DNA of 59,499 nt, taken from Parcubacteria bacterium SG8_24. GTDB taxonomy: Bacteria; Patescibacteriota; Patescibacteriia; SG8-24. This document shows, piece by piece, positions 1 to 59,499 of the stretch. The notes under the pieces were generated by a model, which was not told the origin of the DNA, did no database searches, and saw only the letters and a program-made list of their open reading frames with translations. The stretch is from positions 1 through 59,499 of the forward strand of contig LJNP01000002.1 in the NCBI GenBank assembly GCA_001303185.1. The letters run 5' to 3'. How positions within the stretch are numbered: the stretch's first letter is position 1; every line of letters begins with the position of its first letter. The translations under genes were made by a program, and so were the position numbers.

Positions 1-1647
1 CATCTGATCGGCCCGCAGACCGGCGGCAGCGCTGCCGCTCATGCGCTGCACCGTATCCCGGAAATCCTTGATCTGTCCGGACCGCTTCTCCGGATCCTGT
101 TCGCTCCGGTCGACGATCATGTCCGGGAACTGAGCCTTGGTCTTGGCCAGGGACTGCAGCGCCTCCACGTCATTGGTCGAACCGGCGAGCTGCTTCATCC
201 GATCCATGCTCTTGGCGATGTCGTTCTTCTCTTCAGGATTCTTGGCGCCGAAGGCCATGCCGGTCAGATTCTTCTTGAAATGGGCCAGCTGGCTGCGCTG
301 GGCCGCCGGACTCATCAAAAAGGTCGGGCCCTGGAAACGGTTGACCCGCTCCGATTCGGCGGCGGTCAGACCGGCATAACGCTCCTGTCGCCGCTGGGCC
401 GCGGCCGCCGAAGCGCCGCGTAACCGGGTCAGGGCCGCGCCGGCGGCGTACCGCGCCAGCGGCACCCGGGTCATGGCGCTCAGACCCTTCTCGGCCGCCC
501 GACCGAGCGCCGTCCGGGTCATCGCCGCACCGCCGACCGCCTTGGCGCCGCGCACGGCCATCCGGCCGCCGCGCATGGCCAGGCCTTTGGCCATGCCGAC
601 CGTGCCGCCGCTCACCTGATTGGCCATCATCACCCCGCCGATGAACAGGCAGCAGGAGATGATGAACTTCTGCAGGATATCGGCGGAGAAGGCCTCACTG
701 GCGTTGGCGTCGAGGTATTCCGGGTCGCCGGCGTCGGTAGGGAACCCGTGCGACATGCCGGTATCCACGGCCACGGTGATCAGCCCTAACCATAGGAAAA
801 AAGCCAGCACCGGACCGACCACCACCTGACTGGTGAACTTGGCCCACCACTGGCCGTAGAAGGTGCTGGCCTGACCGCCGGGGACCGACTTCAGGAAGAA
901 AGCGATCGGCGAAAGGATCACCAGGAGCCACAGATAGATGATGCGGATAGCCAAGGTGATCGTCATGATGATGATCACGCCTAGCGCGATGATCGTCAGG
1001 ATCAATGCCAAAAGCAGGGCCAGTACGATATTGGCCCACTCCACCTTGGCTACGTCCGGATTGCCCTGCATCAGCGAAGTGATGCCGAAGGCTTCGGTGA
1101 AGTTGCCGCCGGCGGCCTGGGCGAAACCGTTGACGAAAGTGAGCATGATCACCTGGGCGAAATCGATGAACAGGCCGCAGATGGTCCGTGAGAAGTTGAT
1201 GACGATAGCCACGATGAGCAGCCGCGACAGGGCCTTGCCGCCCTGACCGATGCTGTACTGCTCCATGCCGAGCATCGTGCCGAAGGCGAGCACCAGCAGG
1301 ATGACGATGAAGAACATGTTGGTCACGTCCCGCACGATGATCCAGCCGTTGCCGACCGCCGGAGCGGTCACGAAGCCGTTGTACTGGGCTATCTGGATCA
1401 GGATCCAGACCGCCAGGAGCAGCAGACTGCCGAAGAAATTAACGAAGACCTCGAGTATCCAGGCCAGAGCCTGATAGACGTACTGCATCAGGTCAGCCTG
1501 GGCCGGAGCGGCGACCAACAAGGTGCCGGTGAACGCCAATAAGGCCACCCCGAGTACGGTCGCCTTCTTGCGATCCAAGGCGCTGAATTTCCGTGCCGTC
1601 CCCAGGACGGCCCGAATCGCCTCTCTGTGGATTAAGCGCCTTCCCAT
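1..1647 (-). CDS. Polytopic membrane protein with VirB6/TrbL-like architecture (3' end runs off the window)
   Basis: Absent from the ORF track because it is open at the window edge. My own minus-strand translation from ATG 1647-1645 stays open for 549 codons to base 1: MGRRLIHREAIRAVLGTARKFSALDRKKATVLGVALLAFTGTLLVAAPAQADLMQYVYQALAWILEVF... It has a signal-peptide-like N-terminus (AAPAQA) and about 6-7 hydrophobic spans (IVILLVLAFGTML; LLIVAIVINFSRTICGLFIDFAQVIMLTFV; IVLALLLALILTIIALGVIIIMTITLAIRIIYLWLLVILSPIAFFL; VVGPVLAFFLWLGLITVAV). An Ala/Gly/Arg-rich and charged tail follows. Family assignment is by architecture only. Confidence 0.6.
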   Translation of the reverse strand, partial: MGRRLIHREAIRAVLGTARKFSALDRKKATVLGVALLAFTGTLLVAAPAQADLMQYVYQALAWILEVFVNFFGSLLLLAVWILIQIAQYNGFVTAPAVGNGWIIVRDVTNMFFIVILLVLAFGTMLGMEQYSIGQGGKALSRLLIVAIVINFSRTICGLFIDFAQVIMLTFVNGFAQAAGGNFTEAFGITSLMQGNPDVAKVEWANIVLALLLALILTIIALGVIIIMTITLAIRIIYLWLLVILSPIAFFLKSVPGGQASTFYGQWWAKFTSQVVVGPVLAFFLWLGLITVAVDTGMSHGFPTDAGDPEYLDANASEAFSADILQKFIISCCLFIGGVMMANQVSGGTVGMAKGLAMRGGRMAVRGAKAVGGAAMTRTALGRAAEKGLSAMTRVPLARYAAGAALTRLRGASAAAAQRRQERYAGLTAAESERVNRFQGPTFLMSPAAQRSQLAHFKKNLTGMAFGAKNPEEKNDIAKSMDRMKQLAGSTNDVEALQSLAKTKAQFPDMIVDRSEQDPEKRSGQIKDFRDTVQRMSGSAAAGLRADQM

Positions 1648-1759
1648 AAAGCAGGTTTTAGCCCGGTCGCGCATGGCCGGCGACAGGAGAATCGCCCCCT
1701 TATGCCGGCTATCGGGTCCGGACGAGCGGCCCCATCAGGCTGATGAAGCCTCTTCATAT

Positions 1760-1787
1760 ATAATACCACGATTTTTAGGGCGATTAA
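1760..1787 (-). promoter_or_regulatory. Sigma70-like promoter for the VirB6/TrbL-like gene
   Basis: The minus strand reads TTAATC-16 nt-TATTAT (TGg-extended). It lies in an AT-rich island inside GC-rich DNA, about 110 nt upstream of ATG 1647. Confidence 0.45.
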
Positions 1788-1834
1788 AGCTCCCTGGGGA
1801 TATCGTGGTCTGAGCTTATCCCGATAGAACCTAA

Positions 1835-1856
1835 GGCCGCCCCTGAGGGGGCGGCC
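1835..1856 (-). terminator. GC-rich hairpin after the giant gene (weak U-tract)
   Basis: Minus strand GGCCGCCCC-TCA-GGGGCGGCC followed by TTAGGTTCTAT, 35 nt after the stop at 1891. The stem is perfect but the T-tract is poor. Confidence 0.45.
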
Positions 1857-1890
1857 TTTACCGTATCTCAAGCCTATTACGGACTGCCTA

Positions 1891-4800
1891 TCACGGCCCG
1901 GACGACGGGCAGACCCCGTCACCGACGCAGACCCGGATCATGCCGGCGAAGGCGGTCCAGGGCGTCCGGCCGTTCGACGGCTCATAGGGTATCAGGTCGT
2001 CGAGCGGTTCGTTGAGCCTATGACATTCCTCGTTGATCTCATCGATCATGTCCGGCGAATCGATCTCCAAGGTCGCGTTGAAGCAGGCGTCACCGTTATC
2101 CGACCCGCCCGGACAGACACCGTTACAGGCGCCCCAGTTGTCGAGCAGCTGGATACGCGGCTTGAAGAAGCAGTCGCCGGAGGAGCCGCGGCAGGGGAAG
2201 ATACGCTCCCCGTCGCAGGCCGGCAGCTGCGCCGCGATCGGTTCGGAACAGGTGTAGATCTTGGTCTCCTGGAAGTAGGCCTTCTCGCAGGCCTGGGTGG
2301 TCAGTCCCCACTCCTTCTCGGCGACGTCCTGAGGGTTGCAGATGCTCTCCAGCGTACCGTCGAGATCGGCATCCTGGGCGCCGCGGTGGTTCTTGTAGTA
2401 ACCCCAGGTGACCACCGGATCGGTCCCGTCGCCGAAATCGACGATCTTGCGGCGGATCGGCATATGGTCCTTATCGGCGTAACCGTAGTAGCGCAGCGTC
2501 ACCTTGCCGCTGCCGCTGATCGGCACGATGCCGCTGGTCAGACCGACGACCGAATCCGGTCCGTAGACGGTGATGCCCGATCCGCCCTCAAGACACTCGG
2601 CCTCGCTCTTGCAGGGCTGGGAATCGTTGACCGTGACGATCTGCGGGACGGTATCCGTGGTCACGTAGGACCAGCGCATGTCTTCGGCCGGAGCCCCGGA
2701 ATTGTTACCCGGTTCAGTCGTGCCGTATTGTCCGTACTGGTCATCCAGATCATAATCCTCGTTCCAGGTATGCAGCTTCCAGGCGACGGCGAACATCCGC
2801 ATGATGCGGTTACGGCCGGTCTGATAGCTCTGGTCGCTGAGATAGCTGCTGCCGCAGTCGTCGTCGCAGGCGTAGGGGTAGCCGGCGAGATAGGTCTCGG
2901 TCTGCAGGGGATCGGTCGCCACCATCGAGTAGACACTCTTCTGATCGTCGTTCATGTAGCGCTCGCTGCTGATGTTGGTCCACTCGCTGCCGTACTCCTC
3001 CTCGTAGACCGGAATCGGGTAGGTCAGGGTGGTCCAGAGGGTATCGGACGGATCCGGGGTAAGCGGCGCGTAAGGCGACATCTCGGTGTCCTCGAGCGGA
3101 CCGTCCGGCGGCGGACCGTCGGTGTTGTGAACGTAATCGAAGATGCTGCCTGGGTCGAAGCCGGAGGGCTCCTCTTCCGTGCCGCCGTGGGCCCCGGAAG
3201 CCTTCCAGATGCGGTCGGTCCAGGCGACATTGGTGAATTCGCCGTCTGGCGAGGAGCCGCCGGTGCTGTCATGGACATGCAGGAAGTGCGTGCAGTTCTC
3301 CCGCAGGAGCAGCTTGATGCCGGCCGGCACGTGGTGGTAGATGGTCGAATCGTTGTGGCAGAGCGCCGTGTAGATGTCAGTCAGCTCTTCATTACCGTTG
3401 AACACGGCGACCACGCCGACGCAGTTGCTGTTGTCGTTGTCCTCCCGTGCCTCACAGGTGCCCTCGTAGCCGTCGCCGTCCCTCTTCTTGTTGATCATGG
3501 TGATGCAGGTACCGGAGGTAGAACCATCGATATGCGTTCCGGCGGCGCCGCTGTTCAGCCCCCAGTCGGGGTTGCCGTCCCAGTTGTAGGCCTCACGCCA
3601 CTCGCCGTTGCTGACCTCATCGTCGGAGGTCAGGTACATGTAGGCGTCACCTTCGCCGATGACACCAAAACGGATCTCGATGGCGGTTATCTGATGTTTC
3701 TTGAAGTCGTCCCATTGGTTGGGCAAGCAGTAATGCTTGACCTTGGCATCCTCCCAGGAGACGTTGAAGAGCCGGCCGGGCGAACTGCACGCCGGGTCGC
3801 TCCACGGTACCGTATCGCCGCCCTCGCAGACTTCATTCTGCGAATTTTCGCAGGTCTCCCACATCGCCGCATAGCAGGCGGTGCCGGAGCCCACGGATCC
3901 CCAGGGCCCGCTGATCAGGGCCGCGCCGATCATGACCGGGATGCAGATGCTGTTGTACATGTGGTAACCGGCGTCCTCGCAGGCATCAGCGCCCTCGAAC
4001 TCACCGTCATCCAAGGGCCAGGGCGCGTCCACCTTGGCGTGAGGGATGCAGCCGTCGGCTTTGCAGTTCCTGCCGTTAAGTACGCCGTAATTGTGCGAGG
4101 TGGTCGGACAGTCAGTGTCGTCGTCCTCGTAACAATAGTCGCTCCGGGTCTTGCAGGGCGAAGGGTAATCGTTGTGACCCGAAGCGCCCTCGTAGGCGTG
4201 CAATTCCACCTCGTAATCCTGACCTTCCTCGTTACCCTCGGCATAGGCGCAGTAGAGAAGCTGGCTGCGCTCCGGATTGAAGCCGGCCTCGCGGTACTGG
4301 TTGAAGATGTCGGTCATGCCGGAAAGCCGGTCCACCGGCAGCCACAGGTTGCAGTCGTAAAGGTCCTTGGAACCGTTGATGGTGGTCGACGTGTCGGAAT
4401 CGATGCACAGGCCGGGCCAGCCTAGGGCGCGGGAATACCTGGACAGGAAATTGCACTGACCGCCGCCCTCGGCCGGATCGCCGCAGCCCTCCGCGGTATC
4501 ACCGGTTTCAGAACATGGTTTGCCTTCATACTCACCGCCGACGCAGATACCGAGCGGGACTCCGGACGATATCTGCATCCCGCCGCCGGAGGTACCCAGT
4601 GACTTCTGAGGATTGGCCAGGGAATAGAACTTGGTCAGCACGCCGGCCTGCCCGTAACCCAGCCGCACGTAGCCGCATTCGCAGTAATTGCCGTACATGC
4701 AGGTGTAGGCGCCGTCATAACCCTTGACCCGGCCGACGGCATTGCCGTACTGGTCGAAACCCTGGACATGGCCGCCGAAACCGGTCTCGGCCACGACCTC

Positions 4801-7800
4801 GTAGCTGTAGGGGGAATCGGTCTCCGGATAGGCCCGGCAGGTCGGAGCGTAATCGAGCGTCTCCAGGGCGATCGGCCCGCCTTCGAGCGAATACATGCAA
4901 CGGTGCTCGAAGCAGAAACCGGTGCTGACGCCATCGGCGGCGATACGCGTCTCATCGAGCGGACAGTCCTCGTCGGTCTCGCAATACAGGGCGCAGGTGT
5001 CGGCGGTACCGTTGCAGTCGCCGTCGCTGCCGCAGGGACGGCCCATCATCGTGGTGTCGCAGGAGCTGCCCGGACACTGATCGTCATAGACGCAGGGCTT
5101 GCCGGCGTTGCCACCGCCGGAACAGATGCCGCGGCAGGCGGTGATGTTGACGCCGAACCGTTTGGTCAGGAGTTCGCTGGTGACGCAATAGCCGTTGGGA
5201 CAGTCGGCGTTCACCTCACAGGAAGCGTATTCCCGGTCGCCGCCGGCGCAGACGCCGCTGAGCGACGGACCGCAGAAGGTCCCGTCCGGACACTGGTCAG
5301 TGGTCCGACAATAGGTATAGGACCCGCCTCCCGCGTCATAATCCTCACCGCTGTTGATGTCCTTGCACCGGCCGGTGGTTATCTTGAACGGCGAGAGGTA
5401 CTGGGCCGGATACTTGCCGACCAGGCTGAAGCCGGAGTATTCCAGTCCGGAGTAGCGGATATCCCGGCTCATGTATTCGCTCGCGGTGAGCAGCTTCTTG
5501 GGCGGGTCGACCGGAGCGGAGCACTCGACGCCGATGCGGCCGAGCTCGGCACCCTCCTCGCAGAGGGTGAAAGCGCTGCAGATGTTCTGCCACTCGCGTT
5601 CCTCCTCCTGCCAGATCGTCTCCTGCTGCTTGCAGGCCAGCCACTGGGCGCATTCCCGGTCCGGCCGGACCTTGATGATGCGGTTGGTGTCGTTGCGGTA
5701 ATTCTCGGCGTGCTCAGGGAAACGGATCAGGAACTGCGGATCGTCCTCGCCGACGCAGATCTCGCTCATGTTGGTGTCGCAGTCGGCGTTGCTGTTCTCG
5801 ATACGGCAGCCGGTCGTGTAGAACGGTTCACCCTCGCAGATCTCGCCGCCGCCGCAGTCCGAATCGTTACGGCAGTTCTCCCGGGTGCCGGAACAGCTGC
5901 CGTCCTGGATGCGGAAACAGCGGTATTTGCACTCCTCCGGCCGTTCGTTACCGGAGATGTTGCAGTTGACCGGCGTCACCGCGATACCCTGCTGCATCTC
6001 GCTCTTCAGGTAGGTGGCGGCGGAAGAGAAACCGTTATAGGTATCGCTGGTCTGCTTGAGCAGCACGCAGGAATCCTTGAGGCTGGCCCCGCCGGCGCAG
6101 GAGGCGAAATCGAGCTTGTTGTTGTTGATGTAATAATAGGGTTCGCCTTCGGGATTGGCCGCGGAGCTGGCGATGGGATCCTTGTACTCCTCGCAGCGAT
6201 CGTATTCCGAGGGACAGACGCCGACCCAGCCTTGGTAGCCGCAGGTGGTATTGCCCTCGGCCACCCGGCAGGCGATGACCTCGGATTCGTTGCCTGGCTC
6301 ACCGACCGTGACCATGCAGAAGCAGCCGGTCTCCTCCTCGCAGGTATCGGGCTGGGAACCCTGATCGGGTCCGTCAGGCAGGCTGCAGGTCATGTCGGAA
6401 TTGCGGGAAATCTCGTAGACCGTGCCGTTGCGCAGCAGTTCCGGATAGCAGGGGAAGAGCGAACCGCTCTCCGACTTGCGGAACCAGCCGGAACGGCGTA
6501 CGCCGCCGAAGGTGACGCTCTCCTTGAACTCGCAGGTCTTGTTGCCGGGATGCTTGAAGTAATAGGTCCCGTCACCGCCGACGAACTCCTCGCAGCGGAC
6601 CGCTTCCTGCGGACAGAGTATCTCGTCGTAACGGGCCGGCTGGTCGAGTAGGGTGAGACCTGTCCACTCGGTGACGATGCCCTGCTCCAGGAACAGGCGG
6701 CAGTTCTGCGCACCCTGCTCGACGATGCAGCGGGCCGTGTCGATCTCGTCATGGACGCACTCGCAGCCGTCGACGTCGGGACACCGCGCCGGATAGCCGT
6801 TGATCCGGTAGGTGCAGATGTCTTCGTACTGGATGACCGGCTTGCCGAAATTGCGGCAACCGGCCGCGGTCGCGGCGCACTGGTTCTGGGGCCGGACCAC
6901 CAGATAGAGCCGTTCGTCGGCGTCGATGTTGATGCGATCCGGATTGGCGGTCGGCGCCGTGGAGTCGTCCCAGTTGTCCAGCGTGAACCGGCACTGACTC
7001 TCGCCCATCGGCACCCGGCAGACGTCATAGAGCAGCCGCGGCGCGTCCAGGCGGGCAGTCGGATCCTGGGTGTCGTAGTTGCAGACACAGGCCGGCGTCT
7101 GGTCTTCCGGTTCGGTACCGCAGACGTGACCCAGGTCGCAGACCGCCCGGAAGGACTGGGCGTAGGGGACCTCCGGTGTGTTCTTGGTGTCAGAGAAGGC
7201 CGCGCAGCCGACCGACCGCTCGCGGCAGAGCTGGCTGAACGAGCGCAGAAAGTGCTTCCGCCCCTGACTGTCGGTGTACTCGCGGCAGCCGAGCATCTCC
7301 TGCGGCGAATCGTTGCCGGTGATCGTCTGGTCGCAGGATTCCGGCGTCGACCAGGAATCGCGGACCACGAAGATGTTGTCGAGCACCTCGGTGAGCAGGA
7401 CGTTGTCCAGATAGACGTCGGCCAGGAGACCGTCTTCGGTCTTGAACTGCAGGTAGACGCTGGTCTCCCAAGCGTCGGTCGGACTGAGACAGCCTTCTGG
7501 ACCGGCCTCGAGACAGGAGCGGCGCCGGATCGTATCCCGACCCTCCGAGACGGCCGACGGTATAATGACCGGTCCGAGCAGGTAGTGCTTCCAGCCGGCC
7601 TCGAGCTCCACAGTGGCCGTGCTCACCTGGTCGTCGTTCACGCTGAAATAGAGGATATTCTGGGCGTCGAAGGCCGCCGTGCCGAGCCCGGCATCCTGGA
7701 CGAAGGAGGCCCTGAACTGTCCGTCGCCGCGGGCCCAGAAACTGAGGTTATAGGCGCGTCCCGGGGTGACCAGTTCGGTCACGTCGAGGTTGGCCAGTTC

Positions 7801-10800
7801 GGTCGGATTGCCGCCCGGCAGCCTCAGGGAATGTCCGCCGACGCTGACCGACTCCGGGGACTGGATCACCTGACTGACAGCCGCGGTCCAGCCATCCAGG
7901 CCCTCCTCGAAAGTGGAGAAGATCAGCTGGCGCACGTTGGAGGCGGCATTGCCCTTGTAGGCCCGGCACTCGTTGGAGGTCGGAGCGCAGGCCAGGCTCT
8001 CGGACGGGGCGGCCCGGTAGAGGCATTCATTACGCTCCCAATCGCCGTTCGAGGCCACGCAGTCTAGGGAGTTGGACCGGGTGATGCGGTAACGGTAGCA
8101 CTCGCTGGTGGCGATGATCGTCTTGGATAGCCGGCGGTAGTGCCGGTTACCGTCGGCGTCGTAGAACTCGCGGCAGTCGAAGTCACCGAGCTCGATGTCC
8201 GTCGGCGTGCAGAAGCCCGCATCCGTGTCGGTACCGTTGGTCGGACTCTCACAGCTGTTGTCGTCGGCGTCGATGTCGGTACAGGGGGCGTAGCCGGCCG
8301 TACCGGCGCCGCCCTCGGCCCGGATATCATAGGCGTCAGCGCCGCCGGCGGTGCTGACCAGAGAGGCGGTCCGTTTGAGGTTCCAGACCTTCAGCTGGTA
8401 GCCGGTGGTGTCGGAACCCTCCCAGGTGTAGTAGATGACCGAATCGGTATCATCCGGACGCTGGCAGAGGCGCAGCCGCGTATAATACTCGATCTCCTCG
8501 GTGTCGAGATTGGTGAACTCCGAGCAGCCGACCTCAGCCTGATTGCAACCCTGAGCCGTAGACGGGATGAAATAGGCATACGGTTCGGCGCTCTCGAACT
8601 CCGAAGCCTCCTGTTTGAACACGTCGTAACCGACGCATTCGGCCGGACAGTAATCCTGGAGGCCGACGATGCCCGGCACTGGCGGCTCGCCGGTCACGGG
8701 ACTGAAGAGCTCGCAACCCTGCTCCGTCTCACGACAGATGCCGGCGAAGGACTCGCATTCCGGCGGGTCGGTCGCCTCCCCGGTGCAGCCGAGGTAAGGA
8801 GGCGGGATCTTGGCGTAAATCATGGAACTCGCCGTACCGTACTTCTCGTGGAACTGGGTCGGCGGACCTTCCTCGAGCTGTACCCGGTCGACATAGGCCC
8901 CGCCGGCATAGTTGTTGCTGTACAGGATCAGATCGGCGAAAGCCACCCCGGGATCGCTGACCAGGAAGGTACAGCCGACGGTCGCCCGGTCGCTGGCACT
9001 GGTGTCGACGGCCACCTTAATGACATCGTCGCCGCCGTAGGTGGTGACGCCGCAGGATCTGGTGAAGTCATCGCCGAAGACCGAAGTCGAGACGTCGTTC
9101 ACGTCGATGACCTGGCCCATGTCGTCACGGAGACGCAGGATGATGGCGCCGTGGGTCTCAGTGGACCCGTCGCTCGGCGAGACGAAGTCGGCCCAGACCG
9201 AAATCATGCGGTCAGGACGGATACGTACCCGGTCCTGCATCACCACGTTAGTGACAGTACAGCTCATGGTGCCCTTGACTGCCTTACAGCCGTAAGGCTC
9301 GCCGCCGATGGTGGTCTCGCAATAGCAGCCCAGCTCCAAATCACAGGGTTGCGCAGGATTGAGCGTACAGATGGTGCTCGAGGCGTCGTTGATCCGGCCG
9401 ACATTGACGGCGGTCAGCGTGGTCTCCGCCCCGTCGAAGGTCCGGACGTAATTGCGGGCCAGGTACCCGGGAGCCGCGCCGGCTCCGGCCTGACAGGACT
9501 CGCCGGCACAGCCGTAAGGCGTCCAGTGCATGGCGTGGTCCGGATTGCCCGACTCGTCGCGGTCGGCGTTCTCCGAATCGGAGAAGCCACCGTTCCTGAC
9601 CAGGTTCAGCGAACTGCCCGTACCGAGAGGCACCAGGGCGGTACAGCCGTTGTCCCCCGGGGAACAGGTCGTGGTGTTGCGGTTGAAGTAGCGGGCCGGT
9701 TCCTGCCGCCAGTCGTCGCGGGGTTCCTTGTCATCGCCGACCAGGCTGGAACAGGTCAACGCCCCGTTGGGCACCCGGCACCGGATCTCGGCATCCGGTT
9801 CATCCACCGGATCGGGACAGAGACAACCCTGCTCCTGGTCGCAGGTCGACTCCAGGGTACAGTCCCTGATCACGCTGAGTTCGGTCGAGTAGTTCAGACA
9901 GCCGGCGTTATCGGCATTGCAGATGCCGGAATCTATCGTATTCATCAGGTAGCTTACCGGACCGCCGGTGCGCTGCTTGAGCGTCTTGCAGGTATTGAAA
10001 GCGGCCGGGCACTGGTCGCCGTTGAAGCGCCAAACGCGGCGTTCGCGCGTACAGTACCCGTAGCCGCCGATGCAGGCGCCGAAATCGTCCTGGGTCAGAC
10101 AGGTCGGCGCATCCACGCAGCGTTCCTGCCGGGTGGGGATGTCGGGGTCCACCAGATGCGGCCCGACCGCCCGGGCCTTGCAGAGCGCCGGCGGGGCCTT
10201 GATGACCCAATCGGGATCGATCAGGTGACAGAACGGGAAGAGCTCCTCGTCGATCTCGCCGGACTCGGGACAGTCGTGGAACCGGTTAACCACCTCCTGA
10301 AGGGTGATCTTGCTGTTACCGGAACTGCGGTGGGCCGCGATCTCCCAGCCGACCGGCAATATCCGGGCGGCCCGCAGCTTCTTGAGGTTACTCTCGCAAT
10401 AGGCGGTCCTGTAGCAGAGCGGATCGCTGTCGATCTCCCGGTCGATGGACGAGACCAGCAGCCAGTCGCCGTGCAGGAAACCCTTCTCGATCGCCTCGCC
10501 GACCGTGATGGAGAAGGCCTCGGAGACCCGGATGGCGGTGGAGAACTGCTCGTCGATGACACAATTGTTGGCCGAACGACCCACATCGGGACAGATGCTG
10601 AAATCGAGCAGCACGTCATAGACCCCGGCGTCCCGCGGTCGCGGCACGAGCATCGTCTGGCTCTTGGCTCGGGCCGCGCCTGACCGACCGGGCGGCCGCA
10701 CCACCCCCTCTTCAGTGAAGATCAGATCGGGCTGCAGCTCTTCCAGTTCCTCGGACGAAAGCAGGCCGGTGACGAACTTATTCCAGAGCGAGGACATCAG

Positions 10801-11703
10801 CGTCTGGACGAAAGTGCTGATGAAGGTGGCCAGGGCGGTGTAGATGGACCGGCTGGCGACCTGGCCGGCAGTATAGGCCACGGTATATTCCTGAGGCTGT
10901 TTCTCGCGCTGCTCCTCAGCCCGACGGAAGGCCTGCCGGGTCGTCTCCGGCGGAGCCAGCACCCGACCGGAAACCGCGTCCCGGATACCCTGGAAACCGC
11001 CGCCGGCCGCGGCGTCAGTGATCTTCTTGAGCGTCTTGTCGAACCGGCTGGTGGCCTGAGCCTCGAGCGTCTTGCCCATGATGCCGACCGAAGCGGAAAT
11101 CGGCGACTGGCCACGCTCAAAGGTCGGTTTCAGGCTATCCAGGAACTCGCCGGATTCGAGCGACTCATAAGCCGCGGTCCAGTTCTTGGCCAGCTCGTTG
11201 AAATCGCATTTCGGCGTGGGTGGTTTGACCTCATCCATCATGCCCAGCTGGATCTTCAGGGTGAAGGCGGCGCTGGGGTTACAGAGGTTGAATCCGGTAA
11301 AGGCCAGGTCCTCGGCCAGCGAACCGACCATCTCGCCGACCGCGCCTTTGGCGGCATCCTCGACGACGCGTTCCCCGAACGAGTCCCAACAGGGCTTCTC
11401 GCCGGGACAGTCGCCGAGGATGGAGATGGCCAGCTGATAGGCCAGCTGGCTCATGAAGTAGTTCAACCCGTTGGAGAGGGCCACGACGACGCCTTCCACG
11501 GCCACGTTCTTGATCTGCTCGAAGACATTCGTGACCGTGACCTGCGTCTCGGTGATCGGATCGGAGGTCACCCACTGGGCATGCGCTGTCTTGGGTCGGC
11601 CTAGGGAAAACAGGATCAGGAAAGATGGTATGACCAAAACAAGGAGCAGTAGGGTCGCCTGGACCCTGCCCCTTCGCGGTGAGTTACCTGTGTTACTGCG
11701 CAT
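1891..11703 (-). CDS. Giant (3270 aa) cysteine-rich secreted/surface protein with mosaic domain structure
   Basis: One uninterrupted 9813-nt ORF. N-terminal signal/anchor: RRGRVQATLLLLVLVIPSFLILFSLGRPKTAHAQW. It contains recurring six-Cys modules and D-x-D-C-P type mini-knots. Two jelly-roll/CBM4_9-like segments are marked by NLVRNGGFSD...AYVDRVQLEEG and LIFSTFEEGLDGWT...AYNLSFWARGDGQ...VYLDNVLLTEV. A PKD-like segment (VDFGDGTDPVV) lies near the C-terminus. Confidence 0.9.
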   Translation of the reverse strand: MRSNTGNSPRRGRVQATLLLLVLVIPSFLILFSLGRPKTAHAQWVTSDPITETQVTVTNVFEQIKNVAVEGVVVALSNGLNYFMSQLAYQLAISILGDCPGEKPCWDSFGERVVEDAAKGAVGEMVGSLAEDLAFTGFNLCNPSAAFTLKIQLGMMDEVKPPTPKCDFNELAKNWTAAYESLESGEFLDSLKPTFERGQSPISASVGIMGKTLEAQATSRFDKTLKKITDAAAGGGFQGIRDAVSGRVLAPPETTRQAFRRAEEQREKQPQEYTVAYTAGQVASRSIYTALATFISTFVQTLMSSLWNKFVTGLLSSEELEELQPDLIFTEEGVVRPPGRSGAARAKSQTMLVPRPRDAGVYDVLLDFSICPDVGRSANNCVIDEQFSTAIRVSEAFSITVGEAIEKGFLHGDWLLVSSIDREIDSDPLCYRTAYCESNLKKLRAARILPVGWEIAAHRSSGNSKITLQEVVNRFHDCPESGEIDEELFPFCHLIDPDWVIKAPPALCKARAVGPHLVDPDIPTRQERCVDAPTCLTQDDFGACIGGYGYCTRERRVWRFNGDQCPAAFNTCKTLKQRTGGPVSYLMNTIDSGICNADNAGCLNYSTELSVIRDCTLESTCDQEQGCLCPDPVDEPDAEIRCRVPNGALTCSSLVGDDKEPRDDWRQEPARYFNRNTTTCSPGDNGCTALVPLGTGSSLNLVRNGGFSDSENADRDESGNPDHAMHWTPYGCAGESCQAGAGAAPGYLARNYVRTFDGAETTLTAVNVGRINDASSTICTLNPAQPCDLELGCYCETTIGGEPYGCKAVKGTMSCTVTNVVMQDRVRIRPDRMISVWADFVSPSDGSTETHGAIILRLRDDMGQVIDVNDVSTSVFGDDFTRSCGVTTYGGDDVIKVAVDTSASDRATVGCTFLVSDPGVAFADLILYSNNYAGGAYVDRVQLEEGPPTQFHEKYGTASSMIYAKIPPPYLGCTGEATDPPECESFAGICRETEQGCELFSPVTGEPPVPGIVGLQDYCPAECVGYDVFKQEASEFESAEPYAYFIPSTAQGCNQAEVGCSEFTNLDTEEIEYYTRLRLCQRPDDTDSVIYYTWEGSDTTGYQLKVWNLKRTASLVSTAGGADAYDIRAEGGAGTAGYAPCTDIDADDNSCESPTNGTDTDAGFCTPTDIELGDFDCREFYDADGNRHYRRLSKTIIATSECYRYRITRSNSLDCVASNGDWERNECLYRAAPSESLACAPTSNECRAYKGNAASNVRQLIFSTFEEGLDGWTAAVSQVIQSPESVSVGGHSLRLPGGNPTELANLDVTELVTPGRAYNLSFWARGDGQFRASFVQDAGLGTAAFDAQNILYFSVNDDQVSTATVELEAGWKHYLLGPVIIPSAVSEGRDTIRRRSCLEAGPEGCLSPTDAWETSVYLQFKTEDGLLADVYLDNVLLTEVLDNIFVVRDSWSTPESCDQTITGNDSPQEMLGCREYTDSQGRKHFLRSFSQLCRERSVGCAAFSDTKNTPEVPYAQSFRAVCDLGHVCGTEPEDQTPACVCNYDTQDPTARLDAPRLLYDVCRVPMGESQCRFTLDNWDDSTAPTANPDRINIDADERLYLVVRPQNQCAATAAGCRNFGKPVIQYEDICTYRINGYPARCPDVDGCECVHDEIDTARCIVEQGAQNCRLFLEQGIVTEWTGLTLLDQPARYDEILCPQEAVRCEEFVGGDGTYYFKHPGNKTCEFKESVTFGGVRRSGWFRKSESGSLFPCYPELLRNGTVYEISRNSDMTCSLPDGPDQGSQPDTCEEETGCFCMVTVGEPGNESEVIACRVAEGNTTCGYQGWVGVCPSEYDRCEEYKDPIASSAANPEGEPYYYINNNKLDFASCAGGASLKDSCVLLKQTSDTYNGFSSAATYLKSEMQQGIAVTPVNCNISGNERPEECKYRCFRIQDGSCSGTRENCRNDSDCGGGEICEGEPFYTTGCRIENSNADCDTNMSEICVGEDDPQFLIRFPEHAENYRNDTNRIIKVRPDRECAQWLACKQQETIWQEEEREWQNICSAFTLCEEGAELGRIGVECSAPVDPPKKLLTASEYMSRDIRYSGLEYSGFSLVGKYPAQYLSPFKITTGRCKDINSGEDYDAGGGSYTYCRTTDQCPDGTFCGPSLSGVCAGGDREYASCEVNADCPNGYCVTSELLTKRFGVNITACRGICSGGGNAGKPCVYDDQCPGSSCDTTMMGRPCGSDGDCNGTADTCALYCETDEDCPLDETRIAADGVSTGFCFEHRCMYSLEGGPIALETLDYAPTCRAYPETDSPYSYEVVAETGFGGHVQGFDQYGNAVGRVKGYDGAYTCMYGNYCECGYVRLGYGQAGVLTKFYSLANPQKSLGTSGGGMQISSGVPLGICVGGEYEGKPCSETGDTAEGCGDPAEGGGQCNFLSRYSRALGWPGLCIDSDTSTTINGSKDLYDCNLWLPVDRLSGMTDIFNQYREAGFNPERSQLLYCAYAEGNEEGQDYEVELHAYEGASGHNDYPSPCKTRSDYCYEDDDTDCPTTSHNYGVLNGRNCKADGCIPHAKVDAPWPLDDGEFEGADACEDAGYHMYNSICIPVMIGAALISGPWGSVGSGTACYAAMWETCENSQNEVCEGGDTVPWSDPACSSPGRLFNVSWEDAKVKHYCLPNQWDDFKKHQITAIEIRFGVIGEGDAYMYLTSDDEVSNGEWREAYNWDGNPDWGLNSGAAGTHIDGSTSGTCITMINKKRDGDGYEGTCEAREDNDNSNCVGVVAVFNGNEELTDIYTALCHNDSTIYHHVPAGIKLLLRENCTHFLHVHDSTGGSSPDGEFTNVAWTDRIWKASGAHGGTEEEPSGFDPGSIFDYVHNTDGPPPDGPLEDTEMSPYAPLTPDPSDTLWTTLTYPIPVYEEEYGSEWTNISSERYMNDDQKSVYSMVATDPLQTETYLAGYPYACDDDCGSSYLSDQSYQTGRNRIMRMFAVAWKLHTWNEDYDLDDQYGQYGTTEPGNNSGAPAEDMRWSYVTTDTVPQIVTVNDSQPCKSEAECLEGGSGITVYGPDSVVGLTSGIVPISGSGKVTLRYYGYADKDHMPIRRKIVDFGDGTDPVVTWGYYKNHRGAQDADLDGTLESICNPQDVAEKEWGLTTQACEKAYFQETKIYTCSEPIAAQLPACDGERIFPCRGSSGDCFFKPRIQLLDNWGACNGVCPGGSDNGDACFNATLEIDSPDMIDEINEECHRLNEPLDDLIPYEPSNGRTPWTAFAGMIRVCVGDGVCPSSGP

Positions 11704-11750
11704 TGCGTCGCGGGTTATGAATGCGATGGTTGGTTGTCGGACCAGTCAGG

Positions 11751-12518
11751 TCACTCCTCGAACTCCTCTTCGGCCGGCGGCCCCTCCTCTCCCTCCCCGT
11801 CCAGCGGCTCTTCCATCCCCTCCACGACCGGGGCCTGACCCAGCATCGGCTGCAGTTCGACCAGCGTCTCCCGGAGCATCGCCCGGAGCACCTCATCCGA
11901 GGCCTTGTCCAGTTCCTGCTTGGGGAAGCCGAGGGTGATCAGGAAGGACCGGAGTTCGTCGGACGGCATCTCTTCCAGTCGCTCTACCATACTGTCCGGA
12001 GTCAGGGTCTCGAGGTCGCCGAAATAGGTCTCGATAGCGGCGAAGATCGGATGGGCCTGGGCGAGCGATCCGGTATCGGACGGGATGCTGGCGGAAGACG
12101 TGCCGACCGAACAGAGCGCTCCGACGCATCCGGTCGCCGGCTGGGACGAACCGGTCTGACGGCAGGTCTTGCCGCGTGGGCAGTTGGGATCCTGACCCTG
12201 GGCCACTTCGATCCCGTCAGGGATCGTGTCGGAATCGGAATCCTCCAGGAACGGGCTGGTGCGGAAGATGTAGAGTTCGTCGTAATCGTTCAGGCCGTCC
12301 TGATCGGTATCCGCGGCCCGCAACGCGGCCAGCCGCTCCGCCTCCTGTTCATCCAATGTCTTGAAGACGTAAGATGGATCCCTCTCGAGCGGTTCGTAGA
12401 TGTTCCGTTTGACGCGCAAAAAAGCGAAGACCAACGTCACCGCGCCGATCAGCAGGACTACGGCCAAGACGATACCCTGATGTCTTTTGTAAGCGTCTGA
12501 GCTGGCCATGGCTTTCAT
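11751..12518 (-). CDS. N-terminally anchored protein with thrombospondin-type-3-like Ca-binding repeats and an acidic C-terminus
   Basis: TM anchor GIVLAVVLLIGAVTLVFAFL, then DTDQDGLNDYDELYIF and DSDSDTIPDGIEVAQGQDPNCP (DxDxDG-type repeats), then an acidic tail EEGPPAEEEFEE. The track start is 12542. The promoter position favours ATG 12518 (MKAMASS) or ATG 12509 (MASS). Confidence 0.75.
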   Translation of the reverse strand: MKAMASSDAYKRHQGIVLAVVLLIGAVTLVFAFLRVKRNIYEPLERDPSYVFKTLDEQEAERLAALRAADTDQDGLNDYDELYIFRTSPFLEDSDSDTIPDGIEVAQGQDPNCPRGKTCRQTGSSQPATGCVGALCSVGTSSASIPSDTGSLAQAHPIFAAIETYFGDLETLTPDSMVERLEEMPSDELRSFLITLGFPKQELDKASDEVLRAMLRETLVELQPMLGQAPVVEGMEEPLDGEGEEGPPAEEEFEE

Positions 12519-12525
12519 TATATAA

Positions 12526-12555
12526 AGTATACCACGCCCCAACAGCCCAGTCCAA
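12526..12555 (-). promoter_or_regulatory. Sigma70-like promoter of the anchor-protein/giant-protein operon
   Basis: Minus strand TTGGAC-18 nt-TATACT with a TGg extension. A second overlapping TATAAT ends inside ATG 12518. The -10 boxes lie 7 nt from ATG 12518 or ATG 12509. Confidence 0.55.
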
Positions 12556-12580
12556 GCTAAATAGTATCAAAAAAACCGGT

Positions 12581-13420
12581 TCAGGATAAGGCTCGGGTCA
12601 GCCTGATCCATTCCCCGACCGACAGGTTCTCCGGACGCTCCCGCGGGTCGATTCCGGCCCGCCGGAAGACCTCCTCGATTTCAGCCCCTTTCAGCCTCTT
12701 TTTTAGGCTGTTATGCAGCTGTTTACGTCTGCCGGAAAAGGCTTCCTGGACCACCCCGAGGAGGCAGTCCCGGTCCACGCCGCCCAAACGCTCCCTTTCT
12801 GCAGCCTCATTCAGGAGGACGACATGGAGCACCGCTGAATCGACCTTGGGCTGGGGATAAAAGGAGCCGCGCGGCACCCGAAAGGCCTTGGTAGCATCAG
12901 CCAGAGACTGGACGAACACGGACAGGGAAGCCATCCTCCCCGGCCGGGCGGTGATACGGTCAGCGACCTCCCGTTGGACCAACAACGTGAACGAAACCGG
13001 TCGCGGTTCCTCGAGCAGGAACTTCCTGATGACCGGACTGGTGATGGCGTAAGGCAGGTTGGCCACGACCTTATAACCGTCCTTGCCGGGTCCGAACGAC
13101 TCCGACAGTTCGCGGTTGGTCGTCTTCATGATGTCACCCCGCCTCAACTCCAACCCCGCCCCGCCGAAACGGTCCGTCAGAAGACGGTGCAAACGCCGGT
13201 CGAGTTCCACGGCCGTGACCCGGGCGCCGCGTTCCAGCAGTTCGGCGGTCAGTATCCCCCACCCCGGACCTATCTCGACCACCCGATCCCCGGGTCCGAT
13301 CCCGGCGATGTCGGCCATCGCGGCCACCACGCCTTCGTCGAACAGGAAATGCTGGCCTCGGGACTTGAGAGGCCTCAGACCGTACTCCTTGAGGATCGTC
13401 TTGAGTCGGGCGAGACCCAT
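12581..13420 (-). CDS. rsmA: 16S rRNA (adenine1518/1519-N6)-dimethyltransferase
   Basis: SRGQHFL, SAM-binding VVEIGPGWGILT and the ANLPYAITSP motif. Length 279 aa. Confidence 0.9.
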   Translation of the reverse strand: MGLARLKTILKEYGLRPLKSRGQHFLFDEGVVAAMADIAGIGPGDRVVEIGPGWGILTAELLERGARVTAVELDRRLHRLLTDRFGGAGLELRRGDIMKTTNRELSESFGPGKDGYKVVANLPYAITSPVIRKFLLEEPRPVSFTLLVQREVADRITARPGRMASLSVFVQSLADATKAFRVPRGSFYPQPKVDSAVLHVVLLNEAAERERLGGVDRDCLLGVVQEAFSGRRKQLHNSLKKRLKGAEIEEVFRRAGIDPRERPENLSVGEWIRLTRALS

Positions 13421-13442
13421 AGCGTCGGGTGACCGCTCGCGC

Positions 13443-14633
13443 TCAGGCGGCGACCGGCGGCCGCTTCTTCATCAGGGCGAACAGTCCGGTGAAGACGGCG
13501 GCCGTGACGAATATCGCGGTCCAGGGGTCGTCCGGGAACAGCCGGACCAGACCCAACGTGACCAGGATTGCCGCGATCTTGCCCAAAGTCAGCGCCATGA
13601 GGAAGAGGATCGTCGTCTCCATGACATCATGATTCCGGGCGTCCTCGTTATGTATGGCCAACAGCGGCACCATGGTCATGTTCCGGGAGATGCGATAGAA
13701 GGCGTCGATCAGGAATACCCCCAGACCGCCGGTGATGAGCGGACGGACCAGCCAGGACATCACGGTATAGAACGTGCCGCTGTAAAGGACCTGCCGCGGC
13801 CGGTCCTCGTCGGTGAGTCGTCCCACGTAGAGAGTCACTATGACGTTGATCAATCGCGAGAGGGCGATGATGGCGCCGAGGGAGAAGAGACTGGGAATCA
13901 TGATGGCGATGAAGATGGGCCAGAGCACCAGGGTGATGAATTCCTCGCCGAAACCGATGAAGGTCAGCAGCTGACGACGGTTGCCGCGCTCGATCAGCCG
14001 GGAGAGAGCCACCCGGTAAGAGAACGGCCGGTCAGCGCGCAATTCCGGCGTCCTGAGCAGCGGCACGTTGGAGAGCAGCACCAGGACGGTCACGGCGATG
14101 AACAGGGCCCCAAAACCCCAGGCGGCGATCACCAGACCGCCGATGGCCGGCGCGAACGAGGCGGCCAGGGCATTGATCGCCGTACGGTTGGAGACCTCGC
14201 GACCCCCCTCGTCCGACCTCGACCAGGCGGCGAAATTGGCGTGAAATCCCGGCCAATAGAGCGCTTTCTGCACCGCCAACATGACCGCCGCAGCGGCGAT
14301 GAAGGCCTGATGGTGCGGGATGGCGAACAGGCTCAAGTAATACAGGATCAGGAAGGGCGAGCTGTAGAGGATAGTGTGCTCATACCCGTGGCGACGGCAG
14401 AGCTTGCCGCTCAGCGGTAACAGCAGGAGATAGCTGACGGAAACGGCCAGATAGAACAGCAGTATCTCCCGTATGGCGAAACCCAGGGTGAAGAGATAGA
14501 TCGGCACGAAGATGCCGACCGCACCGACCGCGAAGTTCCGTATGGCCGACGACAGGTACATCTCGCGCATCTCCTGTGAAGCCTGGAAGGCGAGATAATG
14601 TCTCAGGTACTGATGAAGATGTTCTCCGATCAT
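13443..14633 (-). CDS. MFS-type polytopic transporter-like membrane protein
   Basis: About 12 hydrophobic spans across roughly 400 aa (AVGAVGIFVPIYLFTLGFAI, LLLPLSGKLCRRHGY loop). The start is uncertain: GTG 14681 overlaps tsaC, ATG 14633 does not. Confidence 0.5.
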   Translation of the reverse strand: MIGEHLHQYLRHYLAFQASQEMREMYLSSAIRNFAVGAVGIFVPIYLFTLGFAIREILLFYLAVSVSYLLLLPLSGKLCRRHGYEHTILYSSPFLILYYLSLFAIPHHQAFIAAAAVMLAVQKALYWPGFHANFAAWSRSDEGGREVSNRTAINALAASFAPAIGGLVIAAWGFGALFIAVTVLVLLSNVPLLRTPELRADRPFSYRVALSRLIERGNRRQLLTFIGFGEEFITLVLWPIFIAIMIPSLFSLGAIIALSRLINVIVTLYVGRLTDEDRPRQVLYSGTFYTVMSWLVRPLITGGLGVFLIDAFYRISRNMTMVPLLAIHNEDARNHDVMETTILFLMALTLGKIAAILVTLGLVRLFPDDPWTAIFVTAAVFTGLFALMKKRPPVAA

Positions 14634-14670
14634 GGCGGTATCGTCTTTATGGCTGGACGGGTCCGGCGGG

Positions 14671-15306
14671 TCACCGGTCACCGGAAGGATCGATGGTCAG
14701 GCCGCCTTCCCGGAGCACCTCCGGCACGCCTCGACGGACCTGGACGATGGTCGAAGGAGGGCGCATCGGCAGTTGACCGGCATCGAGCAGCAGGTCGGGG
14801 CGTCGTTCCCGCCCCGAGAAGAGCCGCCGCACGGCGCCGCCGGAGTAGACCGGCGCCCCATCGCTGATGTTGGCCGAAGTGGAGACTATGGGTGAGCCGA
14901 AGGTCTCGGCCAGGGCCCGGGCCCAGGCCGAGCCGGGTACGCGGATGGCGATACTGGCCGGTCGGCCGCCGTGCTGCCAGGCTACGCTGCGCCTGGTCCG
15001 AAACGGCACCACCAGCGTCAGCGGCCCGGGCCAATATCGCTTGGCCAGGATCCTGGACCGGCCGGTCAGGACTGTCCACTGGGCGGCCTGTCCGAACGAA
15101 CCGGCGATGACCGGCAGGGGTTTCCGACTCGACCGACCCTTGATGGCGTAGACACCCTGGACCGCCGTGACGCTGCCCGGGTCGGCTCCGATGCCGTAAG
15201 AGGTCTCTGTCGGATAGACGATCGTACCGCCACGCCGCAGGACCGCCACGGCCTCCTGAAGCGCCTTGCTGCTGACATGACGACGGCTTATCCTGATCGT
15301 CCTCAT
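14671..15306 (-). CDS. tsaC: L-threonylcarbamoyladenylate synthase (YrdC/TsaC family)
   Basis: YPTETSYGIGAD, KGRSSRKPLPV, WPGPLTLVVP and STSANISDG motifs. 211 aa short form. Confidence 0.85.
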   Translation of the reverse strand: MRTIRISRRHVSSKALQEAVAVLRRGGTIVYPTETSYGIGADPGSVTAVQGVYAIKGRSSRKPLPVIAGSFGQAAQWTVLTGRSRILAKRYWPGPLTLVVPFRTRRSVAWQHGGRPASIAIRVPGSAWARALAETFGSPIVSTSANISDGAPVYSGGAVRRLFSGRERRPDLLLDAGQLPMRPPSTIVQVRRGVPEVLREGGLTIDPSGDR

Positions 15307-15312
15307 ACGGTC

Positions 15313-16242
15313 TCACCGGCTCCGGTCGCCGCTCATCCAGGCATGGGTACGGGTCACCCCCTCCTCGATGCCGACCCGGGGCGTCCAAGACAATTCCTGC
15401 TTGGCCCGGGAAGGATCCAACGAGACGCGCCGGTCGTCACCCGGTCTGGCCGCGCCGTATGACGGGTCCAGGCGCGAACCGGACGCCCGCCGGCAAAACC
15501 TGTACAGGTCATTGATCGAGGTCTCGATACCGGTACTGATATTGAACGTGCCGCGGCTCTCCGCCTCGAGAGCGACCACGACCGCCGCCGCCACATCGGT
15601 CGCGAAGATGAAATCCCTGGTTTGTTCGCCGTCGCCGTTGATGGTTACGGGGCGACCGGCCAGCAGGTTGTTCAGGAAGATGGCTACGGCACCGGCCTCG
15701 CCTTTCACTGTCTGCCGGGGTCCGTAGACATTGGAGAAACGCAGGGCGGCGGCGGACAGGTCATGCAGCAGGCGGGCCGAATGCAGATAGTGTTCGAAGG
15801 ACAGTTTGGAACAGCCATACGGGGATCCGGGTCGGGTCGGCGCCGACTCCGGCGTCGGTAAGATATCGGCTCCCGTATAGACGGCGGCCGATGAGGCGAA
15901 GGTCAGATGACGGACGCCGGCCCCCAGGGCCGCCTGGAGGATGTTCAGGCTGCCCATGATATTGACGTCGGCATCGAACATCGGCTCATCGACCGAACGG
16001 CGCAGATCGATGTGAGCGGCGAGATGGACCAGATGGGTCGGCTGCAGACGCCGGATCAGCGCGGCCGCCTTCTTCGACCTGATGTCCGCCACATGTAATC
16101 TGGCCGGACGACGCACGTTACCCTTGCGGCCGGTCGAGAGATCGTCGATGACGCGCACCTCATATCCGCGGTCGAGCAACCGATCGACCACGTGCGAACC
16201 GATGAAACCGGCGCCGCCGGTCACCAGGACTTTCTTTCCCAT
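15313..16242 (-). CDS. NAD-dependent nucleotide-sugar epimerase/dehydratase (extended SDR)
   Basis: VLVTGGAGFIGSH Rossmann motif and catalytic PYGCSK (YxxxK). 309 aa. Confidence 0.85.
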   Translation of the reverse strand: MGKKVLVTGGAGFIGSHVVDRLLDRGYEVRVIDDLSTGRKGNVRRPARLHVADIRSKKAAALIRRLQPTHLVHLAAHIDLRRSVDEPMFDADVNIMGSLNILQAALGAGVRHLTFASSAAVYTGADILPTPESAPTRPGSPYGCSKLSFEHYLHSARLLHDLSAAALRFSNVYGPRQTVKGEAGAVAIFLNNLLAGRPVTINGDGEQTRDFIFATDVAAAVVVALEAESRGTFNISTGIETSINDLYRFCRRASGSRLDPSYGAARPGDDRRVSLDPSRAKQELSWTPRVGIEEGVTRTHAWMSGDRSR

Positions 16243-16278
16243 AAGCTTTCGCTGCAGCGACCCGATCGCCGCCGCCCG

Positions 16279-17389
16279 TTATTTGCCGCCCTTAGCCTTG
16301 CTGTGACGCAGATAGGACTCGATAAAGGGCCCGATATCGCCATCGAGCACGGCCTCGGTATCCTGCGTCTCATGCTTGGTACGGTGATCCTTGACCATGC
16401 GGTACGGATGCAGCACGTACGAACGTATCTGATTGCCCCACTCGGCGCTGGTGAACTCGCCCCGCAGCTTCCGCTTCTCCTCCTCGCGTTCCTTGAGGTA
16501 GATGGCGTGCAGCCGAGCCCGCAATATCCGCATGGCCGTCTCCTTGTTCTGGGTCTGGGAACGCTCGTTCTGGCAGGAGACGACGATACCGGTCGGGATA
16601 TGGGTAATGCGGACCGCGGAGTAGGTCGTCTGCACGCCCTGACCGCCGTGACCCGAGGCCAGGAAGGTATCGATCCGCAGGTCCTTGGGGTCCACCTGGA
16701 CCTCTTCGACCTCCCCCAGGTCGGGCAGGACCTCCACTAGGGCGAAAGACGTATGGCGCAGCTTGTCCGCGTCGAACGGCGACAGGCGCACCAGCCGATG
16801 CACCCCGGCCTCGGCCTTGAGATAACCGTAGGCGTAACGGCCCTCGAAGGCGACGGTGGCGCTCTTGATACCCGCTTCCGCGCCGGGATGCTTGTCCAGC
16901 ACCTTGGCCTTCCAGCCCCGGGATTCGGCGAATCGCAGGAACATACGCAGCAGCATCTCGGCCCAGTCCTGAGCCTCGGTGCCGCCGGCTCCCGCGTGCA
17001 CCGCCATCAGGGCGTCCCGGTCGTCGTACGGTTCGTCCATCATCGTCATGAACTCGAGGGACTCGAAGGATCGGAGGTAGTCACCGAACTGCCGGACCAC
17101 CTCGTCCTCGACCGACTCGTCATCCTCTTCGAGGGCCAACCGGACGAAAGCGAGCAGCTCATCCACTCCGTCCTTGAGCTTCTTCCATTCCGAATACTGC
17201 TCGCGGAGTCCGCCGAGCTTGCGGCTGAGACGCTGCGCCCGATCCCGGTCCTGCCAGAAATCCGGCTGCTGCGTCTCCTGTTCCAGGGAGGTTATCTCTG
17301 ACTGGAGCGAATCCAGGTCAAAGTAACCTCCACGTATCGGCGACGCGGGCAGCCAACTGCTCGATATCGTGGAGGTGTTGTTTCAACAT
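16279..17389 (-). CDS. prfB: Peptide chain release factor 2, requires programmed +1 frameshift
   Basis: Frame 0 reads MLKQHLHDIEQLAARVADTWRLL then UGA (17320-17318). The +1 frame continues DLDSLQSEITSLEQETQQPDFWQDRD... into the track ORF 16279-17166, which carries SPF (VRLSPFD) and GGQ (SGHGGQGVQT). Confidence 0.92.
17317..17332 (-). promoter_or_regulatory. prfB +1 recoding site (internal SD plus CUU UGA C)
   Basis: Minus strand TGGAGGTTACTTTGAC. An SD-like GGAGG lies 3 nt before the slippery CTT, followed by in-frame TGA and then C. This matches the canonical RF2 autoregulatory site. Confidence 0.9.
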
Positions 17390-17420
17390 ATCTTTAGGAT
17401 ATCCCGAAATGAAACGGTGG

Positions 17421-17837
17421 TCAGAGCCTGATGCGATCGGCGATGTCGCTCAGTACCTTGGGTTTCCAATGGTGCCCGAGCACCGCCTGGACGAAACCGT
17501 AGAGGGAGATGACGATGAAGGCCAGGCCGAGAAGCATCATGAACAAAGGATTCCAGAACAGGAAGCTCAACAGGACTTCGGCGAAGAACAGGACCAGTCC
17601 GCGGCGGGCGTGGAAACGGATGTAATCGCTGTCGCGGGACATCAGGAGCGGCACGATGAGCAGCGGCCCCAGATAGGACAGGGCGGCGAACACCTTATTG
17701 TCCTCGATGTCCTGATGCTCGGGATCGAGCTTCTTTCCGGCCGGCTTGTCTTCCGGCCTACTCTCGGATTCGGGCCGTCCTTCTTCAGGGCGTGTCCCCG
17801 AATGCTCCTCCTGACGTTCATCGTTCATAAGTCTCAA
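17421..17837 (-). CDS. Small membrane protein, DUF4870-like
   Basis: FAALSYLGPLLIVPLLMSRDSDYIRFHARRGLVLFFAEVLL pattern with three hydrophobic spans and a charged N-terminal tail. Confidence 0.55.
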   Translation of the reverse strand: MRLMNDERQEEHSGTRPEEGRPESESRPEDKPAGKKLDPEHQDIEDNKVFAALSYLGPLLIVPLLMSRDSDYIRFHARRGLVLFFAEVLLSFLFWNPLFMMLLGLAFIVISLYGFVQAVLGHHWKPKVLSDIADRIRL

Positions 17838-17944
17838 GACTGAATGCTTAAAGCAGCTTATCGCCGCACCTGCAGTTTACCTTATCGTGGCCTGATTTCC
17901 AAGCCGGCGGGCTGCTGAGCGGCGCCGACCCTCTTCCCGCCTAT

Positions 17945-17976
17945 CGAAAAGCGCCCCGACATGACGTCGGAGCGCC
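17945..17976 (-). terminator. Rho-independent terminator after groEL
   Basis: Minus strand GCGCTCCGAC-GTCAT-GTCGGGGCGC followed by TTTTCG, 20 nt after the groEL stop. Confidence 0.8.
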
Positions 17977-17996
17977 CGTATACCGCATATTTAAGG

Positions 17997-19676
<1,680 letters not shown>

Positions 19677-19709
19677 TCAAGGAAGCCGGCCGGGGATCTT
19701 TCGTGATGC

Positions 19710-20000
19710 CTATCCGAGGACAGCCAGGATGTCCGATTCCTCCAGGATGAGGAGCTCCTGACCGTCGACCTTGATCTCGTCCGGGCCGTACTTCTTGAAG
19801 ACGACCTTGTCACCAGGCTGGATCGACATCTCGGAACGGGAACCGTTCTCGAGCATCTTGCCGGGACCTACGGCGATGACCTCACCCTTCTCCGGCCTTT
19901 CCTTCTCGACCGTATCCGGGATGACGATGCCGGACTTGGTGGTTTCGGACTCATCGAGAGGCTTGACCAAGACGCGGTCGCTGAGCGGTTTTACTTGCAT
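19710..20000 (-). CDS. groES: Co-chaperonin GroES
   Basis: 96 aa, MQVKPLSDRVLVKPLDESETTKSGIVIPD..., immediately upstream of groEL. Confidence 0.97.
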   Translation of the reverse strand: MQVKPLSDRVLVKPLDESETTKSGIVIPDTVEKERPEKGEVIAVGPGKMLENGSRSEMSIQPGDKVVFKKYGPDEIKVDGQELLILEESDILAVLG

Positions 20001-20056
20001 AGACTACGGCGGACTTAAGTATAAAAAAGGCGTAATTTACGCGTTTTTTCCATTAG

Positions 20057-20083
20057 TTAGCACTCACTAAATATGAGTGCTAA
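20057..20083 (-). promoter_or_regulatory. CIRCE operator (HrcA binding site)
   Basis: Perfect consensus TTAGCACTC-N9-GAGTGCTAA (palindromic, reads the same on both strands), 57 nt upstream of the groES ATG. Confidence 0.95.
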
Positions 20084-20086
20084 TAC

Positions 20087-20115
20087 ATTTTTACCATGAA
20101 ATATCGGGCTGTCAA
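20087..20115 (-). promoter_or_regulatory. Sigma70-like groESL promoter
   Basis: Minus strand TTGACA-16 nt-TAAAAAT. CIRCE begins 3-4 nt after the -10 box. The -35 box overlaps the stop of the upstream gene. Confidence 0.75.
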
Positions 20116-21452
20116 GTGGATATGGCATCGCCGGGTACTGCCGGGACCTCGGTCGACCTGACCGGTTCATAGTGACCGAAGACCGCCAGTCCGGCCAGCA
20201 GCCAGAACATCGACTGGCCGAACCAGGAACTCCAGACGAAATGGTCGAACAGACCGGCTACACAGAGCGCCAAGAAGATGGCCGGCAGGACGACCGATTC
20301 CGGACGTTCCCGGACCGACGACCGCCGCCAAGACGATATCAAGACAGCCAGGACGACAGCGATCCAGGAGAGAGCTCCGAGTATACCGGTCTCCACCGCC
20401 ACCAGCAGGGGCGTATTATGGACGTACTGGAAATCCCAACCGCGCCCCCCGTCCCCTCCGGCCGCAGCCAGGGCATAAGGCATCAATCCCGGACCTGTGC
20501 CGCTCCATGGCCGGTCCACGAGGAGATTCCAGGCCTCACCGTAACCGGTCACCCGTTCCCGTACCGACCGCTCCTCCAGGCGTTCCTGGCCGCCCAGACG
20601 CACGGATACCAGATCGGGCAGGAACGCCGTCAGGAACGCCGAAGACAGTATCAGGACCGTCAGGAAAGGCAGGAGCATCGCCGGTAGGCGTAGCCGCCGC
20701 CGGTAAGCCCCCCAGGCCATCCAGGCCGCCCCGGCCATGAGACCGATGAAAGCGCTGCGGGAGAAGGTCAGGAAAAGGCCGCAGGCCAGGAGGGTCGCCG
20801 CGGCGACCAGGGTCCGACGCGACCGGATCCGGTTCTCTCCATAGAGCAGCGCGACCGACCCCAGAAGTCCCGCGGCCAGATGCATACCGAGCAGGTTGGG
20901 GTGGGATAACGTACCGTAAGCGCGCAGCCAACGACCGGTCGCGGCCTCAACCACGAATGTCCCGGCCTGCGACGGATCATGCGCAGCCGTACCGAGCCAA
21001 GTCGATGCCGGCACTATCTGACTTACTGACTGGACCAGCGCCAATCCCGCTTGTAGCGTCGCTCCGACCACCAACGCCTGGAGCATCAGACGGACGTCCG
21101 GACGGCCGGACCGGCAGGCGAACAGAAGAGCCGCGCCCAGGACTACCCAGCCGACGACCACGAAGGCTCGGGGGTCGCCGCTCCAGGCCGCCGCGACGAC
21201 AGACCAGCCGACCAGGAAGGAGGTCGCGATGACGAGCGGCAGCGTCGGGATATCCCGCCCGACGCGCCTTGCGGACATGAAAGCGACCGACACGAAAAAG
21301 ACCGCCAGAAGCTGGGTCAAGAAAAGACTGGCCGTCCCGGCTTCGATGACGTCTCCGCCGAGCCGACCCGGTTGCCAGATATAGCGGGTGCCGAACGGGG
21401 CGGCCACCAGCAGGATGACCAGGACGAGATCCGTTGGCCGGCGCGCTCTCAT
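20112..21452 (-). CDS. O-antigen ligase/Wzy_C-family polytopic membrane protein
   Basis: About 10-12 TM spans, with a YGTLSHPNLLGMHLAAGLL loop motif typical of O-antigen ligase-like proteins. Confidence 0.65.
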   Translation of the reverse strand: MRARRPTDLVLVILLVAAPFGTRYIWQPGRLGGDVIEAGTASLFLTQLLAVFFVSVAFMSARRVGRDIPTLPLVIATSFLVGWSVVAAAWSGDPRAFVVVGWVVLGAALLFACRSGRPDVRLMLQALVVGATLQAGLALVQSVSQIVPASTWLGTAAHDPSQAGTFVVEAATGRWLRAYGTLSHPNLLGMHLAAGLLGSVALLYGENRIRSRRTLVAAATLLACGLFLTFSRSAFIGLMAGAAWMAWGAYRRRLRLPAMLLPFLTVLILSSAFLTAFLPDLVSVRLGGQERLEERSVRERVTGYGEAWNLLVDRPWSGTGPGLMPYALAAAGGDGGRGWDFQYVHNTPLLVAVETGILGALSWIAVVLAVLISSWRRSSVRERPESVVLPAIFLALCVAGLFDHFVWSSWFGQSMFWLLAGLAVFGHYEPVRSTEVPAVPGDAIST

Positions 21453-22387
21453 GCGATCGACTTGAGTGACACCAGGCGTTCCCGGTACCGGCGGCTGAAA
21501 TCGGCGCGGCGGTCGGCGACATGGAACTTCAGCATGCGGTCATTGACCACCACACCCTTGCCGCGGTTCATGGCAGCAAGTATCTCCGGAGGGAAACGAC
21601 GCCTCTGAAAGGAGCGGGCGGGCGCCTCCAGAAGACGTAACAACGGCGAAAGGGGGCGAAGCCAGAACTTGGACCGACCGAGAGAGCGGACCGCCGCCGG
21701 CTCGACCGTACCGCCCGACGGCAGGAACCGTCGCGTCCAGGTATTGCGGGCGGTCAGCTCAGCCATGACCCCGCCGGCGTCGTATAACGGCATGAGCGTG
21801 GCCAGCCAATAGGCCAGATAGGCGTCGTCAGGGCCTAGATGGACTGGAGTCAGGTCCAGACTGTCGCTGGTGACGAAGAAACTCAGGCATAACCGGTCGG
21901 CGCTCTCCGTGGCAGTCGGACGGAGTCTCAGGAGATGCAGCAGACCGACCATGATGAGTCGGGTGATCCAGAGCTGACCGGGCCGCGTCACCACGAACAG
22001 GTCGATATCGCTGTCTTGATCGGCGTTGGCCAGGGCCAGGCTGTTGCAGACGGCGATGAGCCGTACCGAAGGCAGGTGACGAAAAACGCCGGCCCAGCGC
22101 CTGGCCAGGTCGTATTTGCGCTTGGCCAGACGGTAGCGGCGCTGACGGATCGACACTATCGCTTCCCGCCCTGACAGATGATAGTACCCATCATGCTGAC
22201 CGACTCCGACCGCGGTCAGGGCTTCCCGTATGGAATCCGCATCGACCGTCTCGGCCTCCCGATCGCCGTCACCTGTCAGGTAACGCGCTATCTCTGATAG
22301 GGTCAGCGGATAGTCGAACAGGTCGAAATAGGCGAGCGTCCTCAGCACGCGTCGACGGACTTCGATTTGGTGAGATCCTGCCAACAT
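21449..22387 (-). CDS. Hypothetical protein with nucleotidyltransferase-fold signature
   Basis: LIAVCNSLALANADQDSDIDLFVVT (GS/DxD-type NTase motif) after a wHTH-like FDLFDYPLTLSEIARYL. It overlaps the downstream gene by 4 nt. Start is either the track's 22459 or ATG 22387. Confidence 0.4.
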   Translation of the reverse strand: MLAGSHQIEVRRRVLRTLAYFDLFDYPLTLSEIARYLTGDGDREAETVDADSIREALTAVGVGQHDGYYHLSGREAIVSIRQRRYRLAKRKYDLARRWAGVFRHLPSVRLIAVCNSLALANADQDSDIDLFVVTRPGQLWITRLIMVGLLHLLRLRPTATESADRLCLSFFVTSDSLDLTPVHLGPDDAYLAYWLATLMPLYDAGGVMAELTARNTWTRRFLPSGGTVEPAAVRSLGRSKFWLRPLSPLLRLLEAPARSFQRRRFPPEILAAMNRGKGVVVNDRMLKFHVADRRADFSRRYRERLVSLKSIA

Positions 22388-22430
22388 AGGCCGACCCGCT
22401 GACCGCGCGGCCTTACCGGCACGGACCGGG

Positions 22431-22760
22431 TCATCCCCGACCCGCCTGCCTGACGGCATTGACCGCCCCGGAGGGTGCCGTGCCGGCGGCCCGCTCGCTT
22501 ACTTCGATACCGACCCCCTCCTCTACGGTGACGGTGTTGTCTTCGACCACCATCTCCTTGTCGTCCAGGGAGACGACTTGTGAGGCACGTATCAGCAGCC
22601 GGGGCGGCGACAGCACGGGTAATCCGCGCGTCTTCCTCACCGCATACTGCACTACCGTCTGTGTCTCCACATCGATGATCACGCCGGCCACCTTACCCAG
22701 ACGGGTGCCGCCGACAGTGCGGACCGGGAGTCCGCGCAGTTCTGAATCACGTAAGAACAT
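22431..22760 (-). CDS. PRC-barrel domain protein
   Basis: LRGLPVRTVGGTRLGKVAGVIIDVETQTVVQYAV pattern. 109 aa. Confidence 0.6.
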   Translation of the reverse strand: MFLRDSELRGLPVRTVGGTRLGKVAGVIIDVETQTVVQYAVRKTRGLPVLSPPRLLIRASQVVSLDDKEMVVEDNTVTVEEGVGIEVSERAAGTAPSGAVNAVRQAGRG

Positions 22761-22797
22761 ACGCCTGATACGAACACGTGAGCGGAGGTGCCGGCCA

Positions 22798-23529
22798 TCA
22801 GGCGGCGGCCTCCGGTTTGCCTTTGCGGAAAAATATCGCCTGCTGGGCGATGGTCAGGAGGTTCATCACGAACCAGTACAAAGCCAGTCCGCCCGGCAGC
22901 TGCATGCCGATGAACACGGTGACGAACGGCATCACGTACATCATCTGCTTGTTCATCGAGGAGAGCATCTGTTCATCCTTGGCGCCGGGGGTATCCTTGG
23001 GCTGGCGTCGGGTGACCATCATCCTGGCCTGGAAGAACTGTCCGATGCCGGCCGCCAAGGCCAAGGGCAGACTCGGCAAGGCCAGATTGATCACGCCGAG
23101 CAATGACGGCTCGATGACCTCGGGTTGACTGACGAACGAATAGAGCAGCTCGAAGCCGCTCGACTGGAGGCCGTGTGACATCGCCTGATAGAGGGCGATG
23201 AACACCGGCAGCTGGATCAGGAGCGGCAGGCAGGAAGAGGCCGGATTGACCTTCTCCTGGGAATAGAGCTCCATCAGCTTCTTGGCCAGCTCCTCCTTCT
23301 GCTCCTTGTCCTTATACTTCCTCTTCAACTCCTCGACCTTGGGCTGCAGATCGGACAGGGCCTTCTGCGATTTGAGAGCCTTGGCGGACACCGGCCATAG
23401 CACCAGCTTGATGAGCACGGTCAGGATGATGATGGCGACCCCGATATCATGCCCGGGCACCAGGTTATACAGCCCGATCAGCAGGTTGAATATCGGCTGG
23501 TAGAAAATGGTGTTGTAGAAGGCGCTCAT
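22798..23529 (-). CDS. yidC: Membrane protein insertase YidC (short, Oxa1-like form)
   Basis: AIIILTVLIKLVLWPVSAKALKSQKALSDLQPKVEELKRKY, LPLLIQLPVFIALY and GGLALYWFVMNLLTIAQ. The track start GTG 23538 sits only 1 nt after a GGAGG. ATG 23529 has better spacing. Confidence 0.88.
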   Translation of the reverse strand: MSAFYNTIFYQPIFNLLIGLYNLVPGHDIGVAIIILTVLIKLVLWPVSAKALKSQKALSDLQPKVEELKRKYKDKEQKEELAKKLMELYSQEKVNPASSCLPLLIQLPVFIALYQAMSHGLQSSGFELLYSFVSQPEVIEPSLLGVINLALPSLPLALAAGIGQFFQARMMVTRRQPKDTPGAKDEQMLSSMNKQMMYVMPFVTVFIGMQLPGGLALYWFVMNLLTIAQQAIFFRKGKPEAAA

Positions 23530-23534
23530 AACGC

Positions 23535-24965
23535 TCACTCCTCCCTAGGTTCCTCTTCTTCCGGAGCTTCGTCACCCTCTTCGGGCGGCCCTGCCGCCAC
23601 CGCGTCGGCTCCCGCCTCGTCGGCGACGGCCGGTCCGGCCTCCTTCTCTTCACTCTCGCCGTCGGCCGCCTCCTCATCCGATGCGCCGTCGCCTTCCGGC
23701 GCTGTTTCCGCCCCCTCCGACATCTCTTCACCTTCGTCTTCAGAAGCGTCGCCTTCAGGAGTGTCGGCCGCGCCAGTCCCGGCATCCATATCGACGATAT
23801 TGATCTTCCAGCCGGTGAGACGCGAGGCCAGCCGAACGTTCTGCCCGCCGCGGCCGATGGCCAGGGAGAGCTGGTCGCTGGTGACCTGGACATCGGCTGT
23901 CTTCTGATCCTCCTTGAGCTGGATACTGACCACCCGGGCCGGGGAGAGCGCGTTCATGATGAAATGGATCGGATCCTCATCGTGCTGGATGACATCGATC
24001 TTCTCCCCGCCCAATTCGGCGATGATCGTCTGGATGCGCGTGCCCCGCTGACCGATACAGGAACCGATCGGATCGACGTTCTCCTCGGTCGAGGAGACCG
24101 CCACCTTCGACCTGGCGCCAGCCTCACGGGCCACGGCCTGGATGACCACGGCGCCGCTGGCCACTTCAGGTATCTCCAAGGCGAACAGCTTGCGCACGAT
24201 GTCCGGATGGGACCGTGACACGATCACTTCCGGACCCTTGGTGGTCATGCGGACCTCAGTCACGTAGACCTTAAGGCGGTCGCCCGACGCGTACCGCTCG
24301 CCGGGAATCTGTTCGTCCGGCGGCATAACACCGGTCAGCCGGCCCAGGTCGATCAGGATGACCCGACCCTCGCGCCGCTGGACGGTGGCGTTGATCAGCT
24401 CGTGCTCGTGTTCCTTGAACTCGTCGAACAGTTTGTTCCTCTCCGCCTCACGGATCTTCTGGATGATGACCTGCTTGGCGGTCTGGGCGGCCATGCGTCC
24501 GAAAGCCGCCGGCACTTCCAGCTGGGTCCGGATCTCCTCGCCGATCTCGGCGTCTTTCTTGAGCTCCATGGCATCGGAGATCATCAACTCGGTCTTGGGA
24601 TTGAACTTCTTCTCCTCGATGATCACGGCTTCCATGCCGACCGGACCCTCGGGAGCCGGGGCCTCTTCAGCCGCCTTGGCCAGCGGTTCCGAAACCGCCG
24701 CCCGGGCCGCAGTCGGCTCTCCGATTGCCTCTTCCTCCTCTTCCTCCTCAGGAAGCTCCATGTCCTCAACCACGGTCTTGACGTCGAACACTTCGAAATC
24801 GCCGGTCTCGACATCGAACTCGACCTTGATGTTCTGGTTCTTCTCGCCGAAATCCTTGCGGTAGGCGGCGGCCAGCGCAGCCTCGATCGTTTCGATGACC
24901 GATTCGGTCGAGATGTTCTTCTCCTCACTTATCTGTTTGATCGCCTGCATTAACGGTGACGGCAT
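23535..24965 (-). CDS. nusA: Transcription termination/antitermination factor NusA with acidic insert and acidic tail
   Basis: N-terminal domain IKQISEEKNIS..AAYRK, an S1 domain, and KH motifs CIGQRGTRIQTI and AIGRGGQNVRLASRLTGWKINI. There is a poly-E insert (PEEEEEEEA) and a roughly 80-aa Asp/Glu-rich C-terminus. Confidence 0.93.
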   Translation of the reverse strand: MPSPLMQAIKQISEEKNISTESVIETIEAALAAAYRKDFGEKNQNIKVEFDVETGDFEVFDVKTVVEDMELPEEEEEEEAIGEPTAARAAVSEPLAKAAEEAPAPEGPVGMEAVIIEEKKFNPKTELMISDAMELKKDAEIGEEIRTQLEVPAAFGRMAAQTAKQVIIQKIREAERNKLFDEFKEHEHELINATVQRREGRVILIDLGRLTGVMPPDEQIPGERYASGDRLKVYVTEVRMTTKGPEVIVSRSHPDIVRKLFALEIPEVASGAVVIQAVAREAGARSKVAVSSTEENVDPIGSCIGQRGTRIQTIIAELGGEKIDVIQHDEDPIHFIMNALSPARVVSIQLKEDQKTADVQVTSDQLSLAIGRGGQNVRLASRLTGWKINIVDMDAGTGAADTPEGDASEDEGEEMSEGAETAPEGDGASDEEAADGESEEKEAGPAVADEAGADAVAAGPPEEGDEAPEEEEPREE

Positions 24966-25024
24966 ATTGGCTTGTCTTTGGGGAAAAGTCTGCTGGACGG
25001 ACTTCCCGATCCTTATATTGGGTA

Positions 25025-25059
25025 TGAAAAGGGACTAGTCCATATCATGAACTAGTCCC
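25025..25059 (-). terminator. Rho-independent terminator
   Basis: Minus strand GGGACTAGT-11 nt loop-ACTAGTCCC followed by TTTTCAT, downstream of the CDS ending at 25121. Confidence 0.75.
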
Positions 25060-25120
25060 GAAAGGCAGGATACACCATTCCGGCGGGTCATGCAAGGGTG
25101 CCGGCCGGGCGCGACTCGGT

Positions 25121-25696
25121 TCAGTCCGCCGGACCGTCCGGACCGGCCTCAGGCCCCTTGGCGAAGCGCTTGACCAGCCGCTCGACATGGCCGACGACCA
25201 GTGACGGCTGACGCCGGACGAGCCTCTGTTCCGATTCCAGGAAGGCCTGTACCTCCCTGACGTCCGGCGACAGGCCGGCCAGCTGACCGGCAAGAAACTC
25301 AGCGACCGCCTCGATGCCTTCCTCATCCAACGAATCGAGCAGGTCAACGCAGCGCTTCTTGAGTTCGGCAAAAGCCGAGCTGGTCTGTTCCTGGTGCCGC
25401 TCGACCAGACCGGCCGGAACGGGCCGCCCGTCCCGGTCGCGCGGCTCTCCGTCGTGCAGGCGGCGGTTGAGGGCCCGGACATGCACCAGGGCCAGAAACA
25501 GGCCTTCGTACTGCCCCACGATCTCGAACCGTCTCTTCAGGGCCGGATCACGCCACAGCCTGATCCGAAAACGCAGATAGCGGATGCCGTTGGCCACCCC
25601 CCTGAAAAGGGCCGCTTTGGTCAGCACGGTGACTAGGACGAAGCCGGCCAAGGAGACCGCGGCGATCACCAGCAGCTTGAGGATCATCGGATCCAT
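25121..25696 (-). CDS. Hypothetical N-terminally anchored protein
   Basis: GGAGG-5 nt-ATG at 25696. MDPMILKLLVIAAVSLAGFVLVTVL anchor, then a helical charged region. No recognisable family. Confidence 0.5.
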   Translation of the reverse strand: MDPMILKLLVIAAVSLAGFVLVTVLTKAALFRGVANGIRYLRFRIRLWRDPALKRRFEIVGQYEGLFLALVHVRALNRRLHDGEPRDRDGRPVPAGLVERHQEQTSSAFAELKKRCVDLLDSLDEEGIEAVAEFLAGQLAGLSPDVREVQAFLESEQRLVRRQPSLVVGHVERLVKRFAKGPEAGPDGPAD

Positions 25697-25822
25697 CACT
25701 ACCTCCAACCCTGCCGTGACCGGCAGGAGCTTCCGACTATCAATGTAAGGATATACCGTCCGTCGGGCGTCAGATCGCCCGAAAGGTGCGGCTCTCGAGC
25801 TTAGCAGCGGCACCGGCCGCCG

Positions 25823-26194
25823 TCAATCATCCTCGCTGACGGCATACCTGATATGCGTCAGGCGATCCGGACGACCTCCGGATCCGAGCGTCACGGCAAT
25901 GACATCTATCCGGAAAGGCCTCTGCGGTATGATGTTGTGTCGTTCCAGGAAAGCGTAGCAAACCCGTCGCAGCCGTTCGCGTTTCCACCGGTCCACGGCG
26001 GCCTGAGGCACGCCGAACGAACCGGAACGCCTGGTCTTCACCTCGACAAAAACGATCTCGTCCCCCTTGCTGGTGACGAGATCTATCTCTCCGAACCGCG
26101 TCCGCCACCGGCGGGCCAGTATCCGGAAGCCGCGGGAACGCAGATAACGGGCTGCAGCATCCTCACCGGTCATGCCGCAGGCCCGCCGGTCCAT
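25823..26194 (-). CDS. yraN: YraN-family (UPF0102) endonuclease-like protein
   Basis: GEDAAARYLRSRGFRILARRWRTRFGEIDLV...IVFVEVKTRRS signature. 123 aa. Confidence 0.85.
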   Translation of the reverse strand: MDRRACGMTGEDAAARYLRSRGFRILARRWRTRFGEIDLVTSKGDEIVFVEVKTRRSGSFGVPQAAVDRWKRERLRRVCYAFLERHNIIPQRPFRIDVIAVTLGSGGRPDRLTHIRYAVSEDD

Positions 26195-26197
26195 AGG

Positions 26198-26689
26198 TCA
26201 ATTCCTCCTGTTAGGCAGATACCTCTCGAAACGTCTCTTCTCCGTATCCTGCCGACGTAGCGCCGGATAGTCGCGGACAACGAACAGCGCGATTCTCATG
26301 AGCCAGACCATGAACAGCAGGAACAGCAGCAGGAACCAGAAACGCATCCCGAAAAGCGGAATCTGTTCGAAAGCGAAAAACAGGAACAACAGCCCCAGGA
26401 AACCCGAGGTGCCCAACAGCCGCGCGAAGCGTGCGGCGACATCGCTCTTGAGCCGGTCCCGTTTACCCACGAAGTGGGCGATGACCCTCAAGGCGACCGC
26501 CACCACGACGAACCAACTGAAGAACGAGAAGACCCCGCCGACCAGTGACGGACCCAACGGCACGGGGCGCGGATTGAACCAATAGCTGATATCCAGGAGG
26601 GGTGCGTATCCTTGCAGCAATTCCATATTGACGACGGGACGATATATGGTCGGAGTTCGCATTTTAGGCGACTGTCCGGAAAAAGGCAA
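26198..26689 (-). CDS. Hypothetical membrane protein
   Basis: Four hydrophobic spans (GGVFSFFSWFVVVAVALRVIA; GFLGLLFLFFAF; FWFLLLFLLFMVWLMRIALFV). Lower GC than its surroundings. Start uncertain. Confidence 0.5.
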   Translation of the reverse strand: MPFSGQSPKMRTPTIYRPVVNMELLQGYAPLLDISYWFNPRPVPLGPSLVGGVFSFFSWFVVVAVALRVIAHFVGKRDRLKSDVAARFARLLGTSGFLGLLFLFFAFEQIPLFGMRFWFLLLFLLFMVWLMRIALFVVRDYPALRRQDTEKRRFERYLPNRRN

Positions 26690-26782
26690 GGGCGCGACGA
26701 TGCTGGTCCGACCATACCGAAAAGCCCCCTTGCCGGGGGCCTCCTGATGCCGCTGACGTTCCGGGGTGACGCCTCCCGCCGA

Positions 26783-27334
26783 TCATCTGACGAACACCAA
26801 TCCGTAATGGAACTGACCGGCCTTGAACTCCTTCTCCAGCTTCAGTCCCGCGCCCGCCGCCAGGGACTTGGCCTCCTCGGCGCTCACGCGGGTCGACGCC
26901 TCAGGTCCGAAAGGCGCTCCGGTCGGTTTCCAGTCGACAATGACGAATTTGCCGCCCCCTTTGACCATACGGACGCATTCCTTGAGCATCTGTTCCTTCT
27001 GCTTAGACAGGGACAGGTTGTTTATGAGCAGGCCGATATCGAGTTGTCCGTCATCGATACCGACGCCGCGATCTCGCTCCAGATCGCCCCAGACGGTCCG
27101 GACGTTGCCTGCCCCCTCCATCTTCATCCGACTCTCAATGCCCCCCAGGACGGACTTGAGGATATCCACGGCATGGACCTGGCCGCTTTCACCGACCATC
27201 CGCGCCGCCGGGAAGACGTAGTGACCCAGAGTGCCGCAACCGAAGTCGGCCACCTGCATCCCCTCACGGATGCCGGCCTGTTCCAGGATATTGAACGGGT
27301 CGATGAGTTCCTTGCCGGTCGGTATGTAGACCAT
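26783..27334 (-). CDS. Class I SAM-dependent methyltransferase
   Basis: VADFGCGTLGHY (motif I) and VHAVDI (motif II). 183 aa. Confidence 0.75.
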   Translation of the reverse strand: MVYIPTGKELIDPFNILEQAGIREGMQVADFGCGTLGHYVFPAARMVGESGQVHAVDILKSVLGGIESRMKMEGAGNVRTVWGDLERDRGVGIDDGQLDIGLLINNLSLSKQKEQMLKECVRMVKGGGKFVIVDWKPTGAPFGPEASTRVSAEEAKSLAAGAGLKLEKEFKAGQFHYGLVFVR

Positions 27335-27344
27335 ACTGTCGTGT

Positions 27345-27596
27345 TTACGGAGTGAAGAGGCGGCCGACGGTGCCCAACAGGAAACCGCCCAAAAGACCGG
27401 TCGCCATCATCATACCGGCGAATATGATGATGATACCGAGCAGCTTGTAGAACATCCAGGTGCCTCCCGAACCGAGTTTCTGCTCCGCCCAATCGATGCG
27501 ACCGAAGTTCTCGAGGAACCATTTGGTCTTTATAACCAACAGGGAACCGATTCCCATCAGGACTATGCCGCCGACGATGCGCAAGACTAGGTTCAT
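27345..27596 (-). CDS. Small (83 aa) three-span membrane protein
   Basis: LRIVGGIVLMGIGSLLVI, MFYKLLGIIIIFAGMMMATGLLGGFLLG. Starts 17 nt after the tRNA-Val 3' end with no SD. Confidence 0.5.
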   Translation of the reverse strand: MNLVLRIVGGIVLMGIGSLLVIKTKWFLENFGRIDWAEQKLGSGGTWMFYKLLGIIIIFAGMMMATGLLGGFLLGTVGRLFTP

Positions 27597-27613
27597 AAGG
27601 TGTGATAGTCGAG

Positions 27614-27690
27614 TTGGTGGACGATGTAGGAGTCGAACCTACGACCTCCTCGGTGTAAACGAGGCGCTCTAACCAGCTGAGCTAATCGTC
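27614..27690 (-). tRNA. tRNA-Val (anticodon UAC), CCA encoded
   Basis: Hand-folded cloverleaf of GGACGATTAGCTCAGCTGGTTAGAGCGCCTCGTTTACACCGAGGAGGTCGTAGGTTCGACTCCTACATCGTCCACCA. 7-bp acceptor stem, anticodon loop TTTACAC, T-loop TTCGACT. Confidence 0.95.
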
Positions 27691-27726
27691 CCGGATATCC
27701 GTATCGTCGAGGTCCCTCCTGTCCTG

Positions 27727-27732
27727 GATTAT
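27727..27732 (-). promoter_or_regulatory. -10 box (TATAAT) upstream of tRNA-Val
   Basis: Perfect TATAAT on the minus strand, 36 nt upstream of the tRNA 5' end. The -35 region is weak (TTCCGT). Confidence 0.4.
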
Positions 27733-27784
27733 AGCGTATCGTGATACCGAACGGAAGCCTGAGCCTGTCAGCGGCTGACCGTAC

Positions 27785-27807
27785 CGAAAAACCAGCCGGG
27801 AGGGCTG
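27785..27807 (-). terminator. Rho-independent terminator after tRNA-Leu
   Basis: Minus strand CCAGCC-CTCCC-GGCTGG followed by TTTTTCGG. Confidence 0.65.
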
Positions 27808-27891
27808 GCCGGTCCGGACGGTCATCCGGGACCGCTCGGCTACGCTCCTGTCGCCGGCCGGATAGTCTGGCCGGGAATGAACGGACCCGAG

Positions 27892-27978
27892 TGGTGCGGA
27901 CGGAGAGATTTGAACTCTCACGGGGTTGCCCCCACCAGCCCCTCAAGCTGGCGCGTCTGCCGGTTCCGCCACGTCCGC
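27892..27978 (-). tRNA. tRNA-Leu (anticodon GAG), long variable arm, CCA encoded
   Basis: GCGGACGTGGCGGAACCGGCAGACGCGCCAGCTTGAGGGGCTGGTGGGGGCAACCCCGTGAGAGTTCAAATCTCTCCGTCCGCACCA. Anticodon loop TTGAGGG, a 15-nt variable arm and T-loop TTCAAAT. Confidence 0.93.
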
Positions 27979-28066
27979 ATGTCTTTATCTTTCACGGTCC
28001 GTCCCGTCTGGAGCGAAGACAGGATACCTTACGGGGCCCGACGACGCAAGGCCAAACCGCCGACTG

Positions 28067-28861
28067 TCACCCCATCTCCTGCGCGAACTGCCTCTCCCGT
28101 CCGGTGATCACTTTCAGCCGGTCCGGCACGATCTCTATGGAAAGGGAGTCGTTCATGAATGTCCGGCCGTCGGCTATCACCGGAAAGGGCTTGTCGCTGG
28201 AGATGCACATCTTGCGTAACGGTATGACGCTCGGTACGTTCGGCAGCCTCTTGCGTATGGTACCCCAGATGCCTCCCGCACTCGGTCGGACCAGGGTGTC
28301 CAGGAACCCGTCCTTGGGGTCACCGGGGCGGAAAGAGACAGGATACTCGTCGTCGATGACCTGTCCGCTGCGCAGATTGCTCACGATGACCTCACATTTG
28401 GTGCGCGGGGTGCTGATCCGGTACTTGCCTTCGCCCTCTATGGTGACCTCGCCCTGCGGGATGCGCACCGACGACAGGAAGAACCGGCCGTTCACCAGGC
28501 CGAGGTCTATCTTCTGAGTGACCCGCTTGGAGAGGACGTCGCACGCTTCCACCCCCTCCGGTATCCCCAAAGAACGGGCTATCTCGTTAGAGGAGCCGAC
28601 CGGTATGAACCCCAGGGTCACTTTAGCCTCCCCGAGACCCTCGACCACCTTCGAGACCGTCTCATCATTGCCGACCACCACCAGCGTCTGTACGCCCCGA
28701 CGGGTCTCGTCGCGGATCAGGCCTCGGGCATTGGTGAACGGCGAAAGACGGCCGATCTTGCCGCTGATCCCTAAATCGGTCAGACGTGTCTCGATCGCCG
28801 CCAACGTCCGGTCATACTTCCCGTCGGCCAGGAAGCCGTCATATATATAGTAGTAATACAT
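28067..28861 (-). CDS. Diacylglycerol/lipid kinase family protein (DAGK catalytic domain)
   Basis: LVVVGNDETVSKVVEGL and LGFIPVGSSNEIARSLGIP motifs. 264 aa. Confidence 0.8.
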   Translation of the reverse strand: MYYYYIYDGFLADGKYDRTLAAIETRLTDLGISGKIGRLSPFTNARGLIRDETRRGVQTLVVVGNDETVSKVVEGLGEAKVTLGFIPVGSSNEIARSLGIPEGVEACDVLSKRVTQKIDLGLVNGRFFLSSVRIPQGEVTIEGEGKYRISTPRTKCEVIVSNLRSGQVIDDEYPVSFRPGDPKDGFLDTLVRPSAGGIWGTIRKRLPNVPSVIPLRKMCISSDKPFPVIADGRTFMNDSLSIEIVPDRLKVITGRERQFAQEMG

Positions 28862-28943
28862 CCCGTCTGTCCCGGGTCACCGGTCGCGGCGGGACGAATC
28901 TCGCCGCGTCCGGATCCGGCCTGTCGCCGGATGGCACCGCCCG

Positions 28944-29456
28944 TCACTTCGAGAGGACGGCGCCGGCCTTCTTCGTCTTCTGAGCTTCGGTCTCCGAGAA
29001 CTCCCCCTCCAGCTTGAGCGCCGGCTTGTTGATCGTCTCCTCCTTGGATGACATGGAGGGCGCCTTCGTCTCACCGGTCGTCTCGCCCATGGAGATCCGG
29101 CCGTTGATCGCGGCCCCGCTGGCCACCACCAGGTTCTTGGTCCGGATATCCCCGGAGATTCGAGCCGAAGGCTCCAACTCGAGCTTACCGGTGATGGTGA
29201 TATTGCCGCAGACCTCGCCGGCCACGACCGCGTTTGAGGCGAAGACATCCGCCGATATCCTGGCCTGTTCACCTACCCGCAGGTCCTTCTCGGTCCGCAG
29301 GCTCCCTTCGACGCCTCCCTCGATAAGGACATTGCCCTGACTTACGAAATCACCCTCGACCTTGACGGAGGCGGAGATGATCGTCTCGGGCTCGAGGCCC
29401 GTATCCTTGTTAGGCATAACGTTCTTCTGATGAAACATAAATTTATAAAAAATCAC
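28944..29456 (-). CDS. Bactofilin-family cytoskeletal protein
   Basis: Beta-helical repeat core: ISASVKVEGDFVSQGNVLIEGGVEGSLRTEKDLRVGEQARISADVFASNAVVAGEVCGNITITGKLELEPSARISGDIRTKNLVVASGAAINGRISM. Start uncertain (GTG 29456 or ATG 29438). Confidence 0.8.
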   Translation of the reverse strand: MIFYKFMFHQKNVMPNKDTGLEPETIISASVKVEGDFVSQGNVLIEGGVEGSLRTEKDLRVGEQARISADVFASNAVVAGEVCGNITITGKLELEPSARISGDIRTKNLVVASGAAINGRISMGETTGETKAPSMSSKEETINKPALKLEGEFSETEAQKTKKAGAVLSK

Positions 29457-29526
29457 CTGGCGCCGGAGCTCCCGGAAGGGCGTCAGGACCGAAGGTCCGA
29501 CGCGGCTTCTCGGCCAGCGCGGGGTG

Positions 29527-29554
29527 ATTATACCACCGGTGATAAGGCTGTCAA
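29527..29554 (-). promoter_or_regulatory. Consensus sigma70 promoter of the bactofilin gene
   Basis: Minus strand TTGACA-16 nt-TATAAT with a TGg extension, immediately after the stop of the kinase gene. Confidence 0.8.
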
Positions 29555-29562
29555 AAACCCCT

Positions 29563-31164
29563 TCAGGAGAGCGGGATGCGGAAGCCGACGGTCGAACCCT
29601 TGCCGCGCCCTTCGGACTGTATCACCATCTCGCCCCCGTGTCCTTCGATGATCTTGTTGGCGATATGCAGGCCCAATCCCGACCCGCCGGTCTCCTCGAA
29701 CTTGACCTCCTTGAGCCCTTCACGGATCACCCTCATGATGTTGTTCTTCTCCCGCTCATCCAGGCCGCGGCCGGTATCGGTCACCAGGAAGACGAGGTGG
29801 TCACCCTCCTCATGGGCGGTGAGCCGGATACTGCCTTCATCGGTATATTTGATGGAATTATCGATCAGGTTGACCAATACGTGGAACATCTTGCCGCTGT
29901 CGATCATGACCGGCGGCAGCCCGAGAGGCAGTTCCATGACCATCTCCAGCCTCTTCCGATCGGCGGCCGGCTGTAGCTGTTTGACGACGCGCTCCACCAG
30001 CTGCTGCAGCGGCGCCCGCGTCTTGTAGAAATCGAAGGAGCCGGATTCTATCTTGGTCACGTTAAGGAAGGTCTCGATGGTCTGCTGCAGCCTTTCCAGG
30101 GCATCCACGTTGACCCGCATGATCGATTCCTGCTGGTCGGTAAGCTTGCCGAAATCACCATCGATCATCATGTAGAGATAGCTGCGGATGCCGCCGAGCG
30201 GCGCCCGCATCTGATGCGAGGCGAAGGAGACGAACCTGGTCTTCATCTTGTCGGCCTCGATCAGCCGGCCGTTCATCTGCATGATCTGTTCGTTGAGCGT
30301 CTCGATCTCCCGCAGGCGGCGCACCTCGTTGATCAGCGACTTGAGCGTCAGTACGCCGAAGAACACCAGGACCACCAGAAGGACGAGACGGAAGGTCAGG
30401 TCCAGGATCGACTCCGAGACCACCATGTCCGTCGCGATGACCGAGATAGTGAGCATGATGAAAAGCTCCACGCCGACCATCTTCAGGTCAAGGATGATGC
30501 TCTTCTTGACGGCCGAGGCGATGGTCAGCAGCATGCCGCCGACCAGGGCGATATTGGCGATCCAGAACGTCTCCGTATCCTGCGCCGCCGATGACATGGA
30601 CAGTACGGCGAAGATCGAGTTGAAGGCGACTACGGCACCGATCGCCGCGGCAGCCAGGCGTGTCCGGTCATAAAGCGGCCGTTTCTGGCGCGAGGCATAG
30701 ACGAAGGTCCCCAAAGTGGCCAGGAAGAACAGGGCGAAGTGATAGGTCAAGGTGACCCGACCCGGACCGAACTGGGTGGACACGTCGTTTAACAGGAAGA
30801 CCACCCGATCCGAGAAGAACACGAAGAGCAGGATGACCAGGTTCGGCAGGAGGGCCGCTGTCTGCAGCCAGAGCGCCGGCAGACGGTTGGTGGAGAGGGT
30901 CGTACCGAAGAAAAAGAAGAGGACCGGGAGGAGGGAGCCGACGAACAGCAGCATCCTCAGCCAGAACAGGATATGGCGCGGCTCGTCGACCGACTGCCAG
31001 AGGGCGTAGGAGAAGAACCACAAGGATACCGCCATCAGCAGGGCGCCGAAGGTGATGTTGACGGGGCGTTCCCGGTCGTCGAGATAGACCCAGGTGGCCA
31101 AGCCCAGCGACAGGATGCCGGCCAGCAGGGTGTTGTGCGTGATGAGCAGTTCGAAAATCGGCAT
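29563..31164 (-). CDS. Sensor histidine kinase with multi-TM N-terminal sensor
   Basis: About 7 N-terminal TM spans. H-box FVSFASHQMRAPL, N-box DNSIKYT, G-boxes DTGRGL and GGSGLGLHIA. Confidence 0.9.
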   Translation of the reverse strand: MPIFELLITHNTLLAGILSLGLATWVYLDDRERPVNITFGALLMAVSLWFFSYALWQSVDEPRHILFWLRMLLFVGSLLPVLFFFFGTTLSTNRLPALWLQTAALLPNLVILLFVFFSDRVVFLLNDVSTQFGPGRVTLTYHFALFFLATLGTFVYASRQKRPLYDRTRLAAAAIGAVVAFNSIFAVLSMSSAAQDTETFWIANIALVGGMLLTIASAVKKSIILDLKMVGVELFIMLTISVIATDMVVSESILDLTFRLVLLVVLVFFGVLTLKSLINEVRRLREIETLNEQIMQMNGRLIEADKMKTRFVSFASHQMRAPLGGIRSYLYMMIDGDFGKLTDQQESIMRVNVDALERLQQTIETFLNVTKIESGSFDFYKTRAPLQQLVERVVKQLQPAADRKRLEMVMELPLGLPPVMIDSGKMFHVLVNLIDNSIKYTDEGSIRLTAHEEGDHLVFLVTDTGRGLDEREKNNIMRVIREGLKEVKFEETGGSGLGLHIANKIIEGHGGEMVIQSEGRGKGSTVGFRIPLS

Positions 31165-31173
31165 ATCCTGGAA

Positions 31174-32823
31174 TTATTTCCCCCGGGGAATGCGGTTGGC
31201 CGCCGGCAACATGATGACCATGGTGGTGCCCTTGCCGGGAGCCGTCTTGACGACACTGATGTCGCCGCCCATACGCTTCAGGAAGGTGTGGGTTATGTAC
31301 AGGCCGAGACCGGTCCCGGTCTCTCCGGTTATCTTGCGTGAGGTGCGGGCCCGATAGTGCCTCTTGAAGGCGTTCTTGGCTTCCCGCGCGTTCATGCCGA
31401 TGCCGGTATCCTCAATATACAGCTTGACGTGCTTCCTGTCCTCGTCCACCTGGAGCCGCACGGTGATCTTCCCCTTGGGGGTGAACTTCAGCGAATTGTC
31501 GATGACGTTGCTCAATACCTCGATCAACTTCTCCTCATCCACCAGGACCTTCGGCGGATCGTCCTCCGGCCGGACGAAATTCAGATCGACTTCCCGCTGC
31601 TTGGCCTTGAAGGACAGCTCTTCCATGACGGTATCGATGACCTTCAGCAGGTCGGTCGGCTCGAGCTCGATATCCAGACCGCCGCGCTCTATCCGCGACA
31701 GGTTGAGCATGTTGTTGATCATGCGGACCAGCCGCTGGTTCATCTCGTACATCTGGTCGACCTTGTCCCGCATGGAGCCGCCGATCTCGCCGTAAGCCCC
31801 GTCCCGCATCAGGGAAAGGTATCCTTTCATGACTGATACCGGCGTCCGCAGCTGATGCGAGGCTATCGAGATGAACTCGTTTTTGGCCGCATCGAGATCC
31901 ACCAGCCGCTCGTTGGCCCGTCGGTACTTGTCGGTCACCACCTGCAGCTTCTCCATCCGCACCGCCTCCTTCCTCAGACTGTGGATCAGCAGGACGCTGA
32001 GGACGACCACGAAAACGAACGTCGTCATCTCATAGATCAGCTCGTGGGTCGTGGCCGAGAAGGCCATATCCACTACGAAGAACAGCAGCAGTCCGGCGAT
32101 GAGCGTCTCCGACGCCAGGATCTTGATATTGAGCAGCTCGTACTTGGCTACGGCGTAAGCCGTGATCAGGACGAAAATGAGGCCGCTTAACGGTCCCCAG
32201 TGCTGCATGGCGTATTCGCCGTAGATGAAGGGTAGGATGATGTTAGTGAGCGTACCGAAAGCGATGCCCCAGATGAAGGCGAACAGGAAGGCTCCGGCCT
32301 GCTGCCGCTCCCTGCCCGATAGGCAGCTCGGCCGGCAGAAACTCAGCTTCAGCACGGTGATGACCATGGCCGAGACGGAAAAGATGATGAAATGGGCCGC
32401 CCAGTAGGGATACAACGGGCCGAAAAGGGTGATCCGATCCAGGCCGCGGATGATCTCGTTGTTGCTCACCAGATCGCTGGTCATGGTCACCGCGAAAAGC
32501 ACGAAGGTGAACAGGCCGAGGGCGAACTGGACCCCGGAAGGTATGCGGAACGTCTTGCGGGGGAAAAGATAGGAGAAAATGAAGGCCGAGTAGGCCAGGA
32601 GCGTGGTCACGGCGAAATTCAGGCGTCCGACCAGGATCACCGCTGCCGCGTCCGTGAGCAGATAGAAGAAATATAGGGTTAGCACCCAGGAGGCGATGGA
32701 GACAGTGAAGAACATGAAGGCCCGGGCGATGGTGTCCCGCGGCCGCCGGCTGAACACCAAAAGACCCACCAGGAAGGCCAGGAAAGCCGTAATGAAATAG
32801 TTGATCTGGTAGAGGAACGGCAT
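31174..32823 (-). CDS. Sensor histidine kinase with multi-TM N-terminal sensor (paralogue of 29563-31164)
   Basis: About 7 N-terminal TM spans. H-box FISIASHQLRTPV, N-box DNSLKFT, G-boxes DTGIGM and GTGLGLYIT. A 9-nt gap separates it from the downstream paralogue. Confidence 0.9.
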   Translation of the reverse strand: MPFLYQINYFITAFLAFLVGLLVFSRRPRDTIARAFMFFTVSIASWVLTLYFFYLLTDAAAVILVGRLNFAVTTLLAYSAFIFSYLFPRKTFRIPSGVQFALGLFTFVLFAVTMTSDLVSNNEIIRGLDRITLFGPLYPYWAAHFIIFSVSAMVITVLKLSFCRPSCLSGRERQQAGAFLFAFIWGIAFGTLTNIILPFIYGEYAMQHWGPLSGLIFVLITAYAVAKYELLNIKILASETLIAGLLLFFVVDMAFSATTHELIYEMTTFVFVVVLSVLLIHSLRKEAVRMEKLQVVTDKYRRANERLVDLDAAKNEFISIASHQLRTPVSVMKGYLSLMRDGAYGEIGGSMRDKVDQMYEMNQRLVRMINNMLNLSRIERGGLDIELEPTDLLKVIDTVMEELSFKAKQREVDLNFVRPEDDPPKVLVDEEKLIEVLSNVIDNSLKFTPKGKITVRLQVDEDRKHVKLYIEDTGIGMNAREAKNAFKRHYRARTSRKITGETGTGLGLYITHTFLKRMGGDISVVKTAPGKGTTMVIMLPAANRIPRGK

Positions 32824-32852
32824 CAGGACCGGTTCTTATCGGGCCGTCGCGC

Positions 32853-33695
32853 CTAGAGCCAAGCCTCGAGACGCAGCCGGAACAGCTCCGGGAACCCGCC
32901 GGGAGGCAGGGCGTCACGGGCCAGCGCGAAATAAGGGATCATGGACAGACAACAGCCCACTTCGCCCTCGCCGACCTCGATGGAGGTGAGGGCGACGAAC
33001 ACTTTCTTACATTCTACACCTTGAGTGCTGGCTACGGCCAGTACGCTGCCGGCCAAGGCACGCAGGATCTGGTTCTTGGTGCCGAGAGGCTCGGCGGCCA
33101 TATCGGGCGTGAAGGTGCCGGTATCTTCCATCAGGACCGTCATCCTGGAACCCTCGCTCGTACCTATCCCCAGGCCGCAGGCGGCATAGATGGTGCCCGG
33201 CTCGGCGCTGGTGATGTATTTGGCTGCGACCGGACAGAGTGTCCCGGGGGACAGGGGGAAACGCCGGTCTTCAATCGTGCCGAAAAGGCCCGCCGCCGCC
33301 TCGATCAGCGGTTCGGCGTTGTATACCGGAACCTCCGATTCCGCCATGTCAGGCAGCGTGAACAGCGGCGAGACCGCATCCAGGGAGGTCGGGCGGACCA
33401 CGTCATATCCCCAAAGCAGGCCGTGCGGCCCGCAGAAAGAGGAAACACCGATCATATTGATCCGTCCCAGGTTCATCCGGGAGACCTCGGCCAGATCGAA
33501 GGCGTTGATGCGGTCGAGCAGGTCCGATCCGGCGTGACTGAATCTCCGGACCGTCTTGGCCGAAGCGACGTTGACCGCGATGAAATAACGATCGTTGTCG
33601 CGGGCACCCTGGCACAGGTGCTGATGGGTGCTGACGTACCGCTCGCCGTCTCCGGCTGCACTTTTCATCTGTTCTTCGTTCGGATAGGTGGACAT
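32853..33695 (-). CDS. Pyruvoyl-dependent histidine decarboxylase (HdcA) family homologue
   Basis: LGRINMIGVSSFCGPHGLLWGYDVV and PLFTLPDMAESEVPVYNAEPLIEAAAGLFGTIEDRRFPLSPG align, from memory, with Lactobacillus 30a HdcA (IGQINMTTASSFTGVQGRVIGYDI; PLFTETQWDGSELPIYDAKPLQDALVEYFGTEQDRRHYPAPG). The Ser-Ser self-cleavage site is conserved at residues 86/87 (nt 33438-33443). Confidence 0.65.
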   Translation of the reverse strand: MSTYPNEEQMKSAAGDGERYVSTHQHLCQGARDNDRYFIAVNVASAKTVRRFSHAGSDLLDRINAFDLAEVSRMNLGRINMIGVSSFCGPHGLLWGYDVVRPTSLDAVSPLFTLPDMAESEVPVYNAEPLIEAAAGLFGTIEDRRFPLSPGTLCPVAAKYITSAEPGTIYAACGLGIGTSEGSRMTVLMEDTGTFTPDMAAEPLGTKNQILRALAGSVLAVASTQGVECKKVFVALTSIEVGEGEVGCCLSMIPYFALARDALPPGGFPELFRLRLEAWL

Positions 33696-33702
33696 CACTT
33701 GA

Positions 33703-33708
33703 ATTATA
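33703..33708 (-). promoter_or_regulatory. -10 box (TATAAT) 7 nt upstream of the hdcA-like ATG
   Basis: Minus strand TATAAT-tcaagtg-ATG with no SD. The -35 region lies inside the preceding terminator and is weak. Confidence 0.5.
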
Positions 33709-33709
33709 C

Positions 33710-33733
33710 TAAAAACTCCCGCTAAGCGGGAGT
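33710..33733 (-). terminator. Rho-independent terminator after the GNAT-like gene
   Basis: Minus strand ACTCCCGC-TTA-GCGGGAGT followed by TTTTTAG. Confidence 0.75.
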
Positions 33734-33752
33734 TGAGGTCGGGTCGGCACCG

Positions 33753-34436
33753 TCAGGACTTGAGCCGTTCGGCGATCAGGTCCCGGGCCACGGCAGGTGC
33801 GGTGCGGAAACGGCGCCAGCCGTTCTTGAGGTCGTCGCCCATGAACACGTGATCGTCCGGATCATGGAAATCATAGATGAGACGCAGACCGTAACCGACC
33901 ATGAGCGGATAGAGCCGGCTGCGACGCGATGTCCAGAAGCAGCCGAAGTTGGCCCCGGCACGGCGCGCCCGGGAGAGCGGTTCGATCACCAGTCCGATGA
34001 TCGGCTCCAGGCCGCCGCGATACTCCGGGATGATCCCAAGTTCGCGGTAGACGACCAGTTTGGCCTTCGGCCCGGCGATCCAGGAAAGGTGCTTCCTGAA
34101 ACCCTCGAGGTGCTGCCGTCCCTGGAAGGACGGCGGCAGGTCACGGACGGTCAAAGAATCCAGGGGCTCACACAGGAGCGCCAGCGACAGTCCGGCCACC
34201 TGGCCGCCGAACCGCCAGAGCGTCAGGCAACAACGGTCGGCCTCCGGAGCCGTCTCCTCGAAGAGCTTGCGACGGACCTGCGCTTCGGTCCAGCTCTCGT
34301 TCCACTCATCGGCGCCGGCGGCGTTGAATATCCTGATGTAGGCCTCGATCGTCTCGGCGGCGACCGTGGGGTCGGCAGCGGCGTCGGAGAGTCGGTGGAC
34401 CTCGAAGGCGGTCTTCGTTCTCTTTCGCTTGCTCAT
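33753..34436 (-). CDS. GNAT-like acetyltransferase-fold protein (tentative)
   Basis: AAGGAG-6 nt-ATG at 34436 avoids the overlap with argS. YRELGIIPEYRGGLEPIIGLVIEPLSRARRAGA resembles GNAT motif A. The N-terminal half is not recognisable. Confidence 0.4.
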   Translation of the reverse strand: MSKRKRTKTAFEVHRLSDAAADPTVAAETIEAYIRIFNAAGADEWNESWTEAQVRRKLFEETAPEADRCCLTLWRFGGQVAGLSLALLCEPLDSLTVRDLPPSFQGRQHLEGFRKHLSWIAGPKAKLVVYRELGIIPEYRGGLEPIIGLVIEPLSRARRAGANFGCFWTSRRSRLYPLMVGYGLRLIYDFHDPDDHVFMGDDLKNGWRRFRTAPAVARDLIAERLKS

Positions 34437-34540
34437 GCTCGTCTCCTTACGGCGTATCGATATCGAAAAGACCGAAAAAGGCGTCGGCTCAGTGCGACGC
34501 CCCAGATTAACACGGGCCGAATCACCGGTCAATCGACCTG

Positions 34541-36241
34541 TCACATCTCGTCCGGCGCGCCGATGCCGAGAAGCCCCAAACCCTCGGCCAGGACGCTCCG
34601 GGCGGCCCGGGCGATGAGCACCCGCCGCCCGCGGTCCGGCTCCTCGGCCGCCAGCACCGGGACATCCCGATAGAAACTGCTGGTGACCTGAGCCAGCTCG
34701 AACAGGTATTGCGCCAGCAGTGAGGGACGGTGTCCGGCGGCAGCAGCAGCGACAGTCTCGGGAAAATCGGCCAATCGGCGCACCAGGGAATATTCGGCCT
34801 CAGGGGACTCTCCCGCCGACCAGGAACCTTCCTGTCCTGCGGTCTTGGACAGGATGGAACTCAAGCGGGCGTGGGCATACTGGACATACGGACCGGTGAA
34901 ACCGTCAAAAGAGATCGCTTCCTCTATATCGAAGACGATCGGCTTGTCCGGATCCTGCTTGAGCATGCCGAACTTCATGGCACCTTCGGCGATCGTCCAG
35001 GCCGCCCGATCGATCCGCTCTCCGCCCCAGTCGGGGTGGCGCTCCTGAGTCTCCTGTCGGGTACGCCGCAGCATCTCGTCACGGAAATCCCGGTAGGTGA
35101 CCACGTTGCCGGAACGCGAGGACATCGCCCCCTCCTTAAGGGTGACGAACTCATAGGAGAGATGCTCCAGCTCCTTGTCGAAACCCATCCGGCGTAACGT
35201 GGCGAAGAATTGGCGGAAATAGAGCGACTGCCTGGTGTCGACCACGTGGACGCTCTTGGATATCCCGGTGAATTCCCGGAACTTCAGCTGGGCCAGCGCC
35301 AGCTCCTTGGTGGCATAAAGTGCCGCACCGTCTGATTTGAGGATCAGGAAGACGCCCAGATCCTCGTCCTCGAGATCGACCACGACGGCACCCTGACTCC
35401 TCTTGGCCACACCCTCCTTAAGCAGTTCCTGGGCCAGGCGCTTGCCCTCCTCCTCGACCTCTGATTCGTAATAGACGCGCTCGAAGGTGGCGCCGAGTTC
35501 TTTGAAGATGGCCTCAAACTCGTCCAGGCTCCAGCGGCGGGTCCTCTCCCAGAGTGACCACCAAGTCCCGTCGCGCGCCTCCAACAGCCGCTGCACTTCC
35601 GAGACCTCCTCCTTGAGTTCGGGATGTTCCTCGACCTCCCGCGTGGCTTCCGTATAGATCGCCCCCAGGAACTTGCCCTTGTCTTCGGGTATCTGATCAT
35701 CAAGATGCCATCGCCGGTAAGCCCAAAGGATCCTGGCCACATGGGCCCCGACGTCACCGATGTAGCTGACCGGGATGACCTGTCGGCCGACCGACCGCTC
35801 GAGCAGCACCACGGACAGTCCCAGGCTGACGTTACGCAGATGGCCGACATGGAATTCCTTATGCGTGTTGGGCTGACCGTACTCGATCATGACCTTCTCG
35901 TCGCCGTGGACCCGGAGACCGCCCAGCGGACCGGCCCCCGCCAGGATATCCTCCACCGCCTGACGCATGAAGGCGGCGCGGTCAAACCGGAAATTCACGT
36001 AGGGTCCGGCGGCCTCGGCGGAGGCGATCAGGCCGTCGGGCTTACAGCTCTCGGCCAACTCCCGGGCTATCTCCACCGGCGGCTTGCGCAGATCCTGAGC
36101 CAATCGGAAACAGGGAAAGGCCAAATCGCCCCAATCCGGTTGCGGCGGGGTCTCGAGCTCCTCGATATGAACCGGAGCGCCGTCCAAGGCGGCGCTTAGT
36201 CTCTCCACTATCCCCTTTTTTGCCTCAGACAAAACCGTCAT
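34541..36241 (-). CDS. argS: Arginine--tRNA ligase
   Basis: HIGH-type HVGHLRN, KMSKS-type MSSRSG and a C-terminal anticodon-binding DALR-like region. 566 aa. Confidence 0.93.
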   Translation of the reverse strand: MTVLSEAKKGIVERLSAALDGAPVHIEELETPPQPDWGDLAFPCFRLAQDLRKPPVEIARELAESCKPDGLIASAEAAGPYVNFRFDRAAFMRQAVEDILAGAGPLGGLRVHGDEKVMIEYGQPNTHKEFHVGHLRNVSLGLSVVLLERSVGRQVIPVSYIGDVGAHVARILWAYRRWHLDDQIPEDKGKFLGAIYTEATREVEEHPELKEEVSEVQRLLEARDGTWWSLWERTRRWSLDEFEAIFKELGATFERVYYESEVEEEGKRLAQELLKEGVAKRSQGAVVVDLEDEDLGVFLILKSDGAALYATKELALAQLKFREFTGISKSVHVVDTRQSLYFRQFFATLRRMGFDKELEHLSYEFVTLKEGAMSSRSGNVVTYRDFRDEMLRRTRQETQERHPDWGGERIDRAAWTIAEGAMKFGMLKQDPDKPIVFDIEEAISFDGFTGPYVQYAHARLSSILSKTAGQEGSWSAGESPEAEYSLVRRLADFPETVAAAAAGHRPSLLAQYLFELAQVTSSFYRDVPVLAAEEPDRGRRVLIARAARSVLAEGLGLLGIGAPDEM

Positions 36242-36242
36242 G

Positions 36243-37454
36243 TCATTTTGCCTTGACCCTCACGAAATGACGCTTGCCTTTCTGGATGAGCCGACCTGCG
36301 GCGGACACCTCGACCGTCGCCGCCTCGTCGTCGACGATCTCCCCCTCGACCCTGATGCCCTTCTGGGCTATCAGACGGCGGGCTTCGCTCTTCGACCCGG
36401 CCAGACCGGACTCCACCAGAAGTTCGATGACCGGACGGACCCCACCGGCGGTGGCCGTCTCCGGCACCTCGTCCGGCACCCCCTTCTCCCGAAATACCTT
36501 CCGGAAATGCCCCTCGGCCTGACGGGCGGCCTCCTCCGAGTGGTAGGCGGTCACGATCTCCGCGGCCAGGCGCGCCTTGGCGTCGCGCGGATTCATCTCA
36601 CCCCGGCCGCAACGGTCCCGCATGTTGTCGATCTCGACCTCGTCCACGTCGGTGACCAGCAGGTAATAGTCCCAGAGCACCGCGTCAGGTATGGACATGA
36701 CTTTGCCGTAGATCTCCTCCGGCGGCTCGTCGATGCCGATATAGTTATCGAGCGACTTGGACATCTTGCGGACGCCGTCAGTACCGACCAGGATCGGACC
36801 GATCAGCATGACATCCTGCGGTTCGTGTCCCATCTTCCGCTGCAGTTCCCGGCCGGCCAGGATATTGAACCGCTGGTCGGTGGAACCCATCTCCACGTCG
36901 GCCTCGACCATCACCGAATCGTAGGCCTGCATCATCGGATAGAGCAGTTCATGCATGTGGATATCGATTCCCTCGTTCAGCCGGTTCTCGAAATCGTCCC
37001 GTTCGATCATCCGGGCCACGGTGAACTTCGAGGTGAGGGAGATGATGTCGGCGAAAGCCATCCGGGAGAACCACTCGCTGTTGTGACGGACCTCAGCCTT
37101 GTCGACATCGAGTATCTTGCCGATCTGGGCGAGATAGGTGGCGGCATTATCCTTGACTTCGTCCTCGGTGAGCATCGGCCGCGTCCTGGACTTGCCGGTC
37201 GGATCACCGACCCGGGCCGTATAGTCACCGACGATGAAGACGATCTGATGTCCCAAGTCCTGGAACTCCTTGATTTTCTTGAGCGTCAACGTGTGACCCA
37301 GATGGATATCGGGGGCGGTCGGGTCGAAACCCAGCTTGATCCGCAACGGCTTACCCGAAGCCAGCCGCTGCCGCAGGCTGTCCTCACCTATCACCTCGAC
37401 GACCCGCCGCCGCAACAGGTGTTCGATCCTGTCCTGGTCCTTATCCTGTGCCAT
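36243..37454 (-). CDS. tyrS: Tyrosine--tRNA ligase
   Basis: HLGHTL (HIGH), KMSKSL and a C-terminal S4 domain RRLIAQKGIRVEGEIV. The stop is 1 nt from the argS ATG (TGAcATG). Confidence 0.93.
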   Translation of the reverse strand: MAQDKDQDRIEHLLRRRVVEVIGEDSLRQRLASGKPLRIKLGFDPTAPDIHLGHTLTLKKIKEFQDLGHQIVFIVGDYTARVGDPTGKSRTRPMLTEDEVKDNAATYLAQIGKILDVDKAEVRHNSEWFSRMAFADIISLTSKFTVARMIERDDFENRLNEGIDIHMHELLYPMMQAYDSVMVEADVEMGSTDQRFNILAGRELQRKMGHEPQDVMLIGPILVGTDGVRKMSKSLDNYIGIDEPPEEIYGKVMSIPDAVLWDYYLLVTDVDEVEIDNMRDRCGRGEMNPRDAKARLAAEIVTAYHSEEAARQAEGHFRKVFREKGVPDEVPETATAGGVRPVIELLVESGLAGSKSEARRLIAQKGIRVEGEIVDDEAATVEVSAAGRLIQKGKRHFVRVKAK

Positions 37455-37462
37455 ATGAGAGC

Positions 37463-37491
37463 AGTGTAAAGCGGAATAAGCGGGCTGTAAA
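37463..37491 (-). promoter_or_regulatory. Sigma70-like promoter of tyrS-argS, leaderless geometry
   Basis: Minus strand TTTACA-17 nt-TACACT. The -10 box ends 8 nt before the tyrS ATG and there is no SD. Confidence 0.6.
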
Positions 37492-37624
37492 GCGCCAAAG
37501 CGGCGGGCTGCCCTGACCGATCCGACCCCGCGCCTCCGCCCCGGAAGCTGTCCGCACCTTGACGGATGGGTGGTCGTATCGTATCCTGAGACGTTCGGAC
37601 CTTACGAACAGATCGGAGTCGGAC

Positions 37625-37954
37625 ATGGGAGCGCTCGCTTCGACGCTGCATCAGCTGCTCGTGCCCTCATCGTACTTTCATCTCGCCTGGTTCCTGATCT
37701 CCCTGACGCTGCTCTTCTCCTGCAGCCGGGCCGTCCGGCGCGGTACTGAAGGGTGCCGCACCTTCGCCTCGTTCATGGCCTGTTTTCATGCCTTAGTGGC
37801 CCTGGAGGCGGCCCTGCTCGTGGCCTGGGGACTCAAGAGTCGGGAGGTCTTCTCAGAAAACTGCATCTGGTTCAACCTGCTGCTCACCCTGGTCTACTAC
37901 CGGCTGCGGCGGCAAGCGGCGACCACCGAAACCAGTTCAAAGACCCCGTCCTGA
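37625..37954 (+). CDS. Small hypothetical membrane protein
   Basis: Three hydrophobic spans (YFHLAWFLISLTLLFS; FMACFHALVALEAALLVAWGL; IWFNLLLTLVYY). Followed directly by a terminator. Start is ATG 37625 or the track's 37559. Confidence 0.4.
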   Translation: MGALASTLHQLLVPSSYFHLAWFLISLTLLFSCSRAVRRGTEGCRTFASFMACFHALVALEAALLVAWGLKSREVFSENCIWFNLLLTLVYYRLRRQAATTETSSKTPS

Positions 37955-37968
37955 AACGGGGCTTTTTG
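37942..37968. terminator. Bidirectional rho-independent terminator between convergent genes
   Basis: CCCCGT-loop-ACGGGG, followed by CTTTTTGTG on plus and by TCTTTGAAC on minus. It lies between the small + gene and valS. Confidence 0.7.
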
Positions 37969-37974
37969 TGTCGA

Positions 37975-40707
37975 TCAGTCCAGGACCGTCAGCTGTTCCT
38001 GAAGCTTATCGAGGCGGTCACGCGCCGCCTCACGTTTCCGCCGCTCTGCCTCCACCACCTCCGACGGCGCCCGCTCAATGAAGGCCCGGTTGCCGAGCTT
38101 TTTCTCGAGCGCGGTCAGATAATCCTCGGTCTTCCGGATCTCCGTCATGATACGGGACCGCTCCTGTTCGATGTCGATGATGTCGCCGAGAGGCACGTGC
38201 ACCCGGATGCCCCGGACGACACTCGACGCCGCGCCGGACGGACGGTCGCCGCCCTCCGCGACGGTCAGGACGGCCACCTTGGCCAACCGACGGATGACCT
38301 CCGCGTGCCGCTTCACCAGACCGATCTGCCTGTCGGCATGGACGGTCACGTCGATCTCCCGGCCTACGTCGACCCGATAGGTCGCCCGCAGGTTACGGAT
38401 GGCAGTAATGATGTCACGGACCATATCGAAATCCCCGACATCGCTTTCCGGGGCAACCGGTGCCGGATCGCCCCAACTGGCAACCATCAGGAAATCGCCT
38501 TCGCCCTCGGCGAAAGCGCGTCGGTGAATCTCTTCGGTGACGAACGGCATGAACGGATGCCACAATTTCAGCAGCTCATACAGGACATACTCCAACAGCC
38601 GCTCCTTGCCGCCTTCGACCTTGGACACCTCCAGGTACCAGTCGGCCAGTTCGTTCCAGGTGAAATCCCGCAGCCTCTCCCCGGCCCGGGAGAAACTGTA
38701 ACTTTCGATGTCCTCGGTGGAGTCCCGCTTCACCTCGTCCAGACGGGCCAGGATCCACCGGTCAGCGAGCGTCTGCGGTTCCGGGCGGCCTGACGGCCGC
38801 CGCACCTCGCCGACGGTCATCAGGATATACCGCGACACGTTCCAGAGCTTGTTGGTGAAATTGCGGAAATGGGCGATCTTCTCCTCCGACAGCCTCAGGT
38901 CATTCCCGGGCGTGTTACCGATGATCAGTGACAGCCTTACGGCGTCGGTGCCGTACTTCTCCGACACGTCTATGGGATCGATGATGTTCTCGAGCGACTT
39001 GGACATCTTGCGCCCCTGTTCGTCACGCACCAGCCCGTGCAGATAGACCGTCTCGAACGGCACCTGACCTGTGGCGTAGGTGGTCATGAGGATCATCCGG
39101 GCGATCCAGAAGAACAGGATGTCGTAACCGGTCTCCAGGACCTGAGTGGGATGGAAACGCTTGAGGTCCTCGGTCTCCTCGGGCCAGCCCAGGGTGGAAA
39201 AAGTCCAGGTACTGGAAGAGAACCAGGTATCGAGCGTGTCCGGATCCTGGACCAGGTCACCGATGTCCTCATCACGACCGCAGGTCGGGCACTTGAGCGG
39301 TGCCTCGCCGGCGGAGACGACGATCCCCTCGCGCGAGGCCATGACCCGCCCTGCGGCTCCGGCCCGCCCTTCCGTCTCCTCATCGACGTGGCAGGACTGG
39401 CAATACCAGACCGGAATGCGGTGACCGAACCAGATCTGACGTGAGATGCACCAGTCCCGGAGGTTCTCCATCCAATGGAAATAGACCTTCTCGAACCTCT
39501 CCGGCAGGATACGGATGCTGCCGTCACGCACCGCCTCCAGCGCTAACCGCTTGAGAGACTTGCCACGGCCGGGGATCTCCTGATCGACATTGACGAACCA
39601 TTGGCGTGAGGTGAGCGGCTCGACCGGCGTGCCGCAGCGATAACAGACCGAGACGTTATGGTCCAGCTCCTCGGTCTTCTGGAGCAGCTCCCGGGACTTC
39701 AGATCCTCCACGAACCTGCGACGGGCTTCCTCCACCGCCAGGCCCGCGTATTTCCCGGCGAGGGCGGTCATCCGGCCGTCCTCGCCGATCACCTTCTTGA
39801 GCGGCAGCAGATTCTTCTCGGCCATCTCGAAATCGACCGCCGAATGGGCCGGCGTGAGCCCGACCACGCCCGAACCGAAGGCCCGGTCCACCGCCGGATC
39901 GCCGATCACCCGGATATCCTGCGGACCGATGCCGAAATCGACCTGGAAGACCTGACCGATCCTGTCCCGATAACGCCCGTCATCCGGATGGACCGCGACC
40001 GCCGTATCGCCCAACTTGGTCTCCGGCCTGGTGGTGGCCACGATGAACGGACCATACCTCAGGTAATAGAGCGTGCCCCGCTCCTCGCGGTATTCGACCT
40101 CGTCATCGGCCAAGGTCGATTCGCAACGCGGACACCAGTTGACGATGCGTGTCCCCCGGTAGATCAGGCCGTCGTCATACATCCGTCGGAACATCTCCCG
40201 GACTGTCCGCGAACGTACCTCGTCCAGGGTGTAAGCCTCGCGCGACCAGTCGCAGGATGATCCCATCTTCCTGATCTGCTTATGGATCGTCCCCTGTGAT
40301 TTCCTGATGAAATCCTCGACCCGGGCGATGAATCCGGCGCGTCCCAGATCGTACTTGGTCTTGCCTTCCCGGTCCAAGAGCTTCTCCACCTTGGTGTTGG
40401 TGGCGATCGCCGCATGGTCGGTGCCGGGCAGCCAGAGGGCGGCCTTGCCGCGCAGCCGGTGGTACCGGACCATCAGGTCCTCGAGCGTCAGGAACATGGC
40501 GTGACCGATGTGAAGTGTCCCGGTGGCATTGGGCGGCGGCATCATGATGACGAAGGGCTCCCGCCGCTGCCCCGGCAGGTTGTCCGGATCGAACAGGCCG
40601 CTCTCCTCCCAGGAACGGTAGATGCGGTCTTCGACGGCCTGAGGCTCATAGGCCGGCGGCAGCTCCGGCTCAATCGATTTTCCCTTGTGGTCAGTCCGGT
40701 CAGACAT
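37975..40707 (-). CDS. valS: Valine--tRNA ligase
   Basis: PNATGTLHIGHA (HIGH), KMSKSL, an editing domain and a C-terminal coiled coil. 910 aa. Confidence 0.96.
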   Translation of the reverse strand: MSDRTDHKGKSIEPELPPAYEPQAVEDRIYRSWEESGLFDPDNLPGQRREPFVIMMPPPNATGTLHIGHAMFLTLEDLMVRYHRLRGKAALWLPGTDHAAIATNTKVEKLLDREGKTKYDLGRAGFIARVEDFIRKSQGTIHKQIRKMGSSCDWSREAYTLDEVRSRTVREMFRRMYDDGLIYRGTRIVNWCPRCESTLADDEVEYREERGTLYYLRYGPFIVATTRPETKLGDTAVAVHPDDGRYRDRIGQVFQVDFGIGPQDIRVIGDPAVDRAFGSGVVGLTPAHSAVDFEMAEKNLLPLKKVIGEDGRMTALAGKYAGLAVEEARRRFVEDLKSRELLQKTEELDHNVSVCYRCGTPVEPLTSRQWFVNVDQEIPGRGKSLKRLALEAVRDGSIRILPERFEKVYFHWMENLRDWCISRQIWFGHRIPVWYCQSCHVDEETEGRAGAAGRVMASREGIVVSAGEAPLKCPTCGRDEDIGDLVQDPDTLDTWFSSSTWTFSTLGWPEETEDLKRFHPTQVLETGYDILFFWIARMILMTTYATGQVPFETVYLHGLVRDEQGRKMSKSLENIIDPIDVSEKYGTDAVRLSLIIGNTPGNDLRLSEEKIAHFRNFTNKLWNVSRYILMTVGEVRRPSGRPEPQTLADRWILARLDEVKRDSTEDIESYSFSRAGERLRDFTWNELADWYLEVSKVEGGKERLLEYVLYELLKLWHPFMPFVTEEIHRRAFAEGEGDFLMVASWGDPAPVAPESDVGDFDMVRDIITAIRNLRATYRVDVGREIDVTVHADRQIGLVKRHAEVIRRLAKVAVLTVAEGGDRPSGAASSVVRGIRVHVPLGDIIDIEQERSRIMTEIRKTEDYLTALEKKLGNRAFIERAPSEVVEAERRKREAARDRLDKLQEQLTVLD

Positions 40708-40734
40708 AAGCTCATCAGACGATGACGTTATCTT

Positions 40735-40762
40735 ATTATATTGCCCTTCGGCCGAAAAGCAA
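40735..40762 (-). promoter_or_regulatory. Sigma70-like valS promoter
   Basis: Minus strand TTGCTT-16 nt-TATAAT, 27 nt upstream of the valS ATG. Confidence 0.6.
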
Positions 40763-40800
40763 CCGCCGGAGCGGGCCAGGGTCGTGAACGATCCGCCTGA

Positions 40801-40829
40801 TTGACCGGACCGGAACCCTGCGTTAACTT
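40801..40829 (+). promoter_or_regulatory. Sigma70-like promoter, divergent from valS
   Basis: TTGACC-17 nt-TAACTT, about 50 nt upstream of ATG 40883. Confidence 0.5.
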
Positions 40830-40882
40830 GGTAAGGCTCCTTTCAACCTCGTGGGCCACATCGTGCATTGCAGGAGGATGCG

Positions 40883-41350
40883 ATGGATACCATTCTCGGG
40901 TTTCTGGTGGCGCTGACACTCTTCTCTGCCGCCGGATTCACGGGCGAATGCCTGTACAATGGCCTGGAGCCGGTCATCAGAAGCCTGATCCGGAAAGAGC
41001 GGATCGACTGGAGGCTGCAGGGTGCCGTATCGCTGTGGTGTATCCCGGTCTATGGATTGTCGGCGGCCGTGGGTTACCACCTGGTCGCCGCGACGCTGTT
41101 TCCGGATTTCTTCGATATGCCCTGGCCGCTGCGGGGCGCGGCCTACGTCGCCGGCATCTATCTCTGGGAGATGCTCTGGGGCCTCGTCACGGAACGGGTC
41201 TTGGGGCGTTGTCTCTGGCAGTACCGCGACTCGCGCTACCGTCTGTTCCGGTATATCAATCCCTGGTTCGCCCCTATCTGGTTCGGCTTCGGCTTCATCC
41301 TGGAATGGACCGAACGATGCATCATCCCGGCGATCGTGGGCTGTTGCTGA
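40883..41350 (+). CDS. Polytopic membrane protein (possibly PF06541 'ABC-transporter type IV'-like)
   Basis: AGGAGG-5 nt-ATG at 40883. Four or five TM spans. LWEMLWGLVTERVLGRCLWQYRDSRYRLFRYINPWFAPIWFGFGF resembles that family. The family call is weak. Confidence 0.45.
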   Translation: MDTILGFLVALTLFSAAGFTGECLYNGLEPVIRSLIRKERIDWRLQGAVSLWCIPVYGLSAAVGYHLVAATLFPDFFDMPWPLRGAAYVAGIYLWEMLWGLVTERVLGRCLWQYRDSRYRLFRYINPWFAPIWFGFGFILEWTERCIIPAIVGCC

Positions 41351-41352
41351 AT

Positions 41353-41378
41353 AATCCGCTTGAACAAGCGGATTTTTC
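41353..41378 (+). terminator. Rho-independent terminator
   Basis: AATCCGCTT-GAAC-AAGCGGATT followed by TTTTCG. Confidence 0.85.
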
Positions 41379-41452
41379 GTCCGGACTGACTTACCCTCAT
41401 TTAAGCTGAAAATGTCATCCTATCTTGACGTTTTAGGCCCAACCGAGGGGAT

Positions 41453-41481
41453 TTGACAAGTACGACGGCCCACGATAAGGT
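41453..41481 (+). promoter_or_regulatory. Sigma70-like promoter of the DHH-family gene
   Basis: TTGACA-17 nt-TAAGGT, 30 nt upstream of ATG 41511. Confidence 0.55.
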
Positions 41482-41510
41482 ATCCCATTCCCGAAAAAGT
41501 CAGTCAGGCT

Positions 41511-42731
41511 ATGGCCCGGAAGATGTCCCAACAATTCATGGAGGCCCTGAACGGCAAGAACCACGTCCTGATAACTACCCGCAAGGACTGGACGGTGGAC
41601 GGGGTGGCTACCGCACTGGCGATCAAGTCCGTACTGGAGAGGCGCCGAACGAACGTCGATGTGATCATCGACGGTTTTTCTCCCGGGCCGACACTGTCCT
41701 TCCTTGAAGGGATCGACACGATACGCCCGGCCTTCGGCCAGCTCCAGAAATTCGTCATCTCGCTCGACGTCTCCAAGAGCAAGCTCGACGAGCTGTCCTA
41801 TGACGTGAAGGAGGGTCGCCTCAACATCTACGTCACGCCCAAGGAGGGCCGTTTCCGGGACAAGGACGTCTCGACCGCGGCCTCGGAATTCAAATACGAC
41901 CTGATCGTCACCGTGGATACGCCAGATCACGATTCGTTAGGAAGGCTATTCTCGGAGCACACCGACCTATTCCACCAGCTGCCGGTCATCAACATCGACC
42001 ATGACACCTCGAACGAACAGTACGGCAACCTGAACCTGACCGACATCACGGCGACCTCCTGCGCCGAAGTGGTCCACGGCATCTTCCGCGAGACGCCGGA
42101 GAACACGCTCGACGAGCGGGTGGCCACGGCGCTGCTCACCGGCATCATCGCCAAGACGCGCAGCTTCAAGTCGCCGAACGTCACGCCCCGTACCCTTGAT
42201 GCCGCTTCGGTCCTGGTGGCCGCCGGCGCCCGGCGGGAAGAGATCGTCCAGCAGCTCTACCGGACCAGATCCCTGGCGACGCTGAAACTGTGGGGGCGGG
42301 CGCTGGCCCGGCTGAAACATGACCCGGAGACCCGGACCGTCTGGACCCTGCTGCTGCGCCAGGATTTCGTCCATGCCGGCGCCAACGAGGAATTCCTGCC
42401 GGAGGTCATCCATGAGCTGATCGTGAACGCGCCGGAAGCCGAGATCGTCAGTCTCATCTACGAACAGGAATCGGCCCAGGAGACCGGGAAGGTGTCCGGC
42501 GTCTGCGCCCTGGTCACCTCGGAAAGACATGCCGATGCCCTCGGCCTGGTCTCTTCCCTGCGGCCGGAAGGCGACCGTCGTCTGGCCCGGGTCTGCTTCC
42601 CCGGAGTGAAGATAATGGAGGCGGAAAAGGCGGTGATCGGCTCGATCCGGGCCTCGCTCGGTAAGGGTCCTCATCCGACCTGGCCGCTGGTCGCCGAAGA
42701 AGCCTCATCGGCCCGGCCGACCGGTTCCTGA
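41511..42731 (+). CDS. DHH/DHHA1-family phosphoesterase homologue (NrnA-like) with degenerate catalytic motifs
   Basis: NrnA-like layout: HVLITTRKDWTVDGVATALAI, LIVTVDTPD, VINIDHDTSNEQYG. The DHH triad reads DHD, motif I lacks the DGD, and I find no GGGH in the C-terminal domain. Confidence 0.6.
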   Translation: MARKMSQQFMEALNGKNHVLITTRKDWTVDGVATALAIKSVLERRRTNVDVIIDGFSPGPTLSFLEGIDTIRPAFGQLQKFVISLDVSKSKLDELSYDVKEGRLNIYVTPKEGRFRDKDVSTAASEFKYDLIVTVDTPDHDSLGRLFSEHTDLFHQLPVINIDHDTSNEQYGNLNLTDITATSCAEVVHGIFRETPENTLDERVATALLTGIIAKTRSFKSPNVTPRTLDAASVLVAAGARREEIVQQLYRTRSLATLKLWGRALARLKHDPETRTVWTLLLRQDFVHAGANEEFLPEVIHELIVNAPEAEIVSLIYEQESAQETGKVSGVCALVTSERHADALGLVSSLRPEGDRRLARVCFPGVKIMEAEKAVIGSIRASLGKGPHPTWPLVAEEASSARPTGS

Positions 42732-42775
42732 CCTTGATTTTCCCGCCAAACCGTCCTATGATGTGACGGAACCGC

Positions 42776-42852
42776 GGGCGTGTAGCTCAGTTGGTTAGAG
42801 CGTTACGTTGACATCGTAAAGGTCAGTGGTTCGACTCCACTCACGCCCACCA
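42776..42852 (+). tRNA. tRNA-Val (anticodon GAC), CCA encoded
   Basis: GGGCGTGTAGCTCAGTTGGTTAGAGCGTTACGTTGACATCGTAAAGGTCAGTGGTTCGACTCCACTCACGCCCACCA. Anticodon loop TTGACAT, T-loop TTCGACT. Confidence 0.95.
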
Positions 42853-42856
42853 AAAA

Positions 42857-42885
42857 GGCGCCAGCGCAAGCTGGTGCCTTTTTTT
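42857..42885 (+). terminator. Rho-independent terminator after tRNA-Val
   Basis: GGCGCCAGC-GCAA-GCTGGTGCC followed by TTTTTTT. Confidence 0.9.
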
Positions 42886-42903
42886 GCGAAAGGATTTGGC
42901 CAT

Positions 42904-42937
42904 AAAAAAACCCGCTTCGTGAAACTCACGGAGCGGG
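42904..42937 (-). terminator. Rho-independent terminator ending the nine-gene cluster
   Basis: Minus strand CCCGCTCCGTG-AGTTT-CACGAAGCGGG followed by TTTTTTT, 6 nt after the AAA+ stop. Confidence 0.9.
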
Positions 42938-42943
42938 TGAAGT

Positions 42944-44902
42944 TCAGCGTATGCCTTCAGCCTCGAGCTGCCGCACCTCTTCAAGCCATCGGTCGCGGTC
43001 AGCGTCAGTCATCCGCGGATCGATCACAACCATGTTCTTGCGGTCGGCTTCAGTGTACGGCCGATCCGGCAGCAGGCTGCGACGCGTGCAGTTCAGCAGC
43101 GCCTGCAACGTCTGATAGCGCCGGGTCTCGGAGATCGACGGCGGGATGATGTCCCGGGCGACCTCCAGGGCCTGTTCCGGACTGAGCTGGCCTTCACCGG
43201 CCTCGGCCCGCAGCTCCCCGCGGAGCAGGGCGAAGCTGGCCGCCGAGTAGCCGCGGGTGAGCTTCTCTAACTCCTCGCGGTACCCCTCCAGGCTCCCGGA
43301 GACGGTGCCTTGGAGCGTCCAGGCGATGAATTCGTCACGGTCCTCCCCTTCCGGGTCGAGTACCGGGATGATCAGGTCGCCGACGCGTCCCGGACGAAGC
43401 ATGTCCGGCGGCAACAGGTGTACCCGGGCCGTCATCAGCAGCCAGAGTATCCGCCCTTTCAGTCTCGGATCGGACATCATAGCCAGCATCTGTCCGGTGA
43501 CCCGACGCTCGGTGGAGTGCGGTTCGCCGGAAACGTCGGAGAACGACGTGTCGGCCTCGTCCACGAAGATCAGCGCCTTGGACAGTGCCTCGAGCACCCG
43601 TCGCAGCCGTTCCAGGATGAGATCGGTCTCACCGAACCACTTGCTGCGGATACCCTTGAGCACCAGGACCGGCATGCCGAGCTCCGCGGCCACGGCCTCG
43701 AAAATGTAGGTCTTACCCACACCGAGCGGTCCGCAGACGATGGCTCCGGACAGGGCGCCCCGGCCCGAGGCGCGAAACCGCGGGATGAGCCGTTCTCCGA
43801 TGAACGTCTTCAGCTTCCGGTTGCCGACCAGGTCCTCCAGGCGGTGCGCCGGCTTCTTGAATTGGACGACTTCTTCGCCCAATTGGGACTTGATGAAGGC
43901 TTCCACCTTGTCCACCACCTCTTCCGAGGTAAGCCGTCCGCCCTGATGGGCCGCGCCCTTGAGCAGCTGGAAAAGCGCGTGTACCGAGAGTCCGGCCGTC
44001 CACTTCACCAGGTCGGCCCCGCCTTCCAGGGTCGTCGGCGGCCGTTCCGGACCGCCGGACAGGAGATGCCGGCGGTCGAACCAGGCGATGCAGTGACGAC
44101 GCTGTTCCTCGTCCGGCGAGGGGATGTCGACCCTCAGCATCTGGGGCAGTTTCGACACCCGCTGGTTGACCAGGTTCCGGGACTCCGAGATGAGCACGAC
44201 GATGTCGCCGCCGCTCATGAAGCCCGGATCCGACAGCCAGTCGCGGCAGATGGCCACGCGGTGCCGGTCGGCCTCGGAGAGCCGGCTGATCTCCCCTTCG
44301 GGGATGATCATATCGGCCCCCTCGATGACGATAATCAGGTGCTCCGGCAGGAGCGGTACGCCATCGCCGTCCTCGGCCCGGGAACAGAGGCACATCTGTC
44401 TCAGGGCCTCGAGAGCCAGACTCGGCTTACCGGCCGCTTCCGTCAGCAAACGGTCGAACTGCGTGCCGAGTTCCTTGAGCCTGGCCGCCGCCTCGTCCTT
44501 CCACGAGGAACTATGGGCCGGGTCGAGACCGCTGCGGTACCTGACCCAGGCCTCCTTGACCTTGTCACGTTGCGCCTGGTCGGCGAACTTCAGCGGACTG
44601 TTCATCTGGTACATGACCAGGATCCGGTCGTCGAGATGCCACTTGGCCCTCAGGTACTCGGCCAGAGGGACATAGTCACCCCTGAACCCGTTGACCTCGG
44701 GAGCGAAGAACAGGTCGTGGATATTGCCGGTCAGCATCAGCGAACGGGACTGGCCCGAGTTGAGGATGCGGGCGGCCCGACGCCGGAACCCGTAATCGGG
44801 ATCCGGACCGATCGCCTTCTCCCGGACTGCGGACCAGTTCGTCACCACTTCACCCTTCTCGGGCACCTGATGTTCTTTCCGGAGATTGATGTGCGGACTC
44901 AT
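42944..44902 (-). CDS. Tandem AAA+ ATPase: degenerate N-terminal module plus classical-clade AAA module
   Basis: C-terminal module has Walker A GPLGVGKT, Walker B LIFVDEAD and second region of homology LRPGRVGDLIIPVLDPEGEDR. The N-terminal ~370 aa keeps an AAA-like layout without a P-loop (SRSLMLTGNIHDLFF; LIIVIEGADMIIPEG; VVLISESRNL...LRVDIPSPDEEQRR). The start overlaps the ABC ATPase stop as ATGA. Confidence 0.85.
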   Translation of the reverse strand: MSPHINLRKEHQVPEKGEVVTNWSAVREKAIGPDPDYGFRRRAARILNSGQSRSLMLTGNIHDLFFAPEVNGFRGDYVPLAEYLRAKWHLDDRILVMYQMNSPLKFADQAQRDKVKEAWVRYRSGLDPAHSSSWKDEAAARLKELGTQFDRLLTEAAGKPSLALEALRQMCLCSRAEDGDGVPLLPEHLIIVIEGADMIIPEGEISRLSEADRHRVAICRDWLSDPGFMSGGDIVVLISESRNLVNQRVSKLPQMLRVDIPSPDEEQRRHCIAWFDRRHLLSGGPERPPTTLEGGADLVKWTAGLSVHALFQLLKGAAHQGGRLTSEEVVDKVEAFIKSQLGEEVVQFKKPAHRLEDLVGNRKLKTFIGERLIPRFRASGRGALSGAIVCGPLGVGKTYIFEAVAAELGMPVLVLKGIRSKWFGETDLILERLRRVLEALSKALIFVDEADTSFSDVSGEPHSTERRVTGQMLAMMSDPRLKGRILWLLMTARVHLLPPDMLRPGRVGDLIIPVLDPEGEDRDEFIAWTLQGTVSGSLEGYREELEKLTRGYSAASFALLRGELRAEAGEGQLSPEQALEVARDIIPPSISETRRYQTLQALLNCTRRSLLPDRPYTEADRKNMVVIDPRMTDADRDRWLEEVRQLEAEGIR

Positions 44903-45891
44903 GCTAGCACCCCCTCGGCCCGACCGTCGGCGACCTTCTTCCAGAAGAGGTCGTGTTCCGCCGGATCGGTCCGCGCTTCCGGATCGAAGACGACCCGCCG
45001 GATCGTCTCCCGCTGCTCACGGAGCCTCTCGAAATCCCGCACCTGGTCCAGACCGTGCACCGGAGCGGTGTCGTCGTAGACTACGGTGGCACCGGGGGGT
45101 CGCCGGATGCCGTAATCTTCCCAGTTCCAGTACTGGGAGAGTCCGACCACCCGGTCCCCGACGTAAAGGGCCTCGTTGAGCTCATGGGTGACCAGCAGCA
45201 TGGTGTAGGGTGGCTTCTCCCCGGCCTGTTTGGCCTTGAGGTTCTCCCCATACAGGGAGAGCAGCATGCGCTGCAGGTCCTCCCGGGTAGCCTCGTCGAG
45301 CGCCCCGAACGGCTCGTCCATCAGCATCACCTCGGGCCTCATGATCATCGCCTGAGCGATGGCCACGCGCTGGCACATGCCGCCGGACAGCTCATGGGGG
45401 TACTTCCTGAGAGCGTCCTGGAGTCCGACCCGCACCAGCATCTCCTCCGCGGCGCGCAGGTGACGCCGGCGCAACTGACGCCAGGCGAAGGGACGGAACG
45501 TCCGGAAAGGGATGCTCGTCTCATCGAGCATCGGCCCGAAAGCCACGTTCTGCTGGGCCGTCAGAAAGGGGAATAGCGAGTAGCGCTGGTAGACCATGCC
45601 CCGATCGCGACCCGGAGAGCGTACCACTTGGACGCCCGATCCGTTGCCCGAGTGCATGGCGATGTGGCCTTCGCTGGGCGGATGGGTACCGACGATCGCC
45701 CTGAGCAAGGTTGACTTGCCACAACCGCTCGGACCGACCAGGGCCACGATCTGACCACGGCCGATCCGCAGGTTGATGTCGTGCAATACCTTCTTGGCGC
45801 CGAAACGGTGATGAAGGTTGATGCACTGGAGGACGATGTCGTGCCGCTGGACAGCCGCCGCGGCCCCGACGGTTCCGGTTGCCGAGTTCAT
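44899..45891 (-). CDS. ABC transporter ATP-binding protein (NitT/TauT-type)
   Basis: Walker A GPSGCGKST, MVYQRYSLFPFLTAQQNVAFG, signature LSGGMCQRVAIA, Walker B VMLMDEPF. GGAGG-6 nt-ATG at 45891 overlaps the permease stop as ATGA. Confidence 0.9.
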   Translation of the reverse strand: MNSATGTVGAAAAVQRHDIVLQCINLHHRFGAKKVLHDINLRIGRGQIVALVGPSGCGKSTLLRAIVGTHPPSEGHIAMHSGNGSGVQVVRSPGRDRGMVYQRYSLFPFLTAQQNVAFGPMLDETSIPFRTFRPFAWRQLRRRHLRAAEEMLVRVGLQDALRKYPHELSGGMCQRVAIAQAMIMRPEVMLMDEPFGALDEATREDLQRMLLSLYGENLKAKQAGEKPPYTMLLVTHELNEALYVGDRVVGLSQYWNWEDYGIRRPPGATVVYDDTAPVHGLDQVRDFERLREQRETIRRVVFDPEARTDPAEHDLFWKKVADGRAEGVLA

Positions 45892-46703
45892 GACGACCTC
45901 CTTCCTCCGTCGTGCCAACGGCAGACGAGTCGCTGCAGCTGCTTCATGCCGACGTTCATCAGGAACCCGAACATCATCAGGTAGAAGAGATAGGGGTAGA
46001 CCACCCCCATGTCCAACAGCCGCGACAGGAGCCTGATCCGGTAACCGAACCCGACGTCCCCGACCACCATCTCGGCGGCGATCAGGAAGACCATGGCCGG
46101 CCCGAACTGAAGACGCACGGCATCGATCAGTTTGGGCAGCATATGCCGGACGATCACGTTCCAGACCACTTCGGCATGCGACGCGCCGAGGGTGTAGGCC
46201 TTGTACAGCAGCTCTTCAGGGACGTCCCGGACCGACAGATGGACGGTCTGGGCCAGGGTCGGCAACACGCCGAAGGCGATCATGGCGACATACATCTCGG
46301 TGTCCGTGCCCACGAGCACGAAGAACACCGCCAGCATCGCCGTCGGCGGCACCTGGGCGAACAGGGACAGGGGCGGCACGAGCAGCGCCTCCACTGTCGC
46401 CGAACAGCCCATGAGTATGCCGAGGAAGACCGCTCCCAGGACGCCGCACAGCAGCCCCAGGAAGAGGCGCGACAGCGTCGCCTTGGAATCGACGACGACC
46501 CAGCGTTCTCCCGAACGGGGATGCGGCTGGACCGCCTTGACCACCCCCTCCTTGAGCTGGCTCCAGGAGGGTATCGTGGTGTCTTCAGGGTTCTCGATAT
46601 GCTGCCGGTGCGACAGATAGGTGTATCCGCCAAGCAGCAATCCGACCGCCAGCAACCCCAGGACCACCCGGGGCCACTTCCTTCTGAAAGGTTGTCTGAT
46701 CAC
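45888..46703 (-). CDS. ABC transporter permease (NitT/TauT-type)
   Basis: Six TM spans and a binding-protein-dependent permease core (LFLGLLCGVLGAVFLGILMG...TLAQTVHLSVRDVPEELLYKAYTLGAS). The AAGGAGG-6 nt-GTG start at 46703 is preferred over the track's 47006, which overlaps the SBP gene. Confidence 0.85.
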   Translation of the reverse strand: MIRQPFRRKWPRVVLGLLAVGLLLGGYTYLSHRQHIENPEDTTIPSWSQLKEGVVKAVQPHPRSGERWVVVDSKATLSRLFLGLLCGVLGAVFLGILMGCSATVEALLVPPLSLFAQVPPTAMLAVFFVLVGTDTEMYVAMIAFGVLPTLAQTVHLSVRDVPEELLYKAYTLGASHAEVVWNVIVRHMLPKLIDAVRLQFGPAMVFLIAAEMVVGDVGFGYRIRLLSRLLDMGVVYPYLFYLMMFGFLMNVGMKQLQRLVCRWHDGGRRSS

Positions 46704-46826
46704 GACGAACCTCCTTTTCGAAACGTCCGGAAACTCACCAGATTGTCGACTATACGCTTCTTTTTCGTATGTAACGAACGGTTCTCCTCCTTTCTCGGGA
46801 TCCCCAGACGGTCCTGAGGGGCTCGA

Positions 46827-46869
46827 GAAAAGAGACGGCCGGAGGGTCGAAGTTTGACCCTCCGGCCGT
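46827..46869 (-). terminator. Strong intra-operon stem-loop/attenuator between the SBP and permease genes
   Basis: Minus strand ACGGCCGGAGGGTC-AAACTTC-GACCCTCCGGCCGT (14-bp perfect stem) followed by CTCTTTTCTCG. Confidence 0.7.
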
Positions 46870-46896
46870 GGTCGGAAGACGGGACGCCGATGCCCG

Positions 46897-47958
46897 TCAG
46901 TCGCCGTTACGCTTCTTGACCGCCTGCATGTAGCTGGGGTCGAAGCGCAGTGCCGCGGTGCCGCCGGCGCCGTAGGAGACGCTGGGCTTCTTGGGCACGA
47001 TGTCATGACTGACGCAGAACTGCGTCACCGTCCTCATCGTCTGGACGAGCGAGTCACCGGTGAAGAGGGCGATGCCCTGCTCCGGAGTGCTGTAGAAACG
47101 CGTCTGCTGGACGACCTTGCGCATCGACTGCAGCCCCAGGTTGGAGAACTTCTCCCCGATGGCGATGAGCGTGTCGTCCGCCGTCGCCGGATCGGTCATG
47201 CGTTGGTTGATGGCGTAGAAGGTGTCGATCACCGCCTTGGCGAAGCGCTTGCCGCCGGGCTTGTCGAGTGACTTCTTCGACATCACGATCATGTCGATGA
47301 TCTCACCGGGGATGGAAGTGCTGTCGAACAGCACGCGCGTGTCCTTGCGCTTCTCCAGCGTGTCCAGCACGAAGGGGTTCCAGACGGCGATGGCGTCGTA
47401 GCCCCGACGTTTCTGCTGCATGGCCAGGGCGGCGGCCTGCGGGTCCATGTTGGTGAAGGTGTAGTCAGTCTCCTTCTCGCCGAGCTTCTGCAGGTTGCGC
47501 ACGAACATGTACTCGCTGACCGTCTTGGCCAGCCCATACACCTTCTTGCCCTTCAGCTGCGTGACGCTGGTGATGTCCTTGGGGACGATCAGGGCGTCGG
47601 CGCCGAAGCTGGTCGAGGTCGGGAGAATGGCCACGGTCGGCCGGGTGAGCGCCGGATTCAGCGAATCCATGTTGGTCAGCGCGGCCGCGTCGACGGCACC
47701 CGACCCGTACATGGTGATGCACGAATCGTAATCCGCCTCGCGGAGCACGATGTCCACGTTCCACTTCTTCTCGATGGGCCCGAGCTTGCCCTTGTGGCCG
47801 TCGATCAGCTTGACCTCATGGGCTACGCCGAAGACGCTCCACGACGGGTACTCGCTCCAGGCGAGCGAGAACGAGGGCGGGTCGGCCAGGGCCTGGACCG
47901 GCATCAGGATCACGGCGATGGTGCCGAGGCACCACAGGATCCGATTGAGATGCGACAT
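46897..47958 (-). CDS. ABC transporter substrate-binding protein (NMT1-like, NitT/TauT family)
   Basis: Signal peptide ILWCLGTIAVILMPVQALA. FSLAWSEYPSWSVFGVAHE...ADYDSCITMYGSGAVDAAALTNMDSL resembles, from memory, the urea-carboxylase-associated SBP subfamily. Confidence 0.8.
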   Translation of the reverse strand: MSHLNRILWCLGTIAVILMPVQALADPPSFSLAWSEYPSWSVFGVAHEVKLIDGHKGKLGPIEKKWNVDIVLREADYDSCITMYGSGAVDAAALTNMDSLNPALTRPTVAILPTSTSFGADALIVPKDITSVTQLKGKKVYGLAKTVSEYMFVRNLQKLGEKETDYTFTNMDPQAAALAMQQKRRGYDAIAVWNPFVLDTLEKRKDTRVLFDSTSIPGEIIDMIVMSKKSLDKPGGKRFAKAVIDTFYAINQRMTDPATADDTLIAIGEKFSNLGLQSMRKVVQQTRFYSTPEQGIALFTGDSLVQTMRTVTQFCVSHDIVPKKPSVSYGAGGTAALRFDPSYMQAVKKRNGD

Positions 47959-48092
47959 GACTTGCCTCCTTCATCTTTCCGTTTCTGGTTCTTGCTTCCG
48001 TCATACTGCAACCGTCGTCGACCGTCGGCGGGGACACCCCGCTAGGACGCGGAATGCCCCGCGGACGGAAGACTGACGGAAGAGTCCCGATG

Positions 48093-48923
48093 TCACTCCG
48101 GCAAGGGCGTGCCCTTGGCGGCCTCAGTGCCGGTGGCCTCGACGGTCGCCGGCGACTCCTCGGTCAGGCCGAGCTCGCTGAAGAACTCGCTGTCGGCCTC
48201 GCTGGACTCGGCATAGGCCATGTACTCGGCCTCCTGAGCCTTGGTGTCGGTGCCGGCCAGGGTCTCGGCGACCCGGGCCCGCGCCTTGGCCTTCTGCCGC
48301 AGGTCACGCATCTGTTGCAGCTGCTCCGAGGTGGTGTCCTCGGCGATGCCGGAGAGCATGTCGGCGACGCGCTGCTCCTCCTGGGCGGTGATGATGTCGG
48401 CCACCGCTTCGCCCTTCTCGGCCTTGATCTTGTCGAGGTCGCGCTTCAGCGAAAGCATGTTGCGCTTGTGCTCCTCGATCTTGCCGGTACCGGCCTGGAT
48501 CTCGGCCTCGAGATCCTGGATGCGCGCCTCCTTCTCGCCGAGGGTCGACGAGAAGTCCTTGAAGGCGCCCTGATGCTTCATCAGCTCGGAATCGGCCTTG
48601 ATCTGCTCCGGGGTCAGGCCCTGTGCCTGCAGCTGCTTGAGCCGCTGCTTGGCCTTGGCCAAGGCTCCGGCCTTGAGACCCTCGAGCCGACCGGTCTCCT
48701 CGGTGAGCTGCTTGAGCGTCGCCTTGCGCTTCTCCTGGATGGTGACGATCTCCGCCACCGCCCGCGAGTAGTCCTGGATCCGGCCGGTCTTCTGACGGAT
48801 GATGTCGTCGTAGGTCGCGTTCACCACGTGCGGATTCAACGAGAGCGCCTCGCGCGCCTTGTCGATCCTTCCGGTCAGGAAGTACCCGACCGCTTTCAGG
48901 AATCTCCAGATTGCTCGGAACAT
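48093..48923 (-). CDS. PspA/IM30 (ESCRT-III superfamily)-like coiled-coil protein
   Basis: AGGAGG-5 nt-ATG. An amphipathic N-terminus MFRAIWRFLKAVGYF, then a continuous heptad-rich helical sequence laid out like PspA (IDKAREALS..P.....YDDIIRQ...IQDY..AVAEIVTIQEKRKATLKQL...), and an acidic C-terminal tail. 276 aa. Confidence 0.6.
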   Translation of the reverse strand: MFRAIWRFLKAVGYFLTGRIDKAREALSLNPHVVNATYDDIIRQKTGRIQDYSRAVAEIVTIQEKRKATLKQLTEETGRLEGLKAGALAKAKQRLKQLQAQGLTPEQIKADSELMKHQGAFKDFSSTLGEKEARIQDLEAEIQAGTGKIEEHKRNMLSLKRDLDKIKAEKGEAVADIITAQEEQRVADMLSGIAEDTTSEQLQQMRDLRQKAKARARVAETLAGTDTKAQEAEYMAYAESSEADSEFFSELGLTEESPATVEATGTEAAKGTPLPE

Positions 48924-48945
48924 CTTGTCCTCCTTTGCGGCCGGT

Positions 48946-49707
48946 CTACCGTCCTTCGACGGCCTGCCGCTCGTATTCGGAAATGTCCACGTTCCACGAT
49001 GAGATCTGTTCTTCGACCTTTCGGGCCACCTCCAGGTTCCGGTCCAGCTCGTCCCGCAGTTCCTGCAGGGCCGAGCTGTCGCTGTCCTTCTCCACGCTGA
49101 GCGCCTGCACCTGGACGAGTATGCCGCCGAGGCGTTCGACGCTCTTGCCGACTTCGGCGATCAGCCTTTCCCGCTTGTCCAGAATCGACCGTCGCGCTTC
49201 CGGTACGTTCAGCCTGCCGGCGGTCTCCGCCAGCCTGACCGAACGCTCCAGCGCCCGGACGCACCCCTGAAACAGTCGGTCCACGCCGGAGATGATGTCG
49301 AACGACGACAGGGTACCCACGTCGGCGGACCAGGAGTCGTCCTCCTTGAACGCCCGAGTGAGTTCCCGCAGGTCGCCGAGCAGCCTCTCCGTCCGCGGAT
49401 CGCCATCGCCCTGGAGGCGGGTTCCGAGATCGTCGAGCGCCCGCTGGCGCCCCCTCTCCGTCTCCCGCTCCAGCTCATCCAGCACTTCCCGGCCGACACG
49501 TTCGCTTCCGGTCAGGAACCGGGTCACGCATGACCCGATACCCGCCAGGACACCCGTCAGGCCGACGAACGCCAGCGGGCCGCTGGCGAAGCCGAAGGCC
49601 CACTGGGCGATCAGTAGCGTCGCACCTCCCAGAAGGGGGATGAGCGTCAGCGGGCTGGCGAGCAGGCGAATCATGAATTTCCTCTTGAACTCTCGCCTCT
49701 CCAGCAT
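48946..49707 (-). CDS. Two-TM membrane protein with cytoplasmic coiled-coil domain (candidate PspA partner)
   Basis: AGGAGG RBS. LLASPLTLIPLLGGATLLIAQWAFGF and LAFVGLTGVLAGIGSCV spans, followed by about 180 aa of charged helical sequence. Confidence 0.6.
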   Translation of the reverse strand: MLERREFKRKFMIRLLASPLTLIPLLGGATLLIAQWAFGFASGPLAFVGLTGVLAGIGSCVTRFLTGSERVGREVLDELERETERGRQRALDDLGTRLQGDGDPRTERLLGDLRELTRAFKEDDSWSADVGTLSSFDIISGVDRLFQGCVRALERSVRLAETAGRLNVPEARRSILDKRERLIAEVGKSVERLGGILVQVQALSVEKDSDSSALQELRDELDRNLEVARKVEEQISSWNVDISEYERQAVEGR

Positions 49708-49779
49708 GTTCCCTCCTTCAGGAAGAGGCGTCCCCGCGCCGGCCGACCGGCCGGCACGGGAGACGTCCTTTGAGTCCTA

Positions 49780-51357
49780 TCAATAGGGCAGGTTACCGAG
49801 GATGAACGAGACCGATTGCGACCCCCCTCCGTTGCCGGATGGGTCGGCCACTTCGGCCCGCAGGCGTGTCGTCGGTACGCCTCTCGAAGTGAGGTGCCGC
49901 ACCGCCGCCTCCGCCCTGGACTTGGCCAGCTCGCGGTTGGCCTGCGGATCGCCCTCGGCCCGGGCGTGACCGATCACCTTGAGATAGGAGTTCGGCCACG
50001 ATTCGAGCTGCTGCGACAGTCGGTCGAGATCCCTCTGGCTCCGCACGCTGATACGGGCGTTGCCCCGACTGAAGGCGATGGGGTCGATACGCATATTGCC
50101 GACGGCGACGATCCGGTCCCACTGCTCATCGGAGAGAGCGGGCAGGGCCGCCGCGCCGCGCACGGCGTCGAGGTCCGAAGTCCCCGGACCCATGCCTTGG
50201 ATGACATTGACCTTCTTTCCGGGGTGGAAGTTCTCCGCCAGCAAATCCCTGAGGGTGCCGTCGTAGAACAGCGTACTGGCCTTGCCCTCCAACGGGTCGC
50301 GGTCGAGCGCTCCCGTCTTGACGAGCACGTCAGCGATGTTCCCGATGATGTCCTCGAGATGCTGGACGCCTTTGGTCGGCTGCAAGCCGAGGTGGGCGTA
50401 ATTCTCCAGCGTGTTCTTCCACCGGATGCCGTCGACCAGCTTCCGGGCCTGAGCCTCGGAAAGCGTGTCCGAACCGGTCCGTTTGGCGTCATCCATGACC
50501 AGCTTGACCATCCCGTCGGCCTGACGGCCGTAAGAGAAAGCGGCCCGCTGGTATGATTCGACCACTGCCCGGACCAGTTCCGGGTGCTTCTGGAGGAACT
50601 TCCGGTTGGCGACCAGGACGTCGACGATATAACCCGACAGCTTGGAACTGTCCAGGAGTACATGAGCACCCGGCTCGTCGAGCGCCTTGGAGACATAGGG
50701 TTCCCAGAGCACGAAGGCCCGTTTTCCTTTGTCCCCTTTCGCCTTGCGGAATTCCTTGTAGACGGCCTCGGCGCCGTCCGCCTCCTCCCACCACTTCTCG
50801 GGCAGGCTGGGCAGACTGAACGTGGCGACCACCACCCGCGCCAGGAACTCGCTGGGCGAGCTCGGCGTGAGCACGATTCGGGCATCCGGACTGTCGAGGT
50901 CCTGGATGCTGCCGACCGCGCCCTGGTAGGCGACGATCGCGTCGGCGCCGTTGGTCTCATCGATGACCATGACGATGCTGGCCGGGTACTCACCCATCTT
51001 CGCTCCCGCGTAGATGAGCGAATCCACCGTGAACACCGCCAGGTCGACATCCTCGTCACGTAGGGCCTTGAGCCGGGCCTCGTAATCGGCCCGGTCATCC
51101 TCGATCTCGAGTCTGATGCCCTGCGACTTCAGTTCGCCGGCCAGGGCCGGAGAACGGAGGATGGCGTATCCGGAGAACGAATCGGCCGCGACCTTGACCA
51201 CGTGCTTGTACTGGCTCGAGGACCCAGTCGCTTCCGTCAGCTCCTCCTGGAAGTAGGGATGGATCAGGTAGCGATAGGCGACGCCCAGGATGCCGATGAT
51301 CAGGATCCAGGCGCCGGCCACCAGGATGGTGCGCGTCGCCTTCTTGGTCCCGCTCAT
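49780..51357 (-). CDS. N-terminally anchored SBP-like (NMT1-like) domain fused to an OmpA-like peptidoglycan-binding domain
   Basis: ATG 51357 overlaps the VWA stop (ATGA). Anchor ILVAGAWILIIGILGVAY. SBP-like DSFSGYAILRS...ADYEARLKALRDEDVDLAVFTVDSLI...VIDETNGADAIVAY. C-terminal OmpA-like IAFSRGNARISVRSQRDLDRLSQQLESWPNSYLKVIGHARAEGDPQANRELAKSRAEAAVRHL. Confidence 0.75.
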   Translation of the reverse strand: MSGTKKATRTILVAGAWILIIGILGVAYRYLIHPYFQEELTEATGSSSQYKHVVKVAADSFSGYAILRSPALAGELKSQGIRLEIEDDRADYEARLKALRDEDVDLAVFTVDSLIYAGAKMGEYPASIVMVIDETNGADAIVAYQGAVGSIQDLDSPDARIVLTPSSPSEFLARVVVATFSLPSLPEKWWEEADGAEAVYKEFRKAKGDKGKRAFVLWEPYVSKALDEPGAHVLLDSSKLSGYIVDVLVANRKFLQKHPELVRAVVESYQRAAFSYGRQADGMVKLVMDDAKRTGSDTLSEAQARKLVDGIRWKNTLENYAHLGLQPTKGVQHLEDIIGNIADVLVKTGALDRDPLEGKASTLFYDGTLRDLLAENFHPGKKVNVIQGMGPGTSDLDAVRGAAALPALSDEQWDRIVAVGNMRIDPIAFSRGNARISVRSQRDLDRLSQQLESWPNSYLKVIGHARAEGDPQANRELAKSRAEAAVRHLTSRGVPTTRLRAEVADPSGNGGGSQSVSFILGNLPY

Positions 51358-52280
51358 CGGCGTGTCCCCCGAGCCGACCGCCTCCGCCTCATGAGCAGGA
51401 GGACGGTCGTCGAGAGGAGCGCCAGCAGCGCCCACCACCCGGCTTGACCCTGGTGGTGATGGCAACCGCAGCCGCTCCCGCCCGCAGACGGGGTTGACGC
51501 GGCCTGGCCGGACGGCGCCTGACCCAGGGACGTGTCCGCATACGGACGCGGTTTGGCCCCGATGGGATGGTTGCCGGTCTCAGCCAGGGTCTGGATGGCC
51601 GCCAGACAGACGTCGGTGGACAGCGGAGCGATGACGCTGAAGACGTCATCACCCACGGTACCGCCGTCTTCCTGCTCGGTCACCTCGGCGAAAACCTGGG
51701 AGATCGTACTCTCCAGTGAGGCCGGGTCCTTCGCGTTGCGGTAGGTGTGGGCCCACTGGGCCAGCGTGTGCTGCTGGTCCATGTCCACGCCGATCACGTC
51801 GAGCGTGATGCCGCGCGCGACTACCTCTGGGGTCCAGCGCTCCATTTCCGAGCGCTCGCCGTAGTCGGCCTCGCCGTCGGTAACCACCAGCAGCCGGTAG
51901 CTGCCGTAGTTGAGCTGCTTGGTCCGCTGATCGAGCAGACGGTCGGCCCCTTTCTTGATGAAAGTGGCCAGCGGCGTGCCGCCACCGGAATCGATGGCGT
52001 CGATGGCGCTGTTGAGCCTGCCCCGGTCCAGTGGGCCGAGGTCATAGACCCAGCCCGCGTGGGGGAAGACCAGGATGCCGACGTTGACGTCGCCCGAGAG
52101 CTGGCCAAGCACCTTCTTGAGGGCATCCCGGGCCGCCTGCATCTTCCAGCCGTCCATCGAACCGGAAGCGTCGACCACCACCACGATGTTGGCGCGGTCG
52201 AGCTCCGGCTGGGCGGCCTGGAGCGGCGCGGCGGACAGGATGAGGAGGAACGCTGTGTATGTCGCAATCAGCTGGTTCAT
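51354..52280 (-). CDS. Secreted VWA-domain protein with Cys-motif/TM/Arg-cluster C-terminal tail
   Basis: Signal peptide FLLILSAAPLQAAQP. MIDAS motif VVVDASGSMDG. C-terminus GGSGCGCHHHQGQAGWWALLALLSTTVLLLMRRRRSARGTRR. Confidence 0.85.
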   Translation of the reverse strand: MNQLIATYTAFLLILSAAPLQAAQPELDRANIVVVVDASGSMDGWKMQAARDALKKVLGQLSGDVNVGILVFPHAGWVYDLGPLDRGRLNSAIDAIDSGGGTPLATFIKKGADRLLDQRTKQLNYGSYRLLVVTDGEADYGERSEMERWTPEVVARGITLDVIGVDMDQQHTLAQWAHTYRNAKDPASLESTISQVFAEVTEQEDGGTVGDDVFSVIAPLSTDVCLAAIQTLAETGNHPIGAKPRPYADTSLGQAPSGQAASTPSAGGSGCGCHHHQGQAGWWALLALLSTTVLLLMRRRRSARGTRR

Positions 52281-52293
52281 GGCTTCCTCCTTC

Positions 52294-54138
52294 CTAGAAG
52301 TCGAAGTCGCTGGCTTTGATGGCTTCCGCGGAGACGCGCACGATACGGAACTCGACGCGCATGTTCCGCTTGGCCTCGCCCATGTTGGCGGGCTTGGCGA
52401 TGAGCGGTTCGCGGATGCCCACGCCCTGCGGCTGGATCTGGCTCTCGTCGATCGTCACCTTCTTATGCCGCGCGTACTCGATGAGCGACTCGCGGACCGC
52501 CCTGGCCCGAATCCGGGACAGGTTGGCCGCAGCCTGCATCGTGTCGCGCGGGTTATGCTCGGTGACGCCGTCGAAGGCGCCGGACTGGATCAGCTTGATG
52601 ACGCCCTCCGTGCTGTTCAGATCGAGCTGACGGCCGTTGTAGTAGTAAACGTACTGGCCGCCGGAGCCCGACTGCTTCAGGGTGCCCTTACGCAGGCCGG
52701 CCCGGACCATCTCGACCAGCGTCTTGGTCGGGTCGGAATGGCCGCGGATGGCGATGACCGCCCCCCCGTACATCTGGGAGAGCTCGATCACCTTGTCGAA
52801 GTCCTTGCGGTACTTGGACGCGGAGAAATCGTTCTGGTTCGGCTCGAAGTTGATGGTGAACGAGTAGATGGTGTTGTCGTCCAGCACGCCGCCGGAGCTC
52901 AACTCCTCGATCTCGCTCTGCACCGCCTCCGGCCGGAACTTCTGCGATCTGGCCGCGCCGACGTGCGCCAGGTAACCGGTGTACGCCGAGGAGTTCCAGT
53001 CGATGCCGGTCGCCTTGAGGTCGCCCTTGCTCCGGGCGAAGCCCCAGTCCACCGCCATCTGCAGCGACGACTTCTTGAAGGCGTCGAAACCGCGCAGGTT
53101 CGACGAGTCGGTGAAGAAGGACACGTTGCCGGCGTGGCCGACGAACTTGCAGTCCGAGATCAGGCCGTGCGCCTCCTCCAGGGTGGGGATGGTGCCCCGG
53201 CCGTAGATCTCCTGGGTCAGCTTGAGCAGCTTCTCGAACTGCCGCGAGCCGCGGCTCTCGTACTGCTTCTTCTGCTCAACCACCTCCTCCGCGGCCTTCA
53301 GGTATCCGGCCACGAACTTGGTGACGAGGTCGCGGTGGTTGTCGTAGAAGTCCTGACGCACCACGTAGACGTCGGCGATGGAGCGGGAGAGCTCGGCCGT
53401 CGAGACGAGCACGTGCGCGCCCTTGACCGTGCCTTCTGCGCCGCTGCCGACGTTCTGGGCCCCGCCGGTCAGCCCGATCATGTCGGGCGTGATGACGAAC
53501 GCCGCGTCGATGCGCTTGTTCTTCTTGAACATCTCCGAGGGACAGTTGGCCGTACCCGTGAGGTCATCGGCCCAGATGAGTTTGACGTCATTCAGGCCGA
53601 GTCCCGCGGTCTTCAGCACGTCATAGAGCATGCCGACATGCGGCCCGCCCTTCTGCAGGACAATCGTCTTGCCCTTGAGATCGGCGAGCGTCCTGATGTT
53701 CCGCCGGGCGACCATGTGATCGCCCTGCGACCAGGTGAGCTGCAGGATCACCACACCCTTGGTGCGGGGATCCCGGTCGATCATCTCGGCGGCGAGTCCG
53801 ATCATGCGGAAGGTACCCCGCAGGAACGGGCTCTTACCGGACAGGTAGTCGCGGACCTGCTGATGGAAGTCGTCCCCGGCCTGGAGCTTCAGGTTCAGCC
53901 CCTGCTGGTGGAAGATGGAGCCGTTCTTGGTGGTCAGGCCCCCGTTGGCGTAGAAGGTGGCCATGTCGCCGCCCCAGGTGATGAACGGTACCTGGAGGGG
54001 CGAGGTCGACTTGACCGGACCCACCTTGACGCGACCGACCTGGTCAGAGAATCTCTGCGCCGCGGTGGCATCCGCGGTGAAGAGCATGGCCAGGGCGGCC
54101 AGGAATCCTGCTGCCGTGAGAAAACCTTTCCGTTTCAT
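52294..54138 (-). CDS. Secreted SBP-like domain fused to an OmpA-like peptidoglycan-binding domain
   Basis: GGAGG-7 nt-ATG at 54138. Signal peptide MKRKGFLTAAGFLAALAMLFTADATAAQ. SBP-like N-terminal two-thirds. C-terminal OmpA-like FEPNQNDFSASKYRKDFDKVIELSQMYGGAVIAIRGHSDP...LSRIRARAVRESL...NMRVEFRIV. Confidence 0.75.
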   Translation of the reverse strand: MKRKGFLTAAGFLAALAMLFTADATAAQRFSDQVGRVKVGPVKSTSPLQVPFITWGGDMATFYANGGLTTKNGSIFHQQGLNLKLQAGDDFHQQVRDYLSGKSPFLRGTFRMIGLAAEMIDRDPRTKGVVILQLTWSQGDHMVARRNIRTLADLKGKTIVLQKGGPHVGMLYDVLKTAGLGLNDVKLIWADDLTGTANCPSEMFKKNKRIDAAFVITPDMIGLTGGAQNVGSGAEGTVKGAHVLVSTAELSRSIADVYVVRQDFYDNHRDLVTKFVAGYLKAAEEVVEQKKQYESRGSRQFEKLLKLTQEIYGRGTIPTLEEAHGLISDCKFVGHAGNVSFFTDSSNLRGFDAFKKSSLQMAVDWGFARSKGDLKATGIDWNSSAYTGYLAHVGAARSQKFRPEAVQSEIEELSSGGVLDDNTIYSFTINFEPNQNDFSASKYRKDFDKVIELSQMYGGAVIAIRGHSDPTKTLVEMVRAGLRKGTLKQSGSGGQYVYYYNGRQLDLNSTEGVIKLIQSGAFDGVTEHNPRDTMQAAANLSRIRARAVRESLIEYARHKKVTIDESQIQPQGVGIREPLIAKPANMGEAKRNMRVEFRIVRVSAEAIKASDFDF

Positions 54139-54358
54139 CGTCAGTCCTCCATGTGCCCCAAAGGGCGTCTGTTTCTGCTTCACGGATCGTTTATCCTGTC
54201 ATGTTCCCGGCGAGACAGCCGAATCGGTATCCCGACACCTCCTTTTCATATCCATCGTCTCTTGGAGACTCCTTTGTTCTTTGTGACTCGCTTGTATTGT
54301 AATGACCGGTCAGGACCGGCCAAAAATAGCCGAAAAACGTCCCCGGACCTGACGCGGG

Positions 54359-54387
54359 AACATAGCAGGAATCCGCTGTCGTGTCAA
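54359..54387 (-). promoter_or_regulatory. Sigma70-like promoter heading the nine-gene cluster
   Basis: Minus strand AT-rich ACATAATAAATCA, then TTGACA-17 nt-TATGTT, about 215 nt upstream of ATG 54138. Confidence 0.7.
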
Positions 54388-54510
54388 TGATTTATTATGT
54401 ATCGGGGCGCTCGTCTGATTCCGGGCGATATCTGAGCTTAAACGGGGCTGCTGTCCGGGCCGTTTCCGCGCGGTATCCGGACTGACGGTCAGTCGGGCCC
54501 CCTGACCACG

Positions 54511-54538
54511 AAAAAACCGCCCGATGGGCCTGGGCGGC
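54511..54538 (-). terminator. Rho-independent terminator after the NYN gene
   Basis: Minus strand CCGCCC-9 nt loop-GGGCGG followed by TTTTTTCG. Confidence 0.8.
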
Positions 54539-54547
54539 TTAAAACGA

Positions 54548-55090
54548 TCAGATCGGTCCCGACTTGATCAGCGGGGCCGGATCGCCGTTGGACGGCAGCA
54601 GGTACCTGTTCCGGTCCTGCGAAAGGTCGACGTACCGGTCAGCCGCCTTCATCAGGCGATAGGCGGTGGTTCCCCGAAAGGCCAGTACTTCGACCCGCCG
54701 TCCGTTCGACTTGAGATATTCGGCCAGCTCCACGAAATCTCCGTCACCGGAGACGAGCACCACGACGTCGAGACGCCGGTCGACGGAGAAACGGATGGCG
54801 TCGACGGTGATGCCGACATCCCAGTTGGCCTTCTTCGTGCCGTCCGGGAAGACCTGCAGCTCCCGTTCCTTGGTCTCGATGCCGATGTGCTTCAGGGCAT
54901 CGAAGAAAGACTGTTCGTTGCCGGTGGCACGTACCACGTAGGCGATGGCCTGGACCAGCCGACGATCGGCGACGGCGGTCTCCAGGATGGTCTCGAAGTT
55001 CACCTTCCGGCCGAACAGGTTCTTGGCCGAATAGTACATGTTCTGCGTATCGATAAACACGCCGACCCGATGGTCCTTACGCAGGATCAC
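54548..55090 (-). CDS. NYN-domain (LabA-like) putative RNase
   Basis: VGVFIDTQNMYYSA, AIAYVV and VVVLVSGDGDFVELAEYLKSNGRRVEVLAF. AGGAG-7 nt-GTG start. Confidence 0.8.
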   Translation of the reverse strand: MILRKDHRVGVFIDTQNMYYSAKNLFGRKVNFETILETAVADRRLVQAIAYVVRATGNEQSFFDALKHIGIETKERELQVFPDGTKKANWDVGITVDAIRFSVDRRLDVVVLVSGDGDFVELAEYLKSNGRRVEVLAFRGTTAYRLMKAADRYVDLSQDRNRYLLPSNGDPAPLIKSGPI

Positions 55091-55343
55091 GCTCCTGCTC
55101 CTTGGTGCTGCCGATGTACGCTCGAATCCTCGGTCTTGGGAAAACTGTCACCTCCTGCGAGAGGTCGGTTACTCCGCTTCATCTCTTATCACCCCTTTTG
55201 CGTCGTCCTTTTCCTAATGTGCCTCGAGAGATTGGATCGACACCCCCTTTCCTTCACACACCTCGCGATCTCTGACATTTTGCGTATTTCAATGAGCCTG
55301 CTGAGGTCGGTCCGGCGCGTCGGGCGGACCGGCTCGATTCGGC

Positions 55344-55372
55344 AATCTATCAGTTTTCCGGACGGCTGTCAA
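55344..55372 (-). promoter_or_regulatory. Sigma70-like promoter of the NYN gene
   Basis: Minus strand TTGACA-17 nt-TAGATT, about 250 nt upstream of the GTG start. Confidence 0.7.
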
Positions 55373-55412
55373 CGGTGGGCATCACGGCAGCCTGTCCGGC
55401 GTGACCGGCACC

Positions 55413-55435
55413 GAAAAGACCGGGCTGACCCGGCC
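55413..55435 (-). terminator. Rho-independent terminator after the 93-aa paralogue
   Basis: Minus strand GGCCGGG-TCAG-CCCGGTC followed by TTTTCGG. Confidence 0.7.
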
Positions 55436-55460
55436 TTGGATATTTCCGATCGGTCTGCCG

Positions 55461-55742
55461 TCATTCGCTGTCGTCCCGCGGGATGAACACCGGCACGACC
55501 TTCCGAAGGACCGTATGCGAGGATCGCTTGATCTCCCGATACAGCCTGGACTGGAGGGCCTTGATCCTGTCCCGATAGACCTCCCAAAGACGGCGCCGCA
55601 AGACCTGATCCTCGATCGGGACGGTCTTCAGGGCTTCCCTGAACCGGATATCCAGTTGGGTCTTCTCCTGCTCGTACTCCCTGGTATAGGTGTCGATCTC
55701 CTGGTCCAGCAGGGGGGTCTTGGTGACAGTCTCGAATGACAT
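55461..55742 (-). CDS. Hypothetical helical protein, paralogue family member 1 (93 aa)
   Basis: LLDQEIDTYTREYEQEKTQLDIRFREAL...RRLWEVYRDRIKALQSRLYREIKRSS aligns with the C-terminal half of 55912-56343. Confidence 0.65.
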   Translation of the reverse strand: MSFETVTKTPLLDQEIDTYTREYEQEKTQLDIRFREALKTVPIEDQVLRRRLWEVYRDRIKALQSRLYREIKRSSHTVLRKVVPVFIPRDDSE

Positions 55743-55762
55743 AAGGCTTTTTTCAACGGCAC

Positions 55763-55791
55763 ACTATAGCACCGTGCGGGCTCGATGTCAA
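55763..55791 (-). promoter_or_regulatory. Near-consensus sigma70 promoter of the 93-aa paralogue
   Basis: Minus strand TTGACA-17 nt-TATAGT, 20 nt upstream of the ATG. No SD. Confidence 0.75.
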
Positions 55792-55865
55792 GGGTGTGAA
55801 CGATACCTAAGGCGGCCGGACGAGGCAAGTCCGAAGCATCCACAGGACCGATTATCGCCACCGCG

Positions 55866-55886
55866 AAAAAACGGCCTGTCCGGCCG
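55866..55886 (-). terminator. Rho-independent terminator after the 143-aa paralogue
   Basis: Minus strand CGGCC-GGACA-GGCCG followed by TTTTTT. Confidence 0.65.
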
Positions 55887-55911
55887 ATCGTTACGGTATC
55901 GTACTCCACCC

Positions 55912-56343
55912 TCAGCCGCGCTGACGCGGCACCACCGCCAGGACCACGTCATGCAATATCGAGGTCGATGACTTCTTGACCTGGGTCAGCAACCGGGACT
56001 GCAGATTCCTGATCCGGGAGCGATAAGCCGTCCAGAGCCGTTCCTGACCGACACTGTCGGCCTGACTGAGGTCGTCCCGCAGCCTGAGGTCCAGGACCGT
56101 CTTCTCCTTCTCGTACTCCTTGGTGTAGCGGTTGATTTCGGCGTCCAGCGTCTCCGTGTACTTCTTCTGACTGCCTTCGATCTCGACGATGGCGGCGATC
56201 AGACGGTCGTTGAACCTGGTCCATAACCTATCCGAGACACCCTCCCGGGAGACGGCCTGTCTAAAGGCTTCCTTCTCCTCTTCGGGAAGGAAAGACCTGT
56301 CTACGGCGTCGGTGAACATCTTCGGTGAGACCGTCCCGTCCAT
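55912..56343 (-). CDS. Hypothetical helical protein, paralogue family member 2 (143 aa)
   Basis: TLDAEINRYTKEYEKEKTVLDLRLRDDL...ERLWTAYRSRIRNLQSRLLTQVKKSS. ATG 56343 lies 1 nt after the upstream stop (TGAtATG). Confidence 0.65.
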   Translation of the reverse strand: MDGTVSPKMFTDAVDRSFLPEEEKEAFRQAVSREGVSDRLWTRFNDRLIAAIVEIEGSQKKYTETLDAEINRYTKEYEKEKTVLDLRLRDDLSQADSVGQERLWTAYRSRIRNLQSRLLTQVKKSSTSILHDVVLAVVPRQRG

Positions 56344-56344
56344 A

Positions 56345-56689
56345 TCAAGCCGCCTTATCCGCTGCGACGCCGGACTCACCGATGCCGCGCGATGTCATCT
56401 CCTGCCGGGCCGGACCGAAGTATCCGCCGAGTCCGGCCTCTTCCATCTCCCGGAAGAAAGAGACCGCGGGCTCCGCCAGCAGTTCCCTGATCTGCCGCTC
56501 GGCGCCTTCCCGGATCGAACCGATCTCGGTCAGCGCTCGGACCTCTTCCGCCTCCAGGCCGCGCTCGATCCGTTCGATGCGGTCTTCAGCGCTCTCCGGC
56601 TGCCGGGCCTCCTCCTCCCGCCGCTCGCCGGAATCCTCAGTCGATTCCTGTTCCTCTGCCATATTGTCCCTGGGTTCGCCTTCGCGCAT
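56345..56689 (-). CDS. Hypothetical acidic protein (114 aa)
   Basis: A Glu/Arg-rich N-terminal half. Tightly packed between the YkuD stop (56693) and the next start (56343). No recognisable family. Confidence 0.45.
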   Translation of the reverse strand: MREGEPRDNMAEEQESTEDSGERREEEARQPESAEDRIERIERGLEAEEVRALTEIGSIREGAERQIRELLAEPAVSFFREMEEAGLGGYFGPARQEMTSRGIGESGVAADKAA

Positions 56690-56692
56690 AGG

Positions 56693-57214
56693 TCACCATC
56701 TGACCGTCACCGGATCGCCGACCTGGGCCCAGTCATAGATCCAGCGGGCGTCATCGAGCGACGCGTTGATACATCCGTGGCTCATCCGATAACCGAAATT
56801 ATTGTGCCACGGCGCGTAATGGATATAGATATGCGGGAATATCCGGAGATTATAGGGTGTCTTGCCCAGATCGTAGTTGTCCGGATGGTCCTCGCCGTAC
56901 GACCAACGGTATATCACGTGGAAAGGTTTGGCCAGCACCGAGAATTTCCCGAGCGGCGTCGGGTGCTTGGTCGTGCCGGTCGATACCCAGAACGACCTGA
57001 CTACCCGGCCGTACTCCAAGGCCCGCAGGCGCTGCTCCGATATGTCCACGGTGATCGAGCGGGATGAATACGGATTGCCGTCGGCGTGGCCCGCAGTGAG
57101 GGTCGCCAGTAGGATCTCGTCATCCGGCCGCCTATCGCCGGCGGCAATCAGGATGCCGTCCGTATCCCCTGAGATGGTCTTCCCGTCCCACGTTCGGCGC
57201 CGCCAAGAGCTCAT
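56693..57214 (-). CDS. L,D-transpeptidase (YkuD) catalytic domain; start unresolved, possibly the C-terminal part of a frame-disrupted FG-GAP fusion
   Basis: ISEQRLRALEYGRVVRSFWVSTG...TPLGKFSV...HIYIHYAPWHNNFGYRMSHGCINA (H...SHGC catalytic signature). The first in-frame ATG that does not read through the alternative frame of the FG-GAP gene is 57214, which is 83 nt inside that gene. Confidence 0.7.
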   Translation of the reverse strand: MSSWRRRTWDGKTISGDTDGILIAAGDRRPDDEILLATLTAGHADGNPYSSRSITVDISEQRLRALEYGRVVRSFWVSTGTTKHPTPLGKFSVLAKPFHVIYRWSYGEDHPDNYDLGKTPYNLRIFPHIYIHYAPWHNNFGYRMSHGCINASLDDARWIYDWAQVGDPVTVRW

Positions 57215-58070
57215 CCCGGCCGTCACCGTCGATATCGGCCGCGGCCAGGTTGAGGCCGCCGGAGAAACCCGGATCGGCCGCCGGGAACTCGGCGAGCGGT
57301 TCCAGTCCGGGACCGCCGAATATCCTGATCGTGCCGTCACCGCCGCCGCGCAGGGCCACAGCCACTTCCTCCTGGCCGTCGCCGTCGATATCGGCCGCAG
57401 CGACGGAGACCCCGCCCGCCGTCGCCTCACCGAACGGGCTGAACTCTCCCAGGAAGCCCCAACCGTCGGTCCGCCAGACCTTGACCAGAGGCACGCTGCC
57501 GGGACCGCTGGCCGTGACGATATCGTCACGGCCGTCGCCGTTGATGTCGCCGACCGCCACGGAGGCACCGGTCTCGTTGTCCCGCCCGAAAGGATAGAAC
57601 CCGCCGGCGAACACTCTCTGGTTGCCGTGCGCGTCCAGTACCAGGACGTGGCCGTTGGTCCCCGGACCGGCCGCCGTCACGATCTCGTTCTGTCCGTCGG
57701 CGTCGAGGTCGCCGACCGCCACCCGCAGACCTCCGGTCAGGCCGTCGCCGTACGGCATCAACTCCGAGGCCGGACGGTCACCCAGACGGATTATCCTGAC
57801 GAGCGGCGCCTGACCCGGCGCCGAGCCGATGATGATCTCCGGCAGGCCGTCAGCCCCCAAGTCGCCGACCGCCAACCCGCCGCCCAAAAAACCTCCCTCG
57901 GAAACCAAGGGTAGCGTTTCGACCAGACGGGCTCCGCTGTCGAGACGGCCTAAAGTCAGGCCGGACGGCAGGGGTTCCGGTCCGTCTGCCGCCTGCGCCC
58001 AGACCGCCGTCGGCAGCAGCCAAACGGCCATACATATCCCGATGGACTGAAGGAAGCTCGTCCTGGACAT
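57132..58070 (-). CDS. Secreted FG-GAP/VCBS-repeat (beta-propeller-like) protein
   Basis: Signal peptide ICMAVWLLPTAVWAQA. Five repeats of the type VAVGDLDADGQNEIVTAAGPG / VAVGDINGDGRDDIVTASGPG / LAAADIDGDGRDELLAAP. Confidence 0.85.
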   Translation of the reverse strand: MSRTSFLQSIGICMAVWLLPTAVWAQAADGPEPLPSGLTLGRLDSGARLVETLPLVSEGGFLGGGLAVGDLGADGLPEIIIGSAPGQAPLVRIIRLGDRPASELMPYGDGLTGGLRVAVGDLDADGQNEIVTAAGPGTNGHVLVLDAHGNQRVFAGGFYPFGRDNETGASVAVGDINGDGRDDIVTASGPGSVPLVKVWRTDGWGFLGEFSPFGEATAGGVSVAAADIDGDGQEEVAVALRGGGDGTIRIFGGPGLEPLAEFPAADPGFSGGLNLAAADIDGDGRDELLAAPNVGREDHLRGYGRHPDCRRR

Positions 58071-58104
58071 GGTCCTGTCACTGTCACGGAGGGATTACGA
58101 CCCT

Positions 58105-58134
58105 ATTGTAGCGCCACTCCGCCTCTCAGGCCAA
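58105..58134 (-). promoter_or_regulatory. Sigma70-like promoter of the FG-GAP/YkuD operon
   Basis: Minus strand TTGGCC-18 nt-TACAAT, 35 nt upstream of ATG 58070. Confidence 0.5.
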
Positions 58135-58209
58135 TCCGGTTGACGGTTCCGCCTGCGATATGCAAGATAGGCCCGTAGTTCCTTGAATCGAGAGGACCAT
58201 GGAGGCCAC

Positions 58210-58734
58210 ATGACGGGATCCATCGACGACCGTGACGTGAAGATCGTCATCGTCTGCGGCAAATACTTCGTCTGGGACGCCCAGCGGAACATGCCGGACT
58301 ACGCCGCCATCGACCGGAACATCTTCCTGGCCCGGCAGGTCCAGCGGATGTGCTTCCAGCTTCCCAACGACAACGTCTTCGTCTTCTGCCCCCATCAGAA
58401 CACGGCCCACTTCGAGTTCCTGACGACCGTCGCCGAACCGCAGTACCAGGCCGGCGACCGCGCCGTCATCCGCCGCATGGGCGATGCCGGCATCGTCGTC
58501 CCCAACTGGACCGATTCCTCCGGGACGAAGATGGAGATCGAGCTGTTCAACGAGCTCGGCCGTCCGGTCTTCCGGGAGACAGAATCCCTGAGTGCCTGGA
58601 TCGGCGGCCTGCCGGACTTCAAATTCGAGGTCGAGCGTGTCGAACTCGAAGGTCGCAGCTTCCTCTTCTGGAAGCTGAAAGACCTGACGCGGGGACCGCT
58701 CACCATGCAGGAAGTGAACGACTACACGCTGTAG
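58210..58734 (+). CDS. Nucleoside 2-deoxyribosyltransferase-like fold protein (DUF4406/DUF1937-like) with C-terminal extension
   Basis: GGAGG-5 nt-ATG at 58210. KIVIVCGKY...VFCPHQN...GDRAVIRRMGDAGIVVPNWTDSSGTKMEIELFNELGRPVF matches the pattern of that superfamily from memory. An extra ~50 aa of unknown fold follows. Confidence 0.4.
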   Translation: MTGSIDDRDVKIVIVCGKYFVWDAQRNMPDYAAIDRNIFLARQVQRMCFQLPNDNVFVFCPHQNTAHFEFLTTVAEPQYQAGDRAVIRRMGDAGIVVPNWTDSSGTKMEIELFNELGRPVFRETESLSAWIGGLPDFKFEVERVELEGRSFLFWKLKDLTRGPLTMQEVNDYTL

Positions 58735-58749
58735 TCGACCGTCCCCGAG

Positions 58750-58779
58750 GGGGCGCCTCAGGCGCCTCTTTTTCTTTTC
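58750..58779 (+). terminator. Rho-independent terminator
   Basis: GGGGCGCC-TCA-GGCGCCTC followed by TTTTTCTTTT. Confidence 0.8.
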
Positions 58780-58785
58780 CGCCGA

Positions 58786-58813
58786 TTGACAGCGGCGCCG
58801 GGCGAAGTAAGGT
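58786..58813 (+). promoter_or_regulatory. Sigma70-like promoter
   Basis: TTGACA-16 nt-TAAGGT, the same -10 hexamer as at 41476. It lies 42 nt upstream of ATG 58856. Confidence 0.55.
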
Positions 58814-58855
58814 GGCCTCAGTACCTTACAACCGGGTACGGAATGGAGTCGAAGA

Positions 58856-59499
58856 ATGGGATCCGGAAGCTGCACCTGCTGCCGATCGCGGCCGCGCTGC
58901 CTGCTCACCGGCGCCGGCGGCTTCAGTGGCCAGGAGATGAGACGGCTGCTCCAGAAGTCCGGCTACCGTGTCATCGGAACCGACGTGATTCCACGGGACG
59001 ACCTGGCGGTACGCTTCTGCGACAGTTACGTCCGCTGCGACCTGCGCGACATTTCGGCGACCGGACGGCTGGTCCGGGAGAAGGGGCCGTTCGACCTGGT
59101 CTTCCACACGGCCGGCCTGGTCGACCTTGCGGCCGACTACCGGATGCTCCACGCGGTGAACGTCGGGGGTACGGACAATCTGTTCCGGGCGCTCCTGACG
59201 CTGCCGGAGCTGCCGCGGCGTCTGATGCTCTGGAGCTCGGGCGGTGTCTATGACCTGTCGCTCCCCGGCCCGCTCGATGAGGACGCGCCGCTTGTCCCGA
59301 CCGAAAATTACGGCCGGTCGAAGCTGGAGAGCGAGCGGCTCGCCCGCTCCCTGGCCGCCGAGACCGGCCTGGTGCTCACCGTCATCCGCCCCTCCGGCAT
59401 CTACGGCCCGGGGAACCGCTACGGGATCGCCACGCCGATCTTCCTGGCGGCCCGCGGCGGCTTGGCGCCCTGCCGGATGGGACGGCGCGGCACGCGGGT
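58856..59499 (+). CDS. NAD-dependent epimerase/dehydratase (extended SDR), 3' end off the window
   Basis: Not in the track because it is open at the edge. My translation reads MGSGSCTCCRSRPRCLLTGAGGFSGQEMRRLLQKSGYRVIGTDV...FHTAGLV...NYGRSKLESERL (GxGGFxG Rossmann motif, YxxxK)...VIRPSGIYGPGN. Confidence 0.75.
   Translation, partial: MGSGSCTCCRSRPRCLLTGAGGFSGQEMRRLLQKSGYRVIGTDVIPRDDLAVRFCDSYVRCDLRDISATGRLVREKGPFDLVFHTAGLVDLAADYRMLHAVNVGGTDNLFRALLTLPELPRRLMLWSSGGVYDLSLPGPLDEDAPLVPTENYGRSKLESERLARSLAAETGLVLTVIRPSGIYGPGNRYGIATPIFLAARGGLAPCRMGRRGTR

Follow-up and report, generated by a model that had tools for sequence, protein, structure and literature searches.

[quoted passage not shown] We consider the giant to be the strongest candidate to date for the host-touching part of this T4SS, and the reading that we favour, with a probability of about 55%, is that it serves as the host-glycan-binding contact or adhesion module of a vertically inherited T4SS locus in Uhrbacteria/ABY1-like bacteria. 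An earlier note on this DNA had suggested attachment or delivery as a possible function. The Patescibacterial T4SS as such has already been published; its giant partner has not. Since a 2025 survey of these systems (Quinonero-Coronel et al.) detected no adhesins (PMC12102498), their contact function has been left without an assigned protein.

The giant gene (positions 1891 to 11703, minus strand) starts with ATG and encodes 3270 amino acids, of which 168 (5.1%) are Cys. Its single strong hydrophobic segment (aa 12-35) is followed by AHA|Q and points to a signal peptide at aa 1-42 (AHA|QWVTSDP; 11578 to 11703, minus strand); the AxA|Q site is conserved in the family, where the cleavage consensus is PxPAxA|Q. 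The signal or anchor sequence and the Cys-poor head of about 330 residues described in the earlier note were both recovered: the first 350 residues contain 4 Cys only, and aa 43-350 (10654 to 11577, minus strand) were modelled by AF2 entirely as long helices (pLDDT 67). Next comes a Cys-rich "neck" (aa 355-700; 9604 to 10641, minus strand), the most conserved region, which has 24 invariant columns in the family alignment and matches nothing in the PDB or Pfam. The hairpin motif C-x5-GC-x2-[FY] recurs 10 times in the giant, against a mean of 2.6 and a maximum of 8 in 500 shuffles, and its Cys columns are invariant across the family, whose alignment contains dozens of invariant Cys columns, in keeping with the Cys-rich modules noted before. 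BLASTP detected no internal repeats, a sequence scan found neither LPXTG nor a C-terminal hydrophobic or second TM segment, and more than 85% of the length has no domain recognisable in Pfam and PDB profile searches.

That this 9.8-kb ORF might be an assembly chimera or a fused pseudogene is effectively refuted. The sole support for it is microdiversity at the contig end, where window positions 1-700 differ from the sister contig at 107 positions, but a 177-kb ENA contig of the same population encodes an identical 3270-residue product, and more than 1000 clusters hold co-linear homologues whose Cys columns are conserved end to end. The ORF is real and uninterrupted, as the earlier note had read it.

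Both jelly-roll segments that had been noticed in the giant were identified as carbohydrate-binding modules (CBMs). The first, a CBM4-like β-sandwich with insertions at aa ~700-946 (8866 to 9606, minus strand), matches, in a profile search, the CBM4-type structures 1gui, 4d0q and 1k42 with E-values from 9e-6 to 4e-4. The second, at aa ~1255-1440 (7387 to 7941, minus strand), matches Pfam CBM_4_9 (PF02018; 3.9e-7, 31 bits against a cut-off of 25.9) and the CBM22 structure 4xup (E 2e-11), and CBM_4_9 is present in 12 of 15 members of the family. With these two predicted CBM4/CBM22-type modules, the giant is a putative sugar-binding protein. The PKD-like segment claimed in the earlier note did not hold up as a domain: the C-terminal part carries the (V/I)D(F/W)GDG motif (VDFGDG/IDWGDG), with VDFGDG...H.Y at aa ~3050-3135 (2299 to 2556, minus strand), but a PKD profile was matched neither in the giant nor in 23 C-terminal segments of the family (Pfam, E<=0.1), the PDB gave no match either, and the domain is unsupported.

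A word search retrieved 76 full-length homologues of the giant. The head profile matched 2935 representatives, 1035 of them at E<=1e-30, and the family comprises more than 1000 clusters when clustered at 50% identity. Lengths fall between 2500 and 3800 residues in nearly all of the top 150 profile matches. Every named homologue belongs to the Patescibacteria (Uhrbacteria, Falkowbacteria, Magasanikbacteria), consistent with the guess of a small-genome episymbiont in the earlier note.

The upstream partner gene (11751 to 12509, minus strand) lies 47 nt from the giant start and was called as a 252-residue protein within an ORF that extends to 12542. An N-terminal TM (signal anchor) is followed by two DxDxDG repeats (DTDQDGLNDYDE and DSDSDTIPDGIE), a CPxGxxC motif and an acidic helical tail, which agrees with the membrane-anchored repeat protein described before. 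The TSP3_bac profile (PF18884) gave 14.9 bits on the window protein, below the cut-off of 25, and 24.2, 27.5 and 30.8 bits in three orthologues; the repeat columns D-x-D-x-D-G (D-T-D-x-D-G, D-S-D-S-D) are invariant among orthologues. On these sequence features the protein belongs to the bacterial TSP3-repeat type and is predicted to bind Ca. The gene that immediately precedes the giant gene encodes an orthologue of this protein in four reference loci (L001-L004) and in 13 further loci. As to the promoter of its own that had been attributed to this gene, one candidate can be named, a sigma-70-like, TG-extended site (TGGACT-17-TATACT; 12526 to 12554, minus strand) that matches the consensus in the KsgA/TSP3 intergenic gap, but the 3 promoter-like sites of this region are no excess over the shuffle mean of 2.4.

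On the other side of the giant, after a gap of 216 nt, the window holds the 5' part (558 of 977 codons; 1 to 1674, minus strand) of a gene that starts at 1674/1647 and runs off base 1. Its product has a signal-like segment and then about 7 hydrophobic helices; the AF2 model (pLDDT 76.5, pTM 0.67) has helices at 53-87, 96-125, 133-179, 204-244, 260-293 and 322-345, and hydropathy agrees. The five best Foldseek matches of this model in the PDB, and its sole fold match there, are TrwI/VirB6 chains of the R388 stalk (identity verified), with modest E-values of 1.3e-3 to 1.6e-2, a probability of 1.00 and TM-scores of 0.42-0.48 on the target. Pfam TrbL and TrbL_3 (PF04610, PF19590) did not match the window sequence at E<=1, while TrbL was found in 4 of 28 homologues (best 6e-4) and precomputed TrbL_3 matches in about 25 of the top 120, also in L004. 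By modelled fold and by homologues, the downstream protein can be taken as VirB6-like, as had been proposed. Like R388 TrwI (7o3v, 8rt9), it is a polytopic helical membrane protein with a conserved LSPL...F.QW segment and is encoded together with VirB3 and VirB4, although the sequence similarity of the window copy is too low for a Pfam match. Unlike TrwI, which has 342 residues, the full protein has 977, about 600 of which form an Ala/Lys/Arg/Glu-rich C-terminal domain, presumably cytoplasmic. Extended VirB6 proteins are known from Gram-positive elements, e.g. TcpH/ConG.

The rest of the cluster could be read on the 177-kb contig (L001), which extends the window past base 1. Its order is KsgA, TSP3 anchor, giant, extended VirB6, two acidic cytoplasmic paralogues, PrgI/VirB3, a TrsD-like VirB4 N-domain, the VirB4 ATPase and a bitopic VirB8-like protein, so that VirB4 is split. 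PrgI was matched at 5e-8 (33.8 bits against a cut-off of 27), and a 236-residue protein matches the N-terminal regions of TrsD, VirB4_plasma and VirB4_CagE, its TrsD score being below the curated cut-off. The secretion ATPase in the flank, outside the window, is a VirB4 of the NCBIfam CD1110 family NF045971 (2.1e-99, 333.8 bits against a cut-off of 325). A scan of the genes called in L001-L004 and of the larger ORFs of the window turned up neither a relaxase nor a coupling protein, and no VirB2-like pilin gene was called inside the T4SS block of L001-L004. The TSP3-giant-VirB6-...-VirB4 order is kept in these four loci, which span 27-45% identity, and the synteny with KsgA in front recurs among relatives, where the three genes of the earlier note are found together.

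By this gene content the cluster belongs to the Patescibacterial T4SSs of the monoderm MPF-FATA-like type. Such systems are mostly relaxase-less, lie near ksgA, are essential in a Saccharibacterium and have a presumed role at the host interface (PMC12102498, PMC10633639). The present cluster has in common with the published ones (Wang et al. 2023, PMC10633639; PMC12102498) a VirB4 that most resembles the Gram-positive CD1110-type family, a separate gene for the TrsD-like VirB4 N-domain, PrgI/VirB3, a VirB6 homologue, a chromosomal position near ksgA with no adjacent relaxase or T4CP and, in ABY1-type loci, a ComF-like gene that follows. In contrast, the published descriptions contain neither a Cys-rich protein of about 3000 residues nor a TSP3 anchor, and the terms "giant", "large protein" and "TSP3" appear nowhere in the text of one of them (PMC12102498). 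The statement of the earlier note that the set belongs to no described family is therefore to be amended for the T4SS and stands for the giant.

How closely the giant is tied to the T4SS was examined across loci. The T4SS block downstream of it is essentially invariant, and a giant lies within 10 kb upstream of VirB6 in 41 of 61 species-level loci; about 20 have none within this distance, which implies that the T4SS does not strictly depend on an adjacent giant. GroEL, PrfB, Sua5, MFS and KsgA are conserved neighbours as well, and the adjacency of giant and VirB6 could reflect a general synteny of this chromosomal region, which would speak against a contact role.

The giant and the TSP3 protein could instead serve the cell envelope in general or the scavenging of nutrients, as an S-layer-like coat or by capturing glycans, with no relation to secretion, in a neighbourhood that rearranges slowly. 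We hold this to be possible but rather unlikely. It would account for upstream housekeeping genes that are equally syntenic, for the third of VirB6 loci without an adjacent giant and for the 1-6 kb of other genes often inserted between giant and VirB6. It also fits the gap between the two genes, which holds, just after the giant stop codon, a strong 11-bp G+C hairpin without a T tail (1833 to 1858, minus strand; possibly a terminator, attenuator or mRNA stabiliser), and large Cys-rich extracellular proteins are known in CPR with no noted T4SS link (PMC4736985). However, down to ~27% identity the giant is still encoded just 5' of the VirB6 block and in the same orientation, and its head domain was found in the VirB6-block context only, in the 84 loci examined. 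A coincidence is also unlikely for a single-copy 10-kb gene that lies, in a genome of ~1 Mb, beside the sole host-interaction machine.

Adjacency to a T4SS would equally suit a substrate or effector, such as a toxin or a host-wall-degrading enzyme, whose CBMs could aim a lytic activity at the glycans of the host; in predatory bacteria, a link between giant proteins and the degradation of cell walls has been reported (bioRxiv 10.1101/2023.11.21.568195). We regard this as very improbable, since the giant has a classical Sec signal peptide and not a C-terminal T4SS signal, searches of Pfam, NCBIfam, PHROGs and PDB profiles brought up no catalytic domain, and 84 potential disulfides are incompatible with unfolded T4SS transport into a reducing cytoplasm.

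A third alternative makes the giant an integral subunit in the role of VirB5: its N-terminus, once the signal is cleaved, would form a hydrophobic tip, its head would sit on a VirB6 oligomer, and its large Cys-rich body of ~2900 residues would serve outside the cell, in place of a pilus, for docking or penetration. Only the N-terminal motif and the gene order suggest such a tip. Many family members start with Q-x-(I/L/F)PV-x-D after the signal peptide, and R388 TrwJ/VirB5 starts with QGIPVFDG; the matching TrwJ residues are those of the stalk tip, where Gln23-Ala33 form a needle-like hydrophobic structure (PMC11294453). The position of the head upstream of VirB6 mirrors virB5-virB6, trbJ-trbL and traI-traJ, and with VirB5, TrwJ, TraC and CagL the giant shares a Sec signal, an elongated helical domain and a proposed role in target-cell contact. 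An hhalign comparison of the head with a VirB5 profile gave a probability of 43% (E 2.5e-4), and weak Pfam DUF4141 matches lie at the motif site in 3 of 30 heads. The hhalign match, however, covers 23 N-terminal columns and is partly generic signal peptide; Foldseek with the head model returned no VirB5, TraC or CagL and no fold match in the PDB (best E 0.36), and Pfam VirB5 (PF07996) matched neither the giant nor the family heads. Only 19 of 77 members have the motif in its strict form, and in the window giant it is degenerate (QWVTSDP). VirB5 has ~220 residues, whereas here another 2900 come after the helical head, and no short head-only protein was present among the 84 loci. To our knowledge, monoderm T4SSs normally lack VirB5. 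On balance we find a VirB5 role of the giant unlikely.

We are similarly doubtful of the full pilus-less architecture that could follow from it in ABY1-type systems, namely a VirB5-analogous giant with a Q-x-IPV-x-D membrane-probing tip, an oligomer of heads on VirB6 and an assembly of CBM-bearing bodies. Several of the disulfide-locked bodies would then build a large extracellular structure, which would recognise glycans of the host and keep hold of its envelope, or open it, so that transfer can take place. The pilin gene not called in the block would fit such a design, and Saccharibacterial T4SSs differ in having essential VirB2-like pilin arrays. If true, a pilus-less, giant-bearing T4SS would be a previously unrecognised architecture in more than 1000 lineages.

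Under the contact-module reading that we prefer, this region of the window would be the 5' half of a chromosomal T4SS locus. The giant would be exported by Sec, lose its signal peptide and fold extracellularly; up to 84 disulfide bonds among its 168 Cys would make it a rigid, cross-linked scaffold that presents the two CBM4/22-type modules. Because it has neither a sortase signal nor a C-terminal TM segment, it would be attached to the cell surface without a covalent bond, through the Ca-binding TSP3 anchor, the VirB6 platform or both. Recognition of the host envelope would then bring the VirB6/VirB3/VirB4/VirB8-like translocon against the host bacterium, a role analogous to that of PrgB-type adhesins or of the VirB5/pilus tips of other T4SSs. 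The likeness to pCF10 PrgB is one of role only, a large Sec-exported surface protein of a monoderm T4SS with presumed cell-cell contact; the giant lacks LPXTG, any Pfam match to a polymer-adhesin domain and any sequence relation to PrgB, and is 2.5 times larger and disulfide-rich. By description it also resembles the Cys-rich extracellular proteins of Peregrinibacteria (Anantharaman et al. 2016, PMC4736985), which likewise come from CPR, carry signal peptides, are rich in Cys and have been proposed to act in attachment, but have ~1650 residues, lie in multi-gene clusters and have no reported T4SS linkage.

The giant gene and its two flanking genes all lie on the minus strand of the window (G+C ~62%). 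An uninterrupted ORF at 1891..11703 (-) encodes the 3270-aa giant; 47 nt upstream of it, at 11751..12509 (-), lies the gene for a 252-aa membrane protein with DxDxDG repeats (the TSP3 protein). A perfect 11-bp G+C stem (AAGGCCGCCCC/GGGGCGGCCTT) with no T tail stands just past the giant's stop codon, at 1833-1858 (-), and after it, 216 nt downstream of the giant, a gene for a polytopic, VirB6-like membrane protein starts at 1674 (-) and is cut off at base 1. We re-derived ORFs, signal peptide, repeats and membrane protein, and the earlier note had placed and described all three genes correctly. Scanning for promoters and terminators gave site counts not above those of shuffled sequences, and an Rfam search of the window returned three tRNAs and nothing else. 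A 177-kb ENA contig that extends the window (L001) encodes exactly the same 3270-aa product. Over 21.7 kb it is identical to the window, bar three scattered differences and 107 confined to window 1-700 (L001 21000-21703), within the C-terminal domain of the VirB6-like protein. The two sequences therefore represent one population, whose strains vary locally in the part of the VirB6-like gene at which the window stops.

A word-based search found 76 clusters of giants, almost all 2600-3700 aa long and annotated 'hypothetical', from Uhrbacteria, Falkowbacteria, Magasanikbacteria and unclassified Patescibacteria. When a profile of the Cys-poor head (N-terminal 350 residues) was searched against 1.84 billion representatives, it matched 2935 proteins (E<=1e-3), of which 1035 reached E<=1e-30; in the best 150 matches the head is N-terminal, and nearly all of these proteins are 2500-3800 aa long. 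When 15 full-length members are aligned, Cys is invariant at dozens of columns spread over residues 141-3193. Family size, member lengths and these columns show that the giant ORF is genuine and under strong constraint; a chimeric origin of the 9.8-kb ORF is excluded by the identical product on L001 and by the full-length family with its invariant columns.

The giant contains 168 Cys (5.1%), four of them in the first 350 residues. Its single strong hydrophobic segment (aa 12-35) leads into a typical signal-peptidase site, with AHA before the cut and QWVTSDP after it; the sole further hydropathy peak is the weakly hydrophobic ICIPVMIGAALISGPWGSVG at aa 2586-2605 (window ~3889-3948), and neither an LPXTG motif nor a C-terminal TM segment was found. 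Above threshold, Pfam recognizes only CBM_4_9 (aa 1261-1329), which is present in 12 of the 15 family members. The segment profile of aa ~1255-1440 resembles CBM22/CBM4 modules (PDB 4xup, 2e-11), and a second, more divergent CBM4-like module occupies aa ~700-946 (PDB 4d0q and 1gui, ~1e-5); by these matches, the two jelly-roll segments of the earlier note are CBM4/CBM22-like modules. The PKD segment it had also described comes down to a VDFGDG motif, with no PKD profile match in 23 homologous C-terminal segments. Profiles of segments 1900-2500, 2500-3270 and 355-700, the last being the best conserved, matched nothing in the PDB, a PDB search with the whole giant found no chain, and self-BLASTP found no internal repeats. 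Ten copies of a C-x5-GC-x2-[FY] hairpin lie at invariant columns from aa 595 to aa 1840, against a mean of 2.6 and a maximum of 8 in 500 shuffles.

The TSP3 protein has an N-terminal TM and an acidic tail; its two repeats read DTDQDGLNDYDE and DSDSDTIPDGIE, and it also contains a CPxGxxC motif. TSP3_bac scores 24.2, 27.5 and 30.8 bits in orthologues (cut-off 25), both DxDxDG motifs being invariant, and in a tblastn census the gene stands immediately 5' of the giant wherever the region is visible.

A Pfam search with the VirB6-like sequence of the window gave no match. Its 243 detected homologues are 850-950 aa long, and every named one is from Patescibacteria; precomputed TrbL_3 assignments are frequent among them, and TrbL was detected in 4 of the 28 scanned. 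An AF2 model of aa 1-400 (28 sequences; pLDDT 76.5, pTM 0.67) predicts about seven long helices, and a Foldseek search of the PDB with it puts TrwI/VirB6 chains from the R388 stalk complex in all five top ranks (prob 1.00 with E 1.3e-3 to 1.6e-2; ~290 aligned columns; target TM 0.42-0.48). Chain 7o3v_F was confirmed as TrwI, and the sixth match is a designed repeat protein (E 0.06). The family profile searched against PDB sequences returned coiled-coil noise only, from the ~600-aa C-terminal domain rich in Ala/Lys/Arg/Glu, and with one TrwI sequence hhalign gave a 38-column alignment (probability 1%). Because of the fold match to TrwI and the linkage to VirB3 and VirB4, there is good evidence, from a predicted structure, that this protein is an 'extended' VirB6; the VirB6/TrbL-like layout first noticed is thus borne out by the fold match, the neighbours and the TrbL/TrbL_3 matches of homologues.

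Beyond base 1, where the earlier note had proposed looking for secretion genes, L001 indeed encodes a VirB4 ATPase and PrgI/VirB3. The full 977-aa VirB6-like protein comes first past the window, followed by two acidic proteins without TM, X and Y (22975-24387 and 24402-26030; 470 and 542 aa), a 144-aa PrgI/VirB3 (Pfam 33.8 bits, cut-off 27), a 236-aa match to the N-terminal region of VirB4/TrsD and a 636-aa VirB4 ATPase (NCBIfam CD1110 family, 2e-99, 333.8 bits, cut-off 325). X and Y have a ~130-aa module in common (BLASTP 1e-9), belong to no Pfam family and are kept in most related loci, and from their sequences they are candidate T4SS-associated cytoplasmic components. Neither PHROGs nor NCBIfam yielded an informative match to X, Y, the VirB6-like protein or the giant. 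After VirB4 comes a conserved bitopic protein of ~206-210 aa (L001 29183-29813; 28478-29098 on L002, a long contig with a giant homologue), with an N-terminal TM, a Pro/acidic linker and a ~110-aa C-terminal globular domain; it has no Pfam match and looks like a VirB8/NTF2-type protein by architecture only. Neither a relaxase nor a coupling protein was found in the neighbourhood of the locus.

This gene order recurs in relatives; for the three genes of the window the earlier note had proposed such a synteny check. On three more long contigs with giant homologues (27-43% identity) it reads KsgA, TSP3, giant, zero to four inserted genes, a VirB6-like protein of 800-976 aa, two proteins, PrgI, TraC-like/TrsD-like, VirB4 and a ~200-aa protein, with a ComF-like gene at the end of the block in one contig. 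One of these contigs, L003, has a gene with an M23-peptidase domain (21892-23586) and several small genes inserted between giant and VirB6-like; the peptidase could be a wall-opening (VirB1-like) component. A VirB6-like profile scan of one genome per species detected a relative in at least 563 genomes, and we retrieved 80 loci. A tblastn census recovered the block VirB6-(X)-Y-PrgI-VirB4N-VirB4C-VirB8-like almost without exception wherever the sequence reached far enough 3'. Many public MAG records with this Patescibacterial locus (L006, L007, L014-L016, L037 and others; P0002, P0003) are titled Binatia, Eisenbacteria, 'uncultured Gammaproteobacteria', Acutalibacteraceae or Planctomycetota, and are probably mis-binned contigs or carry placeholder names.

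Among 61 loci whose sequence extends 6 kb or more upstream, 41 have a giant within 10 kb upstream of VirB6-like, either adjacent or 1-6 kb apart, and in ~20 loci other, Cys-poor genes take its place. Taking sequence, predicted structure and gene order together, we judge the likeliest reading, with a probability of about 0.55, to be that the T4SS contacts its host through an extracellular module made up of the giant and the TSP3 anchor. The giant would be exported by Sec, stabilised by disulfides and bind glycans via its two CBMs, and it would be held non-covalently by the Ca-binding anchor, by VirB6 or by both. In the main rival reading the two proteins serve the cell surface in general, or scavenging, and are merely syntenic with the T4SS; this reading would accommodate the one-third of loci that lack an adjacent giant, as well as the equal conservation of the housekeeping genes upstream (GroES/EL, PrfB, Sua5, an MFS transporter and KsgA); we consider it rather unlikely. 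That the giant is itself a T4SS effector is unlikely, since it has a Sec signal, 84 potential disulfides and no detected catalytic domain. The broader proposal of the earlier note, a giant surface protein beside a T4SS-like membrane component, is real and supported; the attachment or delivery role that it suggested is, like every functional reading given here, an inference from sequence, predicted structure and gene order.

A stronger version of the host-contact reading, in which the head would be a VirB5 analogue mounted on VirB6, seems to us quite improbable. Many homologues have Q-x-(I/L/F)PV-x-D directly past the signal peptide (e.g. AQGIPVGD, AQLPVFDPAQFAQN), in strict form 19 of 77. The mature start of R388 TrwJ/VirB5 is QGIPVFDG, and in the improved R388 structure Gln23-Ala33 of this protein form the hydrophobic, needle-like stalk tip (PMC11294453). 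The giant gene is directly 5' of the VirB6-like gene, the same place that virB5 holds before virB6 in R388, and an AF2 model of the head (30 sequences; pLDDT 67, pTM 0.46) predicts long helices at 49-96, 105-136, 201-233 and 270-314. This model had no significant Foldseek match (best E 0.36), and the head HMM matched nothing in the PDB. Aligned by hhalign with a 24-sequence VirB5 alignment, the head alignment reached 43% probability (E 2.5e-4) over 23 columns only, which are the signal-peptide end and the motif, and Pfam DUF4141 gave weak matches at the motif site in 3 of 30 heads. No short head-only protein was found across 84 related loci. Membership of the head in the VirB5 family is unsupported, there being no fold match and a profile similarity limited to the N-terminal motif; motif, helices and gene order are a lead, not a demonstration. 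If the VirB5-like reading were true, the stalk/tip principle of Gram-negative T4SSs would also apply, in quite another form, to ultra-small monoderms.

Monoderm (MPF-FATA-like) T4SSs are widespread in Patescibacteria, usually without a relaxase and often near ksgA and the replication origin; they include TrsD, PrgI and VirB6 homologues, with VirB8 homologues almost solely in class ABY1 (PMC12102498). The T4SS of Southlakia epibionticum is essential for growth on the host (PMC10633639), and it has been depicted at the host interface (PMC10633639; PMC12857230). No other Patescibacterial machine is known to have been shown by genetics to be essential for epibiotic growth. The only phylum-wide survey, from 2025, did not detect adhesins such as PrgB, and its text mentions neither 'giant', 'large protein' nor 'TSP3' (PMC12102498). 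Large Cys-rich extracellular proteins were noted in Peregrinibacteria with no link to a T4SS (PMC4736985), and the published full texts searched contain no description of the giant family or of its link to the T4SS. The T4SS itself belongs to a kind already published; what seems not to have been described before is the addition to it of a conserved giant with CBMs and of a TSP3 anchor. The giant is a concrete candidate for the host-contact part of an essential, mechanistically opaque CPR machine. Its gene is single-copy, takes up 10 kb of a ~1-Mb genome, has the genes for the Ca-binding anchor and VirB6 on either side, and is kept in >1000 lineages. Its two CBMs could be expressed to seek the host ligand, and possibly the hosts of uncultured Uhrbacteria and Falkowbacteria, and the sizes of the giant and VirB6 families allow large paired alignments for co-evolution analysis and multimer modelling.

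Elsewhere in the window, a release-factor-2-like ORF at 16279-17166 (-) starts at GTG and encodes only 295 aa, where related loci have 325-383 aa; the short prfB ORF may reflect the usual programmed +1 frameshift or a mis-called start. Two histidine kinases lie in tandem at 29563-31164 and 31174-32823 (-), the second with an N-terminal HisKA_7TM sensor region, and a 561-aa protein at 49780-51465 (-) ends in a peptidoglycan-binding domain of OmpA type, the bacterium being presumably monoderm.

Follow-up and report, generated by a model that had tools for sequence, protein, structure and literature searches.

Nine genes on the minus strand of the window (the whole 59,499-nucleotide stretch of contig LJNP01000002.1 of Parcubacteria bacterium SG8_24 analysed here) form one unit that is conserved across several bacterial phyla. 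Judged from sequence, it is somewhat better than an even bet (a probability of roughly 0.55) that their products constitute a single envelope-spanning system with three layers, namely wall-tethered binding, an importer and PspA-AAA+ remodelling. The core of this reading is already published as a comparative-genomics prediction (2020/2024; PMC11237479), so an earlier sequence-only reading of this DNA was mistaken in supposing that no system of this composition had been described. The features of the locus are given below in gene order.

54359-54387, minus strand: sigma-70-like promoter candidate, TTGACA-17-TATGTT (consensus scan, 10/12 matches, TG before the -10)
52294-54138, minus strand: g1, secreted protein with signal peptide, NMT1/SsuA-type solute-binding (SBP) domain and C-terminal OmpA-like domain (PF09084 at 4.8e-11)
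51354-52280, minus strand: g2, periplasmic VWA protein with signal peptide, low-complexity linker, C-terminal TM helix and basic tail (PF00092 at 51.8 bits)
49780-51357, minus strand: g3, N-terminal TM anchor, NMT1-type SBP domain and OmpA-family peptidoglycan-binding domain (PF00691 at 42.4 bits, PF09084 at 22.9 bits)
49708-49779, minus strand: very stable hairpin in the spacer between g3 and g4 (-44.9 kcal/mol, z -4.05)
48946-49707, minus strand: g4, two-TM hairpin and a cytoplasmic helical domain of ~190 aa with a conserved DxDPR...L..LR motif (no Pfam match)
48093-48923, minus strand: g5, divergent member of the PspA/IM30 family (ESCRT-III superfamily) with an amphipathic helix conserved at the N-terminus and an invariant C-terminal tail (family Pfam matches and AF2 fold)
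46897-47958, minus strand: g6, free periplasmic SBP of NitT/TauT (SsuA/TauA/NrtA-like) type with signal peptide (TIGR03427 at 4.6e-46, below cut-off; SsuA_fam at 2.2e-17)
46835-46869, minus strand: stable 14-bp hairpin after the SBP gene, in the g6-g7 spacer, followed by CUCUUUU (-31.6 kcal/mol, z -6.3)
45888-46703, minus strand: g7, ABC importer permease (BPD_transp_1) with GTG start and AAGGAGG site (PF00528 at 56.2 bits)
44899-45891, minus strand: g8, ABC ATPase with a C-terminal extension of ~70 aa (PF00005 at 114.8 bits)
42944-44902, minus strand: g9, tandem AAA+ protein with a degenerate D1 and a classical-clade D2 predicted to be active (PF00004 at 69.1 bits)
42904-42937, minus strand: intrinsic terminator at the cluster end (stem-loop of -18.8 kcal/mol, z -3.5, then U7)

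The domain calls of the sequence-only reading were borne out by Pfam and NCBIfam, except that the OmpA-like domain of g1 falls under the Pfam threshold (17.1 vs 27.2 bits) and g5 misses PF04012.

A total of 80 loci with a homologue of the AAA+ protein were compared, 53 of which were informative in that they hold at least 9.1 kb of sequence upstream of that homologue. All nine genes were found in the same order and on one strand in 40 of the 53, in members of the Verrucomicrobiota, Planctomycetota, Sumerlaeota, Acidobacteriota, Desulfobacterota and CSSED10-310. Synteny is therefore retained in related loci, as the sequence-only reading required of a genuine cluster. Protein identity among the nine-gene loci is only 35-65%, median spacings between cluster genes lie between -28 and +50 nt, and no flanking gene is conserved in more than six of the 40. 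The shared order together with the unconserved flanks rules out chance adjacency.

The assignment of g5 to the PspA family relies on its relatives and its predicted fold, because its own sequence yields no match to PF04012. That profile is matched by 28 of the 32 members of the g5 family (best 9.2e-7). When the AlphaFold model (pLDDT 80.7; helices at residues 2-28, 31-100, 112-190, 198-222 and 227-240) was compared with PDB folds, the top nine matches were all Vipp1/PspA entries, although the best Foldseek E-value was no lower than 4e-4 and SMC-type long coiled coils ranked close behind. Comparison of the family profile with PspA/Vipp1 in the PDB gave weak matches (E 0.2-0.9). Taken together, the family and the model support a PspA/ESCRT-III-type fold, as had been proposed from the sequence. 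The 60 PspA-like proteins compared all carry an EFDALIGL motif, a variable linker for which disorder is predicted, and a terminal LPE; this tail is a candidate handle for the AAA+ ATPase.

The gene directly upstream of g5 in every nine-gene locus is g4, whose family numbers 881 representatives in a library of 1.84 billion proteins and whose AF2 model (pLDDT 74) retrieved only generic helical bundles with Foldseek. It is presumed to be the membrane partner of g5. Similarity of g4 to PspA or Snf7 was sought and none was found, so that a role as PspA nucleator is an analogy only; family searches likewise detected no similarity to PspB, PspC or LiaI.

The earlier description of g9 as a tandem AAA+ protein of the classical clade holds. 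In alignments D2 displays Walker A (GPLGVGKT) and Walker B (FVDEAD) motifs, both intact, together with a pore loop (KWFG) and the RPGR arginines, while D1 has no P-loop yet aligns colinearly with D2 (hhalign E 6e-4 over 173 columns). The analogy to Vps4 stands at the level of the clade and goes no further: VAT, Cdc48 and AFG2 are the best matches, Vps4 is absent among the 60 best PDB matches listed, and no MIT domain was found, the N-terminal domain being a degenerate AAA. The proposed link between PspA and the AAA+ protein is reinforced by 13 of the 80 loci, in which the two genes are adjacent with no other cluster gene nearby, where checked. Within the set of 80 loci, the closest relatives of the ATPases from these pairs share 66-80% identity with them, and several of these relatives come from ABC-adjacent clusters. 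The PspA of each pair has the EFDALIGL-linker-LPE tail.

These pairs bear on an unlikely alternative, that the main clients of the AAA+ protein are the transporter or other membrane proteins and not PspA. It would then extract, unfold or regulate the ABC importer or proteins working with it, much as Cdc48, Msp1 or FtsH-type enzymes do in quality control, and PspA would only buffer membrane stress that the system causes. The ABC ATPase and AAA+ genes are adjacent in 60 of the 80 loci and their overlap is conserved (4 nt here, median spacing -4 across loci); two loci (L057 and L020) have a permease-ABC-AAA+ triad with no PspA nearby, the best matches of D2 are unfoldases of the Cdc48/VAT/AFG2 type, and the C-terminal extension of g8 is unexplained. 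A transporter client would not account for the 13 loci that pair the AAA+ protein with PspA alone, no transporter being close by, and a partner-recognition motif is the best explanation for the invariant PspA tail. The ATPase may nevertheless have other or additional clients, given that some sub-clusters lack PspA and that the AAA+ gene occurs on its own in Pirellulales.

On the periplasmic side, the family profile of g1 matches OmpA-like PDB domains (3td3, E 0.0015) with an insertion of ~65 aa, and its N-terminus is hydrophobic and has no Cys; orthologues are ~60% identical in the 40 loci. The MIDAS motif of g2 (DASGS) is intact. Of the Cys motif, TM helix and Arg tail originally described at the end of this protein, the TM helix and basic tail are kept in 39 of 40 loci, whereas the Cys motif is present only in this window. 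The TM helix of g3 spans residues 6-32. That the SBP domains of g1, g3 and g6 are distant paralogues, as first surmised from the sequence, was confirmed with hhalign (g3-g6 E 2.5e-9, g1-g3 E 6.5e-6, g1-g6 E 2.4e-4). The best NCBIfam matches of the permease g7 are TauC, SaoP and SsuC.

Three paralogous SBP domains in one cluster, two of them immobilised on peptidoglycan, and their tight co-inheritance with a stress-type effector such as PspA could also be taken to indicate a sensor and not a nutrient importer, in which ligand bound by the tethered SBP or VWA proteins is relayed through the permease and ATPase, or through g4, and switches PspA assembly during envelope-state or osmotic/ionic stress. 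This is doubtful, since g6-g7-g8 constitute a complete, ordinary type I importer devoid of a signalling domain, the cluster encodes no regulator, and such a sensor is without precedent among the NitT/TauT family matches listed.

The layout of the nine co-directional genes was as first described, with exact positions, gaps (13, 72, 22, 134 and 193 nt) and three ATGA overlaps, at the g2-g3, g7-g8 and g8-g9 junctions. The promoter named in the sequence-only reading is present as a consensus match and is a candidate only, with a second, weaker one at 54323-54296; the terminator is likewise confirmed. A tRNA-Val gene (42776-42852, plus strand) lies convergent to the cluster. Strong GGAGG sites precede seven of the nine genes and not all of them as had been claimed, those of g3 and g9, both of which start within ATGA overlaps, being weak. 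Besides the g6-g7 hairpin, which had also been noted, stable hairpins occur in the g3-g4 and g5-g6 spacers of the window, leaving room here for differential expression of sub-units; hairpins as strong in the g3-g4 spacer are not general across the other loci, and a strong hairpin follows g6 in only 11 of 39. It is most improbable that the cluster merely juxtaposes independent units (tethered binding proteins, PspA pair, importer, AAA+) held together by co-transfer: modules do separate in some genomes (as dyads, triads, g4-g9 without g1-g3 in L052, and a cluster without g6 in L009), hairpins part them in this window and the GC content (0.63-0.66 within the cluster, 0.59 in the flanks) is compatible with block transfer, but start and stop codons overlap at three junctions, and an identical order in at least six phyla, despite such divergence and with flanks that are not conserved, would hardly persist unless selection acted on the cluster as a whole.

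In the envelope-spanning system that we favour, g1 and g3 would be fixed to peptidoglycan through their OmpA-like domains, g1 as a soluble protein and g3 additionally anchored in the inner membrane, alongside the membrane-anchored VWA protein with its intact MIDAS. The NitT/TauT-type importer g6-g7-g8 would take up the same or a related small ligand. On the cytoplasmic face of the inner membrane g5 may assemble, with g4 recruiting or nucleating it if the analogy to LiaI-LiaH or PspBC-PspA holds; g9 would engage the tail of g5 and thread its subunits through the D2 pore, remodelling or recycling it in a way functionally like that of Vps4 on ESCRT-III. All of these interactions are inferred, as are the ligand, the direction in which information flows and the physiological role, which may be to maintain or remodel the membrane in a manner coupled to transport.

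Several known systems resemble parts of this cluster. The importer genes correspond to the standard SBP/BPD_transp_1/ABC_tran set of NitT/TauT importers (SsuABC, TauABC, NrtABCD and the urea-carboxylase-associated SBP of TIGR03427), although every g6-g8 score lies below the equivalog cut-offs, and the cluster differs in adding two paralogous SBP domains on OmpA-like wall anchors and in the genetic fusion of the importer to PspA and AAA+ genes. The membrane-remodelling operons FtsZl1-vWA-OmpA predicted by Makarova and Koonin 2010 (PMC2875224) share the theme of a cytoplasmic polymer-former with a secreted or membrane VWA protein (intact MIDAS) and OmpA-type peptidoglycan binders, but as an analogy only, their polymer being a tubulin/FtsZ relative accompanied by no such AAA+ protein and no ABC importer. 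In Bacillus subtilis liaI-liaH, as in g4-g5, the gene of a small membrane protein directly precedes a PspA homologue. Escherichia coli pspF-pspA also links an AAA+ protein genetically to PspA; PspF, however, is an NtrC-type enhancer-binding AAA+ protein with an HTH that is inhibited by PspA (PMC11237479), whereas g9 is of the classical clade and no DNA-binding domain was detected in it with Pfam or NCBIfam.

As in ESCRT-III/Vps4 (CdvB/CdvC; Snf7/Vps4), a polymer-former of the superfamily is encoded beside a classical-clade AAA+ protein, and the conserved motif ending the flexible C-terminal tail of g5 occupies a position comparable to that of MIM motifs. Unlike Vps4, g9 pairs a dead D1 with D2 and carries no MIT domain, and g5 belongs to the PspA/Vipp1 branch and not the Snf7 branch. 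The closest precedent is that of Ravi et al. (mSystems 2024, PMC11237479), who predicted operons of PspA, inactive-AAA/AAA, membrane 'Snf7', ABC ATPase/permease and PBPB-OmpA, exemplified by OGG56892.1 of Candidatus Handelsmanbacteria, and suggested that these remodel membranes in an ATP-dependent way that is linked to the transport of solutes. Component set and proposed role match those of the present cluster; the gene order differs, and the Snf7 homology of their TM protein was not reproduced for g4, which may belong to the 'TM+Snf7' family of that paper. The VWA protein and the fixed nine-gene architecture were not found in its text and one supplement file. Three genes of the window and of 40 other genomes go beyond the predicted operons, those for the VWA protein, for a further SBP-OmpA protein and for a free SBP.

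Nine minus-strand genes, running from 54138 to 42944, were designated g1 to g9: an SBP and OmpA-like protein (g1), a VWA protein (g2), a TM-anchored SBP and OmpA protein (g3), a two-TM helical protein (g4), a PspA-like protein (g5), an SBP (g6), a permease (g7), an ABC ATPase (g8) and an AAA+ protein (g9). The sequence-only reading had placed all nine within 42904-54387, with gaps of 13, 72, 22, 134 and 193 nt and three ATGA overlaps; every gene was recovered where it had been described and the spacings were exact. A strong ribosome binding site had also been credited to every gene. This held for the seven genes with a GGAGG and failed for g3 and g9, both of which start inside ATGA overlaps.

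Signals and spacer elements of the cluster.
54387-54359, minus strand: promoter-like site, TTGACA-17-TATGTT
g2/g3, g7/g8 and g8/g9 junctions: ATGA start/stop overlaps
49708-49779, minus strand: hairpin of the g3-g4 spacer, -44.9 kcal/mol
47959-48092, minus strand: hairpin formed by the whole g5-g6 spacer, -57.3 kcal/mol
46835-46869, minus strand: hairpin of the g6-g7 spacer, -31.6 kcal/mol
42937-42904, minus strand: terminator, fold of -18.8 kcal/mol (z -3.5) followed by seven U

A convergent tRNA-Val lies beyond the cluster terminator. The upstream neighbour is an NYN-domain gene followed by a hairpin and U-run which, judged by eye, resemble its own terminator, and the other neighbours (YkuD, FG-GAP, DHH, valS and tyrS) are unrelated to the cluster. 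Rfam matches in the window were confined to three tRNAs, with no riboswitch or other known RNA in the spacers or the 220-nt leader. Within the leader, a candidate 18-codon upstream ORF, MDMKRRCRDTDSAVSPGT, is located at approximately 54199-54255 on the minus strand, after an AAGGAG-like site and between the promoter-like site and g1. The three spacer hairpins are unusually stable and partition the cluster into g1-g3, g4-g5, g6 and g7-g9. Intergenic hairpins were rejected as a conserved feature; comparable hairpins are not general in the 40 syntenic loci, and those of the window may therefore serve locally to adjust expression ratios or the stability of the mRNA. The GC content is 0.63-0.66 in the cluster (42000-54000) against approximately 0.59 in the flanks at 40001-42000 and 54001-56000. 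This contrast, together with the tRNA-Val at the 3' end and 50-65% identity across distant phyla, suggests that the cluster was transferred as a block. Two small adjacent minus-strand ORFs at 55461-55742 (93 aa) and 55912-56379 (155 aa), both without a Pfam match, resemble each other in a C-terminal segment (...EYEQEKTQLDIRFREAL...LQSRL and ...EYEKEKTVLDLRLRDDL...LQSRL) and look like tandem paralogues. The window also holds one 3270-codon ORF at 1891-11703 on the minus strand.

Conservation of the gene order was assessed using one genome per species. A relative of the AAA+ protein was found in 426 genomes, from which 80 loci were fetched. Loci were informative where the sequence upstream of the AAA+ gene reached at least 9.1 kb; there were 53 of these, and their content patterns were confirmed by family HMMs.

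Gene content of the 53 informative loci.
All nine genes in the order of the window, on one strand: 40
PspA and AAA+ as a pair without the other genes: 7
g7-g9 alone: 2
All but g6: 1 (L009)
All but g1, g1 falling beyond the fetched flank: 1 (L024)
g4-g9: 1 (L052)
AAA+ only: 1

The unit that had been proposed is thus conserved and colinear, and its order is the commonest arrangement among the fetched loci. Identity to the window proteins was lowest for g4 (approximately 31-47%) and highest for g6 (56-71%). Genes outside g1 to g9 were shared only by close relatives, in at most six of 40 loci and with the exception of an optional tenth gene, so the boundaries of the unit are sharp and conserved. 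Full clusters were found in Verrucomicrobiota, Planctomycetota, Sumerlaeota, Acidobacteriota, Desulfobacterota and CSSED10-310. A complete cluster at the identity level of the bacterial loci also occurs in a MAG labelled Candidatus Bathyarchaeia (L014, DATKVG010000055.1); either a bacterial contig has been misbinned here or the cluster has passed into an archaeon. Across all 80 loci, the AAA+ gene adjoins the ABC ATPase gene in 60 and is paired with PspA in 13; six are solitary or otherwise arranged and one is cut by a contig end. The pair ATPases share 66-80% identity with their closest relatives in this set of loci, and several of those relatives come from ABC-adjacent clusters.

The tenth gene, not present in the window, sits immediately downstream of the AAA+ gene in eight loci. 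Its product of approximately 340 aa is without a Pfam match and carries the motif CRWSRCLGCN (Cx4Cx2C), reminiscent of a radical-SAM-type cluster site. The records are labelled as Desulfobacterota, Acidobacteria, Planctomycetales/Planctomycetaceae, Sumerlaeota and, in one case, an unclassified bacterium.

Loci with the tenth gene (locus coordinates).
L010: 11837-12862
L048: 11816-12856
L033: 12019-12876
L019: 11791-14607
Further loci: L002, L008, L009, L025

The AAA+ orthologue stands alone in five MAGs of Pirellulales/Planctomycetales (L026, L037, L064, L068 and L079), where the fetched flanks contain no PspA-like or transporter gene; it may act there on another client or have a partner gene elsewhere.

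Comparison of g9 with 15 homologues from several phyla, 54-58% identical to the window protein, bore out the earlier description of a tandem classical-clade AAA+. The second AAA domain (D2) has the motifs GPLGVGKT (Walker A), FVDEAD (Walker B), KWFG (pore loop 1) and RPGRVGD (arginine fingers), and these catalytic and pore motifs are invariant or nearly so. PF00004 was matched at 69.1 bits, the NCBIfam matches included CDC48, PAN and CdvC, and the closest solved relatives in the PDB were VAT, Cdc48/p97 and AFG2; on these sequence criteria g9 is assigned to the classical clade. The N-terminal 300 residues form a degenerate AAA copy (D1), in which TGNIHD stands in place of the P-loop. Since hhalign nevertheless aligns D1 colinearly with D2 across 173 columns (E 6e-4), the Walker B, sensor and lid regions among them, D1 is a dead AAA copy. 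Assignment of g9 as Vps4 or CdvC, which combine an N-terminal MIT domain with a single AAA cassette, was rejected: Pfam detected no MIT domain and the N-terminal AAA is degenerate. The 60 best-scoring PDB matches that were listed did not include Vps4.

The window g5 itself yielded no match to PF04012 at E<=1, whereas 28 of 32 close members of its family did (best 9.2e-7), and some homologues are labelled PspA/IM30 in NCBI or JGI. A phmmer search of g5 against the PDB returned four matches, all to PspA/Vipp1 and weak (E 0.2-0.27). An AlphaFold (AF2) model built from 32 sequences (pLDDT 80.7) has predicted helices at residues 2-28, 31-100, 112-190, 198-222 and 227-240, corresponding to the ESCRT-III-type topology of alpha0, a long alpha1/alpha2-3 hairpin, alpha4 and alpha5. 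The nine best Foldseek matches to the model in the PDB were all Vipp1/PspA, spanning almost the whole protein over approximately 220-250 columns with E values of 4e-4 to 2e-2; SMC-type coiled coils came next, and support for the fold is consequently good and not overwhelming. The PspA assignment made from the sequence was accepted on the family matches and the modelled fold, and g5 is taken to be a divergent PspA/IM30-family protein. The family has a conserved, amphipathic-looking N-terminal helix (MFxAIGRWxKAxGYLLTG). All 60 PspA-like proteins adjoining this ATPase, in full clusters and pairs alike, terminate in LPE, which is preceded by a variable linker of approximately 20 residues, predicted to be disordered, and before that by a conserved EFDALIGL motif. 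By position, this tail resembles the MIM motifs of ESCRT-III tails, the sites at which these engage Vps4, and we infer that it is a handle for the g9 ATPase.

Hydropathy predicts that g4 consists of a two-TM hairpin and a cytoplasmic helical domain. Its family comprises 881 representatives with a DxDPR...L..LR signature. Homology of g4 to Snf7/ESCRT-III could not be established by any of the searches: Pfam found neither Snf7 nor PspA in 60 diverse members, nor in a scan of 12 members; no ESCRT-III protein appeared among the PDB profile-search matches or the AF2 and Foldseek fold matches; and hhalign gave a probability of 2% against the g5 family and 0.2% against yeast Snf7, the latter using an approximate sequence. 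In view of these negative searches, g4 was kept as a family of its own without assigned function. Given its invariable place directly upstream of g5 and the analogy with LiaI-LiaH, g4 is presumed to be the membrane partner of g5.

Pfam and NCBIfam likewise upheld the domain calls made for the remaining genes. An NMT1/SsuA-type binding domain and a weak OmpA match were found in g1, where PF00691 scored only 17.1 bits against a cut-off of 27.2; its C-terminal family profile matched OmpA-like domains in the PDB in two segments around an insertion of approximately 65 residues, and an OmpA-like domain is probable in g1, not certain. In g3 an N-terminal TM precedes an NMT1-type binding domain and a clear OmpA-like peptidoglycan-binding domain (PF00691, 42.4 bits, above the gathering cut-off of 27.2). 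The VWA domain of g2 scored 51.8 bits (PF00092; cut-off 23.8) and has the MIDAS DxSxS motif as DASGS at residues 37-41. The TM and basic tail of g2 are kept in 39 of 40 orthologues and its Cys motif is not; a known C-terminal sorting signal (MYXO-CTERM and similar) was discounted, there being no significant NCBIfam match. An SsuA/TauA/TIGR03427-like SBP (g6), a BPD_transp_1 permease (g7) and an ABC ATPase (g8) encoded together constitute a type I ABC importer of the NitT/TauT type. The importer proteins missed all NCBIfam equivalog cut-offs, and no substrate was therefore assigned. The SBP-like domains are, as suspected, distant paralogues (hhalign E 2.5e-9 for g3-g6, 6.5e-6 for g1-g3 and 2.4e-4 for g1-g6). 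From hydropathy, g1, g2, g3 and g6 are predicted to lie outside the cytoplasmic membrane, with g2 and g3 anchored in it.

Gene identities, topology, synteny and the C-terminal tail were shown by the analysis, and all interactions, the ligand and the physiological role of the system are inferred. The best-supported reading has three layers. In the periplasm, wall- and membrane-tethered binders would act together with the VWA protein; transport would be provided by the NitT/TauT-type importer; and at the cytoplasmic face g4 would position a PspA polymer, whose turnover by the tandem AAA+ would proceed via the C-terminal tail. The ATPase might be a functional Vps4 counterpart for bacterial ESCRT-III, reading the invariant EFDALIGL...LPE tail and spending ATP on turnover of the PspA polymer, within a nine-protein machine in which ligand capture by wall-tethered periplasmic binding proteins is coupled to an energy-driven process that deforms or repairs the inner membrane where the transporter sits. 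We regard this as tentative, with a probability of roughly 30%. The main competing explanation, that the ATPase chiefly serves the transporter or other membrane clients, is supported by the conserved g8/g9 overlap and by permease-ABC-AAA+ triads without PspA; the existence of PspA-AAA+ pairs argues against it. It is less likely that the periplasmic and ABC components act only as a sensor. Mere juxtaposition of independent units is also less likely.

An open question in the field is how bacterial relatives of ESCRT-III, such as PspA and Vipp1, come to be disassembled and recycled, and this type of cluster offers a concrete candidate: a dedicated classical AAA+ co-inherited with a PspA clade that has an invariant C-terminal tail, occurring as a two-gene pair or within a nine-gene envelope system. 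The pair is of a size that lends itself to direct reconstitution. The system offers a practical way into the question of polymer recycling. The nine-gene form suggests that membrane remodelling is tied, in a way not yet explored, to the capture of solutes at the wall. Were the ATPase a Vps4 counterpart, an ATP-driven ESCRT-like cycle would exist in bacteria, particularly in the PVC group, Desulfobacterota and Acidobacteriota. Carrier genomes listed for testing include MAGs assigned to cultured Desulfobacterota species; two of them, L062 and L048, bear the names Desulforapulum autotrophicum and Desulfosudis oleivorans.

A possible link to Ycf46 and bicarbonate transport was dropped after a literature search gave no supporting paper. 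Literature searches also found no experimental study of PspA with a tandem AAA+. A 2025 review considers a Vps4-like ATPase to be apparently absent from bacteria. A thematically similar prediction is that of the FtsZl1-vWA-OmpA operons (Makarova and Koonin 2010, PMC2875224). The sequence-only reading knew of no described system of such composition; the type had already been predicted by Ravi et al. (mSystems 2024; bioRxiv 2020; PMC11237479), making the idea a rediscovery. These authors reported that bacterial PspA sometimes occurs alongside a protein with a pair of AAA+ domains, of which the N-terminal copy is inactive, and proposed ATP-dependent membrane remodelling tied to solute transport. 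The window has the components of their operon type, namely PspA, inactive-AAA/AAA, ABC ATPase, permease and a PBPB+OmpA protein, and differs in gene order from their example, OGG56892.1 (PspA, PBPB+OmpA, TM(s), ABC-ATPase, TM+Snf7, inactive-AAA+AAA). The main text and one supplement file of PMC11237479 contain no mention of VWA. With the association of PspA, AAA+ and transporter already published as a prediction, the value of the window is limited. The system is real and strongly conserved; it is a fuller example of a predicted type and not categorically new. What the window contributes is an architecture that is fixed, a component with a VWA domain, the motif of the tail and a list of carrier genomes.
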